Under the pieces are notes generated by a model. It made no database searches and had not been told where the DNA came from. It saw nothing but the letters and a program-made list of their open reading frames with translations. Shown piece after piece: positions 1-64,000 of a stretch of 64,000 nt of DNA. Every line of letters begins with the position of its first letter. The first letter of the stretch is position 1. The DNA lies in contig CAXXSM010000130.1 of assembly GCA_963663405.2 (NCBI GenBank), positions 117,027 through 181,026 on the forward strand, read 5' to 3'. Source of the DNA: a bacterium (GTDB lineage: Bacteria > Hinthialibacterota > Hinthialibacteria > Hinthialibacterales > Hinthialibacteraceae). The position numbers and the translations under genes are program-made.

Positions 1-139
1 TCACACCTTCCCCCGCGCGTTCCATTAAGAATAGACCGGCTATACCCCGTTCTTCGATCGCGATTCGATCGATCGAAGCCATAACGGTACCCGTCACTAC
101 ACGCAGAGGATAGGATGGAGACAATACACACTCGCTCAT
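1..139 (-). CDS. NAD(P)H-hydrate epimerase/dehydratase (YjeF/Nnr) N-terminus, truncated by window edge
   Basis: Manual translation from ATG at 139: MSECVLSPSYPLRVVTGTVMASIDRIAIEERGIAGLFLMERAGEGV, matching the YjeF_N start motif (M..iD..ai...gi....LME.AG). Not in the ORF track. Confidence 0.75.
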   Translation of the reverse strand, partial: MSECVLSPSYPLRVVTGTVMASIDRIAIEERGIAGLFLMERAGEGV

Positions 140-205
140 GGGAGCTAAACACCATGACGAGGTTAGGAAGGGCGAATCGGAATTCGTTCCGTATGTGAGA
201 CAGCG

Positions 206-592
206 CTATACCATCTCACGTTCTTTCGCTTCGACATCCCGATAGAAGAGATCATGTAACCAGACTAAAATTGATACAATAATGAAACCTTTCCACAACG
301 TATCGAAGAAGAAATCAAGCGAAAGTTTTTCGATGTGACCTATACCTATATGAACATCTTCTGCGCCCTGCTTGATGATTGTTAACGTATTATCCCAACC
401 GACAAGCATTATCAAGGCGAAGTATTTCTGCACGTAGCAGAATACGATAAAAAAGAGACAAACGACGAGATATTCCCAAAACGCGAATTTTCGCCTGGGG
501 GTGGATGGTGTCTCCACCTTTTTGGTGTTTTGCGGTTTTGGTGTAGGTTGAATAACGGAAGCCGATTTGCGGCCTTTCTTTCCTCGTGCCAT
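206..592 (-). CDS. Hypothetical membrane protein (basic N-terminus, 2 TM segments)
   Basis: 128-aa ORF with two hydrophobic stretches; co-oriented with the downstream nnr-like gene. Confidence 0.7.
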   Translation of the reverse strand: MARGKKGRKSASVIQPTPKPQNTKKVETPSTPRRKFAFWEYLVVCLFFIVFCYVQKYFALIMLVGWDNTLTIIKQGAEDVHIGIGHIEKLSLDFFFDTLWKGFIIVSILVWLHDLFYRDVEAKEREMV

Positions 593-943
593 TTCATTCT
601 TTCCTGTTTTGCATTTTACAGGTTAAACGTACATTGTAACTCAAAGATAACGGAGAAAGGAAGGGGAAACTGGTTCTTTGCGGAAGAAAAAAGTCTTTCA
701 ATCTATTTTTTTTGTTTATTGCAATCATAGACAAATTATAGCGCATAATGGGTAGATATTTTTGAGCATTGCATTTCTCATTTAGTATAACTATGTTTAT
801 CATAATTTTTTTAATTTTTTATTATCGGTATTTCGATCCTTGAATCGAGCATTTGAATATGAGATGATTGTTAGATATTTATAAAATGAGCGTTATTCCC
901 TGCGGATGGGATGGCTCCAATTTTTTTTTTAGGAGATCTTTCA

Positions 944-1785
944 ATGAAGAGAGTCTTATTTTTTCGCGTTGCTAGTCGTTGTATTCGCTCCTCTTTCAAT
1001 CGCGTAATCGATTATAATTGTCACCGATGCGCCTGAAGGTGAAGTCGAGGGATCGGGAAACTTGGGTGATTTTTTACGGGGTCTTGGGTATACGGTCGAC
1101 GCCGATCCGGGTGATCCAGACCAGAACGAGGGTGGAAACAGCGCTTTTCGTGATGTTCTGACCGATGAAGAGATTGCGCTTCTTGAGATCTACGATCTCG
1201 TTATTGTTCATCGTTCGACGAACAGTGGTGATTTTGATCAGAGCGCTATTTTCTGGAATGAGCTGCAAGTTCCCCTATTGCTTGGAAGTTCTTATTTGGG
1301 GGCGCAACACAGATCCTCGTTGGAATTGGGTGATTGGCCCTACCGCCAGAGAAACTTCACAATACTTGGAAGTCGCTGAACCGGATCACCCGATTTTTAC
1401 GGGGATTGAAATAGTAGATGGCAAAGTCGATCTCTATACGCAAGATCAAGATATTGATTATCTTGATACCGGTGGTCAAGAGGGATTGGGGAATGGAATT
1501 CTTCTGGCGGAAACCGAGTTAAACTTAGGCACGGCCATAGCTGTTTGGGATGGGGATGGCTCAACGCTGGTTCCTTTCCAACCCGACGGGATTGATGAGC
1601 ATTCTTATAGGCGGGTGTTTTTTGCTATGATGCGCTATTTTGAAGACGATGATACTGTCGATATCACTTTCGAGCAATATTCGGAAAATGGGCTCCAACT
1701 GATGGCTAACGCCGTTGAATATACCATGACAGGCGAAGTCACGGGTGGACCTATTACATCTGTGGCGACTTGGAGTCTTTATTGA
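944..1785 (+). CDS. Secreted acidic hypothetical protein ending in TSVATWSLY (frameshifted in assembly)
   Basis: AGGAG RBS at 931 and ATG at 944 with signal-peptide-like MKRVLF...; continues through ORFs 1062..1379 and 1165..1785 across indels. Confidence 0.7.
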
Positions 1786-1888
1786 TCGATTGAATGCCGA
1801 TCATGAATTAGAAATTTTTTAGATATATAATGAGTGTGGGTATAATTTGAGTTTTTCAATACATGTTTTGCTTTCAAGAGGCTGGTCA

Positions 1889-1917
1889 GCAAGGGGAAGG
1901 TTTTTTTCTCCCCTTGC
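1889..1917. terminator. Hairpin GCAAGGGGA-loop-TCCCCTTGC between convergent genes
   Basis: 9-bp perfect stem. Confidence 0.45.
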
Positions 1918-2012
1918 ATAATTTTCGGAACGTAGCCAGGGCAGAAAAAAGCCTTGCCCTGGGCGCCCGCGCAAGCGCCGGTTCTTGCCCTGGTTACCTG
2001 CGTATTTATAAT
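1918..2012 (+). repeat. REP-like element copy 1 (GTAG + CCAGGGCA-GAAAAAAGCCT-TGCCCTGG hairpin)
   Basis: The core GCCAGGGCAGAAAAAAGCCTTGCCCTGGGC is identical to the one at ~53078-53107; flanks are similar (ATAATTT...CGTA and ...TTATAAT). Confidence 0.75.
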
Positions 2013-2036
2013 AGGCGGTCCTTGTGGCCGCCTTTT
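2013..2036. terminator. Probable intrinsic terminator AGGCGGTC-CTTGT-GGCCGCCT-TTTT
   Basis: GC stem followed by a T-tract between convergent genes. Confidence 0.55.
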
Positions 2037-2068
2037 TATATTCTTACCAATTATTTATTATATTTTGG

Positions 2069-3314
2069 TCATCCTGGTTGCGTTTGATCGGATTCTTCTT
2101 CTTCCAGCGGTTCTTTTCTCTCATCCGGAATTTCTTCTATTGTTTCTGTTTTAAGGAAGGTTTCTTCTTTCTGGTCGTGCGTTTCTTCGTTCTCAGGAGG
2201 ATTCTCTTCTTCGGTCTCGATTTCTAGGCTGGGATCTTCATTCTTTTCTAATGCCTCATTTTCTTCACGAGGGATTTCTATATTTGTTTCAATTTCTTGG
2301 GTGATTTCTTCTTTTTTGTCCAACACTTCTTCATAGGGGATGACACTAGGTTTTTGGCAAATTAGAAATGAATGGTTATGTTGGAGTATATTCAGGTCGA
2401 TGAACATCTTTTCCACTTCCATGATTAATCGAATGATGGCGATATGTTCCCAATGGTTTTCTTCATCGAAATTGCCCATGATGGCGTCAAAGAGGAGATG
2501 AAGAATCGATCCACCGTAATTTTTCTGCTCAATGACGTTGAAACGTTCATAGAGGGCGGGGATGATGCGCTCGGAGGAGATGGCCTCGAACGCGAGGTGA
2601 TCCCGCATGTATTCGATTGTCGGGCGTTCAATCATGTATTTCACTTTGTCTGGTTCGCGGAGATTCCGGATCAGATCGGAGGGAAGACAGGATAGCAGCC
2701 GATTGGTGACGCCGATTTGCGCTTGCGTCCATTGAAACCGGTTCGGTCCGATATATTCATTTACGATTAAATACCCTTCGGGTTTCAACCAGACTTTCAG
2801 GCAATCCAGACATTCTTCCAAACGATCGAAGTGATGAAGGGCCATGGACACGACGATTAGATCATAGCGGTTTTCGTTCTGGGTGTGATCCAAGTGATTC
2901 GCATCGGCGGTGAAATAAAGCGTTCGTTCGGCCAATCCTTCTTTTTCGGCGTTTTTTCGAGCGGATGCGATCGCTTGCGCGCTGATATCGAATCCTTCCA
3001 TACGTTGGGTGAGTTCCTGCCGCAGAATTAGATGACATAATTCACCATGTCCGCATCCGACAGTCAAACCGAGAGGAAGGGAGGATTGGCAGTATTGATC
3101 TTTGAAATAATCCAGCCAATTGATATCGGACCGTCCGGAGATGCAGGTATTGATATGCCGCCGGATGAGAGGGGAATCGAACCAGGATAGAGGGGTGTCT
3201 TTTTTTTTCCCGTCCCCACAGTTCGGCCTCCCTTTCAGCCATCTTTTTGTAGGAAGTGTCAATTGTATCAGCGGCTGTTGTGGTGATTTGATTGTTTGGT
3301 TGGGAGGATTTCAT
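2069..3314 (-). CDS. Class I SAM-dependent methyltransferase with long Glu-rich C-terminal tail (one frameshift near 3200)
   Basis: Motif I LTVGCGHG, GFDIS, ALHHF and EYIGP. True N-terminus is ORF 3042..3314 (MKSSQ...), joined at the T-run ~3200-3208. Confidence 0.85.
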
Positions 3315-4195
3315 GACCGCAATTCAAATCCTTTCCCTGATTCGTGCAGGATTAATTCGTATAGATAACAGCGGGCTTTCCATCGATTGAGCGCGTGGAT
3401 CATTTGGCGCGATTCTTCCTCCTTTTGTCTGAGGAGTGTTTGGAGATCGAGCGTTTGTTTTGTTGTCTGTTCTAATAAATAACTGAGGTTATTGGTATGT
3501 TTCACAAGAGCTTGTTTCTGACCGGTCGTGGATTCTGAGATTTGCTTCATCTCTTTTTTAATGATGTCTTCCAGATTGGCGGCGTGTTTGCGCAGTTCCT
3601 TGTTCTCTTCTCCGACGAGATTCGTGAGGTGTTTTGTATTCTCCTCGGTGAGATGTTCAAGATTACTCGCATGAGCGACGCTGGTGCCTAAAAGGCTGTC
3701 GATGTTTTTTACATGCTCCAGCAAACTTTGATTCTGTTGCTGGGTTAGATTGGCGACATTTTTCATTTCTTCACGCAGAAGCCGTTCAAGGTTATGTGAA
3801 TGGTCTGTGTTTTTATCTAAAAGATCTGATAAGTTCTGTGAGTGGTTCAGAAGTTTTTGATTTTGTATTTCGATTAGATTGGCGAAATGTTTCAGGCTTT
3901 CCGCAGTGAGATGTTCAAGATTGCGTGAATGATCGAGCAGTTTTTTACAGTGCTCTTCGAGAATTTCGGTTTGCTTCCGAACTATATTCTTGAGATCAGC
4001 AGTCTCTTCGTTAAGAAGATGTTCGAGGTTTTTCGAATGATGGCTGCATTCCTTAAGGAGATGTTCGAGATTATGTGAGTGTTCCATCAAGCCATCGCGA
4101 TGACGCTCCACCATCGCCAGAGATTCTTTCAGTGGATTGGTTAGGGTACTTTTTTTTTGTATTTTTTTGGGAAGATTCTTGACTGTCATCCTCAA
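3311..4195 (-). CDS. Coiled-coil protein with H-x-x-N-L repeats
   Basis: About 11 HxxNL-type units in 294 aa; stop overlaps the methyltransferase start (ATGA 3311-3314). Confidence 0.8.
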   Translation of the reverse strand: MRMTVKNLPKKIQKKSTLTNPLKESLAMVERHRDGLMEHSHNLEHLLKECSHHSKNLEHLLNEETADLKNIVRKQTEILEEHCKKLLDHSRNLEHLTAESLKHFANLIEIQNQKLLNHSQNLSDLLDKNTDHSHNLERLLREEMKNVANLTQQQNQSLLEHVKNIDSLLGTSVAHASNLEHLTEENTKHLTNLVGEENKELRKHAANLEDIIKKEMKQISESTTGQKQALVKHTNNLSYLLEQTTKQTLDLQTLLRQKEEESRQMIHALNRWKARCYLYELILHESGKGFELRS

Positions 4196-4410
4196 AACCC
4201 TTGTATATGATTAAACGATTCCTAACACAGTGTTAATTAATCATTTTATCGTTTTTCGAGAGGCCTGTACAACCGCTAAGGAATAATGAAACGGTAAAAA
4301 AAGAACTTTCCTTCCGCGATGGCCTTATTGACGTCCCAATCAGGGAGTATCGATAATCAGGGCTTTTATGCGTCTATATACCGTGTACAATATTCGTGGA
4401 GTTTTGAAAG

Positions 4411-4527
4411 ATGAATAAAACACACAATCCACGCAGCGCCATCAATTTACTTCGCCTGATCGCTCTTACGATCGTGACCGGCGTTGTCTATGTATTGCTC
4501 AAAATTCAGGGAAAACTGCGGATGTAA
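4411..4527 (+). CDS. Small single-TM peptide (38 aa)
   Basis: MNKTHNPRSAINLLRLIALTIVTGVVYVLLKIQGKLRM; GGAG upstream and a TTGACG...GATAAT promoter-like pair near 4328-4357. Confidence 0.55.
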   Translation: MNKTHNPRSAINLLRLIALTIVTGVVYVLLKIQGKLRM

Positions 4528-4564
4528 TTCCGTTTACCTTCTATCCACTTTTCCACTTTCCGAA

Positions 4565-6131
4565 TTATTCTTCTGTTTTTCGTTGGAAATAGATCATCCG
4601 AGCGTAATAGGTTTCTTTTGTCGCAATCAGTTCCGGCGCTTTGAAATGGCGTTCAAGGAATTCCCGGACCGGTTGAAGATGGGGATCCTGGTCTTCGAAA
4701 ATTTGATGGTAATATTTCCCATACATCACACAGAGATCGATCGGCAGCGTTTCCCAATATGCGGTGGTTTTTTTCATATCTTCTAATGTGAGATACTTGC
4801 GGCCGGCGGTATTCATAAATGGAGGAATGCGGACTTGGCGATTTCCCCGGATGGAAGGAGGAACTTCTTTGTCCGTCCAAATATAAAACGCTGAATTGAC
4901 AAAACAGAGAAGGTATTCTGACGGACAACGCCGTTGGATAAAAGCGGCGAAACCACGTTCATCCTTCAGTGTAATATTTGGATATTGCCAATTTGATCGC
5001 GGCCAGAACGGCGCCGTACAAAGGAGTATCAAGACGATTGGAATGGCGGGATGGAGAAGGATTGACATCCTGACGGGTATTTTTTCCATTAACCAGGCAC
5101 AAAAACCACCCGCGAGGATACAAGCGGGCGCGGTGATCACCAGCATGTAATGCGGCCAGACGTGACTTAAAGCGAAGAGGTTGACTCCAAATTCCAAGAC
5201 CAGCCAGACAGCGGGTATCCACAACAGCCGGAATCGTTTTGAAAGAATTGCCATGACGCCAAACAACGCAAGAAACCAGACGAGAGGATTAAAATGCGCG
5301 ATCATCCGGAATTCCATCCACCGGTCCAGCAGTGTGTAATGAAAGAATCCAGCCATCGCGGTGTTGGCCCCTATCAGATCGTAGAAAAAAGGCTCCATCG
5401 CCCCAATCGAGACGATCACAATCAATAGAAGAATCAATGGAGGTAGAAATCCGGCCAAGAACCACATCAGGTTCCTGGCAATGGACTTTTTTTCTCCATA
5501 AAAAAAATCCCGCCAGCGCCAGAATAGGAAGAATCGTCACTCCCGTCTGTTTATTCAATATACAGAGAGCGCTGAATAGACCCGCCAGCGTCATGTATAA
5601 CGCTTGGTTGCGTCTGCGTCCTATGGTGAATAGGGCGAGCGCCCAGATCGACAATTCCGGCGCCAAAGTTGAGACATGCAAGGCTTTCGCCCAAATCGCG
5701 GAATAGGGATCGAACGCCAACCAGCATGCGGCGAATAATCCTGTCTTTTCATCTCTCAACTCCCGTCCAAGAAGCCAAATTGCGAAGATGGAAGAGATGG
5801 AGAATAGAATCATGAATATCCGGACAGGAACGATTGGAACGCTTGAAAACAGGAAAAACGGGAAACTCAAGATCGAGACAAGTGGCGGTTTGTTCAGATG
5901 AACATCTAAATAGGGCAAATGCCCCCGCATCCATTCTCTCCCTTGCATGAGATAATCGCCTTCATCTACATTCGTGCCACAAAAGAGAGTCCAGCTGCGA
6001 AGGATCAGCGCCAGCAGCAGAACAGCCGCAATTGGAAGATACGGCTCCATCCAGTTCTTTGAAGGTATTTGAACTTGTTGTGCTCTATTTTGGGAAGAAA
6101 CGATGGAATGGCTATCTGCTTGGCTATCCAT
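4565..6131 (-). CDS. GT-C fold glycosyltransferase (ArnT/GT39-like), one frameshift near 5490
   Basis: NVDEGDY and HLNKPPL loop motifs, many TM helices, WPHY motif; ORFs 5289..6131 + 4565..5467. Confidence 0.85.
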
Positions 6132-6152
6132 ACCAAACCTTTCTTGGAGGAA

Positions 6153-7214
6153 CTAGGTACCTTTATTTATATTCATGGATTTCCCGGACGGGAGAATATC
6201 CAATATAGTTTCGGGAATATTGTCGTTATATTCCGGATCGAAGAGATGACACGACACGGTCCGGTCTCCTATTTGTCTCAATTGGGGTTCTACAACGCCG
6301 CAAGGTTCGAAACAATACCGGCAGCGGGGATGAAAGTGGCAGCCTGGTGGGGTGTCCATTGGATTGGGAACATCGTCTTCTAGGAGTATCCGTTTTCTCT
6401 TGCTTGTTGGATCGGGAATGGGAACCGCTTCAAGAAGGGCTTGGGTGTAAGGATGTTTTGGTTTGGAAAAGAGCGCGTCCGTTTCAGCGAGTTCAACGAT
6501 TTTCCCTAGATACATGATGGCCATGCGGTCGCTGATGTGACGGGCGATAGATAAATCATGTGTGATGAAGAGATAACTCAATCCAAAACGATCCTTCAAG
6601 TCCATCAGTAGATTGACAATTTGCGCCTGGATTGACACATCCAGCGCTGAAACCGCCTCATCGGCTATGATTAGTTCCGGTTCGACGGAAAGGGCGCGGG
6701 CGATGCCGATGCGCTGACGCTGCCCACCGGAAAACTCATGTGGATACCGTTTCAGATGATCTTCCCCCAATCCGACGGATTGGAGCAGTTCAATACATCG
6801 TTCCCGGCGCGCTTGCCGTGTGGCCGCAAGGCGGAAGATCGACAACGGTTCGCTGATTGCGCTACCTGCGGTCAAACGGGGATTGAGCGAGGAATATGGA
6901 TCTTGAAATACGATCTGTATCATTTTCCGGTATGGGCGCATCGCTTTTTGAGATAGCGTCAACAGATTGGGGGAATCCTTGAACCGCACATCGCCACTCG
7001 AAGCGTCCAGAAGACCCAGAATCATACGTCCCACTGTTGTTTTTCCACATCCGCTCTCACCCGCTAGACCCAGCGTTTCCCCTTTGTGAATCGTAAATGA
7101 AACACCATCCACTGCTTTGACATGATTCACGACACGCCCGAATACCCCTTTGCGGACGGGGAAATGTTTTATTAGATCCGTGACGGTTAAAAGCGCTTCT
7201 TTATCCACTTTCAC
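6153..7214 (-). CDS. Oligopeptide/dipeptide ABC transporter ATP-binding protein (OppF/DppF/AppF family)
   Basis: Walker A GESGCGKT, FSGGQRQRI signature, HPYT, C-terminal GCHFHPRC...C...CH. Confidence 0.95.
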   Translation of the reverse strand: MKVDKEALLTVTDLIKHFPVRKGVFGRVVNHVKAVDGVSFTIHKGETLGLAGESGCGKTTVGRMILGLLDASSGDVRFKDSPNLLTLSQKAMRPYRKMIQIVFQDPYSSLNPRLTAGSAISEPLSIFRLAATRQARRERCIELLQSVGLGEDHLKRYPHEFSGGQRQRIGIARALSVEPELIIADEAVSALDVSIQAQIVNLLMDLKDRFGLSYLFITHDLSIARHISDRMAIMYLGKIVELAETDALFSKPKHPYTQALLEAVPIPDPTSKRKRILLEDDVPNPMDTPPGCHFHPRCRYCFEPCGVVEPQLRQIGDRTVSCHLFDPEYNDNIPETILDILPSGKSMNINKGT

Positions 7215-7408
7215 TTTGCTATGTCCTCAGAATCGTTGTAACACATAGTGCCCAGAACGGATGAAACGGTCAATGGCTGACAGAAGGATCAAGAAAAGCG
7301 CGGACAAGTATCCAAAATGAAATTTTTTTTTATTGAGGATAAAAACGTATATAATTACTGTATTAGTAATTTATTATTCTTATTCAATCACATTTTTTGG
7401 AGGTCAGT

Positions 7409-10018
7409 ATGAGAAAAACGTATTTCTGCATTGGTTTGGTCTGTTTGGGAATGGTTTTGGGAATGGGAGTTTGGGCGGATGAATGGGATCCAAGGGATGA
7501 TACGCCCTATGGGGCGACAAATTTAGGCGTCATTCCTTACGATGGGATTGAACATCCTGATCATACTCTGAATCCGAGTGATACAGAAGATTTTTTCCGT
7601 TTCACACTTCGAGGAGGATATTCATATGGGATTTATTCGATGGGTTATTATAACGCAGATTTAACTGGATATATGATTGACGAGGAAGGCCAGGAATATT
7701 GGGATGAAGAATCTGGTTTTAATTCAAACTTTGCTTTTATTATTTCTCCAAAGGAAAACACGAGTAAGGAATTTACACTGCGAGTAATGAGACAAACTGA
7801 TGCAGGTGATTACAAATATGATTTGTATATTGAGGCTTTTGATGATCCCTGGGATCCGAATGAAGATACGGATACAGCGACAAATTTAGGACGGCCCACG
7901 GATAAGGAACAGACCTTAGGTCCCCTCGTTTTAGGTGGGATTAATTACGATGATGGAGGCGCAAGTGATTCTAGTGATATTATTCAATTCTTCCTGGAAA
8001 AAGATAAAACGTACACGTTTTGGACGACAGGGCAAAATGATACGCGTGCCACTTTGCGGCAAGGGTCAACCTTAGGAACGATTTTAGGGAATGATGAAGA
8101 TAGCGGTCCGGACAAGAACTTCAAGATCGAATATACACCTACAAGTGATGTCCGAGTTTATCTGAAAATTGGAATGAATGCGGATGAGGGCGCGTATACG
8201 CTTCACTACCTTCATGAACCGGAAGTGGAACAGCTTGATCCCTGGGAACCGGATCACCCCTACGACAATGCGACGCCCTTAGATGTACCCACTGATCAAT
8301 GGCAAACCAATGGACCTCATCTTCTTAAAAAAAATATTGATGATGAAGATTATTTCCGATTTGAACTGCCCTCAGGACAAAATTATATTTTTAGGGCGAA
8401 GGGCAATGCGAAAGCGGATGGACAAATCTTAGATAAATATGGCCGTGTCGTCAAATTAGAACCCTTTAGCGGGAATCCAGAATATCCATTTGTCATTGAT
8501 TACCGTGTATTGTATCAAGGTGTCTATTATATCGCCGCCATATTATTTGCACCGGAAGATAACGTTGAATATTCCTATGAACTTTCCTATATCGGTTCCC
8601 ATGAACCAGAAGCGGTGGAATTAGATACACCCACGGAAGAAGAACAGGTTCTTTCGTCGCAGAAATTGGAACCGAGTGATATTCATTGGTATAAGTTCGT
8701 TCTATTTGAAGGAGTTCGATATGAATTCTGGTCTACTGGCGGTTCTGATGTCTACGCGGAACTCTACAAACACGATACGAGCAGGCAAGTTCAGGTAGAC
8801 GATGATAGTAGTGATGGGATGAATTTTAAAATCGACTACAAACCATGGGAATCCGACGCGTTTTACCTCGCCGTACGATCGAACGATCATGGGGAAATGG
8901 CGGAATACGATCTTCATTATAAAATCGTTACAGTCAGTACGGATACAGTGATTGGTGGTGAAATCGTCAATTCCGCCGTTCTAGAGACTGTCGATATCCC
9001 CATTTATGTCGAGAATCTAGCCGAAACGAAATCGATGACGTTTGATGTTGTTTTTGATTCGGATAAACTCGCTTGGGGATCGGACGCCCGTGTGATCCGG
9101 TTGGATACGATGTTGGCCGCCTGGGTGAATATTCAAGCCAACGAGGTTGAGCCGGGCCGTCTTCGCGTCGCGGCTACCGCGTTCGCCGGCTCTGGTGTTG
9201 AAAGAGACGGGGTGTTGGTGATTCTCCGGTTCGATGTTGGAAGCGGTGTCGAAGAAAATTCTCATACAACAATTTCTTTCGAGAATCTTAAAGATGGGCT
9301 GCAAGGCGCGCAGACAGATGATGTTCTTATCATTTTCACGATCAAACCCGAAAAAGGGGATGTGAATATGGATGGGGAGATCACCGCGTCTGACGCGCAG
9401 CTGGCGTTTCAAATATCACTCGACTCCGCCGGTGATGTGACCGAAGATCAAATCTGGGCGGCGGATATGACCGAGGACGGCGTTGTCACGGCGGAAGACG
9501 CTCAACAGATTCTTCTCGCGGCGGCGGGGATTAATCTTTCTGGGAAAACCGTTCGTCCTCAAGCCTTGGGTGATGAAACGGAGGGAGATGATTATACGAT
9601 CATCACGGTGGAACGGGTACAGGCCGCTCCTGGTGATTCGGTCTCTGTGCCTGTGCGAATCGATCCAGACCGCGATATCCGGGCGATTTTCGTCGAATTT
9701 TCTTATGACCGGAACAAGATGTCGTTCGTTGGGGAAGATTTTGAGGGAACGATGCTTGAACGATTCTATTTTGCTGGAACCAGTGAATATTATCCGGGCA
9801 AAGTGCGTCTAGCCGCCGCCGCTTCTCTCAATCGTCCCATCCAGGAAGAGGGTGTGCTGTGCAAACTGAATTTCAAGGTCAATGATGACGCTTCGGGTGT
9901 TTCCACAATTTCAATCAAAACCGTTCTGGATGATCTTCTCGGCGCTGAAACCGTGACCGGTTATGTCGCGATTCTCGAAGAAGAGATGACAACAATTGGG
10001 AACTGGATGGTGTATTAA
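7409..10018 (+). CDS. Secreted protein: 4 PPC-like domains + cohesin-dockerin-cohesin + C-terminal TTIGNWMVY
   Basis: Signal peptide; repeated D.F.F/DD.G...NF.I units; dockerin GDVNMDGEITASDA...AADMTEDGVVTAEDA flanked by cohesin-like beta-sandwiches. Confidence 0.85.
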   Translation: MRKTYFCIGLVCLGMVLGMGVWADEWDPRDDTPYGATNLGVIPYDGIEHPDHTLNPSDTEDFFRFTLRGGYSYGIYSMGYYNADLTGYMIDEEGQEYWDEESGFNSNFAFIISPKENTSKEFTLRVMRQTDAGDYKYDLYIEAFDDPWDPNEDTDTATNLGRPTDKEQTLGPLVLGGINYDDGGASDSSDIIQFFLEKDKTYTFWTTGQNDTRATLRQGSTLGTILGNDEDSGPDKNFKIEYTPTSDVRVYLKIGMNADEGAYTLHYLHEPEVEQLDPWEPDHPYDNATPLDVPTDQWQTNGPHLLKKNIDDEDYFRFELPSGQNYIFRAKGNAKADGQILDKYGRVVKLEPFSGNPEYPFVIDYRVLYQGVYYIAAILFAPEDNVEYSYELSYIGSHEPEAVELDTPTEEEQVLSSQKLEPSDIHWYKFVLFEGVRYEFWSTGGSDVYAELYKHDTSRQVQVDDDSSDGMNFKIDYKPWESDAFYLAVRSNDHGEMAEYDLHYKIVTVSTDTVIGGEIVNSAVLETVDIPIYVENLAETKSMTFDVVFDSDKLAWGSDARVIRLDTMLAAWVNIQANEVEPGRLRVAATAFAGSGVERDGVLVILRFDVGSGVEENSHTTISFENLKDGLQGAQTDDVLIIFTIKPEKGDVNMDGEITASDAQLAFQISLDSAGDVTEDQIWAADMTEDGVVTAEDAQQILLAAAGINLSGKTVRPQALGDETEGDDYTIITVERVQAAPGDSVSVPVRIDPDRDIRAIFVEFSYDRNKMSFVGEDFEGTMLERFYFAGTSEYYPGKVRLAAAASLNRPIQEEGVLCKLNFKVNDDASGVSTISIKTVLDDLLGAETVTGYVAILEEEMTTIGNWMVY

Positions 10019-10029
10019 TTAAGAAGACC

Positions 10030-10058
10030 GCAGGGGCAGGCGTGGCGTCTGCCCCTAT
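10030..10058. repeat. Palindromic element AGGGGCAGGC-GTG-GCGTCTGCCCCT (REP-like or terminator)
   Basis: GC-rich hairpin just after the stop at 10018. Confidence 0.45.
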
Positions 10059-10132
10059 TTTGATTATTTCTAAGATGGCATCCCTTTATTCGTGAATCTG
10101 AAATTATATTCAAACTATGTATAATACAGTGT

Positions 10133-10741
10133 ATGAAACTGAGATCCGGCGATCGAATCCAAAACAAGCGCGCTATGACGCTGATCGAATTACTCGTCGT
10201 GGCGGCGATTCTTGGTATTCTTGTGGCGGTGGCGCTTCCCAATTTTCTCAACGCGTCGCTGCGGGCCAAGGTTTCCCGCGCGCGATCGGATATTCGTTCG
10301 CTTGCGTTCGCCGAGGAGACGTACGCGCTTGATAATGATGGGGGCTATCCCCCGGACGGTTATTCTTCCCGCCCCAATCACCTTTATTGGCTCACCAGTC
10401 CTGTGCCTTATATGGCTTCGATCCCTCTCGATCCATTTTTACCCCGCGATTGGGAGTATACACGCCTTTATCTTTCTGATTCAGCCAGTTTTCAAAGGCG
10501 AAAATATCAAGCGTATGTTCTTTTCTCGGCGGGACCGGATCAAGGTTTTGTGATTGTGTATCGTTCCGGATGGTCAATCTCTCCCTGTTTTGGAAAACAG
10601 CCTTATATCACGTACGATCCAACCAATGGAACGCGCAGCGGTGGCGATATTTATTGGTACGGAGGGAATCCGTCAGGTATCCCGCTCTGGGTGGATGGAG
10701 AAACGCTTGAGGGGAGGTTTCCACCGAATTTTGGGGGTTGA
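10133..10741 (+). CDS. Prepilin-type N-terminal cleavage/methylation domain protein (GspG-like pseudopilin)
   Basis: RA|MTLIELLVVAAILGILVAVALPNF, YALDN..YP, IPLDPF, SAGPD, YDPTNG..SGGDI. Confidence 0.9.
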   Translation: MKLRSGDRIQNKRAMTLIELLVVAAILGILVAVALPNFLNASLRAKVSRARSDIRSLAFAEETYALDNDGGYPPDGYSSRPNHLYWLTSPVPYMASIPLDPFLPRDWEYTRLYLSDSASFQRRKYQAYVLFSAGPDQGFVIVYRSGWSISPCFGKQPYITYDPTNGTRSGGDIYWYGGNPSGIPLWVDGETLEGRFPPNFGG

Positions 10742-10920
10742 GCGCGAATCTATTCAAGATGGTTACTTAATAAATGAGATCATTTGCAGGGACATGAAAA
10801 CAAAATGGATATCACGGCGTATCAAGAGGTGAATCTTTGGATGAAGCGCAAAGGCTTTATATGGAGTGTAAATGGGGATGAATATCGATATTAAAAGATG
10901 GAATGAATAAAGTATCTAAT

Positions 10921-10956
10921 AAAAAAGGGAAGAGATATAAAATCTCTTCCCTTTTT
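10921..10956. terminator. Bidirectional intrinsic terminator
   Basis: AAAAAGGGAAGAGAT-ATAAA-ATCTCTTCCCTTTTT perfect inverted repeat between convergent genes. Confidence 0.85.
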
Positions 10957-10975
10957 GGCTGAGTCTAAGTTTTGA

Positions 10976-12643
10976 TTAATCAGCGGGAGCGGTGATTTCT
11001 TTGAACGCGGCGGTTACATTTCTGAAGTTCGGCGCCAGCGCGGAAGAAAGGTTGCTCTTGTCCACGACGAAGTTTTTCGGCGCGGGGAAGACCGTATTCG
11101 GTTTGAAATTATTGATATCCGGCTGCGCAGGCAACCAAAGCGGCGCCGTTTCGACCGCCCGGAAGAGATCGGCGAAGGCGGATATCGGCGATCCGTTGTT
11201 CCCTCTTTCACTGATCTCAAAGGTTTGCGCGACACCCGCTTCGTGAACGCCACCAAACATATCAATCACGAGCAAACCAGCGGAGGTCTTGTTGATGGGC
11301 AGGTTCAAGTCAGGATTCGGTAAGTTCGGAACGATGGCCAAATCCCGCGCGATCCGAACGCCGAAGAATGTTGGGGTGGAATCGCTTTTGATAACAGTCC
11401 CATCTTCCAATTGAATCGGTGGGAAGTTGAAATGCGCGTCACCGATCGCGAAAACAGAACCATACGCGTCAAGAAGGAAGAATCCTCTGCCACTAGGCGT
11501 GATCTCAAGATCGACAGCGACGTCTGAACCGAAGTAGGGAAGGTCTCCTTTTTGATTCGCCCAAGGGATGGAGAGAACCACATTATTGATTGGTTCACCG
11601 AAATCAGGGTTGAGTTTCCCTTCTGTAAAGTCCTCATACATATCGGTATAGAGAATCAATCCATCGTTGTTTACATCAAAGTCAAGCGGCAGGCGGGCTG
11701 AGTGAACGGCGCCGTAGCCATCCATGATGTAATATCCATTCGTCATCGCAATGTTCCGCGTTTCAATCGAACCGGGCGCCGCTGGGGCGGTCACCGTTCT
11801 CGATGGCACAGTCACCTGGACATATTCTACGGAAATCTCCAAGTCGCGGGCGATGTCAGAATCTGGACCGAAATATGTGAAGATCGGCGTCACGCTTTTT
11901 GGACTTTGGTTTTCGCCAAACAGACGGTTGACGGGATAATCCAATGGCCCGTTGAGGAGAAGATCGTTGGCCGATACGCTGGAGCCGTTCACGTTGATCG
12001 TCGCGGGGAACAGCGTTGTAACGATGGTCGCGTCTTCAATATTGTCTGAACTGGGATCCGTATAGTAGACATAAGACGGCAGGTTCGTTTCTCCCAACGG
12101 ATGAACGACACCGTCTGCGTCGAGTACAAAGTATCCTTTGTAACCGAAGGTAGTCTCCCGCCAGTCTGGAGCGATCTCAAGATCTTCCGCCACATCAAAA
12201 TCCCAGAAGGGTGGTTGGGAGAACAAGAGGTTGTTTTGCCCAAGGGCGACAGGAGTGGGGATGTTGACAACGGCGGGAGCTGTGCTCAAAATCGCGGCTC
12301 CCGTGACGCCTTCCGGGAGTTCTTCCAGCTCAAGATTGAGTGTGTGCTGCCCTCCAAAAGAGTCCAACACGTAGGCGCCAATGGGAGACCCATTTGGATC
12401 GCCGACTAACTCAATATCTTTCGCCACGGGAAATGTGAAGCCCAGGTTTTGGGATTCCAAATTCCAGAAGATGAAAGGCCCGATATTGTCGTCACCCAAT
12501 GGCGCACTGAAAAAACGGCCTAACGCATCCATGATCAAGATTCCGTCTTGATTGGGTTGTGTAGGTCCGTATTGAGCGACGGCAATGCTAGTAAATACAA
12601 TCGACAGAGCACAAATGCCGAGGAGTAGCCGCTTAAGGGCCAT
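10976..12643 (-). CDS. Secreted protein with about 6 repeats A.DLEI...GY.vLD..G.VH (probable beta-propeller)
   Basis: Signal peptide, AAGGAGG RBS, repeated blade motif. Confidence 0.85.
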   Translation of the reverse strand: MALKRLLLGICALSIVFTSIAVAQYGPTQPNQDGILIMDALGRFFSAPLGDDNIGPFIFWNLESQNLGFTFPVAKDIELVGDPNGSPIGAYVLDSFGGQHTLNLELEELPEGVTGAAILSTAPAVVNIPTPVALGQNNLLFSQPPFWDFDVAEDLEIAPDWRETTFGYKGYFVLDADGVVHPLGETNLPSYVYYTDPSSDNIEDATIVTTLFPATINVNGSSVSANDLLLNGPLDYPVNRLFGENQSPKSVTPIFTYFGPDSDIARDLEISVEYVQVTVPSRTVTAPAAPGSIETRNIAMTNGYYIMDGYGAVHSARLPLDFDVNNDGLILYTDMYEDFTEGKLNPDFGEPINNVVLSIPWANQKGDLPYFGSDVAVDLEITPSGRGFFLLDAYGSVFAIGDAHFNFPPIQLEDGTVIKSDSTPTFFGVRIARDLAIVPNLPNPDLNLPINKTSAGLLVIDMFGGVHEAGVAQTFEISERGNNGSPISAFADLFRAVETAPLWLPAQPDINNFKPNTVFPAPKNFVVDKSNLSSALAPNFRNVTAAFKEITAPAD

Positions 12644-12855
12644 ATCGACCTCCTTTGAGCACGACAGTTTTCATAATTGAAACACAATTCCCACAAAAAG
12701 TCTATATGGGTTACGAATTTTCCTTGTAACAACCTTACCGATTTGGTGAATGAGGCTCAAGTCTTCCAAAGGGGTAAAACGTAATTTTTCTCCCAGCCAT
12801 ACTCTAAGCCCCCTTCTTCCCTAGACATAGTAAAGCTGACTTTGGTACGAAGTGC

Positions 12856-12884
12856 AGTATAAAAAAAACGTGTGCATATGTCAA
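12856..12884 (-). promoter_or_regulatory. Near-consensus sigma70 promoter TTGACA-N17-TATACT for the 555-aa secreted protein
   Basis: On + strand, TGTCAA at 12879-12884 and AGTATA at 12856-12861, 17-nt spacer. Confidence 0.7.
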
Positions 12885-13793
12885 GAGAAAATTCACTCAA
12901 GTACAAAAAAATCAATAACTGCGCAACATTTTTGCTTAAAAACCAATCTGATATTGACGGAATCAATTCATTCTGGCCCAGAATGTCCATATCTTTCAGA
13001 CTCTCAGGGGCTTTTTGGATGAAAAAACAGCCATTATTTGACTCCACCGCCGTATTGTGTGACTTTTTTTACGGAAATTAAATATTTTAATGAAAAGCGC
13101 CGAGAAATTTTATATTTTTTGAAGAAGCGGAAAAATGCGGGATATTAAAAATCCTTTTCTATTTCTTCAAAATTTATCGATCTGCGTTCCATTGTGATAA
13201 TTAATATAGTTATGAAAATTATTCTTGTCCGTTTAAATTATCAAGATTTACTTAGAAAACGGGTTGATTCCAATGCGCGATCTAAATCGTATTGTAATAC
13301 AGGATTAAAAACTTTTGCAAGATTGTAGTAAAAAGTATGGAAAAAGGCTTGCAAGGATTTTTTAGTCCTCCAGAGAATCTGAGTCAAGGTTTTCAAGTCC
13401 AATTCAGAAAAGATCAATCTGTCTCTGCTTTTCAACGTTCGAACCATAACATTCTCTGAAATTATATTTAATCCGGCGCGTTATTGATTATAGACGAAAA
13501 ATCGGCTCTCTATGAATACGTACAGAAGGATTATTCCTACATCAGTTTTCATGCGCCAGTGAGCATCGTTAGTTCTATCCATATTTTCGTCTTTTTTTAT
13601 TCACCCTTTAAGATGAAGCAAAAAAAAAAAACTGTAAGACAAAACGCTAGAATAATCTGTACATGGATTTTGTCTAAACGTAAATATCAAAGGGGATAAT
13701 TTCGTTTTGGCGTTAATCCGTTTCATCTTTCAATTCTCGTTACAGTTTTTTATAGCTGAGAGCAAACCGGCAACGATATTTTATTATTTTTGA

Positions 13794-14411
13794 ATGAGTT
13801 TTTTGGGAGTGACGTCAAACATGAGCGGTATGGCGGTCCAAAGGGATGAGGCGGAATTGATTCAAAGCGCGCAAGAAGGAGATTGTCATGCGTTTGGTCT
13901 TCTTGCGGAGAAGTACCGTGATTCTTTAGTCAATGTCGCGTTCGGATTTCTCCGGGAGAAAGAAGACGCGTTGGATGTGGCGCAGGAAACGTTGCTCAAG
14001 GCTTTCCGTAAAATCGATGGATTCAAGCGGGAGTCGTCTCTTTATACGTGGTTGTACCGGATTCTGATTAATTTATGCAAAGATCGTCTCCGGTACCGAA
14101 AACGAAAGAAAGAGATCTATATCGAAGATTTAGGCGAGGAAGGGGCGGTTTTTGAATTTCCTGATTCGGGGCCCAGCCCCCGGCGCCTGGCGGAAAAGCG
14201 GGAACGTGAACGATGCGTCCAGGACGCGATCGCGACGTTGCCGGAAAAACAACGGCAGGCGTTGATCCTCCGGGAATCCGGGGGGTTGAGTTATAAGGAA
14301 ATCGCCCGCATACTGGGTTGCCAAGAAGGCACTGTTATGTCCCGCTTATTTCATGCGCGCAAAATGCTTGCGCTTAAACTGGAATCCATCACTGGGGATT
14401 TACTGGAATGA
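13794..14411 (+). CDS. ECF RNA polymerase sigma factor (RpoE/SigW-like)
   Basis: DALDVAQE, SLYTWLYRI..N.C.D, LSYKEIA..LG...GTVMSRL..AR. Confidence 0.95.
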   Translation: MSFLGVTSNMSGMAVQRDEAELIQSAQEGDCHAFGLLAEKYRDSLVNVAFGFLREKEDALDVAQETLLKAFRKIDGFKRESSLYTWLYRILINLCKDRLRYRKRKKEIYIEDLGEEGAVFEFPDSGPSPRRLAEKRERERCVQDAIATLPEKQRQALILRESGGLSYKEIARILGCQEGTVMSRLFHARKMLALKLESITGDLLE

Positions 14412-14962
14412 ACGATCGAAACAAGATAGACACCTTTGATTTTATTCGGTCGATTGACGGCGAATTAACCGAAATGGAAACCCGCCGGTTGGAAGAGCAG
14501 CTCCTGCGGGCGCCGGAAGCGCGGCAGGAATACCAACGCTTGAAACGCTTGTCGGAACTGGTGCGGCAAAGCGCGACCGTCGATCTCCACGCAACCGAGA
14601 AAGAACATTTTCACTCCAGTTTGAACGCGCAGCTCGAGATTATTCAATCCAAACGATTTACAAAGGATCAACGGCTGACGAACCGGCTCTCCTCGTTTTT
14701 CCATATCCCTTGGCAGTGGCAGACCGCCGCCGCTTTCATCCTGGTTTTTCTTCTTTGTATTCCTTTTTTCAATTCTGCGCCTCCCGAGAAAGAAGAATTC
14801 TTCTGGACTTCGATCTCTTCCGATTACAAGGGCGTCCAATTTTTCTTGGAATCGAACGCGACCGCGGAATACGATCTAATTTGGGTCGTGACGGAGGAGG
14901 ACGAAGAGGAAGAAGAAGATCCTGATTCTCCGCTGGGATTTTTACTGTACAAAAAGGTGTGA
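14408..14962 (+). CDS. Putative membrane-bound anti-sigma factor
   Basis: Overlaps the sigma stop; IDGEL...LEEQL N-terminal anti-sigma-like motif, single TM. Confidence 0.8.
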   Translation: MNDRNKIDTFDFIRSIDGELTEMETRRLEEQLLRAPEARQEYQRLKRLSELVRQSATVDLHATEKEHFHSSLNAQLEIIQSKRFTKDQRLTNRLSSFFHIPWQWQTAAAFILVFLLCIPFFNSAPPEKEEFFWTSISSDYKGVQFFLESNATAEYDLIWVVTEEDEEEEEDPDSPLGFLLYKKV

Positions 14963-14968
14963 TGTCGA

Positions 14969-15529
14969 ATGAAGCGCATGGCGTATCAATTCTCAATTGT
15001 TGTTGCCGTTCTAATTTTAGGCTTCTCACCGCGTGTATCGGCGGGGGAGGAGAAGTATTTACGAGTCTCTCTCATCAAAGCGGAACGGGCGGAAAAATAT
15101 GAAGTGGATGAAAAGATCGAATCGTTGGCCCCCGCTCTGAAAGCGGCGTTCTCTAAAGGCGACGCCAAAGACTTTAAGCGCTTTATTCCCATTAAAATCA
15201 AGGAATGTGAGAAAATCCAACTCGGTAATAAGTATACTGTGCCGCTCACGAAAACGATGTTTTTAGATTTAACTCTGGACGCGTTCGAAAAAGATCACTA
15301 TCCCATCACGGTCCGTTGGTATATTCGGGAAAAAGTGATAGACGAAAAGGGGGAGGAATCCTTCAAGGACAAAGAGATCATTAAAGCCAAAAAACATAAC
15401 CTGCCCGTGGATTACAGTCTCTTCATTGGAAAAAAACCCACTGATAAAATGAAAACCGCTCAGCTCATCGCGATCGAGATTATTGAACCTCCCCTTGAGA
15501 AGTCCGCGCCGGAAAAACCCGAAGAATGA
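14969..15529 (+). CDS. Secreted Lys-rich hypothetical protein, third gene of the ECF operon
   Basis: Signal peptide; 6 nt after the anti-sigma stop. Confidence 0.75.
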   Translation: MKRMAYQFSIVVAVLILGFSPRVSAGEEKYLRVSLIKAERAEKYEVDEKIESLAPALKAAFSKGDAKDFKRFIPIKIKECEKIQLGNKYTVPLTKTMFLDLTLDAFEKDHYPITVRWYIREKVIDEKGEESFKDKEIIKAKKHNLPVDYSLFIGKKPTDKMKTAQLIAIEIIEPPLEKSAPEKPEE

Positions 15530-15571
15530 TGTGGCAAAAGAGAAAATCTTGGCGAATCTCAACACATGTTC

Positions 15572-15600
15572 TTGACATCGCATAATTGACCAATGATAAT
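15572..15600 (+). promoter_or_regulatory. sigma70-like promoter TTGACA-N17-GATAAT
   Basis: Exact -35, 5/6 -10, 17-nt spacer, upstream of the 15780 gene. Confidence 0.5.
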
Positions 15601-15779
15601 TCAGCGGTCAGGTGTTGTTTTGCGGTGAATTGTTGCAGGAGACAGATTCAAAACATCATTTCCAGTCTATACTTACAATTCTCTGCATTCCCCCATTCTA
15701 AAAACATAATTTGTACTCATTTACTCCAATTCCAATTGAAGATGAAACCCATATAAGGGAAGCGGCGGGTGATCTATCG

Positions 15780-16335
15780 ATGAAAAATGAACAACAAAAA
15801 AATAGGCAGGACGAATCGGATGGATTCAGCGATGATTTCGTGATGGAATTTGATGGGGAATTATATTCTCCATCCATCCAAGAAAATAAAAGAATCGATA
15901 CGAGTCAAAAAATCTTTGATCCGAGTTCGTTTCCCTATTTCGGTTTTTTTTATTTTGCTTTTTATGATTGTTCCTGTTGTCTATAACTTGTACCGCTTTC
16001 GTAATTGGCGTCTGTTAGCCGTAAATGTCCTATTGTATCTCACATGGGTGCAAATGGTTATTATTGTTATCTTTGTTCTCTTGGAGAATCAAATGATTGA
16101 TGAATACTATATCATTCTATCTATACGCGCTTCGTTGGTTCTCCTCGGTATCATTTTCGCGTACAGTCAGAAGAAAATGTTCCGGTGGTTTTCGATGTCC
16201 GGGGGAGAAATCCTGAACGGATTGTTGTTCGGCGCGCCGGTTTTCGCAGCGCTTTTGTTTGTTCCTGCGATTCTCCAATTCTGTGTGTATCCGTTTATTG
16301 TCGTGGCGGAGTTGGTCATAACTTATTTTAGGTAA
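15780..16335 (+). CDS. Hypothetical membrane protein (frameshifted)
   Basis: Acidic N-terminus (MKNEQQ...) plus a 4-TM region in ORF 15850..16335. Confidence 0.6.
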
Positions 16336-16462
16336 TCTCCCAAGGAGTTGCGATAAATGATCTCTGGCAAGTGAAACGCGCATGAAAAGACAATTTAAAC
16401 TTATATTGGTGTGTATAAAATATAAGTTTTGACTATACACCGTTTCGGTATAGAAGGATCAA

Positions 16463-17410
16463 TTGATCGTGGAACATACAGCCCCTCACCATAATCCTGT
16501 TGTAGAGCGAGCCATTGTTTTACTTGACATGGGGAAAATCGACGCGGCGAGAAAAATGCTGCAAGAAGCCTTAACACAAGAACCGGACAATGATGAAATC
16601 GAAGCGCTGCTGGGAAACGCTCTCGCTCAATTAGGGCAATTCAAACCCGCTGAGTTTCATATTCAAAACGCCTTGCGCCGGGAACCCGGCAATCCGTTTT
16701 ATCACCTGTTTTACTCGAATATCTTGAGCGAAACGAACCGGGATCAAGAAGCGGAGCGTGAGATTCTTAACGCGATTCATATCTATCCACTTGAAGCGGA
16801 TTTCCATACTACGTACGCCTGGCTGCTCTATCGAGATGGACAAATCGAAAAGGCGGAATCCATCGCCCGCAACGCGCTTCAATTAGAACCGGAGAATGAA
16901 TCGGCCCTTGCGCTGCTGGGCGCGAAAAATTCGGAGAATTTCGATTTAGAAACGGCGCGGGAGACCTATTGGCGCAGTTTGGTTCACAATCCTGAATCCT
17001 CACACGCTCATGCGGGATTGTCTCAAACGTATCTTTTGGAGAACAAAACGGATACAGCTCTGGAGGAGGCGCGTGAAGCGATTCGCTTGGATCCAGATGA
17101 TCCCTTTATGCAAGAGTTATACTTGAAGGCTGTCAAAGCGAAGCATCCGCTGTATTCGCTGTTCTGGCGATGGAGTTTGCTTTGCACGCGGTTGGGCCGG
17201 ACGGGATCTCTCTTAATGGTATTCGGACTATGGTTAGCCGTGAATGTTATCATGCGGATCGCAGAAAACAACGCCGAATGGTTAACACAGCATCCAACCG
17301 TCTCATATCTGCTTTATGGATTCATGATTCTCTATATTCTATTTTGCATTTATACATGGGTCGCCAATCCGATTTTTACCTTTCTCGCAAAACGTGGCTA
17401 TTTAAAGTAA
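16463..17410 (+). CDS. Tetratricopeptide repeat protein with two C-terminal TM helices
   Basis: Multiple A..aL..EP.N TPR turns; hydrophobic C-terminus. Confidence 0.9.
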   Translation: MIVEHTAPHHNPVVERAIVLLDMGKIDAARKMLQEALTQEPDNDEIEALLGNALAQLGQFKPAEFHIQNALRREPGNPFYHLFYSNILSETNRDQEAEREILNAIHIYPLEADFHTTYAWLLYRDGQIEKAESIARNALQLEPENESALALLGAKNSENFDLETARETYWRSLVHNPESSHAHAGLSQTYLLENKTDTALEEAREAIRLDPDDPFMQELYLKAVKAKHPLYSLFWRWSLLCTRLGRTGSLLMVFGLWLAVNVIMRIAENNAEWLTQHPTVSYLLYGFMILYILFCIYTWVANPIFTFLAKRGYLK

Positions 17411-17488
17411 ACAGAATGTATTGGCCGATTGAATGGCTCCGATTTCTGTTGTGTCTAGAAATAACATGGCTGATTTGTGGCAGGAACT

Positions 17489-18856
17489 ATGAACGATCAA
17501 AATAACGAACATTTAAATGCCTTGACGAATGCGTTGCAGGCGAATGAAGAGAATACGATCCTTCGCCTGGAAGTCGCTAAATTGTGCGAACAGCTGCAGC
17601 GCTGGGATGAAGCGATTCATCACTACAAAATTTTATGCGCTGAAGACGCCAGCCGGATCGAGCATTTTCTAGGATTGGGCCGCTGCCAGCTCGCGCTGGG
17701 CCATTGGAAAGAGAGCGCGAGCGCTTTGTAAGATCTGTTTGGATAATGATCGAAGGAATCCCGAAGCCAATTACATGCTCGCGGTTTCACTTTTAGAATT
17801 GGACGAACGGGAATCCGCGCAAGGAGCATTTTGAAATCGCCGCGTCCTGTGATCCGCAATACGAAACAGAGGAATTGCGGAAGCGATTTTATCCGGAGGT
17901 GGGAACAACCGAAGCGGCTGCTGCATATGGTTAAATCCACCGGTTCTAAAAACGCGCCGGTTGAAAACGAGAAACCCGAGATCACGTTCAACGATATTGG
18001 AGGATTGAGTGAGTTAAAAAAAACCATTCACCGGAAGATCATTCTGCCCTTCCAGCGGCCTGATATATACGCGGCGTACGGCCGGAGCACCGGTGGGGGG
18101 ATCTTGTTGTATGGCCCTCCTGGTTGTGGAAAAACGCATATCGCCCGCGCGACAGCGGGGGGAATGTGACGCGCGTTTCTTTTCAGGTTTAATTGAATGA
18201 CGTTCTTGATATGTGGTTCGGTGAAAGCGAAAAACTGCTGCATGAAATCTTCGAAACAGCCCGCGCAGAAAAACGGGCGGTGTTGTTCTTTTGATGAAGT
18301 GGAAGCCATTGGTGGAAACCGTAATCGAATGCGGGCCGATCAAGCGGGAAAAACTCTGGTCAGTCAATTGCTGGCTGAAATGGATGGTTTCAAGTCGAAC
18401 AATCAGAACATGCCTTATACTCGCAGCGACCAACGCGCCTTGGCATGTCGACCCCGCGCTGCGGCGGCCGGGGCGATTTGACCGGGTGGTTTTTGTTCCC
18501 CCCCCCTGATGCGCAGGCCCGCGCGGAAATCCTGACGATCCATTGCAAAGATAAACCATTAGGCAAAAATCGATTTTTCGCAACTGGCTAAAAGAACGAA
18601 CGGATTTTCCGGCGCCGATTTGAAAGGATTAATCGAAGACGCCTGTGACCGGGCCTTGGAACGAAGTTTGGAATCAGAAGCCATTGAACCGTTGGTCATG
18701 AATGATTTTCTCCAATCATTGAAAGAGATCAAAGCCAGCACGAAAGAGTGGTTAAGCACGGCGAAGAATTACGCGGCGTATGCCAATGAAGGTGGTTTGT
18801 ACGACGACGTGATTGAATATTTGGATTCCCAGAAATCGTGGATTCGCGGGAAGTAA
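17489..18856 (+). CDS. AAA+ ATPase with N-terminal TPR (single AAA module; several frameshifts)
   Basis: ITFNDIGGL, Walker [12 protein letters not shown], Walker [44 protein letters not shown] across ORFs 17477..18856. Confidence 0.9.
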
Positions 18857-18885
18857 GACTTTTTAAATAGAAGCAAACCAGTTTT

Positions 18886-19455
18886 TCAAGGGCCAAAACG
18901 GAACACATCCCCCCCGGCTCACCAGTCCATTGGATGCCGCGTACGCCACGGCTCCCCAGGGAATCGAGCCGCCCTGGTTCAAAATCCTGTGTTGTTTTGT
19001 CTGGACCGTGTCCGATGATAATCCACTTGGGGTAACGCTTATCAGGTCCGTAGTGATGGCGGCGGAGATCTTCGAACACATTCTTGGGCCATTCGGCTGG
19101 CTGTATCATTGTGGTAGATGTATTCCTTGGCCGATAGATGATTCGGGATTCCATGCAAAGTTGAAGGGATCGACGGGAATACTGGTCATATACGCGACGG
19201 GTTCCAGCAGTTCTTCCATCCGTGTTAACGATTGCGATACACCGGCCGTGCTGGAGTTGGGGTAATCGTTATTATCGAGACGGTATGCTTCACATCGCTG
19301 TGGCGAGCGCTTTGATGTGTCTCCTTCCATCCGGGCGATTTTAGCCCGGATTTGCGCGTTTAAGAAATTGGGGACAGCGATCGCGGCCAAGATTCTACCA
19401 ATAATCGCAACTACGATCATAATAATTCGATTAGCGTAAAACTCTTCTGTTTCAT
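18886..19455 (-). CDS. Prepilin-type N-terminal cleavage/methylation domain protein (frameshifted)
   Basis: MKQKS|FTLIELL.IVVAIIG.LAAIAVPNFLNAQIRAK, YRLDNNDYP, IPVDPF, GHGPD, Y.ASNGLVSRGD. Confidence 0.85.
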
Positions 19456-19675
19456 AATTTCCCTTAAAAATGTTGTAGTATGAAAGATTCTGTGAGACGA
19501 AACTTGCTTATCCTATTTTAGACTTATTAAGATAAGATTAAAAGAAAGAGATTTGTGGCTCACTGAGTGAGAATTTCCCAAATGAGAATTCTGTATCAAT
19601 CCTATAAAATTAGCGTTGGTTGTATTTTTGTGATCAGTTTAATGGATTCATGTTGCCATATAGTGCCCATATATC

Positions 19676-20629
19676 CTACGGAGCCAATGATTTTTCTAGT
19701 CTTTCTCGATAGTGTATATATCGGGAAACGCAAAAAACAATGGGAATGATAAGTGGACAATAGCTATGCCACCACAATGCAGTTCCGATTGTAACAACGC
19801 CAATTAGTAAAACATACATTAGGTCGTCGTCATACTTCTTGAAAACAAGTCCTAAACAGATCAACGATGTCAGAAGAACACTCCCCGTGTATCCTAGAAA
19901 ACGGATCGGAGAATTGCACGCATAGTAATAATTTACAAAGACAGGAATTGTATAGATATAGTCGATAAACCAGACGATATGCCATACCGCGGGTGAGCAC
20001 CCAAGCAGACAGCCTGCAAAGGCCTTCCACCCAAACGCGAGACCGAGAAAAGGAAGAATGATAATAAATGTAGGTTTGATCGCGCAGGCCAATCCAGCGC
20101 AAACACAATTTAATGACTCGATTTCTTCCAATCCCGAAAGCGAAGACACCTGTTATTAATGGAGACACCTGCCCATAATGAAACGCGTCATGAGCCGGAA
20201 TCCATACTGTGGCTATGATAAATGCCCATATCGCCCAGACGCGGTACGCGCCATATCCATATCCCACCGCTCCAATGATTGTCCATAACCAATACCCTTC
20301 GAAATGACCCAAAAAACTCAACGGGATCAACAGAACAGCCAATGGGGGAGGATAGACGTAATAATGGCCTTCCACATACGGTGAAAAAACCATGAACGAT
20401 TGACCGGGACGCTTCGATATAACAGTTATAGTCATAACCCGGTTGATCCGTTCGTATTTGCCACGCTTGCGTATACGCAAATCCCAAACACAAACTTACA
20501 ATAAGAGTAATGCAAACGGAGATTCGATTCGATTGTCTGGTTTTCCATTCTCCCCCAGTCCAGATACAAAAAATTACAACTAACAATGAGTGCAACCAAG
20601 ACGATGAAATTGTGTATTGATCGTAACAT
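19676..20629 (-). CDS. GT-C fold glycosyltransferase (GT87-like), frameshifted
   Basis: YDY..Y, YVYPPPLAVLLIPL, YGQVS, IKP motifs typical of GT87/DUF2029. Confidence 0.75.
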
Positions 20630-20879
20630 ATTTGGAATGATTCTGTCGTACATGGAGGTAAATAATTGTAAAATCAAAATTGTCGTTTGGAATTCGGCGC
20701 CTCAATAAAACGCGAGCCACCTTCTCGAGTTATCCTGTATTCAACTCATCTTTGCGTGCAGGATGAAATGGATTTTCTACTTTGTAATTATCGCACTATA
20801 TCTTAATAAAAAAGCGCTTTACAATGATATAAATCATAATAGTTTTACACAGCATTTCGAATTTTGTTAAGGAGTTATT

Positions 20880-21883
20880 ATGCGTGGATTTCGACCCTTT
20901 TTCTTATTCAATGCGGCGCTCGTTTGCTTATTTCCGCTAGGAGAAACAACAGCGAATGCGGCGGATGAGCCTGTGATGAAGTTTGCGGATACATCAAAAG
21001 GCCGGCCGTTTTCCAAAGATCCCGCTGTGGTCCATTACAAGGGGAAATACTGGATGTATTATTCGCTGCCTCCCTTCGGCGATGGACGTGATGATGATGG
21101 ATGGAGCATTGGAATCTCTACAAGTGATGACCTTGTGTCGTGGTCAAAAGCCGGTGATCTTTTTGGTCAAAAAGGCGGGTGTGAAAAAAAGGGAATCGCG
21201 GCGCCGGGCGCGATTGTGCTAAATGATCAAATTCATCTCTTTTACCAAACCTATGGGAACGGCCGGAACGACGCGATCTGTCACGCTGTCTCGGAGGATG
21301 GGATTCATTTTACACGCAATTCAACAAATCCCATCTTTGCGCCAACGGGATCGTGGAACGCGGGGCGGGCGATCGACGCGGATGTGATCGCGCATGACGG
21401 CAAACTGTTTCTCTATTTCGCGACGCGTGATCCTGCGATGAAAATCCAGATGCTGGGCGTTGCTACCGCTCCGTTGGATTCGGATTTTTCCCGTGAATGT
21501 TGGACCCAACGTTGTGACGCTCCGATTTTGAAACCGGAACTTCCATGGGAACAAACTTGTATTGAAGCGGCGGCGGTCTGTAAAAAGAACGATCGGTTGT
21601 TCATGTTCTACGCCGGCGCGTATAATAACCGTCCACAGCAGATCGGCTGCGCGGTCAGCCGGGACGGGTTTTTCTTGGAAACGGTTGTCTGATTCCCCCA
21701 ATTCTTCCTAATGGTAAACCCGGCGAATGGAACGCCAGTGAATCGGGTCATCCTTACGCCTTTACGGATCGGGATGGAACAACATATCTCTTTTTCCAAG
21801 GGAACAATGATAATGGGAAAACATGGTATATCTCGAAGAAGAAAGTGCAATGGAAAGACAACCGGCCGTATTTTGACGAATGA
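20880..21883 (+). CDS. Secreted five-bladed beta-propeller glycoside hydrolase (GH43/GH117-like), C-terminal frameshift
   Basis: Signal peptide; SKDPAV, AAPGA, AIDADV, IEAAAV, SGHP blade motifs. Confidence 0.85.
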
Positions 21884-21936
21884 TTGCGCATAAGGATAGT
21901 GTTTCTTGAAATTGAAAAACTGTCTTGTTTATACAC

Positions 21937-22842
21937 TTAATCCGTTCTGCAGCCATTCATAAAAAAATCTGGATCGTCCACGGAATAACTTTCCCTTCCT
22001 AAATGAGTCGTATTTTCCTTCATCCAATTTTGAAATGATGTCAATTCTTGTCTCGCGAAGCAGCCGTTTAATTTTGGGCATCGTTTGTGCGGGTATTGAC
22101 GTTAGGACATAAACCGGCGTCTCCATCCCATAGGTAATCGGGGATGATCCGGATCGATCTCGCGTGGATGGATATAGTAAATCACAGGACGGTTCTCTTG
22201 GTTTACCCGTTTTGCCATACGCTTGATAATTGAATAGGGGAAAAGCCGCAGATAGCCTCCTCCAAAAAAACATATACGCTGGTTAAACAAGCGGACGACG
22301 GAAAGTGGAAATTCTTGGATCGAGCCTTGTGTGGATTGAATTCGATATGGAGATATTACCGCGTCAGCGATGCCGCCGTGTTCCCGGAACGCAGGAAAGA
22401 TCGAAGAATCATATTGGTATCCCGCATCAACTAGTTCTTCAAAAACCCACATCGTATCTTTAATGATCGAAAATCCGGGGGCTCGATATCCCGTTACGGC
22501 CTGCCCTGAAATCGACTCAAGGATCTCTTTGGTTCTTGAGATATCATCCGCAAACGCCTGCCGGCTTTGTTTAAAGATCAATTCATGCGCGTATCCATGC
22601 GAGGCGATTTCATGGCCTTTTTCATATGCTATTTCAACGAGTTCAGGAAATCGTTCCGCTACCCAGCCAAGAAAAAAGCAGGTGACTTTTACTCCCGTTT
22701 GATCGAATTCGTGAAGGAGAGTGTGAAAATTCTTTTTTACATGGGATTCTAACTGATTCCATTCGCTGCATTTCGGTGTAGAGGGCACATCAAGAATATT
22801 AAACCAGTCTTCCACATCCACGGATAAAATGTTCTTCATCAC
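21937..22842 (-). CDS. Polysaccharide deacetylase (CE4 with DUF3473-type C-terminus), 3' end frameshifted
   Basis: SVDVEDW, GHEIASHG..H, GYRAPGFS, YDSS, GGGYLRL, YIHP.EID. Confidence 0.9.
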
Positions 22843-22851
22843 TTTTTCCTA

Positions 22852-23492
22852 TTACATAGTCAAAGTCACGTAAAAATCTCGATGGATCCGTTCAATGGTG
22901 TGTTCACAGGATGGGAATCGAATCAACAAATCGCGCAATTGTTGGTTACGGTATAGAAAGAGTGGACAAACGTTTCCGGTAGCGAATTTTTCTTTGAAGA
23001 GCCCAAGATTCCGCCTGCGGCGGGGAAAACTGAAAAGCGCTTTTTTCTTTGGTCAATCCGATGACTTTTTTAATGAACGCTTTAGGATCTTCGATGTAAT
23101 CCATGACGCCCATAACAATGGAAAAATCGAATGGTTCGGGAGAGGTATATTGAAAGAGGTCTTCAACGAGAAACTGACACCGGCCGGTCAGTTTGCAATG
23201 AAGAGGCTTTCGCTTTGGCTCGTTCGATCATCGCTTCCGCGAAGTCCAGGCCGACTACTTTACGCGCGCCTTGTTCCGCGAGGGCAAGAGAATAGTGTCC
23301 TGGACCACAGCCGATATCCAAAACGGTTTTCTCTTCGATGGGTTGACAATTGAGAATCGTTTTTTCAAAGCGCTCCCGCATACTGGCGCGAAAAATAGGA
23401 TTCAACAGTTTATGGAATAGGGATTGCCGCGTTCCATAAAGAGCGTCAAAATCATCCGCATAACCATCAAAAAAGTGTTTGACCGTATTCAT
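22852..23492 (-). CDS. Class I SAM-dependent methyltransferase (frameshifted)
   Basis: VLDIGCGPG, GLDFAEAM; continues out of frame to ...MGVMDYI...RDFYVTLTM. Confidence 0.8.
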
Positions 23493-23646
23493 TGGAGCCT
23501 TATAGATTGCATGGTTCCGCCGCAAAATTCATACATTGGAGAGCGGATAGATTATACATATTAAAAATGGTTGTGCTAGTGGAAGAATGGTTATTAAGGT
23601 TGCGCTAAATTCCGATGGATAGAAGTTTATGAATTAAATAACACAT

Positions 23647-23686
23647 GCAAAAAAGCCGCACTCGAATGAGTACGGCTTTTTTTGCA
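23647..23686 (-). terminator. Intrinsic terminator AAAAAAGCCGCACTC-GAAT-GAGTACGGCTTTTTT
   Basis: Inverted repeat with A/T tracts, just downstream of the 23704 stop. Confidence 0.8.
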
Positions 23687-23703
23687 TGTAGTTTACTTGA
23701 CTG

Positions 23704-24474
23704 TCAGTTGACGTACTGCGGCGCCGTTTGGTTTTGGCTTCCGTTTTTGTCTTTCCGGTTTTTGGAGGTGTCAATCTTCCCATAGGGAACATCCAAGTAC
23801 GCGGATGCGATGAACACGTCATCCTTTGAGAATCCCAGCGCTTCATAGGGAGGTTCGAAGGATTTCCAGCGTTTCATCGACGGTGCGCCGGTTGGGGAAT
23901 ATATCTTCCTGTTGCAAGCAGAGTGAGATGAGATACTGCTTGTCTAGAACATATCCCTCGACAACAAACATTTCGGCGATACCCAGCAGTGCGGTTGCGG
24001 GTGGACGGCGTCCTCTTCACACATGACCGCTTCCCGCAGGGGGCGGAGAATACGGAGACGCCCTTCCTCCGTTTCCGGATCGCTTTTGCGGGCGATATCG
24101 GCGTCGGTGGAATCCCGCGCTTGCTGCATGAGATATTGCAAATCCCTTTCCGTTAACGGTTGGCGGCGCCGGGCTGTCCGTTCCATGGCCATTTCAGTCG
24201 CGCGGCGCAAAAGGACCGGGCTGATTCGCTGGCCGTGCGTGCGCCGGTAGAGAAGACGGTACTGTTTGGTGACAGCGCGCATGTAATCCATCGCCTCATT
24301 CAATGTAATGCCCGGTTGACGCTGTACGAACCGCCGGGCGGTTTCGGGAACAATGCCCCATTCTTGAACGAGATGATTTTCAATCACTTCACGACAATTT
24401 GTTGATGTTGGATTGGTACCTCTTTCCATTGACTCCATAGATATTCTGACTCTCTTCTGTTTTCCATCATTCAA
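23704..24474 (-). CDS. Hypothetical helical protein (frameshifted)
   Basis: ORF 23944..24474 continues in other frames (...LLGIAEMFVVEGYVLDKQYLISL...APQYVN*). Confidence 0.6.
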
Positions 24475-24695
24475 AGGCGAATTTAAACAGTGGAAAACCG
24501 AAGGCTCTCCTTTCTAATCCCGGTATGGAACCGGGAAAACAAAATATAAAGCATGACTTCAATAAAACAGAACTTCGCTTGTCCTTCTCAGACGCGCCAG
24601 TAACTACCGGCTTTGCGCCGTAAACTCCCCTATCCAAGATGGACGTTTCCTAACCTACATCTCATCACGTCGTGAATCGGGATTGGATCGTCAAT

Positions 24696-25184
24696 TCAGG
24701 GGATTTGAAGATAGCCCTCTAAATTATGGCGCCAAACTTCCACAGCGCTGAAACAATCCAATAAGGATTCCGCTACAAGCGCAACAGATCGCTTTACCCC
24801 TTTTGTTTTAATTGGGTCTGTGGCAGGATCGAGCCGGGCGGTCAGCCGGTTTGTATCCGGATTGATGGAAAGCCGTATGTAGAATGATTGTGGGTGTCCT
24901 TCTTCAACCACAATCGCTGGAAGTATCGATCGGTGTTTGTTTCGTTCTAGATACAGTTCCTCAATCTTGATTGACCACCCCTGCTTTTCTTCATACAGGG
25001 GCATAAATACTCGAAAAAAATCGTCCAACGAGAGATCGCCCCTCAAGACCACATGTGGCCAATTCACCGCGCCTTTCAACATACACAAAATAACTACTAA
25101 CTTCGACGTAAAAACCGACTCTCTGCGCCTCACAGTGTCTACGATATCCCTCGCGAAACGTACAAGAAAAGCAGGGCGGATCAT
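24696..25184 (-). CDS. Hypothetical protein
   Basis: ORF with protein-like composition (WPHVVL...RLDPATDPIKTKGVKRSVA); start uncertain. Confidence 0.7.
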   Translation of the reverse strand: MIRPAFLVRFARDIVDTVRRRESVFTSKLVVILCMLKGAVNWPHVVLRGDLSLDDFFRVFMPLYEEKQGWSIKIEELYLERNKHRSILPAIVVEEGHPQSFYIRLSINPDTNRLTARLDPATDPIKTKGVKRSVALVAESLLDCFSAVEVWRHNLEGYLQIP

Positions 25185-25876
25185 ACCCTTTTCTAAGCCC
25201 TGCTTGCGATTCCGCGCGGATCGTTTGAGGACAGGACTGTAAGTGTTAAAAAAGTGTGAATCTTACGTCGATATCTTAGTCTATACAAATTGCGGGATAC
25301 GTCAAGAGGTTTTTTTTAAAATTGACAAAAAACCCATCAAAGGGTGTATCATATATTTACTTAAATAATATTAATTGAAATATTACTTTGTATGATTATT
25401 TTTTGAATTTATAGGTTAAATCAATTATGAATCGCGTGTGTTTTTTTGAGAAAACAACTTGTATATCTTGTATAGTCTATTTTTACAGATCTATCTATCT
25501 TGAGTGATACAACTCTATCATTGTTTTGTGATGTTTCATAATTCTTTTTCATACTGTATCGGGTTATTTTTCCTATTGGAATTACGAATTGAGTAGTGAA
25601 GAGGGATTGATTTTACTAGTCTTAGAGTGATGAGAGAGTATACCCTATCAAATCAATCATGGTCTCTTATTTTTTTAATAAATGAATAATTTTCAATTAC
25701 TTATAAGATTTCTTCCGCTCCTGTTCTCAAGGAATCGCAGAGGTCGACGTGACGATTTGTGATTGGGTACTCTCATCATTTTAAACGGCTTACTCGCTAT
25801 CGTTCCTTTTATAGAGTAGAATCATAAATATAAGGTTTTTTATATTGTAAAGTTATGTTCTACAACTATTTTTGTT

Positions 25877-26677
25877 ATGGAAAAAAAACGAGTATATATC
25901 GAGTGTGTACGGTCCTGTTTATTCGTGGCGTGTGGGGATATCTCTTGGGGTTGATCTGATTATGGAGACCTCCATTTGTTCGTTTAATTGCGTCTACTGT
26001 CAGCTGGGTCAGATCCAGCGGGTGACGAATGAAGAACGGGTGTTTGTTCCTACGGAACGCGTGTTGCGGGATTTTGCCTCTTCCCCGCTGGAAAGAGGCG
26101 GATATTATTACTTATAGTGGTTGTGGAGAACCGGTGTTGGCTTCGAATCTGGGGGAAGTGGCGCGGGGAATTGCAGCGCTTACATCAATTCCTCAATTAG
26201 TTTTGACGAATGGGAGCCGGTTGGGCGATCCCACCGCGCGGAAGAACTTGCAAGAAGTTGATCGAGTTTTTGTGAAGTTGGACGCGTCGACTGAAGAGCA
26301 ATTCCAGCGAATCAACCGGCCCGCGCCGGGAATCTCTCTTTGTGGAATCGTCGAAGGGACGAAACAATTCCGCAAGAATATAGTGGATTTCTTGGATACA
26401 GATGATGTTTCTGCCCGGTCAATCCTGCGACTTGGAGAGTCTTGCAAAGATTCTTCTCGAAATTCAACCGGATGAAGTCCAATTGAACACCCCTACGCGG
26501 CCCTATCCAAAAGAGTGGCATTATTCCTCCCGTGGAGGACATTCGAAAGAGTTGAGGCAGTATGAATCGACACCCCTTCGCCCAATCTCGCATGAACAGG
26601 CGGCCGCATGGGAAGAACGCCTGAAAGAATTAACGGGGCTGCGGATGATATCGGTGTATGAACGGAAGAAGGTTTAA
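25877..26677 (+). CDS. Radical SAM protein (COG0731/TYW1-like family), frameshifted
   Basis: YGPV.SWRVG.SLGVD, CSFNCVYC, YSG.GEP, LTNGS, VKLDA, QLNTPTRP. Confidence 0.88.
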
Positions 26678-26750
26678 TCGTTCAGCTGGTTTTTGTTTTC
26701 CATCAATAAATTAATGAAAAAATTAATGAAAAAAACCAATCCCCACATCA

Positions 26751-27696
26751 TTGAAATCGGTTCAAACCAATCCTGTGATCGCTGCGATGGGATTGATCTG
26801 TCTGGATGTATACAACGCGAATGACGGGCGGCCTCCAATTTTATCTTCTGGCGGTTGTGTCAATACGCTGATTATCTTGAGAGAACGCGGCTGGGAGGTG
26901 ATTCCCGCCGCTTTGATTGGATCTGACCGGGCTGGATCGTATGTGATGAAGGATCTGCATTCCTGGAACATCGATACACGTTATGTTATTCAAAAAGAGG
27001 ATGTGTCGACGCCCATTTATCAGCTGGTCCATACTGACAACGGGCATACCTATCGCAAACACTGTCCGGAGTGTAGGAATCCATTTCCCGCGTATACGCC
27101 CTTGGCGCCCTTAGATGGTCTCTCCCTTGCGAATTTGTTGCCCAAGTCCACCTCTTTTTATTACTTTGATAAAGCGGCGCCGGCGGCGATTCTGCTGGCG
27201 CGTCATTTGAAAGAGCGGGGCGTTATTATCGTGTTTGAGCCGAATCGGATTGAAGATGAATTTCTCTTTTTTGAAAGCGTTACCACCGCCGATGTGATGA
27301 AATACTCAAGCGAACGCCGCACGGGGATTCATTCCTTTACGGATCATAAAAAACCACCACTCGAAATCGAAACCGCTGGGAGCGAGGGATTGAATTACCG
27401 TGTATCCATTAATAAGAGACAAAGCGAATGGCGGACGCTTCCACCGGCGCCGGTCTCAGATTTTAAAGACGCGGCGGGTGGAGGGGATTGGCTGACCGCT
27501 TCGCTGATTGACTCGATTTATCAGCATGGTGATTTTAGGGCGTTGCTAAGAGACCGAGAACAGTTGGAAAACGCTCTTATCGCAGGCCAAAAAGAATCGG
27601 CTTACAATTGCGCTTTCATTGGAGCGCGGGGGATCGATGTATGTGAATCGTCCTGTGCTGTGTGGGGATGATTATTGCCCGGTCTGCTATCCTTGA
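26751..27696 (+). CDS. PfkB-family carbohydrate kinase with CxxC insertions
   Basis: IGSDRAG, DAAGGGDW (PfkB signature-2-like); CPEC insert; frameshifted C-terminus reads CPVCYP*. Confidence 0.85.
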
Positions 27697-27727
27697 TTTT
27701 TCGGCTCATTACAATTGTTGCGTAAGA

Positions 27728-30700
27728 TTATAAGTTGACTTCGTATGTAATAAACAGAATTTCACCAGCTCGATTGGTGTGCGTTTCTTCTTTCCCGCCA
27801 GGATAAAGCCGGCGTAAATCGTCGATGTACCGTTTATTGTTGCGGATTAAGACGAATGATACCGGTCCCCGTCGATCGACGCGTTTTCCCCAATATTGTT
27901 TTCGCATTAATGATATCTTTCCCTTTTAAGTCAGGCGCCATGAATCGAATGTTTTGATAATTTATGTGAAAATAAGGAGAGCCAAGGAAGAATACAAAAT
28001 GGCTTGAACTGATCTGTTGTAAGTATCGGGCGGCTCGTGTTGAATCCTCCATCTGCTGTGGTTCCTGCATAATTTTATTGAAATATCGATCAATACTGAA
28101 CGCGGAAATCAACAGCGTAAGAAACACCGTCAAAAAGAATCGCATAGTGGATGGCCATTGTCCTACACGAACAATTTGCCGAATCCCCGCATGCAGGATA
28201 GGCGCGGCGATGAAAAATAAGAGAGGAACAAGGCCTGTCAATCGTTGATAGGGAGGGGAACTGATTGTCATAGCGCTCCCCGTGAGTAGTGTTAACACTA
28301 CCCAGGCTAGAAGCAGCGACGCGGTTGGACGCCAAAAGGCAGCGAGTAAAAAAAGAACACCTGTGGAAAAGAGCGTAGCGGGAATTGGATCCAACAAGCC
28401 TCCATATTTATTATTGACATAGAAGGGACTTTTATCAGGATAGGAAACGGTTGCGATCACTGATTTATTCAATTGTCTCGCTATGACGGACGTGAGAGGT
28501 AGGTTCTCTGGATGTTCTCCGCGGATTAACTTCCGTCCATGCTCGGAAAGAATGCTGACCGTATTCATTCGTGAGTACGTTTTATCGGGGAAAAAGAAAT
28601 AATTTCCAACCAATGGAGACGCTGAGATCCAAAAAGATACGATACATAGTATCCCATATTGAAAAGCACGGTTAAAACGGAGCAGTCGAATGATCCAAGC
28701 GAGAAGAATTGAGATGAGTAGCAGCGGAAGTAAGAGTTTCCCCGCTTGATAGGATAAAAAACCCAATCCACTAATAAATCCCGCCGCGCAGATATACTGT
28801 GTTTTCCCATCTTGTATGGCTTTAACAAAACAGAATAAGACAATGACTGTTAAAAGGGTAGTTTGATTATATCCTGTACCCAACCGCGAGAAATGGATCA
28901 TATAGGAAGAACAGACAAACATATACGCCGCGATCGCAGCGGTTGTGGGACGCATGAGACGCTTGCCTAATAAATAAAAAAATGGAATCGCAATGATTGT
29001 ATAGAGAGCCCCGGCTAAGCGTATTCCAGTGATTGTGTCACCAACGATGTACATTACTGAAGCGGGTAAAAGAAAAAAGAAATTAGGAATATCAAACCAA
29101 CTGGGAGTGAAAATATTGAAATTTCCCGCGTTTCTTAGTTTGAGCGCGTGTAAGGCCACATTTCCTTCGTCACCGTTCACATCCGTTGGAATGTAAGCCG
29201 CTTGAATGGTATATAAGAATATAGAGGCGATAACAAGGATGAAAACGGCTGAATTGGCGCACGCTTCTGCACTTGTGTTTTCCGAGTCATTCTCTTCTGT
29301 ATCTATTAGTGTTTTTTTATCAATTAAAAACGGTAGAGCGAATGAATGTGTGCCAAAACGGATTTCAGTCCATGAAAATTGATCCAAGGCAGTTCGTGGG
29401 GAACACTTGGAAAATAGGCAGTATACACCAACTAACCAAATTCCCATCGGCACATACCAGGGGAGAATGAATCCGAACGGAGTGGTAGCTTGGTGATAGT
29501 ATTGCGCCACAGCCGCGGCGATGGGCCAGACCAGCAGGAAGATGAATCGATAAATTGAAAATGGAAATCTTGTGTTTTCTTCCTTGCTCTTCCATTGTTC
29601 TTTCTTATGTATCACTACTTTGGCTTGTCGGTATGATAGTAAAAAGAGGATAAAAACACCCAATGCAAATTCCCCGTCAGGTTGGTAGGGAGGGGAGGAT
29701 GCGGTTTTTGCGATTGAACTCGTCAATGCAGATAACAAAATAATAAAAGCAGTTAAAACAATATACCCAACCGCAATGGTTTTGGATCGGAACGCGCCAA
29801 ATCCTATTCCAAAAAGCCACAAAAATAATGACACCCCAAACAGAATGAGAGTGACATGGTTCTGGATGAGAGAAACTGCGTATGCTATCAGTGATATCTG
29901 GCTCTTTGTTGCGGTCTCTTTTTTTGTGACGGAAGGTTGTGAGGCAGGGGGTGGTTGCATTGTGGGGCTGGGATGAAACCTATTTTGGATGGCGCAAAGA
30001 TAGAGGCCGGGAGGATCAAGGAACACGGCTGAACGTATGTAATTTAGATGATTGCGTATTTCTTCTATACCGCCTTCCGGCGTGATTTGTTTAAGAGATT
30101 GGTTGTCACTGTCCGTAAAGAGAACGGCTCCGTTCGGTCGTAATGTCAGTTTCCGAGGATGATTGAGTCCTGTATAGGCTTTTATACATTCTCCCTTTGG
30201 ATTGATGTCAAGGATGCGGTGATGGTCGAAATCCGTGATGAGAGTGTGACCGTTAGAAAGACGCAACGCGTCCAGCGGTTGTAAAAGATCCTTATCGTAC
30301 CGCCATACTTCGACTCGATTTTGGGTGATCTCAATCACGGCGCCCGCTGAAGCGTCGCAAACGAGAAGATTACCATTCGGCAGCACATCCGCGTCGGTGG
30401 GGCCAATAAAGGGGTGAGTGATAATTGTTCTCCTGCCGGTTTGTTGATTGTAGAAAAAAACTTGTTTTCTTTCCCTTGATGTCAATAAGTATTCATTGGA
30501 CGTAGGGAGGGCGTCCACATCATTGAGTGGACCAAGCCCGATACGGAAGAGAATGCTCCCGGCGATGTCGTACAGAAGGAATTCACCCCGCATGGTGACG
30601 ATCGCGATTTTGTTTTTTGTGGGGAGGATGTCAATATCGGCGGGAACGCCAGGAATGACGATAAACCGTTCTGGTTCCCCCGTATCGTTGAACAACAAAA

Positions 30701-30827
30701 TACCAGGTTTATCTGGCGTATCCTCCAGAAAAGTGAGAGTATCGGATTGAGTCGATCGGGGGATCAATCCGATGGATACCGTGATGATGGCGCCGATGAA
30801 AACGAATTTCGTTCTATTTTGCCACAT
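27728..30827 (-). CDS. GT-C (GT39/ArnT-like) glycosyltransferase with N-terminal beta-propeller; 3' frameshift
   Basis: Signal peptide, GP.DAD.LPNGN.L..D repeats, NGDEG, HFSRLG, YQAGK; out-of-frame tail ...LYPGGKEE...YEVNL*. Confidence 0.85.
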
Positions 30828-30876
30828 TTTTACAAATTACACTTACATCAATATAAGGGCAATTTAAAAGCAGCGA

Positions 30877-31880
30877 TTAAACCGGTTCTCCCAGCGCGAG
30901 CGCGTTTTCGCGGATGCGAGCGATATCGGTTGGATCGAGATCGATCGCGCCCGCTTTGGCGTTGTCCAGGGCTTGTTCTTCCGTGCGAGCTCCGCAGAGG
31001 GGCGTGTGTGACTCCTGGCTGGGAGACGGTCCAGGCGAGGATTAATTGAGCCAGGGTGCAATTGTATTTGTCTGTCAGGTCAGACCAGGACGCGAGCATA
31101 TCTAATATGCGTTTCCGGTTTTCCAGTTTGAACCAGGGATTCCAGTCGAGATTACTGCGCCATTCTTTTTCACCGAACGTGCGATCCATGCCGACTTTAC
31201 CAGTTAAAAGTCCTTGTTCGATCGGCATATACGCGAGCGTGGAGATCTTGTTTTCGATGCAAAATGGAAGGATCGTTTCCTCAATATTACGGAAGAGGAG
31301 GCTGTAGCGGGGTTGATTGGTGTCGACAACGCCGTGCGTTTCATATTCCTTGAGTTCATCGAGGCTGACATTTGATACGCCGATTGCTCGGATTTTTCCC
31401 GCGTCTTTTAGTTCCATTAAACAGCTCATTGTCTCTTGGATCGGTGTTTTTTCCGGCTCAACCGCGGGCCAGTGGACTTGGTAGAGATCGATCGTATCGA
31501 CACCAAGCCGCTCCAGGCTCATCTCCACTTCTTCGCGGATCGTATCCGGGCGCAGGGAGCGGTACATATCGCGGCCGTCAAACTCACAGAAAAACGAGCC
31601 GCGCTGGTCTTTTGTCCAAAGACCGCACTTGGTCGCGATGATGACTTGATCCCGCCTGCCTTGGATGGCTTTTCCGACGATGCGTTCGCTGCGGCCGAAT
31701 CCATACGCGGGCGCGGTGTCGATTAGGTTGATCCCCGCGTCGATGGGACGCTTGAATGGCGCGGATCGATTCGCTGTCGTCTACGTCTTTCCCCCAAACG
31801 GTTCCCCCGCCGGTCACCCATGTTCCCAGGCCGATGACAGACGCTTCCAAGCCGGATTTTCCTAATGGACGGTATTTCAT
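30877..31880 (-). CDS. Aldo/keto reductase (frameshifted)
   Basis: LGKSGLEASVIGLGTW, IDTAPAY, ATKCG, SLERLGVDTIDLYQVHWP, GKIRAIGVSN. Confidence 0.9.
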
Positions 31881-31989
31881 TGCTTTTCCTTTCTTTTATG
31901 TTTCGTTGTGGGAAGAGCTTGTTTCGATTGGATGGTGATGTCAAGGAATGGAGGAATCGGGATCGTGAGGAACGTTAGTGTTGACCGTT

Positions 31990-34900
31990 CTATTCCGTTG
32001 TGAATACGTCCAGCTGATCGATGGTGATCTTGCCAGTTACGCCTGGACCACCCAGTTGTATGACGCAGATGGGGGGAACGCTTTTTCCGCTTGTTGTGAA
32101 ATTCCCACCGAGGCGGATGGGGTAAAATTCTTCTTCCGGCAGATGGCTGGCGTGGATGAAATAGCCAACGCTCTGTTCTCCATCCGTCAAAACCAGGGCA
32201 ATGGTTCCAGCGGCTCCGCTTGCCCGTTTGATATACACGCTGCTATGAATCATCGCGGGCAATGGTGGAGCGATGGAGAAGACAGCGGTATGCGCGGCTA
32301 ACTGGTTCGGCGCGATCGCCAGTTCCACACCTTGCCCACTCATTCCATTCACAAGGGAGACCGTTCCTGGGACTTCTCCTTGGGGGAGAAAGGCGTTTGG
32401 ATTCAATTCACTCATCGGCGGCGCGATCGTGTCGAATGTAGGATCGGCCATCAATGTGAGTGGTGTGATTGTTTGATCGATGAAGGGCGCAATACGCAGG
32501 GAATCGAAATAGATCGTGTATTCGCCCTCCGGCGCGCCGCTGGGAACGACGAATTGCAGCGCGGGGATGATGGCGCTACTCGGAGAATCGTATACGAGCC
32601 GCAGTTCTCCCCACCGGTCAACGGGGACTTCGCTCTTGATTGGATTGACATAACCGTAATCAGTCGAAATCGGATCGGCGAAGGCGATTAGGGCCAATTG
32701 GGCGAGATCACTATCCACCCGCGCCGCGACGGTGAGTTCCACCAGGGAGCCTTCGATCTGTTCCGGTGTGTCCGCCAGCAGGAAGACGCCTTGACCGGGA
32801 CGCAGCGTTACTCTCGTTCCTTCTCCATCGGTCGCTCCAGGATAGGTGTTGTCTATAGGGACCGGGCCGGATTCAACACTTTGGGCTGGTTCGAATCCTC
32901 CGACGGGAAGCGATGTGAAATGGAATTCTTTCGAGATCGGCGTGGGAGCTTGTGTTGGCTCCAATGGATCGACCGAGTGGTTGAGGAAGAGCAGCATCTC
33001 TTCGGAAACGTCATCGAGGAAGACGAAATCTTCACGCCCGTCGTTGTCGATGTCGATCGCTTCGATGCGTAAATCGGAGAAGACACCGAATTCCGATGTG
33101 GAACGGTCGCTTTCGAATGTGACGACCGAGCTGAATTCTCCCGGCGCCAGCCCACAGACAACGGAGATCTGTTCGACTCCATAGATGCCCGTTCCCCGGC
33201 TGACGTAGATCAGATCAGAAATTCCATCTTTATCCAGATCGGAGATTTCAGTATCGTCGATGATGGCTTGCAACTCCATTTTTCCAATGAATACGAAATC
33301 CAATTCGTTCTCCGCATTGGTGGAATACAATCGCACGCTTCCATCAAAAGGAACGACGACGAGATCGTCTACGCCGTCAACGTCCGCGTCTCCTACACGA
33401 AACGCGAGCGCGGTGTTGCCCGCCAGGGTGTCGTTTAGTGTAAACTTTTTGAAGATTTGGTATTCCGTCAATGAGACGGGGGAGAGAAAGATTACAGAAT
33501 TGCTTTCCAAGGTGAGTAGAATCATCTCGAATATGTGATCGCCGTTGATATCGGCGAGACGTATGGCTTGGATAACCCCACCGCTGATGCCGGGAACGGT
33601 AACTTTTTCTGGTATCAATTCTGTTTCGTCATCGGATATTGTGTAGCGGAAGATTTCGTTGAAATCGCGGTTGAATGATTCTTGAATGAGGAAGATTTCA
33701 TCCCTTCCGTCGTGATCCGTGTCAACGATCGCGAGCGGCATGTTCTTGCCTTTGATCTTGTTCTCATATACGACGTAAAAGGGGGCGGGGAGTTCTGTCT
33801 CCAGGCGCTTTTGGAGGTTTTGTTCTGGATCGCTGTCGCCGAGTAGAACAATCGTTTTTTCATTGTAATAGGACAGGATGCAGATATCCGTCAAACCGTC
33901 CCCGTTTATGTCGCCAGACTCGATAAAATCGCTGGCGGCTCCGATGGGGAGATAGGTTTCAGTGAACTGTCCCGGTGATTGCGCGTCTGATTCGAGTAGA
34001 ATCAGCGCGTCTTCCTTCGGGCAGCGCGGTTAGGATATCCACATCATTGTCGTGATTGAAGTCCGCTGCGATGAATCCATCCGGCCTGGAATTCAATTGG
34101 GTGACGGATGATGGAATCAGCGCAAATTTATTCGTGCATAGATGCACGACCCACGCTGTCGGTGAGGGGGTCGGTGTGGGGATTGTTGGATCAGTCGTTG
34201 GCGCCTGCGTCGGTGTTGGCGTGAAGGTGGGTGTATATGTTCTTGTTGGGGTGTTGCTCGGTGTCAGCGTACGTGTTGGGGTCGCTGTGGGCGTATTTGT
34301 CGGCGCGTCGGGCGGCAAGGGTGTATTGGTTGGTCGCGGCGTTGGTGTAAAGGTAGGGGTTGACGTGTTTGTCGGAGTTGACGTTGATGTAGACGTGGGT
34401 GTGTTTGTCGGTGTCGGCGTATTGGTAACCGTTGGCGTTTCGGTTGGGGTGACCGTTGGGGGAATCGTGGGCGTTGGCAAGGAAGGCACAATGATTGTGT
34501 TTGAAACGGTAAATGGTTCGTTTCGTTGAGATCGCACATTTAAAGAATATTCAAGAGTACCGATAGGATTACCAGTGGCCAATAGTTTCCATAACAACGT
34601 TTCACTATTTTCTACACCGGGTGAAATTGTGCCGATTTCTCTCAGTCCTTCATATCCGGAAACGAATGCAAGCCCATCTGGCAATTCAAGTTCAGCGATG
34701 ACATCAAACTCGTCTGCATTTCCATTATTTATAATATTTCCGATTACCTCGAAGGGGACGTAAGCGCCATCTTTAATAGAGACTTCTTGCGGGCCGGAAA
34801 GAGTGGCGGTCAAGTTGTAACTTGTATCGCTATTAATGGTTCCGAGACCATAGTACGCAATCCAGGTTGTTGATTCGCCTGTTGATAATGGCTCTTGGTT

Positions 34901-37900
34901 CCATTGGATATTTACTGCGGAATCAGAGGCGAAACTAACATCCGAAGCGACTTTGTATTCAATTTCGTCCGCGCTATTCTTTAAAAATTTATAATAAGCA
35001 AGTTGAAATATATCCGATTTTGGCCCGCCGCCAAAACTGACTTCACCCGTTAGGGTTGGATTAGCTAGATCATCCATGACTTGAACGAAATCGGGGATGG
35101 ATTCATCTGTCAATTCCAATTCATGCGTAACGCCTCCCCGGTTGGGGATAAAAAACGGCGCGCCGTCGTTGCCTGCGATCTGCGTATCTAGTATGATACG
35201 CATGCCTACATTATGCGTGTCTGTTCCTCGATTGATTGCGGTCCATTTAATCTCAATATTGTCGAATTCTCCCGACGTATATCCGCGAGCGAAACGGAGT
35301 TCAAGTTGTAGTTCGATATCTCCTTGTCTCCAGGAACCAATGATTAATTCACCGTCGAGAGAAATCGGTTCAATGACTTCCCCCGAAAATATAATCAGCG
35401 AAATTGGAATATGCGTGATTGTCGATGATTGCCGTTGACCAGTTTGTGTATGGTGATTTTTCATCACCAGGAAAGAGCAATAACTGCCCATCAAGAGTCG
35501 TTAATTTAAACCGGCCCAGTGTATCGACGAGTAACGAGAGGTAGGGATTTGAGATTAAGATTTCCGGTGTGCGCACATCGATTTTGTAGGCTCCGGTCCG
35601 GTCGGTTCCCGATCCGACGACTTTGATGATGTAAAGTCGGTTTGGTTCCAAATCACGAGTGATTTTCGAGAATGGATTTTCTCCGATGCCATCATTCAAA
35701 GCGATGGGCCAGTTGAGATTATCTTCTTCATATAGATAGACAATCGTGTCCATTAGTGGTTGATCGGTGACTTGATGGGTTTCAATGGTGTATTCATCAC
35801 TGGCGTCAGAGGTGTAAAACTTGTACCACTGTTCTTCACCTCACCCGCTCGATACGTCCTTCCGTGGCGGGCGCGTTGACGATTATTGTGACGTATGGAT
35901 CGGGTGTGGGAGTGGGGGTGTCGGCTCCGGGGATGGGAGTATTATCAGGCGCGCCCGGCGTGGGCAGGATTGGTGTCGGATTCGGCGCTTCGGTGGTGTA
36001 GACATTGATATCGTAGTAGCCTGTCCCATTGTTTCCTGCTTCAATCGCTTTGACGTAGTATGCGCTGTTGGGCAGAAGAGGCAGTGAGATTTTTGAGAAG
36101 AAGCCGGTTCCTTTATCGTCATCCGACGCGATTAGATGCGTTTGATTGCCCGGCCCGTAGAGGGAAGATCAATGTGTCCATGCGGGATTGATCCGCTGTT
36201 TGATGCGTTTCAATATGGAAGGCCAGGTCTTGCGTATCGGCTCCTGTATAGAATACGTACCAGTCGTCTTCCCCCCTCGCTTTCAATATGTCCCGTCTCT
36301 TTTGGTCCGTTGACGATCAGCGTCACGATTGTATCCGCGGATGGCGTAGCTGTTGGCTGGCCTGGACGGGGGGTGTTTGTTGAGGGTGGAATTGTTGATA
36401 TCACCTTTGTTGGCGTTGGTGTGGGTGGCTCGGAAGAGCGCACGTCGATTGTGTAATGGCCCGTGGGATTGCTGCCTACGCCAACCACTTTCACGTAATA
36501 CGCGCTGCTGGGCAGGAGGGATGATGTGAGTATCATGGAAAAACGGCCATCTCCATCATCGTCATCGCTATTGAACCAGCTGGTTTGGTTGTTTGGACCA
36601 TAAAGGGTGATGATTGTGTCGATCCCGGACCATCCGGTTTTTTGGTGCGTTTCGATTGTGAACGTTAAATCGGTCATATCTTCAAACGTGTCGAATTTAT
36701 ACCAATCCTCTTCACCTGTTGTTGAAAGATCCGCTGGATAGGGGGGATCGTTCACGATTAGCGTGATGATGGGGATCGGTGTGACGGAGGGAATGGGGGT
36801 GATGGAGGGAATGGGGGTGGCGGTGGGGACTGACGTCACAGAGGGCATTGGTGTAGCCGAGGGTGTTGGTGTTTCGAATGTTGTCTGTGAAGGAGAAGGA
36901 GTTGTTTCACCACCGCTATCACCACCATTATCACCACCATTATCACCACCATTATCACCACCATTATCACCACCATTATCTCCACCATTATCTCCACCAT
37001 TCGAACCGCCGTTAGACGCCGTGGCTACAGGTGTATTTGTCAGTGTATTTGTGGGAGTAAGAGTTGGGGTGTTCGTTGGCGTTGGCGAGGGTACAGGAGT
37101 ATTCGATGATGTTGGAGTGGGCGTGGGAGTTGGGGTATTTGTTGGCGTATATGTGGGGGTATATGTGCGTGTTGGACTGGGGGTGTTCGTTACCGGTTTT
37201 GTATTCGTCGGAGTTGGGGTATTGGACGGTGTGTAGGTCGGCGTTGGTGTGGGCTGGGCCGCGGTGCGCACATCGATCGTATAATCTCCCAATGCGTCGT
37301 TTCCAAATTCGATTACTTTTACATAGTAGATTGTGTGTGGTTCCAGATTGCTTGTGTTTATTTTTGAAAATGGGCGTGTTCCCCCGTCATCATTTGAGGA
37401 AATCAGCTGGATTTGATTGTTCGGCCCATAGAGAAAAATAAACGTGTCTGTACTCGTTTGACCCACCGCTTGATGGGTTTCGATAACGAGCGAGAACTGA
37501 TCCGGGTATGATTCCGTGTCAAACCGATACCAGTCTTCCTCGCCATAGGTATTGATTCTTCCAGCGTATGGTGGATCGTTCACGATTAGCGTAACGATGG
37601 AGTCTGAAGGCGTTGGTGATGGAATCCGCTCTGTCGGGGCCGATGTGGGATTGATCCCGGTTGGACGGGGTGTGGGTGTGCTTGGGGATTCCGATCGCGC
37701 ATTGATGTCATAATATCCCGTGTTTCCTTGCAGGTTTATCACTTTGACGTAATACGTGGAATTGGCTTTGAGATTGTTGACTCTGATTTTTGAAAATAAA
37801 TCCACACCGCTGTTATTATCAAATTGAACTAAGGAAGATTGGCTGTTTGGCCCATACAGATAGATCAATGTGTCGAACGAATCTTGATTGGCAGTTTGAT

Positions 37901-38534
37901 GAGTTTCGATGATGTAGGTTAAATCGGTGGAACTTGTATCGAACTTGTACCAATCGATTTCTCCTGCGCTTTCAATCCATCCATGTTCGGTGGGGCCATC
38001 CACAATTAATGTAACAATCGGCTTTGGAGTGGATGTGGGAGTAAGGGTCGGATAAGAAATTGTTGGCATTGGCGTGGGGGAGGGTTTGATGCCGGTTTTC
38101 ACATTGATTGTGTATTCCCCCGTTAGTTTTCCTTCTACTTTTATATAGTACGTGCGATTCGCTTCGAGGGTCAGAGCGATTTGGGATAATGTTCCTGCGC
38201 CTCCGTCGTCATTCGACACAATTATTTTTGTCCAATCATCCGGGCCATAGAGTGTGATGACGGTGTCGATTGTGGTCTGGCTGGACGAGGGGTGGGTTTC
38301 GATGATGATATAACTCTTGATCGAGGGAGTCTGGAACCGCCACCAATCTTCTTCCCCCTTGTCCGTGATTCGGCTGGTCTCGGAATTCCCGCCGACTGAG
38401 ATATCCAAGATTTTCCCTGGTGTTTGAGCGCTGGCCGTATGGGTATACAGAAATCCACCGCATAGTGAGAGTATGAGACACAACAAAGGAAGCAGTTTCT
38501 TTTTCACGCGAGTTGACTCCATCAGACAGGTCAT
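31990..38534 (-). CDS. Giant secreted modular protein: 6 PPC-like domains, Pro/Thr and GGDN linkers, beta-sandwich, FG-GAP repeats, duplicated C-terminal domain (multiple frameshifts)
   Basis: ORFs 36210..38534, 35370..35753, 33959..35494 and 31990..33894 join into one reading; repeated GEEDWY.F...IETH...DT...LYGPN...YYVKV; D.D.DG..D FG-GAP motifs. Confidence 0.8.
36907..37002. repeat. 12-bp tandem repeat (TCACCACCATTA) x8, encoding GGDN
   Basis: Five perfect and three variant units. Confidence 0.9.
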
Positions 38535-38755
38535 CCATTCGTTTTCCGCATGAGGAACTATAACACGTTTTTAAACAGGTCAAAACCCGTTTTTCCAAAT
38601 GGCCTGACGACGTTTTTTGGGGTTTTAAAAATAACGTCAAACACTCGATCCTTCAAACATGTTCTCTCGAACCGCCTAGACATCGAGTACATTTTTCTTA
38701 TGATATCTTCGAACTGGAGAAATCATCTATGCGCGTCTTCAACAAGGAGATACTA

Positions 38756-41700
38756 ATGAAAGCGCTTCGTTTTGTTCCTTTTTCGTGTTGGATAGTTCTT
38801 TTTTTGATTTGTGTGGGAACCACTCAGGCTCAAACGTCTATCAGCGGTTCCCAATCGGGCGTGTGGAACACGGGGGGAAGCCCCTATCTAATCATAGGCA
38901 ATGTCTCTGTGCCCGCCGGGCAGACGTTGACCATACAACCGGGTGTCATTGTGAAATTCAACAGTGGAACCCAACTTGTTGTGGATGGGACTCTTCTCTG
39001 TGAAGGAACCAGCGGCGGGACGATCGTCTTTACCTCCTATCGGGATGACAGCGCAGGTGGGAGCACGGATGACGAAACGGCGAGCGCAGGTGTGGCGGGG
39101 GATTGGAAAACCGTGCAGATCAATCCGGGCGCCAAGGCGGTCTTCAAGGAATGCCGGTTTCAATATGGTGGGGCCTCCGCGGCTCCGGCCGTGTACAGCG
39201 GCGGCGCGTTGACGATGGAGAATTGCCAGATTCAGTACAGCGCGGGGAAGGGAGTCCAACTGGCGGGAGATGTTGTGAAGACGTTGCAAGCCGTTGTCTG
39301 TTCGGATAGCGCCGGGGCAGGATTTGAACTGAGTGGGACCAATGCGTCGTTGTATCAATGCGTCAGTGAACGGAACGGCGCGGGGCTCGTGATGAGCGGC
39401 TCCAATTCCTGTACGGAATGCGCATTTAACAATAACACCGGCGAGGGGATACGAATTTCGGGAGGCGTTTTGGATCAACCGGTCTGCGCGGATTGTCAGT
39501 GCATGGGGAATGGTTCGGGTGTGGCGGTCAATCCCGAACTCCTGCCAACGATCCAGCGGCTTACCATCAGTGGAAATGTTTGGCAGACCGTCACCCTTCC
39601 CGGCGGTACTTTAAAAAAAGATGTCAATTTTAAAGATATCTTTCTCACGGAGGATTACGATTTAATTTACATTCTGCAAGGCAATCTGGCGGTTGATTCA
39701 ACCGTCACGTGGACTATTAACGCGGGGGCTATGTTCAAACTGCCAAACAATGGCGTCATTACCGTGAACGGCTCGCTCTTTGTTTTTGGGGAAGGGGATC
39801 ATCCTGTCGTCTTTACGTCCTATCGTGACGATCGAACCGGCGGGGATACCAATGGGGATGGTCCTACCACGGGGGCGCCGGGGGATTGGGGAACGGTTAT
39901 CGTGTCTGATACCGGTAAGGCGTTTATGGAATACGCCCGGTTTCAGTATGGAGGAAACGCGAACCAATCATCCCTGCGATCCACGGGTGAACTGACATTG
40001 AACAACTGCCTTTTTCAATACAGCAAAACCAATGGCGCTTATTTGACGGGCAGGCAGGTCAATCGGGAATTTCTCGCTTTCGGTGTGCAAAACTGTCAGT
40101 TTATCAATAACACAGTGTATGGATTGTATTCAGAAGGCACGGGATCGATCCAAGGGTGCCTTTTTCAGAGTAACACAAACGCAGCCGTCAACATCCAAGG
40201 CGGGCAGGTGGATACGGTTACCTTCAGAGGCTCCACCATTCTTAACAATGGCTCAATTGGCGTGATTCAGCCGCATCTCCTCGCTGGGGTCAGTGAAAAC
40301 ACGGTCGATCCTACAACCAATGAGCGTCTCGATATTCCCAGTGGAACGATCAAGCGCGACACCACGTTTGATATGAGCGGCGTCCAATACAACCTCGCCG
40401 AGGGGGGGATTACGATTGACAACCTTGCGAAACTGACCATCCAACCCGGTGTGATTTTCAAAGCGGACGCCGCGCGTACTCAACCGGTTCTCACTGTGAA
40501 CGGCTCGCTTGAAATCGTGGGAACCGGCGCCCAGCCGGTGGTTTTCACCTCCTATCGTGATGACACCTATGTGGGGGATACCAACGGTGACGGCCCTTCT
40601 GAAGGCGCGCCGGGGGATTGGAATTCCCTGCATATTTCCGAGTCTGGTTCGGCGGTGATTCGCGATTGTCTTTTCCGTTATGGCGGTTATAACAACAACC
40701 GTTCCCTCATTCTCCAAGGCGGGACATTGACCGCGAATCAATTGACCATCGAACGGAGCGCGGGAAGTGGGGCTTTGTTGAACGGTTCATCGGTTTCTCT
40801 GACAGATACAACGATCCGCAATTGCGGCGCGCATGGAATTGAACTCGACAGCCCCGCTTTCCAACTCACTGGCTGTTATTTTCAATCCAACAAGGGCAAT
40901 GGGCTCAGCGCCAATGGCTCTGGAACGATCACTGGATGCGTCTTTAATAGGAACACGCAGGCTGGCTTGATCGAAACCGGCGCCACCACCGCCAGTATCA
41001 CTTGCACGGGGAGCCAGTTTGATGGAAATGGAGTCATCGCGTCCATCCAGCCACATCTGCTGTATGGATTCAGTGGGAATACGGTGAATGTTGGAACCAA
41101 CCAATTTTTCCAGATCCCCAGCGGCGTTATCAGCCGGGATACAAAACTGGATATTCCCGGCGCGTTATACGATCTCGCCAATGGGGGACTGACCATCCAA
41201 GCGGGCGCGGTTCTGCAGGTGGATCCGGGCGTCTTTTTCAAACCCGCCGCCGCGCGTTCGAATCAATTGATCGTGCAAGGAAAATTGGAGGCGATCGGGA
41301 CCGCTGAACTTCCCATCATCTTCACCTCATACCGGGATGATGAATTCGGCGGAGATTCCAATGGGGACGGCCCATCCACCGGCGCGCCAGGCGATTGGGG
41401 ATCAATTCTTGTCGCGAATACGGGGGACGCTGTATTGACACACTGCGTCATCCGTTATGGGGGAGTCAACAACCAGATAGCGCTGACCGCGAACGGTTCC
41501 TTGACGCTCAAACAAACCATCATCGATCAAGCCCTATCGACAAGTGTTTCCGTAAACAATTCCACCGCCGTGTTTGAAAACAGCACATTCCAACTCGCCG
41601 GGCTGCATGGGGCGAGCGTAACCAGCCCGAATTTTACGATAACGAACTGCGTGTTCGCGTCGAACAATGGCGCGGGATTGAACGCCAATGGCTCCGGATC

Positions 41701-44700
41701 GATTACGGATTGCGCTTTTCATAACAACATCGCGGAAGCGTTAGTTGTTACCGGCGGGCAAACTGATTTTATTTCCTGTTCCGGCGGTATGTTTACCGGC
41801 AATGGACGGATCGCATCCATCCAACCGCATCTGTTATATGGATTCGGCGCGAATCAGGTGGACACTTCGACCAATGTCTTTTTCTCGATCCCAAGCGGCG
41901 TCATCAATCATGACACCCAATTGGCGATCGCGGGCGCGATGTACGATCTCGCGGATGGAGGAGTCACCGTCGCGGAGAACGCAACTTTGCGGATTGATCC
42001 AGGAGTGATCTTTAAATCCAACAGCGCCCGGACCAATCAATTAATCGTTCAGGGCAAATTAGAGGTGAATGGAACCAGCGCCAATCCTGTTGTTTTTACC
42101 TCCTATAAAGACGATGCGACGGGTGGAGATACCAACCAAGATGGACCATCGACAGGTCAGCCGGGAGACTGGGGGATGATCTCGATCGCAGCGAGCGGCT
42201 CCGCTGCGTTCAACCATTGCGTTCTTCGCTATGGCGCCGCCAATACTTTTTCATCGATCTTGGAAGCGAACGGCGCTGTGACACTCGATCAAACGACGAT
42301 TGAGAAAAGCCGGTCGATGGGTCTTATGGTCAATCAAGCCGCCGCTTTGTTGAAGAACAGCGTCATTCAGGAGTGTGGATCAACGGGGGCTAAGATCGCG
42401 GGTCCCAATTTTTCGATTCAAGGTTGTGAATTCATCGCGAATAACGGTTCGGGTATGGACGCCAATGGTTCTGGAACGATAACGAACAACACATTTCAAG
42501 GCAACACAGGAAACGCGGTTGTTCTTTCCGGCGCCCAAACCGATACGATCCTTTGCGCGAATAACGCCATTGCTGGAAATGGAGGCGCCGCGTCTGTTCA
42601 ACCCAATCTTCTACCCGGATTTATGGATAATCAGATCGATATCGAAACCAATTCTGTGATCAGCGTTCCCAAGGGCTCCCTCGTCCGTGACGCGACGCTA
42701 GCTGTTACAGGGGCTTATTACGATATTAGTGAAGGTGGGATTACCATTGAACAATACGCCTCTCTCACAGCGATGCCCGGGATCTTTTTTAAAGCGCTGT
42801 CGGCCCGCGCGAATACTGGAAATCTACTTGTTGTGAATGGGAAATTATTTGTTCAGGGAACGGACGCCACGCCCGTTGTGTTCACTTCGTACCGGGATGA
42901 CGAATCAGGTGGTGACACCAACAAGGATGGCGTTTCAAAGGGTGTTCCCGGTGATTGGGGAAAAATCAATATTGCGGCGTCCGGTGAGGCTTCGATCGAA
43001 TACGCGGATATCCGTTTCGGCGCCAGCGGCGCGCTGTCTTCCAAAGGCAAACTTACGATCCAGCATTCCACGATTGAATCCAACGGCGGAGTTGGGATGC
43101 TGTTGGAGGGCGCGTCTCTCGCGCAGTTCTGTTCGATTCAAAATAACGCGGGTGTGGGGATTCAAGCGTCCGGGTCTAACGCCGTTGTGCGCGGCTGTGA
43201 CATCGAAGGAAACGGATCCGGTGTGTCTGGAGGATCGCAGAACTCCATTATCGAAGCGGAATATAATTATTGGGGTTCTCCCAGCGGGCCTCTTGATGAA
43301 TCGGACGACCGGCAGAACGGCGGTGATTACAATCCATCCGGCGCGGGGGATTCTGTTTCGAACAATGTGGATTACCGGCCCTGGTTATTCTCTTCGTATC
43401 GAAACGCTGTGGCTGGATTCGCTGCGGTTTTGATTGAGGCTCCGCGGGATGTGAAAGCGAACGCCCAATATCTGGCGAAAGTGTATGTGAAAACCGACTC
43501 GTTCGCGTTGGGATCGTACGACCTGACGATTGGAGCGTATCCGAAAAACATGGTTGAGATCGACCGGATCATTCCAAGTAACACGGCGGAATTCGGCGCG
43601 CCCAACTTGGCTCAAATCTCGACATCGTTGGATTCCATAACCGTTAACGACTCGCAAACCAGTGGAACCGATTCCCCGAAAGGGAAGATTCATCTGTTTA
43701 CGATTGTTTTTACACCCATTGCGATCGGTAATTTCTCGTTCGAAATCGACAACGCTGAATTGCGGACGTTGGATTTCAAACTGCTGCTTCCATCGGCTGA
43801 ATCCGTAAACCTTCGTGTTTCGGACATTGGGATTTTAGGCGACGCGAACGGCAATGGGTTATTTGACGCCGGAGACGCGCTGGCGATCGCCCAATATGTG
43901 AATGGGCTCCGGCCCACGCTGCCGGGAAAAGAAGCCGCCGACATCAACCAAAACGGGCATATCGATCTCGACGACGCGCTGCTGATCGCTCAGATCATTG
44001 CCAAACAGCGCCCGCATCCTATGGGATCTTACGCCGCGTTGGAATCCTACGTTCCTCCTGCCAATACCCGGAAACTCGCGCCTTTCGCCGCCACTGGATT
44101 GGAATTGCAAGTGGTCAAGGAACCCGCGTATTTAGGCGATCAATTGGTTCTTGATCTCTTCATTCAATCTGGAAACCAAACCTTAGGGGCGTACGATCTG
44201 GCTTTGGAATACGACGCGCGGGTCTTCATGGCCGCGCAGGTGTCGCAAGGGGGAGACTCGTATTTTGGGATATCGCCTATTGTCAATATGGATCACACGA
44301 ACGGGATTACGTACATTGTGGATTATCAAGCCGCCTCGTTTACAGAGCCGGTGGGACGGATTCATATCGGCCGGATCGCGTTCGTCTTGTTGGATCTTCC
44401 TTCCATTGGAATTACGGAAATCACCGTGCGTCCGGGCCGTCCGCAGGATGTAAATTTTATCCCCATCGATCTACGTGAGGTCACGATTTCCGTTCCATTT
44501 GACGTGAACCAATTTCCTGCCACGCCTACACCACCGCCCAGCGCTGACGCGACACCCACTCCAACGCTTCCCGCTGGGGCGCTGCCGGATATCGAGCCGG
44601 TTCTCACGTATGAATTCAGCCAAGATTCGCTGGCGGCGAATGGGTGGTCCGAAATCCCCGGTGGATTCAATAGCATGCCTCCCGGTGTTGCCGCTATCAG

Positions 44701-45148
44701 TGATATTCCTTCAGGAATGATTCCTACTTCCGTTGATGGGCGGGGATTGGAGATTACGGTTGATCCAGGTGAATTGGTGTTCCTCCATTCCAACGCCCCG
44801 ATCCAGGCGGCGCAGGGGCCTCTGCTGATTGATTTGGTGGTAAGAGCCAGCGGGTCAGGCGGTCAGGTCGCATTAGTCGCGCTGAAAGGCAGCCTGGCGA
44901 CGTATCAGGATTTGGATGGATCGATCGCTACGCTTATCCCAATCAATTCGGTCAGTTTCGCGAATTGGCCGAAGCGGTTGTTCCTCGTTTACGAACCTGA
45001 TACCGGCGCGCTTGTGAATCCAGCGATTCAGGTTTATTCCGTCAGCCCGGACGCGAGCACAACTGTCTGGATCGATCGGATGAATGTCTATGCGATCGAT
45101 CTCTCTATCCCTTACATGAACGAATTGTTTAATTCCAGCGCCAATTAA
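38756..45148 (+). CDS. Giant secreted protein: six parallel beta-helix modules + cohesin-dockerin-cohesin + PT linker + C-terminal domain
   Basis: AAGGAG RBS; six VFTSY.DD..GGDTN.DG...G.PGDW motifs; NYWGSPSGP; dockerin GDANGNG..DAGDA...ADINQNG.IDLDDA. Confidence 0.9.
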   Translation: MKALRFVPFSCWIVLFLICVGTTQAQTSISGSQSGVWNTGGSPYLIIGNVSVPAGQTLTIQPGVIVKFNSGTQLVVDGTLLCEGTSGGTIVFTSYRDDSAGGSTDDETASAGVAGDWKTVQINPGAKAVFKECRFQYGGASAAPAVYSGGALTMENCQIQYSAGKGVQLAGDVVKTLQAVVCSDSAGAGFELSGTNASLYQCVSERNGAGLVMSGSNSCTECAFNNNTGEGIRISGGVLDQPVCADCQCMGNGSGVAVNPELLPTIQRLTISGNVWQTVTLPGGTLKKDVNFKDIFLTEDYDLIYILQGNLAVDSTVTWTINAGAMFKLPNNGVITVNGSLFVFGEGDHPVVFTSYRDDRTGGDTNGDGPTTGAPGDWGTVIVSDTGKAFMEYARFQYGGNANQSSLRSTGELTLNNCLFQYSKTNGAYLTGRQVNREFLAFGVQNCQFINNTVYGLYSEGTGSIQGCLFQSNTNAAVNIQGGQVDTVTFRGSTILNNGSIGVIQPHLLAGVSENTVDPTTNERLDIPSGTIKRDTTFDMSGVQYNLAEGGITIDNLAKLTIQPGVIFKADAARTQPVLTVNGSLEIVGTGAQPVVFTSYRDDTYVGDTNGDGPSEGAPGDWNSLHISESGSAVIRDCLFRYGGYNNNRSLILQGGTLTANQLTIERSAGSGALLNGSSVSLTDTTIRNCGAHGIELDSPAFQLTGCYFQSNKGNGLSANGSGTITGCVFNRNTQAGLIETGATTASITCTGSQFDGNGVIASIQPHLLYGFSGNTVNVGTNQFFQIPSGVISRDTKLDIPGALYDLANGGLTIQAGAVLQVDPGVFFKPAAARSNQLIVQGKLEAIGTAELPIIFTSYRDDEFGGDSNGDGPSTGAPGDWGSILVANTGDAVLTHCVIRYGGVNNQIALTANGSLTLKQTIIDQALSTSVSVNNSTAVFENSTFQLAGLHGASVTSPNFTITNCVFASNNGAGLNANGSGSITDCAFHNNIAEALVVTGGQTDFISCSGGMFTGNGRIASIQPHLLYGFGANQVDTSTNVFFSIPSGVINHDTQLAIAGAMYDLADGGVTVAENATLRIDPGVIFKSNSARTNQLIVQGKLEVNGTSANPVVFTSYKDDATGGDTNQDGPSTGQPGDWGMISIAASGSAAFNHCVLRYGAANTFSSILEANGAVTLDQTTIEKSRSMGLMVNQAAALLKNSVIQECGSTGAKIAGPNFSIQGCEFIANNGSGMDANGSGTITNNTFQGNTGNAVVLSGAQTDTILCANNAIAGNGGAASVQPNLLPGFMDNQIDIETNSVISVPKGSLVRDATLAVTGAYYDISEGGITIEQYASLTAMPGIFFKALSARANTGNLLVVNGKLFVQGTDATPVVFTSYRDDESGGDTNKDGVSKGVPGDWGKINIAASGEASIEYADIRFGASGALSSKGKLTIQHSTIESNGGVGMLLEGASLAQFCSIQNNAGVGIQASGSNAVVRGCDIEGNGSGVSGGSQNSIIEAEYNYWGSPSGPLDESDDRQNGGDYNPSGAGDSVSNNVDYRPWLFSSYRNAVAGFAAVLIEAPRDVKANAQYLAKVYVKTDSFALGSYDLTIGAYPKNMVEIDRIIPSNTAEFGAPNLAQISTSLDSITVNDSQTSGTDSPKGKIHLFTIVFTPIAIGNFSFEIDNAELRTLDFKLLLPSAESVNLRVSDIGILGDANGNGLFDAGDALAIAQYVNGLRPTLPGKEAADINQNGHIDLDDALLIAQIIAKQRPHPMGSYAALESYVPPANTRKLAPFAATGLELQVVKEPAYLGDQLVLDLFIQSGNQTLGAYDLALEYDARVFMAAQVSQGGDSYFGISPIVNMDHTNGITYIVDYQAASFTEPVGRIHIGRIAFVLLDLPSIGITEITVRPGRPQDVNFIPIDLREVTISVPFDVNQFPATPTPPPSADATPTPTLPAGALPDIEPVLTYEFSQDSLAANGWSEIPGGFNSMPPGVAAISDIPSGMIPTSVDGRGLEITVDPGELVFLHSNAPIQAAQGPLLIDLVVRASGSGGQVALVALKGSLATYQDLDGSIATLIPINSVSFANWPKRLFLVYEPDTGALVNPAIQVYSVSPDASTTVWIDRMNVYAIDLSIPYMNELFNSSAN

Positions 45149-45173
45149 GGGAATACGGGCGTTCCCGTCCGTG
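45149..45173 (+). repeat. Degenerate REP-like palindrome GGGAATACGGGCGTTCCCGTCCGTG
   Basis: Resembles the reverse complement of 57996-58017. Confidence 0.35.
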
Positions 45174-45279
45174 AATGTTAGCCTATCAATGAACTCCTTC
45201 CGATTATTGAAAGCCAGAGTTATCTTCTTTGTGTGAGACACTCACATTCCCTTATCATAATTGTTTCGTGAATTCCCCT

Positions 45280-46053
45280 ATGCAAACAGGAACCATTTTT
45301 GATATCAAACGATACGCCATCCATGATGGACCTGGGATTCGAATTACGATATTTCTTCAAGGCTGTCCGTTGCAATGCTGGTGGTGCCATAATCCGGAAG
45401 GGATACCCATCGAACCGGCTCCCCGGATTCGAGCGTCAAAAGAAGTGTTGACGGAACGGCCTGTATCTGTTCGCGAGTTGATGGAGGAGATTGAGAAGGA
45501 AATCGTGTTTTTCGATGAATCCGGCGGGGGCGTTACGTTCTCCGGCGGCGAACCGTTGATGCAGCCGGTTTTTCTCCAATCCATGCTTAATGAATGTAAG
45601 AAACTCGATCTGCATACCGCGTTGGATACAACCGGCTATGCGTCTCCACAGCATTTAGAATCCATTATGGATCTTGTTGATCTATTTCTATTCGATTTGA
45701 AATTGATCGATGATGAGCGGCATATCCAATACACGGGCGTGTCGTGTCAGCCCATTCTTGAAAATTTAAAACGGCTTATCAATCATCAGAAAAATGTAAT
45801 GATCCGCTTTCCTCTCATTCCTTCGATTACGGATACGGAAGAAAATATTGTGGAACTAGGTGATTATCTCTCTTCATTGAATCGGATCAAAACGATTCAC
45901 ATTCTTCCCTATCATAAAACCGCGTCCGAGAAGTACCGCCGATTGCATCGGGAAGATAAAATGAAAGGGATCGAACCGCCTGCGGCTGAACGAATCGAGG
46001 CCGTCAAGGAACGGTTCGAAGACCGGGGATTTATTGTGGAAATTGGAGGATAA
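45280..46053 (+). CDS. Glycyl-radical enzyme activating protein (short form)
   Basis: HDGPGIR..FL.GCPLQCWWCHNPEG, GGGVTFSGGEP, LPYH; directly upstream of the GRE. Confidence 0.95.
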   Translation: MQTGTIFDIKRYAIHDGPGIRITIFLQGCPLQCWWCHNPEGIPIEPAPRIRASKEVLTERPVSVRELMEEIEKEIVFFDESGGGVTFSGGEPLMQPVFLQSMLNECKKLDLHTALDTTGYASPQHLESIMDLVDLFLFDLKLIDDERHIQYTGVSCQPILENLKRLINHQKNVMIRFPLIPSITDTEENIVELGDYLSSLNRIKTIHILPYHKTASEKYRRLHREDKMKGIEPPAAERIEAVKERFEDRGFIVEIGG

Positions 46054-46055
46054 CC

Positions 46056-48419
46056 ATGCGCGGCAGAATTAAAACGATCCGGGAACAAAGCCTACAGGCC
46101 AAACCCAGCCTTTCGATGGAACGGGCTTTGCTGCTTACTGAATTTTATAAAAGCGATGCGGCGGATACAGTTTCTGTTCCCGTCAAACGCGCGATGGCGT
46201 TTAAGCATATCATGGAAAATAAGGCGCTCTACATCTATGATGGTGAATTGATCGTTGGTGAACGAGGCCCGGCTCCAAAAGCGACGCCGACGTATCCGGA
46301 AATTTGCGCGCATTCGATGAACGATCTCGATATTCTCAATTCCAGGAAAAAAATCCCCTATCTCGTCGATGAAGAAACCCGGTTGCGGCACGAAACCATC
46401 ACGCTTCCCTATTGGCAGGGGAAATCGATGCGGGACCGTATCTTTGAAGAGATGTCTGAAGATTGGAAGAACGCGTACGAAGCGGGTATGTTCACCGAAT
46501 TTCAAGAACAACGGACGCCTGGGCATACGGTTTTGGGAAGCAAGATTTATGAAAAAGGTTTCCTCGATCTAAAGGCGGAGATTCAGGAGAGTATAGAAAA
46601 CCTGGATTTTTTCAACGATCCTGAAGCGTATGATAAAAAAGAAGAACTGAAAGCGATGGATATCGCCGCAGACGCGTTAATCCGGTTCGCGCAGCGTCAT
46701 GCGGAGAGATTGCGGGATTTGGCTGAATCGGAACCGGATTCGGAACGAAGAGACGAATTGACAGCGATGGCGCGGATCTGCGATCGCGTTCCCGCCCATG
46801 CTCCCGAAACCTTTTGGGAAGCGCTTCAATATTATTGGTTCGTTCATGTTGGCGTGATTACGGAACTCAATCCTTGGGATTCGTTCAATCCTGGCCGTCT
46901 CGATCAGCATCTTTACCCGTTTTATAAAAGAGATCTGGAAGCGGGAATTTTGACGGAAGAACGGGCGCGGGAGTTGCTCCAATCGTTCTGGATCAAGTTC
47001 AACAATCACCCCGCGCCTCCGAAAGTCGGTGTCACCGCGGAAGAGAGCGGCACCTACACGGATTTCTCTCTCATCAATGTAGGAGGCGTCAAAGTTGACG
47101 GCTCGGACGCTGTGAACGAACTCTCCTATATCCTCTTGGACGTAATCGAGGAGATGCGGCTTCTTCAACCGAGTTCCATGCTTCAACTCAGCAAAAAGAA
47201 TCCGGATCGCTTCATCAAACGCGCGCTTAAGATTGTAAAAACCGGGTTTGGGCAACCCTCCATTTTCAATACTGATTCGATCGTGCAAGAACTGGTGCGG
47301 CAGGGGAAATCGATTGAAGACGCGCGGTGCGGCGGCGCCAGCGGTTGTGTGGAGAGCGGCGCGTTCGGCCGGGAGGCGTATATTCTCACCGGCTATTTTA
47401 ATATTCCCAAATTGGTGGAACTGACCTTTAATAATGGCTTCGATCCCTATACGAAGAAACAGATCGGCCCGCTGACCGGCGATCCAACCGCATTCCAAAC
47501 GTTCGATCAATTCTTTGAAGCGTTTGAAAAACAATTGCGTCATTTCATCAATATCAAGATCGAGGGCAATAACATCATCGACCGGCTGTATGCGAAATAC
47601 ATGCCTGTTCCCTTTCTCTCGCTCTTGATCGACGACTGTATCAAGAATGGAAAAGACTACCACGCGGGTGGCGCCCGGTACAATACGAGTTACATTCAAG
47701 GCGTCGGCCTGGGGAGCGTCACGGATGCGCTTACTTCGATTAAACACAATGTATACGATAATCAAAACATCACGATGAAGGAACTGAAGGAGGCGCTGGA
47801 TACAAACTTTGAAAACGCCGAATCGCTGCGATCCCGTTTCGTCAATGAAACGCCGAAATATGGCAACGACGACGACCGCGCCGACTCGATTCTAAGGAGA
47901 GTTTTCGAAGTCTATTTCAGCGCCATCGATGGAAGGCCGAACGTGCGGGGCGGGCAGCATCGGATCAACCTTCTTCCAACGACTGTCCATGTCTATTTCG
48001 GAAGCGTCACCGGCGCGCTGCCGGATGGCCGCAAGGCGGGTGAAGCGCTTTCGGAAGGGATATCCCCCGTCCAAGGCGCCGACCGGAAAGGCCCGACCTC
48101 CGTCGTGAAATCCGCCGCGAAAATCGATCACCTGCGCACCGGCGGAACACTCCTCAATCAGAAATTCACCCCCCAGCTGCTTTCGGATAACGGCGGCATC
48201 AAGAAATTGGCTCACCTGATCCGCTCGTATTTCAAAATGGACGGGCATCACATCCAATTCAACGTCGTCACGGCGGACACGCTGCGAAAAGCCCAGAAGA
48301 ATCCTGATCAATACCGCGATCTAATCGTCCGCGTGGCGGGATACAGCGATTACTTCGTCGATATTGGCCCCGCGCTCCAAGATGAGATTATTGCCCGGAC
48401 GGAGCATTTGGAGTTTTGA
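46056..48419 (+). CDS. hypD: Glycyl radical enzyme, probable trans-4-hydroxy-L-proline dehydratase
   Basis: RVAGYS glycyl motif, SGCVE Cys loop, and HypD-type motifs FTEF.EQR.PGHTV, ELN.WD.F.PGRLDQ, PAPPKVG.T..ES.TYTDF, EAY.LTGY, LPTT.H (compared from memory with C. difficile HypD). Confidence 0.88.
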   Translation: MRGRIKTIREQSLQAKPSLSMERALLLTEFYKSDAADTVSVPVKRAMAFKHIMENKALYIYDGELIVGERGPAPKATPTYPEICAHSMNDLDILNSRKKIPYLVDEETRLRHETITLPYWQGKSMRDRIFEEMSEDWKNAYEAGMFTEFQEQRTPGHTVLGSKIYEKGFLDLKAEIQESIENLDFFNDPEAYDKKEELKAMDIAADALIRFAQRHAERLRDLAESEPDSERRDELTAMARICDRVPAHAPETFWEALQYYWFVHVGVITELNPWDSFNPGRLDQHLYPFYKRDLEAGILTEERARELLQSFWIKFNNHPAPPKVGVTAEESGTYTDFSLINVGGVKVDGSDAVNELSYILLDVIEEMRLLQPSSMLQLSKKNPDRFIKRALKIVKTGFGQPSIFNTDSIVQELVRQGKSIEDARCGGASGCVESGAFGREAYILTGYFNIPKLVELTFNNGFDPYTKKQIGPLTGDPTAFQTFDQFFEAFEKQLRHFINIKIEGNNIIDRLYAKYMPVPFLSLLIDDCIKNGKDYHAGGARYNTSYIQGVGLGSVTDALTSIKHNVYDNQNITMKELKEALDTNFENAESLRSRFVNETPKYGNDDDRADSILRRVFEVYFSAIDGRPNVRGGQHRINLLPTTVHVYFGSVTGALPDGRKAGEALSEGISPVQGADRKGPTSVVKSAAKIDHLRTGGTLLNQKFTPQLLSDNGGIKKLAHLIRSYFKMDGHHIQFNVVTADTLRKAQKNPDQYRDLIVRVAGYSDYFVDIGPALQDEIIARTEHLEF

Positions 48420-48585
48420 GGTTGATTTGTTTTTTATCTTCTTAACCGTTATCAATATCTTTTTCTACTGGGTATGTAACGAAATAATGCATTTTTTGCA
48501 TTAATATCGTAAGACGCTATTCTAGTGATTAAAATGATGTATAGTTTTCTTCGTTTATCTTCATGATTTTTTTTATATTTAAGGG

Positions 48586-51570
48586 ATGGATATGATGAAA
48601 AACGTTTTTTCAACCTTCTTTGTTTTATATCTTTTTCTCTGCTGGACTATTGAATTTACTTACTCAGAAGAACCGGAAGATGAATTAGACGTTGAATTTT
48701 GGGATTTTGAAGAGATGTATGAATGGATGTATGCGGAAAATGGAATTTGTAGTAGGTATGTATATAGAGAATTCACGCAGTTTAATGACCGTATATATTT
48801 CTTAGGGAAAACCTGGTTTGATGATCTTCTTGAATATGAAGAGGACCCAGATCGAATATTTGAGCTTGAAACTGCGAAAAATGCAATAATCGGAGAAGTC
48901 GCAGTTTACCATAGTTCAGTATCTCAATATCCTTTTCAACTAAAATATATTAAGAATTATAATACTTATCCTGGACCTTCTGACTATGAGTTCGGTTATT
49001 TTAATTTTTTTAGCGCATATTTTGCCACCACTGATCCATATCAAAATCAGACTGTCATAGTTCAAGGTTGGCGTAAATCTAATCTTATATATGAAAAATC
49101 TATTTTAATAAGTCATCAACCACAATATTTCAGTTTTGATTTTTTATTAATTGATTTATTAATTGTAGATATTGATAGTTGTGATTTTTTTATTGACAAT
49201 ATAACAATATCAAAAGAAATTGGTGTAGATCTATCAGTAAAAGATGTAGACATAGCGCAAGTTACATGGAATCCCGATATTAATGGTGACAATCGTATTG
49301 ACTTAGTGCATAGTAGACGAGCTAAAGTGCGTGTTGAAATTGATATACTTGATCCCGTAGATCCCATTACTCGTGAACCAACTGTCCCGGATAATGCTAC
49401 AGAAGATTTTTTAAATCAAAAGGTCATTGTCTCTCTATACGAAGAGGACGTTGAAATAACTAATGAAGAAAAAACATTAGGAACAATTCTCAATGATTTT
49501 GAAAATGAAAAATGCTTTCTTCTAAATTATCAAGAAAGTGAATTAGGCGATCACGACCTGAAAATCATTGTTAATCCAGTTATCAATCCTCAGACAGAAG
49601 AGCGTGAAATTCTGGAGTATTATGTTGATGACAATGAAGCAGAGTTGGAAATCACTGTTAAAAAAACAAGGCCATTAAATATAGCATATATCCCGGTTAA
49701 ACTTGGATATGTACAAAATGAAGGAGAACCGAATCAAGAATCTGTAATTAACATTGCTGTAATATCTTTAATTGATTTATATCGTTTATTTCCATTGTCA
49801 GTAAATCCTCATGGATATACTGGTTATGAATATGGAAAAAAGGTTCTTATAAAAAGGTATGAAACTTGTCCTTCAATTAATGATTGCCCTGACAATATAT
49901 TACTTTTAGTATCTCTGAATATCGCTCGACAAGATATGAACAATGAAATGGGAGTCGATTATTGCGAAAGATCTGTAGGAATTGTGACGAGAAATTATTT
50001 TTATACACATAACCTAATTCAGACGGTAGGATATTGCTATCCTGGTATAGATAGCGCTGTTGTAGTATGTGAGGGATATCCTGGAGCAGTGGTACATGAA
50101 CTTGGGCATTCTTATGGAATAATAGAGCACAACAATGTGACTTCACAAATTCTTTCTGGATATAACATCTGGACTGATTCAATAGTTAATGAGTATTATT
50201 CTTTTATTTATGAGAATATTATATCCAATTATTGGATAAGCGACGATGAATATAAATACTTATTCAATAAATTAAATGCCGGTTCGCCTAATGATCCAAA
50301 TATATTAATATTATCAGGTTTTATCAATCTTGATGGATCAATATCATTATTAGAGTGGTTTGCTAGAAATAGTGGATTTGTTGAGTATCCAAAAGTGGCG
50401 AATGAGTTAATCCAAAAATATATCAATGTACAAATTCTGAATGATAAAGGAATAATGATAGACGAAATTTCAATACCATTGTCTTTTTATATTTATTATT
50501 TTGGACAGGGGCTTGTTGAAACAAATTCAGCTCCTTTTTCTTTTTCAATAGAATATCCAAAGGATGCCATGATCATACGGTTTATTGATGATGGGACCGT
50601 TATTCAAGAAATTAATATAACGATAAAATTACTTCGCGATGCTGTAGATAATTTATCAGAAAACTGTATTAAAGAAGGTGATATTGATTCTGTTAAAAAT
50701 GAATTGTATAAAAGCATTGATGACCTGGAGGTATTGTTAACACAGAGAGATAAATATGGCGCGATCGACAAACTCCAAATTGAAATAATAGATAAAATTA
50801 ACAGCCTTTTATTGGAGGATTGTACGTCTGATGACCCGCTTACTACAACAAAAAGCCTTTTTCTTCAGACTGTGGATATGGTACTACATAGAATTGAAAA
50901 TCAAGATGATCCACCTGGTGTTTATATGGTAAATGGTGATGGAGTAAGCCATGGTGAAGGTAAGTATTGGCCTGGAATAAAAGGATATTTTGACGCGCGG
51001 TTTACTCCAGCTTCTATTTTTGATAATGAAGAAACATACCCTAGTTGGTGCGCGGATAGGGATACTAACATCCAACTAGATAAATGGTATCAAAATGTTG
51101 AATGTTATTCCTCACTGACTGCATCCAGTTGTAATCTCATCGGAAATCCGGACAATCTTCCTTTAGTAGATTTCTTATTAGTATATTATCGATTTTCTTT
51201 TGGCAGTGATAATGAAGTGGAAATCGACGGTCAGACGTATGTAATTACCAATAACGAAATCCAAGCGGTAATATGGATGCTTCTTTTTAATGGATTTCAA
51301 TGGGGTGACGGTCATATTCAGGGAGGTGGAATCCAATGGAATCCAATACTTGCGCGTTGGTTATATGATCTTATTTTAATTGAATATAACGATTATATTT
51401 TGAATTATGGTTTTTCTATGGGGGATTTTTATGAGGATCTATATACCACTTTCACAGAAATTTCTATCGCCGTTATCATCGATTGTGGTGATCAAGTCAA
51501 TCTGCTTGAAATTCCATATTGGTTATATAAAGAATTAGTGACATTGGGAATTGTCGTAGATTGCCCATAA
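48586..51570 (+). CDS. Low-GC secreted zinc metallopeptidase-like protein with C-terminal thioester-domain-like region
   Basis: Signal peptide; VVHELGHSYG..H (50095); SWCAD...IQAVIW...DQVNLL at the C-terminus. Confidence 0.75.
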   Translation: MDMMKNVFSTFFVLYLFLCWTIEFTYSEEPEDELDVEFWDFEEMYEWMYAENGICSRYVYREFTQFNDRIYFLGKTWFDDLLEYEEDPDRIFELETAKNAIIGEVAVYHSSVSQYPFQLKYIKNYNTYPGPSDYEFGYFNFFSAYFATTDPYQNQTVIVQGWRKSNLIYEKSILISHQPQYFSFDFLLIDLLIVDIDSCDFFIDNITISKEIGVDLSVKDVDIAQVTWNPDINGDNRIDLVHSRRAKVRVEIDILDPVDPITREPTVPDNATEDFLNQKVIVSLYEEDVEITNEEKTLGTILNDFENEKCFLLNYQESELGDHDLKIIVNPVINPQTEEREILEYYVDDNEAELEITVKKTRPLNIAYIPVKLGYVQNEGEPNQESVINIAVISLIDLYRLFPLSVNPHGYTGYEYGKKVLIKRYETCPSINDCPDNILLLVSLNIARQDMNNEMGVDYCERSVGIVTRNYFYTHNLIQTVGYCYPGIDSAVVVCEGYPGAVVHELGHSYGIIEHNNVTSQILSGYNIWTDSIVNEYYSFIYENIISNYWISDDEYKYLFNKLNAGSPNDPNILILSGFINLDGSISLLEWFARNSGFVEYPKVANELIQKYINVQILNDKGIMIDEISIPLSFYIYYFGQGLVETNSAPFSFSIEYPKDAMIIRFIDDGTVIQEINITIKLLRDAVDNLSENCIKEGDIDSVKNELYKSIDDLEVLLTQRDKYGAIDKLQIEIIDKINSLLLEDCTSDDPLTTTKSLFLQTVDMVLHRIENQDDPPGVYMVNGDGVSHGEGKYWPGIKGYFDARFTPASIFDNEETYPSWCADRDTNIQLDKWYQNVECYSSLTASSCNLIGNPDNLPLVDFLLVYYRFSFGSDNEVEIDGQTYVITNNEIQAVIWMLLFNGFQWGDGHIQGGGIQWNPILARWLYDLILIEYNDYILNYGFSMGDFYEDLYTTFTEISIAVIIDCGDQVNLLEIPYWLYKELVTLGIVVDCP

Positions 51571-51734
51571 CATAATCCTCGTTACTATCTTCAGGAAGAT
51601 CTAAAAATCCATTTAGGAATGATTCCCTTTCCGCAAGTATACCGAGAATCGAAATCCGTTGGGGATTGCTGAAAACGGGGGGATGGTATACGCTTTATTT
51701 TCTCAATCCACTATTCATTTTATCGAGGTATCCG

Positions 51735-53051
51735 ATGCGGACACTTAAGATCGCTGTGGTCGGCGGGGGGATGTTTTTTCAGGAGATCATCGGCCAGACG
51801 TTGAAAGATTTCGAGCGTGGCGGATTCGCCGGGGCGCTTACGTCGATTGGGATGAGCCATTTCGCGCCGCAGGTGGCGGATATTCAATGCCGGTTCACGG
51901 CGATTGGCACCCGCAGCGGGACCGCCGCAACCATTGCGGATTGGTATAAAGAAGATTTTCCCGAATCGGGGATTCAAGCGCATTCGGGGGAGACCGTGTG
52001 GGATGAGATTCTCGACGAACATGAGCCGGATATCCTATTTGTCGCAACGCCCGATCATTTACACGTCGAGCCGATTCTCGCGGCGCTTAATCGGGGCGTT
52101 CATGTCATTACGGAAAAACCGGTTTGCCTCAAAACCGCTGAACTGGACCGGATCACGGCGCTTGCGCGGTCGAAGGGGCTGATCACCGCCGCGGATATGC
52201 ACAAACGCTACGATCCATTCGTGCGCGAGATGATGAGCCACGCGCGGGAGAAATACGACCGCATCAACCGCGTCCGCGCCTGTCTGGAAGAGCCGATTGA
52301 TGTATCCACTGAAATATTCAAATGGGCGGAAGATTCAAACCCCTTCACCTATGTCGGCTGTCATTGGCTGGATGTCGTCTCGTTTTATCTTGGTGTTTTT
52401 CCAGCGAGCCTGTATGCGGTGGGGCAGAAAAATCTTTTAGCTGATTGGGGCCGCTATCACGAGATCGCCGCGCAAAAAGAAGGGCGTTCTGTTGAGACAT
52501 TTTCTAAACGTCATGATATACATACATGGGACGCGCTTTCGGTGGGCGTGACGTACACTGATGGGATGTACGGCGAATATCACAACAACTGGATCAATCC
52601 CCGCGATTTTGAAGGAGCGGTGAATCAGGAAATTGAAGTCTACGGCGTTCTGGGCCGGGGGATGGTCGATCAACAGGACCGGGGCTTCCGCGAAACGTTG
52701 ACAGGCGGCGGCTCACGCACGCGCAATCCCACTTTCAGCGGACGGATTCACAGCCAGGGCGCCTATGAAGAGGTGTTCGGGTACGGGAAAGCGTCGATTG
52801 TGGCGGGGATGCTGGCCATCGCCCGCGTCAAGTTTTTTGGAGAGTCTTCCGAATCGTTGGAGGGAACCTATCCATCCGCCGAATCACAGCGCAGCGTTAC
52901 GATGATCGTGGAAGCGGCGGCGGAAGTGGCTCAACGCAATGAAGACGCGCTTAAGGCGGGGCGGGGATGTCCTGTTACCGCAAGGTTTGAACGAGACCGG
53001 ATTGTGATTGTTGATCCTTATCAATCGCCTGTTGAGACGATTCTGTACTGA
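51735..53051 (+). CDS. Gfo/Idh/MocA family oxidoreductase
   Basis: AVVGGG, VATPDHLH, HVITEKP, HKRYDP, VGCHWLD. Confidence 0.9.
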   Translation: MRTLKIAVVGGGMFFQEIIGQTLKDFERGGFAGALTSIGMSHFAPQVADIQCRFTAIGTRSGTAATIADWYKEDFPESGIQAHSGETVWDEILDEHEPDILFVATPDHLHVEPILAALNRGVHVITEKPVCLKTAELDRITALARSKGLITAADMHKRYDPFVREMMSHAREKYDRINRVRACLEEPIDVSTEIFKWAEDSNPFTYVGCHWLDVVSFYLGVFPASLYAVGQKNLLADWGRYHEIAAQKEGRSVETFSKRHDIHTWDALSVGVTYTDGMYGEYHNNWINPRDFEGAVNQEIEVYGVLGRGMVDQQDRGFRETLTGGGSRTRNPTFSGRIHSQGAYEEVFGYGKASIVAGMLAIARVKFFGESSESLEGTYPSAESQRSVTMIVEAAAEVAQRNEDALKAGRGCPVTARFERDRIVIVDPYQSPVETILY

Positions 53052-53058
53052 ACGCAGA

Positions 53059-53146
53059 TATAATTTCTGGGACGTACGCCAGGGCAGAAAAAAGCCTTGC
53101 CCTGGGCACCCATGGAATAAGTCTTATCCTGGGTGCCCGTTATAAT
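53059..53146 (+). repeat. REP-like element copy 2, with second hairpin GGGCACCCA...TGGGTGCCC
   Basis: Shares the core with 1935-1964. Confidence 0.75.
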
Positions 53147-53182
53147 TGAGATCATAACTGCAAATGAAAAAGGAGTATTACG

Positions 53183-54529
53183 ATGCCTTTGAGTGAGGCG
53201 CTTCGCATCGAAACCCAATACCGTCGGATCGTTACCCCGATTCCTGCGCCGGATAGCATTCCCCTACTTGAAGAACTGGCGAAATATGAACCTCCATCCA
53301 TGGGTGGGCAGCCTCCTGTGATCTGGGACCGGGCCGAAGGATTCCAGGTGTGGGACCCGTATGGGAACCAATGGATTGACTTTTCGAGCGGGGTGCTGGT
53401 CACCAACGCCGGGCATGGCCGCCGGGAGACGCGGGAGGCGCTGCGGGCGCAGATCGATCGAGGGCTTCTTCATAGTTATTGTTTTCCCAATCAACCGCGC
53501 ATTGATCTGGTCAAGAAACTGGCCAGCCTGGCTCCTGATCCGTTGGAAAAAGTGTTTCTATTGACCACGGGTTCAGAAACGACCGAATGCGCGGTCAAAA
53601 TGGCCCGCACGTATGGATTGCGTAATCATGGCCCTTCAAAGATCACGATCGTTGGATTTATCAACGGCTTTCACGGCCGCACCCTCGGCGCGCAGATGGC
53701 CGGTGGTTTTGAAGCGCAGAAACAGTGGATTGTGAACCTTGATCCAAATATGGTTCACGTGCCTTATCCCGATGGTTTCCGCACGCCGGACACTTCTTTC
53801 GATCTGTTTTTGCGTACGTTGGAAGAACAAGGCGTATCCGGCGCGGATGTAGCGGGCGTATTGGTGGAGACGTATCCAGGCGCGTCGGCCGCGTTTATGC
53901 CGTTGGATTATGTCCAACGGCTGCGGGAATGGTGCGATGAAAACAACGTGTTGCTGATGTTCGATGAAGTGCAGGCGGCGTTTGGACGCTGCGGGCGCTG
54001 GTTTGGATTCGAGCATTACGGCGTTACCGCTGACTTGGTCTGTTGCGGAAAGGGGATCTCCAGCAGCCTGCCTTTGTCCGCCGTCATCGGGCGTTCGGAT
54101 GTGATGAACCTATACGGGCCGGGAGAGATGAGCAGCACCCATTCCGGCAATCCGGTTTGCTGTACAGCGGCTCTGTCCAGTATAGAAATCATTGAACGAG
54201 AGGGGCTAATCGAAAACGCCGCGCGTTTGGAAACGCCGTTGTTGGACCGCTCCCGTGCGATCATGGAGGCGTCGAACGGAACAATCGGCGCGGTGGATGG
54301 TAAAGGATTGGTCGCGGCGCTGCAGTTTGTCCGTCCTGGAACCACGGAACCGGATAAGAAACTCGCGACGCGGATTGTGCGCCGGTGTGTGGAACGCGGC
54401 CTGCTCCTCTTCGCTCCCGTCGGTGTTGGGGGAGGGACGATCAAACTGAATCCGCCTCTCTGCATTACAGAAGAGGCGTTGCTGGAAGGGATGGAAGCGC
54501 TGGAAGAAAGCGTCCGGAATGAAGTTTGA
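53183..54529 (+). CDS. Class III PLP-dependent aminotransferase (GabT/ArgD/RocD-like)
   Basis: TGSE, GFHGRT, FDEVQ..FGR.G, GKGISSSLPLSA, STHSGNP. Confidence 0.93.
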   Translation: MPLSEALRIETQYRRIVTPIPAPDSIPLLEELAKYEPPSMGGQPPVIWDRAEGFQVWDPYGNQWIDFSSGVLVTNAGHGRRETREALRAQIDRGLLHSYCFPNQPRIDLVKKLASLAPDPLEKVFLLTTGSETTECAVKMARTYGLRNHGPSKITIVGFINGFHGRTLGAQMAGGFEAQKQWIVNLDPNMVHVPYPDGFRTPDTSFDLFLRTLEEQGVSGADVAGVLVETYPGASAAFMPLDYVQRLREWCDENNVLLMFDEVQAAFGRCGRWFGFEHYGVTADLVCCGKGISSSLPLSAVIGRSDVMNLYGPGEMSSTHSGNPVCCTAALSSIEIIEREGLIENAARLETPLLDRSRAIMEASNGTIGAVDGKGLVAALQFVRPGTTEPDKKLATRIVRRCVERGLLLFAPVGVGGGTIKLNPPLCITEEALLEGMEALEESVRNEV

Positions 54530-56240
54530 AGTGGAATCCAACAACCCACCATTACAAACTATTATTCTCCAAAAAGCGCGGCAATTCGTATCAATTTATA
54601 CTTCCCGTGGGGAATTCAGGATATGGCCCCTCTATCTTTTTTCCGTGCTGGTTTTTGGGATTTTGGCTACGATTCAGACGCCTATCGTGGAAGTCTATTG
54701 GGATATGGTGTATTACAAAGGACTGGCGCATGGGCTGTTTAATTTTTCTACCTTTGATTTATCCAAGCACTATCCCTATCCACCTTTGTACCCCATTTTG
54801 ATCTCATTCATTTTCTACGCGCCTGACTATCTCACGGTGGAATGGATTCTATCGTGGTTGAATCCAATCTATTACTTTTTAAGCCTGTACCCTTTGTATT
54901 GGCTTAGCCGGTTGTTTTTAACGCCGAAAGAGAGCGCGCTTGTTCTCCTTCTGTTTGTCTGCTATCCGTCCACGCTGTACACACAATGGACGATGAGCGA
55001 GAACGTCTCCATTCCACTTTGTTACTGCGCCGCCTATCTCGCGGCCAGATTGGTCACGGCGGATCAGCCGCGATGGAGGGATGGGCTTCTCTTTGGCTTG
55101 GTGGCCGGGGCGTGTGTGTTGACTCGGTTCCAGCTCATTTTCTTTGCGGGCGCGCTCTTGGCTTGGTTATTAGCGCGGGGTTGGATGCGAGAGAAAAAAC
55201 TCGATCCACTGTGGGGGGCTGTCTGGGCGGCGGGCGTCAGTGTGTTGACTGTCTGGTGGATTTTGGGGTATTTAACGGTCAGTGAATCGAGCGTGTTTTA
55301 CGCGCCCGTGGATGTGTCATCTTCCGAATCTATTCCTTCCATCGCCAGTCAGATAATCAACCGGTTTTTGTCGCATAGCGCAGCGTTGTGGATGGAGGGG
55401 GCGCTGGTCATAACGCCATTCGCGCTTCTCTGTCTTTTCCGCAACGAACGATCCGCTAAGGCGCGTGAGATTGGTTGGATGATTGTCTTCGCGGGAGTGG
55501 CGGTAATTCTTTCTGTTTCATCGTACCTTGTTTTAAGCAAGGGATTGGCGGAAATGGAGTGGTCGGTTCATCTGCGGTATGTTTGTTACTTCAATCTGCT
55601 TCTTCTGCCTTTTTGTATACCCGTTGTCACGCCGGATTTGTGGCGGAATGGATTCCGGGGGCTCCTCTTCGCTGCGCTTACGCTGGCGTTCGCGGCGTGT
55701 TTGCTGTTGCCGGATGTATGGGATGGAATGGGGCGCAGTAACCGGTTTTTCACCAACGCGCACGCTCTTGATTTTATCCATCAGATTTACAATCATGGAC
55801 CGTGGGCCGGAGCGGGATTGCTTATTCTAATTAGCTGGATCGTTGGCGTGGTTCTTCTTTGGAAGCGGGAGGTGGGAATCGGTTTGCTGGCGGCGGTTTT
55901 GCTCTACATCAATGGATGCGCGTTCGACCATCATATCCAAGCCTTGCAGTTGAAAATGAAGGAAATCGGGTACTATCAAATTCATGATTTTTGCGCGCAA
56001 TTGGAGAAAGGCCGGTGGCGCGGTATTCCGCTTTTCTGTCAAGATGATTTTGAAAACGCTTACTTGAATCCCAACATTAATTATTTTATGCAGATTATCC
56101 CCAGCGTTTTGTCTGAAAATGAGATCCGTCCGCATGGAGAGTTTTTGTACTTAACACTGCGCGAGCAAAAGGGAGGTGAACTTGTGTTTCAATCGGGGAA
56201 ACTGCGCGCCTATTTGTATCCGCCATTAGCATCCCAGTGA
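54519..56240 (+). CDS. GT-C fold membrane glycosyltransferase-like protein
   Basis: WD..YY, YPPLYP, MSEN, TR.Q, RY motifs; more than 10 TMs. Confidence 0.75.
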   Translation: MKFEVESNNPPLQTIILQKARQFVSIYTSRGEFRIWPLYLFSVLVFGILATIQTPIVEVYWDMVYYKGLAHGLFNFSTFDLSKHYPYPPLYPILISFIFYAPDYLTVEWILSWLNPIYYFLSLYPLYWLSRLFLTPKESALVLLLFVCYPSTLYTQWTMSENVSIPLCYCAAYLAARLVTADQPRWRDGLLFGLVAGACVLTRFQLIFFAGALLAWLLARGWMREKKLDPLWGAVWAAGVSVLTVWWILGYLTVSESSVFYAPVDVSSSESIPSIASQIINRFLSHSAALWMEGALVITPFALLCLFRNERSAKAREIGWMIVFAGVAVILSVSSYLVLSKGLAEMEWSVHLRYVCYFNLLLLPFCIPVVTPDLWRNGFRGLLFAALTLAFAACLLLPDVWDGMGRSNRFFTNAHALDFIHQIYNHGPWAGAGLLILISWIVGVVLLWKREVGIGLLAAVLLYINGCAFDHHIQALQLKMKEIGYYQIHDFCAQLEKGRWRGIPLFCQDDFENAYLNPNINYFMQIIPSVLSENEIRPHGEFLYLTLREQKGGELVFQSGKLRAYLYPPLASQ

Positions 56241-56246
56241 CAGATC

Positions 56247-57776
56247 TCATTCCTTTGATGAATCGATGGATTCATCATCGTTCTTCTTTTTTCCTCCAAG
56301 TTCGTATAAACGCACAGTTGAATTGATGATCACGTTTCTCGCTGTTTCTTTCAAGTACATCCGGAGTTCGCCTTTTGGGAAAAACGCTTGTTGGTTGATG
56401 ATAGCAAGGTGTGTCGCGCCTTGGCTCTCCCATTCCTGCAGCTTTTCGAGTGTGATTTGGCCGGGATCTTTAGCCAATCCCATCCGCTTCGTATAGTAAA
56501 TAAAAGAGGGATCGAAAACATCCACGACGAGTTTCGCGTCTTCTGGAATCATTTCGTCAATCGTTTTCGCCGCTCGTATCCAATGATTCTTCGTCTGATA
56601 CCAGGATCGGAACGTCCAATCCCAATAAAACAGTGTGGCGAAGATAAAAATCCCCGTAAATAGATAGTTGAGAGAAATCTTCGGGATGATGGAGGGTACC
56701 CGGAATAGATCCCAACAGGCGGAGCAAACCCGCGCGGCGGCCCACGCCAACGGCGGTAGTAAAAAGAGAAAATAGATATAGTGGGGGACGATCGCGATGG
56801 GATGAATATCCAGCGCGTAATAGACAATTATGGTCAACGTCCATATCAGAGGAATATAGGCCGCCTTCCCCTTTCGGAGAAAAAGCCCTACGCAAGCGAA
56901 TGTCAGACCCACTGGCCCCATGGTATACGCCCATAGTGATTTCCAGATCGTGCGGAAGAGATCGTGTTTCCACCAAAGCATGTAATAACTGGGATTGGTC
57001 CAATCCCGGAAGCCTTCCCGGTTGATGGTTCTCAGACTCCAGGACGAGTGCTGCTGAATCGCCCATCCATACCATAAGAGGCAGGGGAGCAGCATGATCC
57101 CAATCGAGAGCCACAACCAACCGTTCTTCCAAAACACTCGGTCACAGACCTTGCGATGGAGAAGAAAAATCGGGACGGAAATGAAGATCAACGGAGGCAT
57201 CATTAACAGCGCCAACATACCATGGATCGTCATGGCGATATACGCGCTCCATTGCCGCCGTTCCAGCCAGGCCAAATAGAATACAATGGCGAGCAGCATC
57301 AATGACAAGGCGACAGGATGGCGGTGAAAACAACGCCCGTGGTAGATCGCCTGGGGGGCGATCAGGAACCAGAGCGCCGCAAACCGGGCGGTGAGCGTTC
57401 CCTCAAACCGCCGGACAATATCAAAAAGCGCCGCCGCGCCTGCGAGGCAGAAGAGCGCGGTCAACAAACGCCCAAACCATTCATGCACGCCAAACAACCG
57501 GTAAAACCAGGAAATTACATAGGGATACAGAGGGAACTCATTCGCCCAGAGCGTGGGTTCATTTATTGTACCCCACCCGGTGATCCGTGGATCGAACAGG
57601 TTGTATCCAAATTCATAATAATTCCGCGCGATTGACGCGGTCGCTCCCTGGCGAATGGAATCTAAATCCACCAGTGGATCGGCCATTTGATATACGCGCA
57701 GCCCCAAACCGAGAACAAGAATGCAAAGCAGGGGACAATCGCGGAAGACGGTCAGGAAAGAACGAGTATTCGGCAT
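56247..57776 (-). CDS. GT-C fold glycosyltransferase (GT39/ArnT-like)
   Basis: RQ..T..IARNY, EFPLY, GRLL, HYIYF, IYYT.R.G. Confidence 0.85.
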   Translation of the reverse strand: MPNTRSFLTVFRDCPLLCILVLGLGLRVYQMADPLVDLDSIRQGATASIARNYYEFGYNLFDPRITGWGTINEPTLWANEFPLYPYVISWFYRLFGVHEWFGRLLTALFCLAGAAALFDIVRRFEGTLTARFAALWFLIAPQAIYHGRCFHRHPVALSLMLLAIVFYLAWLERRQWSAYIAMTIHGMLALLMMPPLIFISVPIFLLHRKVCDRVFWKNGWLWLSIGIMLLPCLLWYGWAIQQHSSWSLRTINREGFRDWTNPSYYMLWWKHDLFRTIWKSLWAYTMGPVGLTFACVGLFLRKGKAAYIPLIWTLTIIVYYALDIHPIAIVPHYIYFLFLLPPLAWAAARVCSACWDLFRVPSIIPKISLNYLFTGIFIFATLFYWDWTFRSWYQTKNHWIRAAKTIDEMIPEDAKLVVDVFDPSFIYYTKRMGLAKDPGQITLEKLQEWESQGATHLAIINQQAFFPKGELRMYLKETARNVIINSTVRLYELGGKKKNDDESIDSSKE

Positions 57777-57995
57777 TAGACGTTATTAACCACATTTAAG
57801 AAATGAGAATTGAACGAGCAGGTGAATTGTCCACCGGCTCCAATTCCTTGATAAACGAATTCAAACCATACCCACCAATTCTTGTACATTCAAGGTTTTT
57901 ATTTTCTATCTATACTGGGTGTGGGCATAATCTGTTTTTTCATTTTATATATATCATAACTAAAATATTGATCCTGAATTTTGTTATAATTTTAT

Positions 57996-58017
57996 GCGGG
58001 CGGGACGCCTGCGCTCC
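57996..58017. repeat. REP-like palindrome GCGGGCGGGACGCCTGCGCTCC
   Basis: Isolated GC-rich imperfect hairpin in an AT-rich intergenic region. Confidence 0.45.
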
Positions 58018-58044
58018 ATTACCCTTGATCTGGAGGACCTTTTT

Positions 58045-58995
58045 ATGAAATCGCGCTGGTTGTTTCTTATAGGAATAATGATTCTCGCTATGAATCAAGT
58101 TCCCGCATTCGCGGAGGATTACGCGGAGTTTCGATCGGAGGAACTTCGCTGTGTGATTGGGAACAACGCTTCGATGGGTGAGCATCGTGAGGGATACAAT
58201 GGTGTTTTTAATCTCACATCGATTCACCAGGCGGAGACGCTTTTCGTTCCCGCGTACGCTGGGTTGAATCTAGAGCATTATTTTGACGGCTCGGACGCAG
58301 GGAAGGACCGGAAGATTCTTTTTGAACCCCGCGTGTCTCCGATGGAATTCCGGAAAATCGATGATCGGACGGCTATGCTCCATCAACCGCCCACACCGTA
58401 TTGGAATGTGGAAAGCACGACTTCATTTCAGCTAAAAGATCCATACTACATCGATGTGACATTCAAGTGTGTTCCTCGTAAAAAGCGATTCCAAGGCGGC
58501 GCGATGGGCGTGTTCTGGGCGAGTTATATCAATGAACCCTCGGATAAGAGCATTTATTTCCTGCGGCGCGGCGCTACGCTTGACCATCCGCTATGGCAGC
58601 AGTTTTGTACCCAATATCACGACCGGGACAGCACCGTTAAACACGAAGCCGATCCTTTTGAATGGACGTTCGTTCCTACCGCGCCAAAATCGCTCTTTTC
58701 CAATATCTCCGCCGTCACCTACGCGGAGCCGTTTTATTTTGGACGGCGGGAAAATATGGTCTGGATTGTTCTTTTCGAGAAGTCAGAGGGCATCCGTTTC
58801 GCTCATTCCCCCTCCGGTGGGGGGCACAACCGCGCGGGAGATGACACCTGTCCGGCTTGGGATTTTCAGTTTATTGTGCCGGATTATCAGGTGGGGAAAG
58901 AATACACGATGGAATACCGTGTGGCGTATAAACCGTGGGTGGACCGGGCGGATGTTCTTAACGAAGCGCGGCGGTATTTTCAACGGAGGGAATAG
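58045..58995 (+). CDS. Secreted hypothetical protein (beta-rich, possibly galactose-mutarotase-like)
   Basis: GGAGG RBS, signal peptide, GLNLEHYFDG, FWASYI, HSPSGGG...PAWDFQ. Confidence 0.8.
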   Translation: MKSRWLFLIGIMILAMNQVPAFAEDYAEFRSEELRCVIGNNASMGEHREGYNGVFNLTSIHQAETLFVPAYAGLNLEHYFDGSDAGKDRKILFEPRVSPMEFRKIDDRTAMLHQPPTPYWNVESTTSFQLKDPYYIDVTFKCVPRKKRFQGGAMGVFWASYINEPSDKSIYFLRRGATLDHPLWQQFCTQYHDRDSTVKHEADPFEWTFVPTAPKSLFSNISAVTYAEPFYFGRRENMVWIVLFEKSEGIRFAHSPSGGGHNRAGDDTCPAWDFQFIVPDYQVGKEYTMEYRVAYKPWVDRADVLNEARRYFQRRE

Positions 58996-59019
58996 GCTGG
59001 TTGGTTGAATGTATCCCGG

Positions 59020-59736
59020 TTAGGATACGCTGTTGTTTTCTATTTTCTCCCTATAGTGTTGTACAAGATCGGGATATGTCTCCAATTCTTTTTTCCCCTT
59101 TGGTTTCAGGCAATACACTCCCCGTTCGCAGCGGTCGAACCAGCCGTAATGATTGGCGTATAAAATCGGTTGTGTTTTAGGACCTGTTCCCAGGTTTCTT
59201 AATTGCTTTGGTGTGAGTTCGCCGTGTTTTTCCAAGCAGCAGGCGATAAAAATCGCTTGTTCCCTATACGCTGTGACGAGTTTTTTTCGGACGCTGCCTC
59301 CACGATTGTATTCATCCGACCGGCCTTCGATTTCACGAAGAATCGCCATTTTCGCTCTCTTCTGTTTTCTGCGGGAGAAGGGGACAGGATGGAATTGAAT
59401 GTGGACGAGCGCGCGTCCGCCTTGGAATTTGACGAGAATTAATCCCAGTTGAAGGCGTTTTAAGAGATGCTCGATCTGTCTCCATTTTTTGGACCAGATT
59501 CCGCCGTGTGGAAAAGGGAGCGCGACATACACCGAATCACTGATCTTCTGTCTCTGCGTAGCCTGTAGCAGAAGGATCGTGTTGAATCCCCGCTTCATCT
59601 CAATGATGATTAATTCATCTTCTTTGACGGCGGTGATATCACAATGATTCACTTCGCTGCGAACCGTGTAGCCTTGCCGGATCAAATATTGCTGAATCGG
59701 TTCATACAGATCGCTTTCGGTGATGGGCTTCTTCAT
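59020..59736 (-). CDS. DUF2161 family PD-(D/E)XK nuclease-like protein
   Basis: ESDLY.P, GYTV.SEV..CD, EMK, LLQA..RQ, TAYRE.A, N.YGWF.R..RG.Y. Confidence 0.85.
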   Translation of the reverse strand: MKKPITESDLYEPIQQYLIRQGYTVRSEVNHCDITAVKEDELIIIEMKRGFNTILLLQATQRQKISDSVYVALPFPHGGIWSKKWRQIEHLLKRLQLGLILVKFQGGRALVHIQFHPVPFSRRKQKRAKMAILREIEGRSDEYNRGGSVRKKLVTAYREQAIFIACCLEKHGELTPKQLRNLGTGPKTQPILYANHYGWFDRCERGVYCLKPKGKKELETYPDLVQHYREKIENNSVS

Positions 59737-59757
59737 TACATCCTGCGATTTAGAGCG

Positions 59758-61083
59758 TTATAAAACCCAAGGCTCCCGCATTGGGCGGGAGAGCATCCAA
59801 TTGGCGGGTGGATCGTCGATAAAGCGTTCCTTGTCCGGATCCCATTGGAGTTTTCGGCCCAACAGCATGGAGATGTTCCCGATGTGCGCGATAGAGATTG
59901 TCCGGTGGCCGATCTCCGCTGGGGCGTAACAAGGTTTGCGCGTGATTACTCCATCCAAGAAATTGCGCTGCTCTCCAGCGGGGCATGTGTATAGATTGGT
60001 TTCGTTTGGGCCGATTTCCGAATCTAAGATGGAGGCGGGATTCGCTTCGAGCGGGCCTCTCCAGCCCCGGTTTCCGATCCAGCCTTCGCTCCCTTCGAAC
60101 CGGATGCCGGGCGCGCGGGAGGCGACGATCAGCTTGACGTCATTGGCGTATTTGTATTCAATCCGGAAGCCGGTCGCCGTGTTGTATAGACCTTTCGGGG
60201 GGAACCAGCCTTGTCCTTCCACTTCGATAGGGCCTGTATGTTCGGTGTCGTTTCCCCACTGAGCGATATCGATCAAGTGCGCGCCCCAATCGGTCAGCAT
60301 ACCCCCTGAATAATCGTAAATCCAGCGGAAATTCCAATGACACCGGGCGGCGCAGTACGGCGCTTCCGGCGCTTGACCGAGCCACATGTCATAGTCGAAT
60401 CCATTGGGAATCGGCTCCGGTTCTGTTACGGCGTCATGCACCCAATGTCCACTTGGCAGATCTACGCGGATCGCTTGCAGTTTCCCGATCCGTCCGTTGC
60501 GGACCAGTTCCACCATGCGGTGGTATTCTTTAACGGAGCGGTTTTCTGACGCGGTTTGGAAGATGCGATTCTGTTTTTTTATTGTGTCGCTGAGAATCCG
60601 TCCTTCCATTACGGTTAATGAGAGTGGTTTTTCGCACATCACGTCTTTTCCGGCTTTCGCGGCCATGACGGATGGAATGACGTGCCAGTGATCCGGTGTG
60701 GCGTTCATTACCGCGTCGATATCATCGCGCTCGATTAATTCACGAAAGTCGTTATAGTCCGCGCATCCTTTGTAGGCTCCTTTTCCTCGTTCATCAGCGT
60801 AGCGCTCTTCGATCAACGCTTTTGCGTCCAACCGCCGTTTTCTGTCGACATCACAGACGGCGATGATCTGACAGTCATTTTCTGGGAGGAACCGTTTGAT
60901 ATTCCGGTTTACGCCATGATCTCCGGTACCGATAATTCCAAGCGTAATCCGTTCACTCGGTGGAACTGTCTCTTCCATCCCCAGCGCAGAGAATGGAATC
61001 ACAATAGGGGCTGTCAGCGCGCCAGCTACAACGCTGGCGCGACGTAAAAAACTTCGGCGTGAAATATTCTTTTTTGATTTCAT
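59758..61083 (-). CDS. Tat-exported Gfo/Idh/MocA oxidoreductase
   Basis: SRRSFL Tat motif, IGTG, ATPDHWH, CEKP, DWGAHLID. Confidence 0.93.
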   Translation of the reverse strand: MKSKKNISRRSFLRRASVVAGALTAPIVIPFSALGMEETVPPSERITLGIIGTGDHGVNRNIKRFLPENDCQIIAVCDVDRKRRLDAKALIEERYADERGKGAYKGCADYNDFRELIERDDIDAVMNATPDHWHVIPSVMAAKAGKDVMCEKPLSLTVMEGRILSDTIKKQNRIFQTASENRSVKEYHRMVELVRNGRIGKLQAIRVDLPSGHWVHDAVTEPEPIPNGFDYDMWLGQAPEAPYCAARCHWNFRWIYDYSGGMLTDWGAHLIDIAQWGNDTEHTGPIEVEGQGWFPPKGLYNTATGFRIEYKYANDVKLIVASRAPGIRFEGSEGWIGNRGWRGPLEANPASILDSEIGPNETNLYTCPAGEQRNFLDGVITRKPCYAPAEIGHRTISIAHIGNISMLLGRKLQWDPDKERFIDDPPANWMLSRPMREPWVL

Positions 61084-61101
61084 GTCGACTATCCCTTTTC
61101 C

Positions 61102-62085
61102 TTACGCGAACCAAGCGCGCTGCCGTTTTAAGTCCTGCGACAACGTTTGTTTCGCGATGATGACGTTTTCGGTTACCTGAAAATCGAACATCCCCACACA
61201 GATGAAATCCGCGCCGTTCTCGAACGCGTAGCGGAAACCGTCTTTTGGGTGAATCGCGCCCGCCGCTAAGGTTTTGAAGGCGATCCACGGTTTTTTCACG
61301 TTTTTCATATATTCGATGGTTTCTTCTGGATTGAGGCACCAAATATTATCGTGGAAATAATCGTGATCATCTTTGTCTCCTTCATACCAGCAGAAGGCTT
61401 TGCGATTCTCTTTCGGGATGACGGACCAGTATTTATCATGATGCAGTGTTTTTACATAATAATCCGCGCCGTATTTTCGTTCTTCCGCGAGGACGATCAT
61501 TTCCAGCATATGCCCGCCGATACCCGCCGGAACGCCTTTTGACTTGATGAATTCCATGCAGTCCGCCAGTTTGTCTTCATGGCCGGCGCGCAGGAATTTC
61601 TCTCCCGTCGCCCCTTGAATGTAGACCGAACAGGCGCCCGCGTCCAGCGATTGGCTGATATTGGTTTTCAAGTCATCCGGTTTGGGATGCCCTTCCGCGA
61701 TCCACTGCATCTTGCCGCCCCGCTCCGCCCAATATTTTGGGAAAATGCGGAACGGCCGTTCACTCGGATCGGCGATGATGGTATTGACGCCTTGTTCTTC
61801 AAGCGCTTCTAACGTGTCCATCACTTTTTCATCGGTGTTGTAATGCCGCATCAGCTGGTGGACGTAATCCAAATCACGGGCGTGCGCCCATCCGCTGATC
61901 AGATTCCCGCCGGAGATCAAGCGGCTTAGCTTCAACGTACTAATGGTTCCCATCGGCATCCCTTTACTGGATGTTTCCATAGCCGCCTTAGCGGATTGAC
62001 TGGAAAGGTTGGACACAAGCGCTGTCCCAGCGGACACCGCGGCCGACCGTTTTAAAAAATTCCGCCGATTCAAATTATCTGACAT
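61102..62085 (-). CDS. Tat-signal protein with aldo/keto-reductase-like fold
   Basis: NRRNFLK Tat motif, SRLISGGN, KPWIAFKTLAAG, GADFICVGMFDFQ. Confidence 0.75.
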   Translation of the reverse strand: MSDNLNRRNFLKRSAAVSAGTALVSNLSSQSAKAAMETSSKGMPMGTISTLKLSRLISGGNLISGWAHARDLDYVHQLMRHYNTDEKVMDTLEALEEQGVNTIIADPSERPFRIFPKYWAERGGKMQWIAEGHPKPDDLKTNISQSLDAGACSVYIQGATGEKFLRAGHEDKLADCMEFIKSKGVPAGIGGHMLEMIVLAEERKYGADYYVKTLHHDKYWSVIPKENRKAFCWYEGDKDDHDYFHDNIWCLNPEETIEYMKNVKKPWIAFKTLAAGAIHPKDGFRYAFENGADFICVGMFDFQVTENVIIAKQTLSQDLKRQRAWFA

Positions 62086-62318
62086 GAGAGTATTCTCCTT
62101 CAATTTCGATTATCTACAAAATACATTGTGTTTTTTTTAACAATGGAGTGTCTTGACAATCGGATATACAACAGCGTATATATAGGAAATGACCAAACGA
62201 ATTTAACTCAAAACGAAACGGACGAAAACCACTTTGGCCAACTCCGGAATTTGTCAAAAATTGGATTACATTATATCGAAGAATTTAGGAAAAGAAAAAT
62301 AGGAGTAGAGTATTTTTT

Positions 62319-64000
62319 ATGAGAGACAATATTAATTACGTGATAAGAGTTTTATTTTTATGGATTATTTTGGATATTTCATGTCTTTATTCTGAAGCAC
62401 AACAGGTCTTACAAATCGAATGCGGATCGAATGTTTCCGTAGATTGTGACACAGCATATGGAGGGATGGCTATTAGTCTGAGTAATGGCAGTGTGATTTA
62501 TGGAGAAAAAACCTTTACTTCGCCTTATTATTATTTTGATAATTCAAATGGTGTAAATGAAAGCATTAGAATTGCTGTAGAAAAACCATATAATCCTTTA
62601 TCTACTATAGATTCAGATCAATTTGTTGTTGTTGTTTCTGAATATCCAAGTAATAATATACTCTATGTAGCCAATGGCGCATCGGTAGAATATGATGTAG
62701 ATTCAACACAATATCTCATCAGAATTTATTATTTAGAAGAAGATTTTTTTAATTCTAGTAATTCATTTAGTTTCTCGTATAAATTATATTGTGAACCGAT
62801 AATAAAACCAACTCCAACAACAACCCCTACACCGACAATAACTCCAACACCGACAATAACCCCAATTCCTACAATAACCCCAACACCGACTCTGGAAATT
62901 GTTACCAATGTCCAGGCGTCACAACGTACAGATGGATCGTGTATTGTCGATATCAATTACGATTTGGAGCACTCATCAATTGAGCGATTCAATGTTTCTC
63001 TCGCTTTATCTGATAATGATGGCGATTCTTATTCGATAACGCCCCAATCGATTACTGGAGACATAGGTGATGTACAGATTGGGATCCAAAAACACATCGA
63101 ATGGGATGCGGTGAAAGATCTCCCAGGTGTACAGGGAGACAATTTTAACGCGGCAGTGATCGCCAAAGAACCGAGTCAATTTTATGGTATTGTTGGGCCT
63201 TCAGGAGAAGGATTATATGGTCTAGGACTGCTAAGAGGAGCCGCATATTCTCCAGACGGGACAAAAATCTTGACTTGGGGAAGTATTGGATTCTTTGAGT
63301 GGGATGTTCATACAGGTGAGCGGATTAATTCAGTATTCACAGAGTATACATATGATGCATGTTATTCACCGGATGGATTGCTAGTTTTGACCGGATGTGG
63401 CGACAGTACAGCGAAATTGTGGGATGTGGGTACGGGAGATTTGCTACGCACTTTTGAAGGGCATATTTCGAGTGTCGAATCCGTAGCATTTTCGCCGGAT
63501 GGAACGATAGTTTTGACTGGTAGTGTGGATAATACAGCGAAATTGTGGGATGTGGGTACGGGAGATTTACAACGCACTTTCGCTAAGCTTTCTGAGGATA
63601 TCGATTCCGTAGCATTTTCACCGGATGGGACAAAGATTTTAACCACTGGATGTAATAGATATTCAGCGTGTTTGTGGGATTTGAGTTCGAGGGATTTGTT
63701 ACGTTCTTTTGCCAAGGTGAAATCCTTTGCATTTTCCCCGGATGGGACGAAGGTTATAACGGGAAATCGTGACGGTACAGCGCAATTGCGGGATGTGAAC
63801 ACAGGAGTGTTGTTGCGAACTTTCGAGGGGCATACTTCTTTTGTCGACTCCGTGGCATTTTCCCCGGATGAGACGAAGGTTTTGACTGGAAGTTGGGACA
63901 AAACGGCGAAATTATGGGATGCGAACACAGGAGATTTGTTGCGAACTTTCGAGGGGCATACTTCGTTTGTCGACTCCGTGGCATTTTCACCAGATGGGAC
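62319..64000 (+). CDS. Secreted WD40-repeat protein with PT linker, truncated by window edge
   Basis: AGGAG RBS, ATG at 62319, open to the window end; repeats TFEGHTS.VDSVAFSPDG.KVLTGS.D.TAKLWD. Not in the ORF track because it has no stop. Confidence 0.9.
   Translation, partial: MRDNINYVIRVLFLWIILDISCLYSEAQQVLQIECGSNVSVDCDTAYGGMAISLSNGSVIYGEKTFTSPYYYFDNSNGVNESIRIAVEKPYNPLSTIDSDQFVVVVSEYPSNNILYVANGASVEYDVDSTQYLIRIYYLEEDFFNSSNSFSFSYKLYCEPIIKPTPTTTPTPTITPTPTITPIPTITPTPTLEIVTNVQASQRTDGSCIVDINYDLEHSSIERFNVSLALSDNDGDSYSITPQSITGDIGDVQIGIQKHIEWDAVKDLPGVQGDNFNAAVIAKEPSQFYGIVGPSGEGLYGLGLLRGAAYSPDGTKILTWGSIGFFEWDVHTGERINSVFTEYTYDACYSPDGLLVLTGCGDSTAKLWDVGTGDLLRTFEGHISSVESVAFSPDGTIVLTGSVDNTAKLWDVGTGDLQRTFAKLSEDIDSVAFSPDGTKILTTGCNRYSACLWDLSSRDLLRSFAKVKSFAFSPDGTKVITGNRDGTAQLRDVNTGVLLRTFEGHTSFVDSVAFSPDETKVLTGSWDKTAKLWDANTGDLLRTFEGHTSFVDSVAFSPDG

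Follow-up and report, generated by a model that had tools for sequence, protein, structure and literature searches.

Cohesin-dockerin pairing is the textbook builder of cellulosomes and a workhorse of synthetic protein assembly; roles beyond plant-cell-wall degradation exist and are poorly understood. The 64-kb stretch of DNA analysed here (the window) raises the question of what the pair does when a single dockerin sits between two cohesins on a protein that carries no plant-cell-wall enzyme. A first-pass annotation had picked out this order in a PPC-repeat protein and in a beta-helix protein, and had proposed that each chain, with its one dockerin and two cohesins, is a monomer that could polymerise into a Ca2+-dependent branched mesh with different cargoes.

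Results

Two cohesins flank a dockerin in the PPC-repeat protein

The gene of the PPC-repeat protein lies on the forward strand at 7409-10018. Its ORF opens with a TTG at 7397, and we favour the ATG at 7409 as the start because the database copy (P0003, 100% identical) has 869 aa. By inspection, the N-terminus resembles a signal peptide with a hydrophobic core ending in ...VWA (7409-7477); a signal-peptide-like segment also begins the beta-helix protein. The cargo that follows (7478-8944) appears to be a run of three or four PPC-like repeats with a beta-sandwich fold; a D-x-W-D/E-P motif starts three of them (aa 28, 150, and 281). Pfam PPC scores 23.5 bits on this protein, just below its cut-off of 25.9, and P0010 carries a related cargo.

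The cohesin-dockerin-cohesin order claimed for this protein is borne out. Searched as a whole, it matches Pfam Cohesin in 2 stretches (71.6 bits) and Dockerin_1 (32.2 bits), and each module also exceeds its cut-off alone: 26.9 bits for Cohesin (PF00963, cut-off 24.1) at 8945-9340, 37.5 bits for Dockerin_1 (PF00404, cut-off 22.9) at 9341-9595, and 54.4 bits for Cohesin at 9596-9975. Family HMMs built from homologues place the first cohesin (Coh1) at 8945-9331 (126.6 bits), the dockerin at 9350-9532, and the second cohesin (Coh2) at 9596-9973 (137.9 bits). Coh1 is fused directly to the dockerin, and Coh2 follows a flexible tether (9533-9595) whose length varies in the family and whose pLDDT is 51-72 over cassette residues 201-220. 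Coh1 and Coh2 share 30% identity (E 2e-13). A short tail (9974-10015) closes the protein with N-W-M-V-Y, and the closest homologues conserve this motif at their extreme C-terminus.

The dockerin is internally symmetric, with two repeats of a Ca-binding loop plus helix. Its tandem loops carry D/N at what we take to be loop positions 1, 3, 5, and 12, with T at position 3 of loop 2. G145, D146, D157, and D192 (cassette numbering) are invariant in a 34-row alignment, and the AF2 model shows three helices. Single-sequence AF2 of the cassette was unusable (pLDDT 33.4); with the 34-row alignment instead, mean pLDDT reached 91.1 and pTM 0.71, the latter suggesting a compact, possibly cis-closed arrangement of the three modules. 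Foldseek matches the model to the type I cohesins 6kgc_A, 5nrm_A, and 1aoh_A (target-normalised TM 0.72-0.78, rmsd about 3 A) and also to 2xdh, a non-cellulosomal cohesin of A. fulgidus. AF2 and Foldseek together thus find in this cassette the nine-stranded beta-sandwich that is expected of cohesins.

A divergent cassette in the beta-helix protein and a probable third carrier

The gene of the beta-helix protein (38756-45148, forward strand) has an ORF that opens at 38729 (2139 aa); we favour 38756 as the start, given the 2130 aa of the database copy P0154. Its cargo (38850-43390) is a series of right-handed beta-helix units (Pfam Beta_helix 165.6 bits, 6 stretches). The dockerin (43829-44008) has canonical D/N loops and is detected by Pfam Dockerin_1 (31 bits on the whole protein and 38.3 bits alone, cut-off 22.9) and by the family dockerin HMM (30.3 bits).

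The flanking modules are harder to place. Upstream module A (43394-43828) gives no Pfam Cohesin match when searched as 43409-43825; downstream module B (44084-44533), searched as 44096-44500, scores 20.2 bits (E 7e-4), under the 24.1 cut-off. Neither is detected by the cassette family HMMs, hhalign against the cassette cohesins is weak (P 0.13-0.18 for A and 0.005-0.013 for B), and local jackhmmer with the modules of this protein gave a marginal match to P0046 only. The two modules are nevertheless alike (BLASTP E 2e-5). All 30 hits of an ESM Atlas feature search with module A were Cohesin clusters (top score 0.95, with 185 of the 256 features shared), and the Coh-Doc-Coh cassette in P0184 aligns colinearly with residues 1655-1838 (27% identity, E 2.7e-6). 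The junctions are also those of the cassette family: the dockerin follows module A directly, and about 30 aa separate it from module B. This weaker and more indirect evidence suggests that A and B are cohesin-like. What stands of the earlier reading of this protein is therefore its dockerin, which passes PF00404; the flanking modules, which do not pass PF00963, can be called cohesin-like only.

A C-terminal jelly-roll-like domain (44600-45145) is shared with the reverse-strand ORF at 31990-33894 (BLASTP 3e-8) and had been put forward as a possible anchor. It looks CBM_4_9-like instead, with CBM_4_9 clusters in 22 of 30 ESM Atlas hits (147 features shared), which we treat as a lead only, and P0156 holds two copies (42-46% identical) internally and in tandem, so an anchoring role is not what we would assign to it. 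Pfam finds no Por_Secre_tail or FlgD_ig-type sorting domain on either window protein, and NCBIfam has no model for either.

The dockerins of the two cassettes are 29% identical. Together with the failure of the cassette HMMs on the cohesins of the beta-helix protein, this makes cross-binding unexpected; because the two cassettes are so divergent, the proposed single mesh of both cargoes is unlikely.

A third protein of this kind is probably encoded at the end of the window. The WD40 protein at 62319-63998 (forward strand) is cut by the window end. It shares 39-47% identity with the WD40 portions of five WD40-Coh-Doc-Coh proteins, in alignments that end just before their cassettes; judging from these homologues, its own cassette probably lies beyond the window.

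The cassette recurs as a unit and is inherited whole

An exhaustive phmmer search yielded 1273 representative proteins at E<=1e-3, and 33 others among the 150 matches listed can be aligned colinearly along the full cassette. Across 151 sampled protein clusters, family HMMs find a Coh-Doc-Coh run in at least 73 and exactly Coh-Doc-Coh in 53. Narrower searches returned less: a word-index search found only self plus one Ignavibacteriales protein for the PPC-repeat cassette and self alone for that of the beta-helix protein, and a search with a full-length-row alignment was dominated by WD40 cargo, leaving P0183, P0184, P0190, and P0156 as useful rows. The suggestion that Coh-Doc-Coh is a real unit therefore survives: it is recurrent, colinear in homologues, and inherited whole.

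Its anatomy is consistent. The gap from Coh1 to the dockerin is -3 to +2 residues in most units, whereas a tether from the dockerin to Coh2 is always present and variable (in most units the HMM envelopes lie 6-31 residues apart, and the true tether is about 9 residues longer). Coh1 and the dockerin form an essentially linker-less dyad, and Coh2 hangs on a flexible tether of 15-40 residues.

Sequence comparison also tells the two cohesins apart. The nearest neighbour of a cohesin before the dockerin is a foreign pre-dockerin cohesin in 61 of 79 cases, and that of a cohesin after the dockerin is a foreign post-dockerin cohesin in 72 of 89; 57 of 58 units have a Coh1 that resembles a foreign Coh1 (median identity 46%) more than its own Coh2 (27%). 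By these counts, Coh1 and Coh2 are distinct old paralogues that are inherited together. A midpoint-rooted FastTree of 327 cohesins gave no clean clade per position (best F 0.46-0.48), and we consider the nearest-neighbour count more informative than this tree.

The cargo of the 33 colinear matches includes WD40 (6), beta-helix or NosD (4), PA14 (2), and PPC (2), as well as LRR, C-type lectin, Laminin_G_3, Kelch, NHL, and CARDB. No CAZy-type glycoside hydrolase (GH) occurs on any of the 33, and Pfam finds no GH family on either window protein, as the first-pass annotation had noted. T9SS-type C-terminal domains follow the cassette in 8 of the 33, and many further matches have a QNYPNPFN-type motif.

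Dockerin peptidases in related genomes raise a possible adaptor role

The closest relatives that we found are MAGs titled candidate division CSSED10-310. We retrieved 25 related loci, the source genome not among them, with one dockerin peptide pattern; because a single pattern was used, these loci are skewed to one dockerin code and sample cassettes unevenly. They hold 35 module-bearing ORFs: 28 with a dockerin only, five Doc-Coh, one with five cohesins, and one Coh-Doc-Coh. Peptidases account for 24 of the 30 ORFs of relatives scanned with Pfam (C25 11, M14 8, S8 4, and C13 1), and the five-cohesin scaffoldin, which has no CBM, lies beside dockerin peptidases in a related MAG (locus L017). 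The GH-borne dockerins of classical cellulosomes are thus replaced by peptidase-borne ones in these relatives.

Because related genomes hold dockerin-only peptidases and a five-cohesin scaffoldin, a hierarchical adaptor-like role has to be weighed for the cassette: its cohesins would recruit dockerin enzymes while its own dockerin plugs into a different, anchoring cohesin encoded elsewhere in the genome, with no self-binding, in the manner of the adaptor scaffoldins of cellulosomes. The many same-code dockerin-only peptidases and the Doc-Coh peptidases fit such a role. Adaptor scaffoldins with both module types are also well known (PMC11557425, in its accessible text), and an adaptor with a dockerin plus a cohesin is proposed for the 'planctosome' in the accessible part of PMC6461901. 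Set against this, family HMMs find no dockerin-only protein and no anchoring cohesin within the 64-kb window. The peptidase dockerins of the relatives moreover share the type of the cassette dockerin (50-59% identical), which would make them competitors for the same cohesins rather than a second tier. We regard the adaptor role as possible, though rather unlikely, and the co-variation described below speaks against it as well.

The window itself likewise shows no primary scaffoldin, that is, tandem cohesins with CBM3 and an SLH or sortase anchor. It contains one GH43/32-like ORF (20880-21692), the sole one, and this has no dockerin.

The dockerin co-varies with the presumed binding sheets of both cohesins

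The strongest co-varying pairs in the cassette are symmetric dockerin positions (155/190, 159/194, and 158/193), and symmetric dockerin positions are identical in 74-94% of units, compared with 27-68% expected. Between modules, the dockerin is coupled more strongly to the b3/b5/b6/b8 sheet than to the back sheet, both in Coh1 (0.151 vs 0.117, p 0.0011) and in Coh2 (0.146 vs 0.117, p 0.0056), the strands being assigned to sheets by what we take to be cohesin topology, mapped onto the DSSP string of the AF2 model. Permuting the dockerin rows abolished this difference in all 20 runs.

Dockerin helix positions thus appear to co-vary, mostly across two clades, with the presumed dockerin-binding sheet of both cohesins, as like-with-like binding predicts. 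One clade combines the dockerin code A..Q with a short W-x-x-Y tail and the other combines P..L with T9SS tails; because the signal rests largely on these two, it represents few independent events. Face residues of CSSED10-310 cohesins, which we read for cross-compatibility, were not discriminating. Taken over these few independent clades, the co-variation argues for a dockerin and cohesin sheets of one specificity type within a cassette, which would be unexpected if the types differed as in classical adaptors.

Discussion

The reading that we lean towards, with modest confidence, is that Coh-Doc-Coh is a conserved, portable C-terminal module for like-with-like assembly, belonging to a non-cellulosomal cohesin-dockerin system of an uncultured lineage that is probably Gram-negative. 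The cassette appears to be appended to secreted binding-type domains (PPC, beta-helix, and WD40 here; PA14, lectin, LRR, Kelch, NHL, and CARDB elsewhere) and would use dockerin-cohesin contacts with a specificity of their own to join these cargo proteins in multi-protein assemblies that depend on Ca2+, one chain's dockerin docking on a cohesin of a like cassette. Coh1 would most likely be occupied in trans, since the dockerin next to it is held too close to reach the Coh1 binding sheet, and trans-bound Coh1 would in turn give head-to-tail chains. Coh2 could add a branch, close in cis on its own dockerin, or capture dockerin-bearing enzymes such as the peptidases of the relatives. The two divergent cassettes of the window would be expected in separate assemblies rather than in one mixed mesh.

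Closure in cis might also be the whole function. The tethered Coh2 would then fold onto the dockerin of the same chain and give a compact, stable, monomeric knob at the C-terminus, with only Coh1 or nothing free; the cassette would serve as a stalk or a single acceptor site instead of a polymeriser. A pTM of 0.71 with a pLDDT of 91 would imply that AF2 places the modules relative to one another with confidence, and the tether is always present, flexible, and long enough for fold-back. Tethering gives a cis partner a very high local concentration. Such a clasp would nevertheless leave unexplained both the co-variation of the presumed Coh1 binding sheet with the dockerin and the likeness of the two dockerin halves, and tethered pairs of this kind often yield domain-swapped oligomers. 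We consider it unlikely that the clasp accounts for the cassette.

The originally proposed AB2 monomer, in which one dockerin and two free equivalent cohesins would build a Ca2+-dependent hyperbranched surface mesh of mixed cargo, draws on the count of modules per chain, on co-variation that suggests one specificity type, on several cassette proteins in one genome region, and on the sorting domains for the cell surface that adjoin the cassette in relatives, but it is quite improbable, since Coh1 and Coh2 do not count as equivalent 'B' sites (distinct old paralogues, one rigidly fused and the other flexibly tethered), the window cassettes are too divergent for mixed networks, the model leaves room for cis closure, and dockerin-only proteins like those of the relatives would cap sites.

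How does like-with-like assembly by this cassette compare with known systems? In X-module-dockerin dyads of types II and III, a beta-sandwich lies directly against the dockerin, with no flexible linker between the two, and may lend it stability; here, by contrast, the abutting module of the PPC-repeat protein is a cohesin that passes the Pfam cut-off. Non-cellulosomal cohesin-dockerin modules were reportedly found in non-cellulolytic bacteria and archaea by Peer et al. in 2009. Later examples, as described in the accessible parts of the reports, are the 'planctosome' of freshwater Planctomycetes (PMC6461901), a cellulosome-like complex of Cloacimonadota (PMC8542988), and the cohesins and dockerins of ANME archaea (PMC9012536). 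As in these systems, the secreted proteins that bear the two module types have no plant-cell-wall enzymes, dockerins are borne by peptidases (C25, S8, and M14) in the relatives, and some lineages have T9SS-type C-terminal domains for surface attachment. Unlike the tandem-cohesin scaffoldins and terminal-dockerin enzymes that the accessible text describes there, we find a fixed Coh-Doc-Coh with a linker-less Coh1-Doc behind domains of a binding rather than a catalytic type.

The nearest precedent by module order comes from Limihaloglobus sulfuriphilus (PVC superphylum), a non-cellulolytic Gram-negative with a 'Coh2-Doc1-Coh1 scaffoldin-like protein', its genome's only reported multi-cohesin protein, beside 13 dockerin-fusion proteins (PMC11557425). 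In its accessible text, that report gives the protein a one-sentence mention as a borderline scaffoldin, and a family, the junction geometry, the paralogue classes, and the diversity of cargo are not recognised there. The phrases 'cohesin-dockerin-cohesin' and 'Coh-Doc-Coh' did not turn up in the literature searched; the supplements of the ANME paper and of the cellulosome survey, which hold domain architectures, may contain the arrangement.

Self-recognition itself has precedents, as far as the accessible text of two reports goes. In Amy4 of the R. bromii amylosome, a cohesin binds the dockerin of the same polypeptide experimentally, which predicts multimerisation (PMC4611034). Amy4 shares with our cassette the presence of both modules on one chain, but it combines a single cohesin with a GH13 catalytic module, ends in its dockerin, and comes from a Gram-positive, whereas in the cassette two cohesins enclose the dockerin and there is no enzyme. 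Clostridial C-terminal Coh-Doc units (PMC11557425) include the ScaO-like Coh1-Doc1 and the Coh2-Doc2 that caps a 30xFN3 scaffoldin of C. pasteurianum; the latter has no other partner in the genome, leaving self-recognition as the only available one. In these units too, a large non-catalytic protein ends in a cohesin followed directly by a dockerin; they differ in having no second cohesin past the dockerin, and in lineage and cargo.

A bolder extension, which we hold to be improbable, would make the cassette a natural self-complementary polymerisation unit, its symmetric dockerin fixed rigidly to Coh1 and flanked by the tethered Coh2. Secreted binding proteins would thereby form scaffoldin-free, Ca2+-dependent chains or hyperbranched surface coats in many uncultured Gram-negative phyla, and a cell would keep its different coats apart by orthogonal codes in the dockerin (A..Q, P..L, and the divergent type of the beta-helix protein).

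A fixed unit that is inherited whole, and that sits on adhesin-like domains rather than on enzymes, suggests that uncultured phyla have a way of assembling proteins, or of displaying them at the surface, that needs no scaffoldin. If the cassette closes in cis, it would be a natural autoinhibited cohesin-dockerin pair. If it binds itself, it would provide a compact self-assembling tag with several orthogonal specificities, and in the organisms that carry it a natural AB or AB2 building block that may bear on how their surface layers or aggregates are made.

Two proteins with a cohesin-dockerin-cohesin cassette

The PPC-repeat protein (protein 1) is encoded by an ORF at 7397-10018 (+), whose likely start at 7409 gives 869 aa. 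A signal-peptide-like N-terminus is followed by three to four PPC-like repeats, which fall below the Pfam cut-off (PPC, 23.5 bits vs 25.9), and then by a cohesin (Coh1), a dockerin (Doc) and a second cohesin (Coh2). Scanned singly within the boundaries drawn by the first-pass annotation, all three modules reached their Pfam gathering scores (Coh1 26.9, dockerin 37.5 and Coh2 54.4 bits). The two cohesins share 30% identity. The AlphaFold2 model of the cassette, from a 34-row alignment (mean pLDDT 91.1, pTM 0.71), has a three-helix module between two nine-strand beta modules, with low confidence between dockerin and Coh2. Using Foldseek, we matched this model to the solved type I cohesins 6kgc_A, 5nrm_A and 1aoh_A (target-normalised TM 0.72-0.78) and also to 2xdh, a non-cellulosomal cohesin from Archaeoglobus fulgidus. 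The module order that the first-pass annotation assigned to this protein is thus upheld. A prepilin-type gene (GspG-like, N-methyl; 10133-10741, +) lies 115 bp downstream, and T2SSG gives a weak match at the C-terminus of one cassette homologue, P0064.

The ORF of the beta-helix protein (protein 2) spans 38729-45148 (+); from its likely start at 38756 it encodes 2130 aa, with the cassette at 43394-44533. Beta_helix matches occur in six stretches, and its dockerin scores 38.3 bits, above the Pfam cut-off. The same order had been proposed here; the dockerin stands, and the evidence for its neighbors is weaker. The downstream flank reaches 20.2 bits for Pfam Cohesin (cut-off 24.1), the upstream flank scanned singly has no Pfam match, neither is detected by HMMs built from the cassette family, and hhalign comparisons with the cassette cohesins are weak. 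The flanks are similar to one another (E 2e-5), and with the upstream module as query, 30/30 matches in an ESM Atlas feature search were Cohesin clusters (0.95). The homologue P0184, a bona fide Coh-Doc-Coh protein, is colinear with residues 1655-1838 (E 2.7e-6), and the junctions are as in protein 1, the dockerin following the upstream flank directly and about 30 residues separating it from the downstream one. We accept both flanks as cohesin-like on these sequence comparisons, at a lower level of support than the cohesins of protein 1. In agreement with the first-pass annotation, no glycoside hydrolase family was found on either of these large secreted proteins.

A jelly-roll-like domain at 44600-45145 (+), carrying the precomputed Pfam label PF28492, is common to the C-terminus of protein 2 and an FG-GAP protein (31990-33894, -). 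It is possibly CBM_4_9-like, which we treat as a lead only. The first-pass annotation saw this shared domain as a possible anchor; because the homologue P0156 has two tandem internal copies (42-46% identical to that of protein 2), a role in binding is more likely than one as an anchor signal. Directly downstream of protein 2, a glycyl-radical enzyme (PFL-like, 782 bits) and its radical-SAM activase (45229-48419, +) probably have nothing to do with the cassette.

A recurrent cassette family

We ran phmmer exhaustively with the 364-residue cassette of protein 1 (8924-10015), which returned 1273 representative proteins at E<=1e-3, including 144 at E<=1e-10. Among the 150 matches listed of these 1273, 33 other proteins align colinearly over all three modules. 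With HMMs built from the rows of these 33, we found a Coh-Doc-Coh run in 73/151 sampled proteins, 53 of which have exactly this architecture. In most units, Coh1 and dockerin lie -3 to +2 residues apart, and the dockerin and Coh2 envelopes 6-31 residues apart. The cassette is therefore a family, not a coincidence.

Upstream of the cassette, Pfam identifies WD40 (6), beta-helix/NosD (4), PA14 (2) and PPC (2) cargo among the 33 colinear matches, along with LRR, C-type lectin, Laminin_G_3/PF06439, Kelch, NHL and CARDB domains; no CAZy-type hydrolase was found in them by Pfam. T9SS-type sorting domains end 8 of the 33, about 100 residues past Coh2. The closest group, which includes protein 1, instead terminates 7-13 residues past Coh2, and in 10/14 short-tailed proteins (homologues P0005-P0027) the terminal motif is [DNE]-[WYF]-x-x-[Y/F/H/M/R]. 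The tail of protein 1 (9974-10015, +) ends N-W-M-V-Y; in the homologues P0006 and P0007 the motif runs on into another domain. A small ORF at 1165-1785 (+) likewise ends W-S-L-Y, and ORF 1062-1379, which overlaps it in a different frame, seems to be its N-terminal part, suggesting a frameshift or sequencing error.

A third cassette protein is probably present at the window's end, which cuts a WD40 protein (62319-63998, +): it shares 39-47% identity with the WD40 parts of P0009, P0005, P0018, P0013 and P0011, all WD40-Coh-Doc-Coh proteins, and the alignments end just before their cassettes. A further PPC protein (36210-38534, -; 774 aa) is 32% identical over aa 52-309 to the cargo of P0010 (PPC-Coh-Doc-Coh), and no cohesin or dockerin was found in it. 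Elsewhere in the window, four PMT_2 genes (dolichyl-phosphate-mannose-type glycosyltransferases; 5289-6131, 27834-30827, 54519-56240 and 56247-57776), one fused to NHL repeats, may be relevant to surface glycosylation. GC drops to 0.37 at 48001-52000 (0.44-0.53 elsewhere), and the ORF at 48586-51570 (994 aa) begins with a signal-like segment and matched nothing in Pfam or NCBIfam.

The unit is inherited whole, with two different cohesins

The nearest neighbor of a pre-dockerin cohesin is another protein's pre-dockerin cohesin in 61/79 cases (a post-dockerin cohesin in 4), and that of a post-dockerin cohesin is another protein's post-dockerin cohesin in 72/89. In 57/58 units, Coh1 has more in common with a foreign Coh1 (median 46% identity) than with the Coh2 of the same unit (27%). 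A single tree failed to give each cohesin position its own clade. By these sequence relationships, the cassette is inherited as a whole and its two cohesins differ.

Co-variation between dockerin and cohesins

For co-variation we used 62 tight units out of the 1273 representative matches. The top pairs are symmetric dockerin-repeat positions (155/190, 159/194 and 158/193), and 74-94% of units have the same residue at symmetric positions vs 27-68% expected. The two halves of the dockerin have therefore stayed alike, a trait of dual-binding type I dockerins. Coupling of the dockerin is stronger with the b3/b5/b6/b8 strands than with the other sheet, both in Coh1 (0.151 vs 0.117, p 0.0011) and in Coh2 (0.146 vs 0.117, p 0.0056); the strands were assigned to sheets by applying an assumed cohesin topology to the DSSP string of the model. 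This difference was gone in 20/20 permutations of the dockerin rows. The signal stems largely from two clades, one with dockerin code A..Q and a short tail, the other with code P..L and T9SS tails, so it represents few independent events.

Related and previously described systems

A genome scan with one dockerin peptide pattern from the alignment of full-length cassette proteins yielded 25 loci, 18 of them from three MAGs titled candidate division CSSED10-310; the source genome was not among them. Their 35 module-bearing ORFs comprise 28 dockerin-only, 5 Doc-Coh, 1 five-cohesin and 1 PA14-Coh-Doc-Coh. We scanned 30 with Pfam, omitting 5 truncated or duplicate ORFs, and 24 are peptidases (C25 11, M14 8, S8 4, C13 1); among the others are a PAD-type deiminase and an amidase. 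The dockerin-bearing peptidase genes are often tandem pairs in CSSED10-310 and related MAGs (loci L003, L018, L019, L020, L022 and L024), and the five-cohesin scaffoldin-like ORF (L017, 11503-14169) is close to two dockerin proteins. Given these peptidase-rich loci, the cassette's dockerin type belongs to a wider non-cellulosomal cohesin-dockerin system. Systems of this kind have been proposed for Planctomycetes (the 'planctosome', PMC6461901) and Cloacimonadota (PMC8542988).

Proteins bearing both cohesins and dockerins are known as adaptor scaffoldins. In R. bromii Amy4, the protein's own dockerin is bound by its cohesin (PMC4611034). A Coh-Doc bi-domain can terminate clostridial scaffoldins, and in C. 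pasteurianum it has no other partner; one 'Coh2-Doc1-Coh1 scaffoldin-like protein' is cited for a PVC bacterium (PMC11557425). The phrases 'cohesin-dockerin-cohesin' and 'Coh-Doc-Coh' were not found in the main texts searched, nor was a description of Coh-Doc-Coh as a conserved family.

How the cassette may assemble

The pTM of the three-module model suggests confident relative placement of the modules, which could reflect contact in cis. Being fused rigidly to the dockerin, Coh1 can hardly show its binding sheet to that dockerin, and this fusion together with the Coh1-dockerin co-variation points to trans binding between like cassettes. Coh1 of one cassette would thus be bound by the dockerin of a like cassette. 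Coh2 could then add a branch, as in the AB2 monomer of the first-pass annotation, form a closed contact in cis, or recruit enzymes that carry dockerins.

The first-pass annotation pictured one mesh with different cargo. Since the two cassettes of the window are so divergent, separate assemblies would be expected rather than a single mixed mesh. Its observation is confirmed, less strongly for the protein 2 flanks, and its interpretation is supported in part. The best-supported reading is that the cassette is a portable assembly module, linking binding-type surface proteins through putative cohesin-dockerin contacts of its own specificity type.
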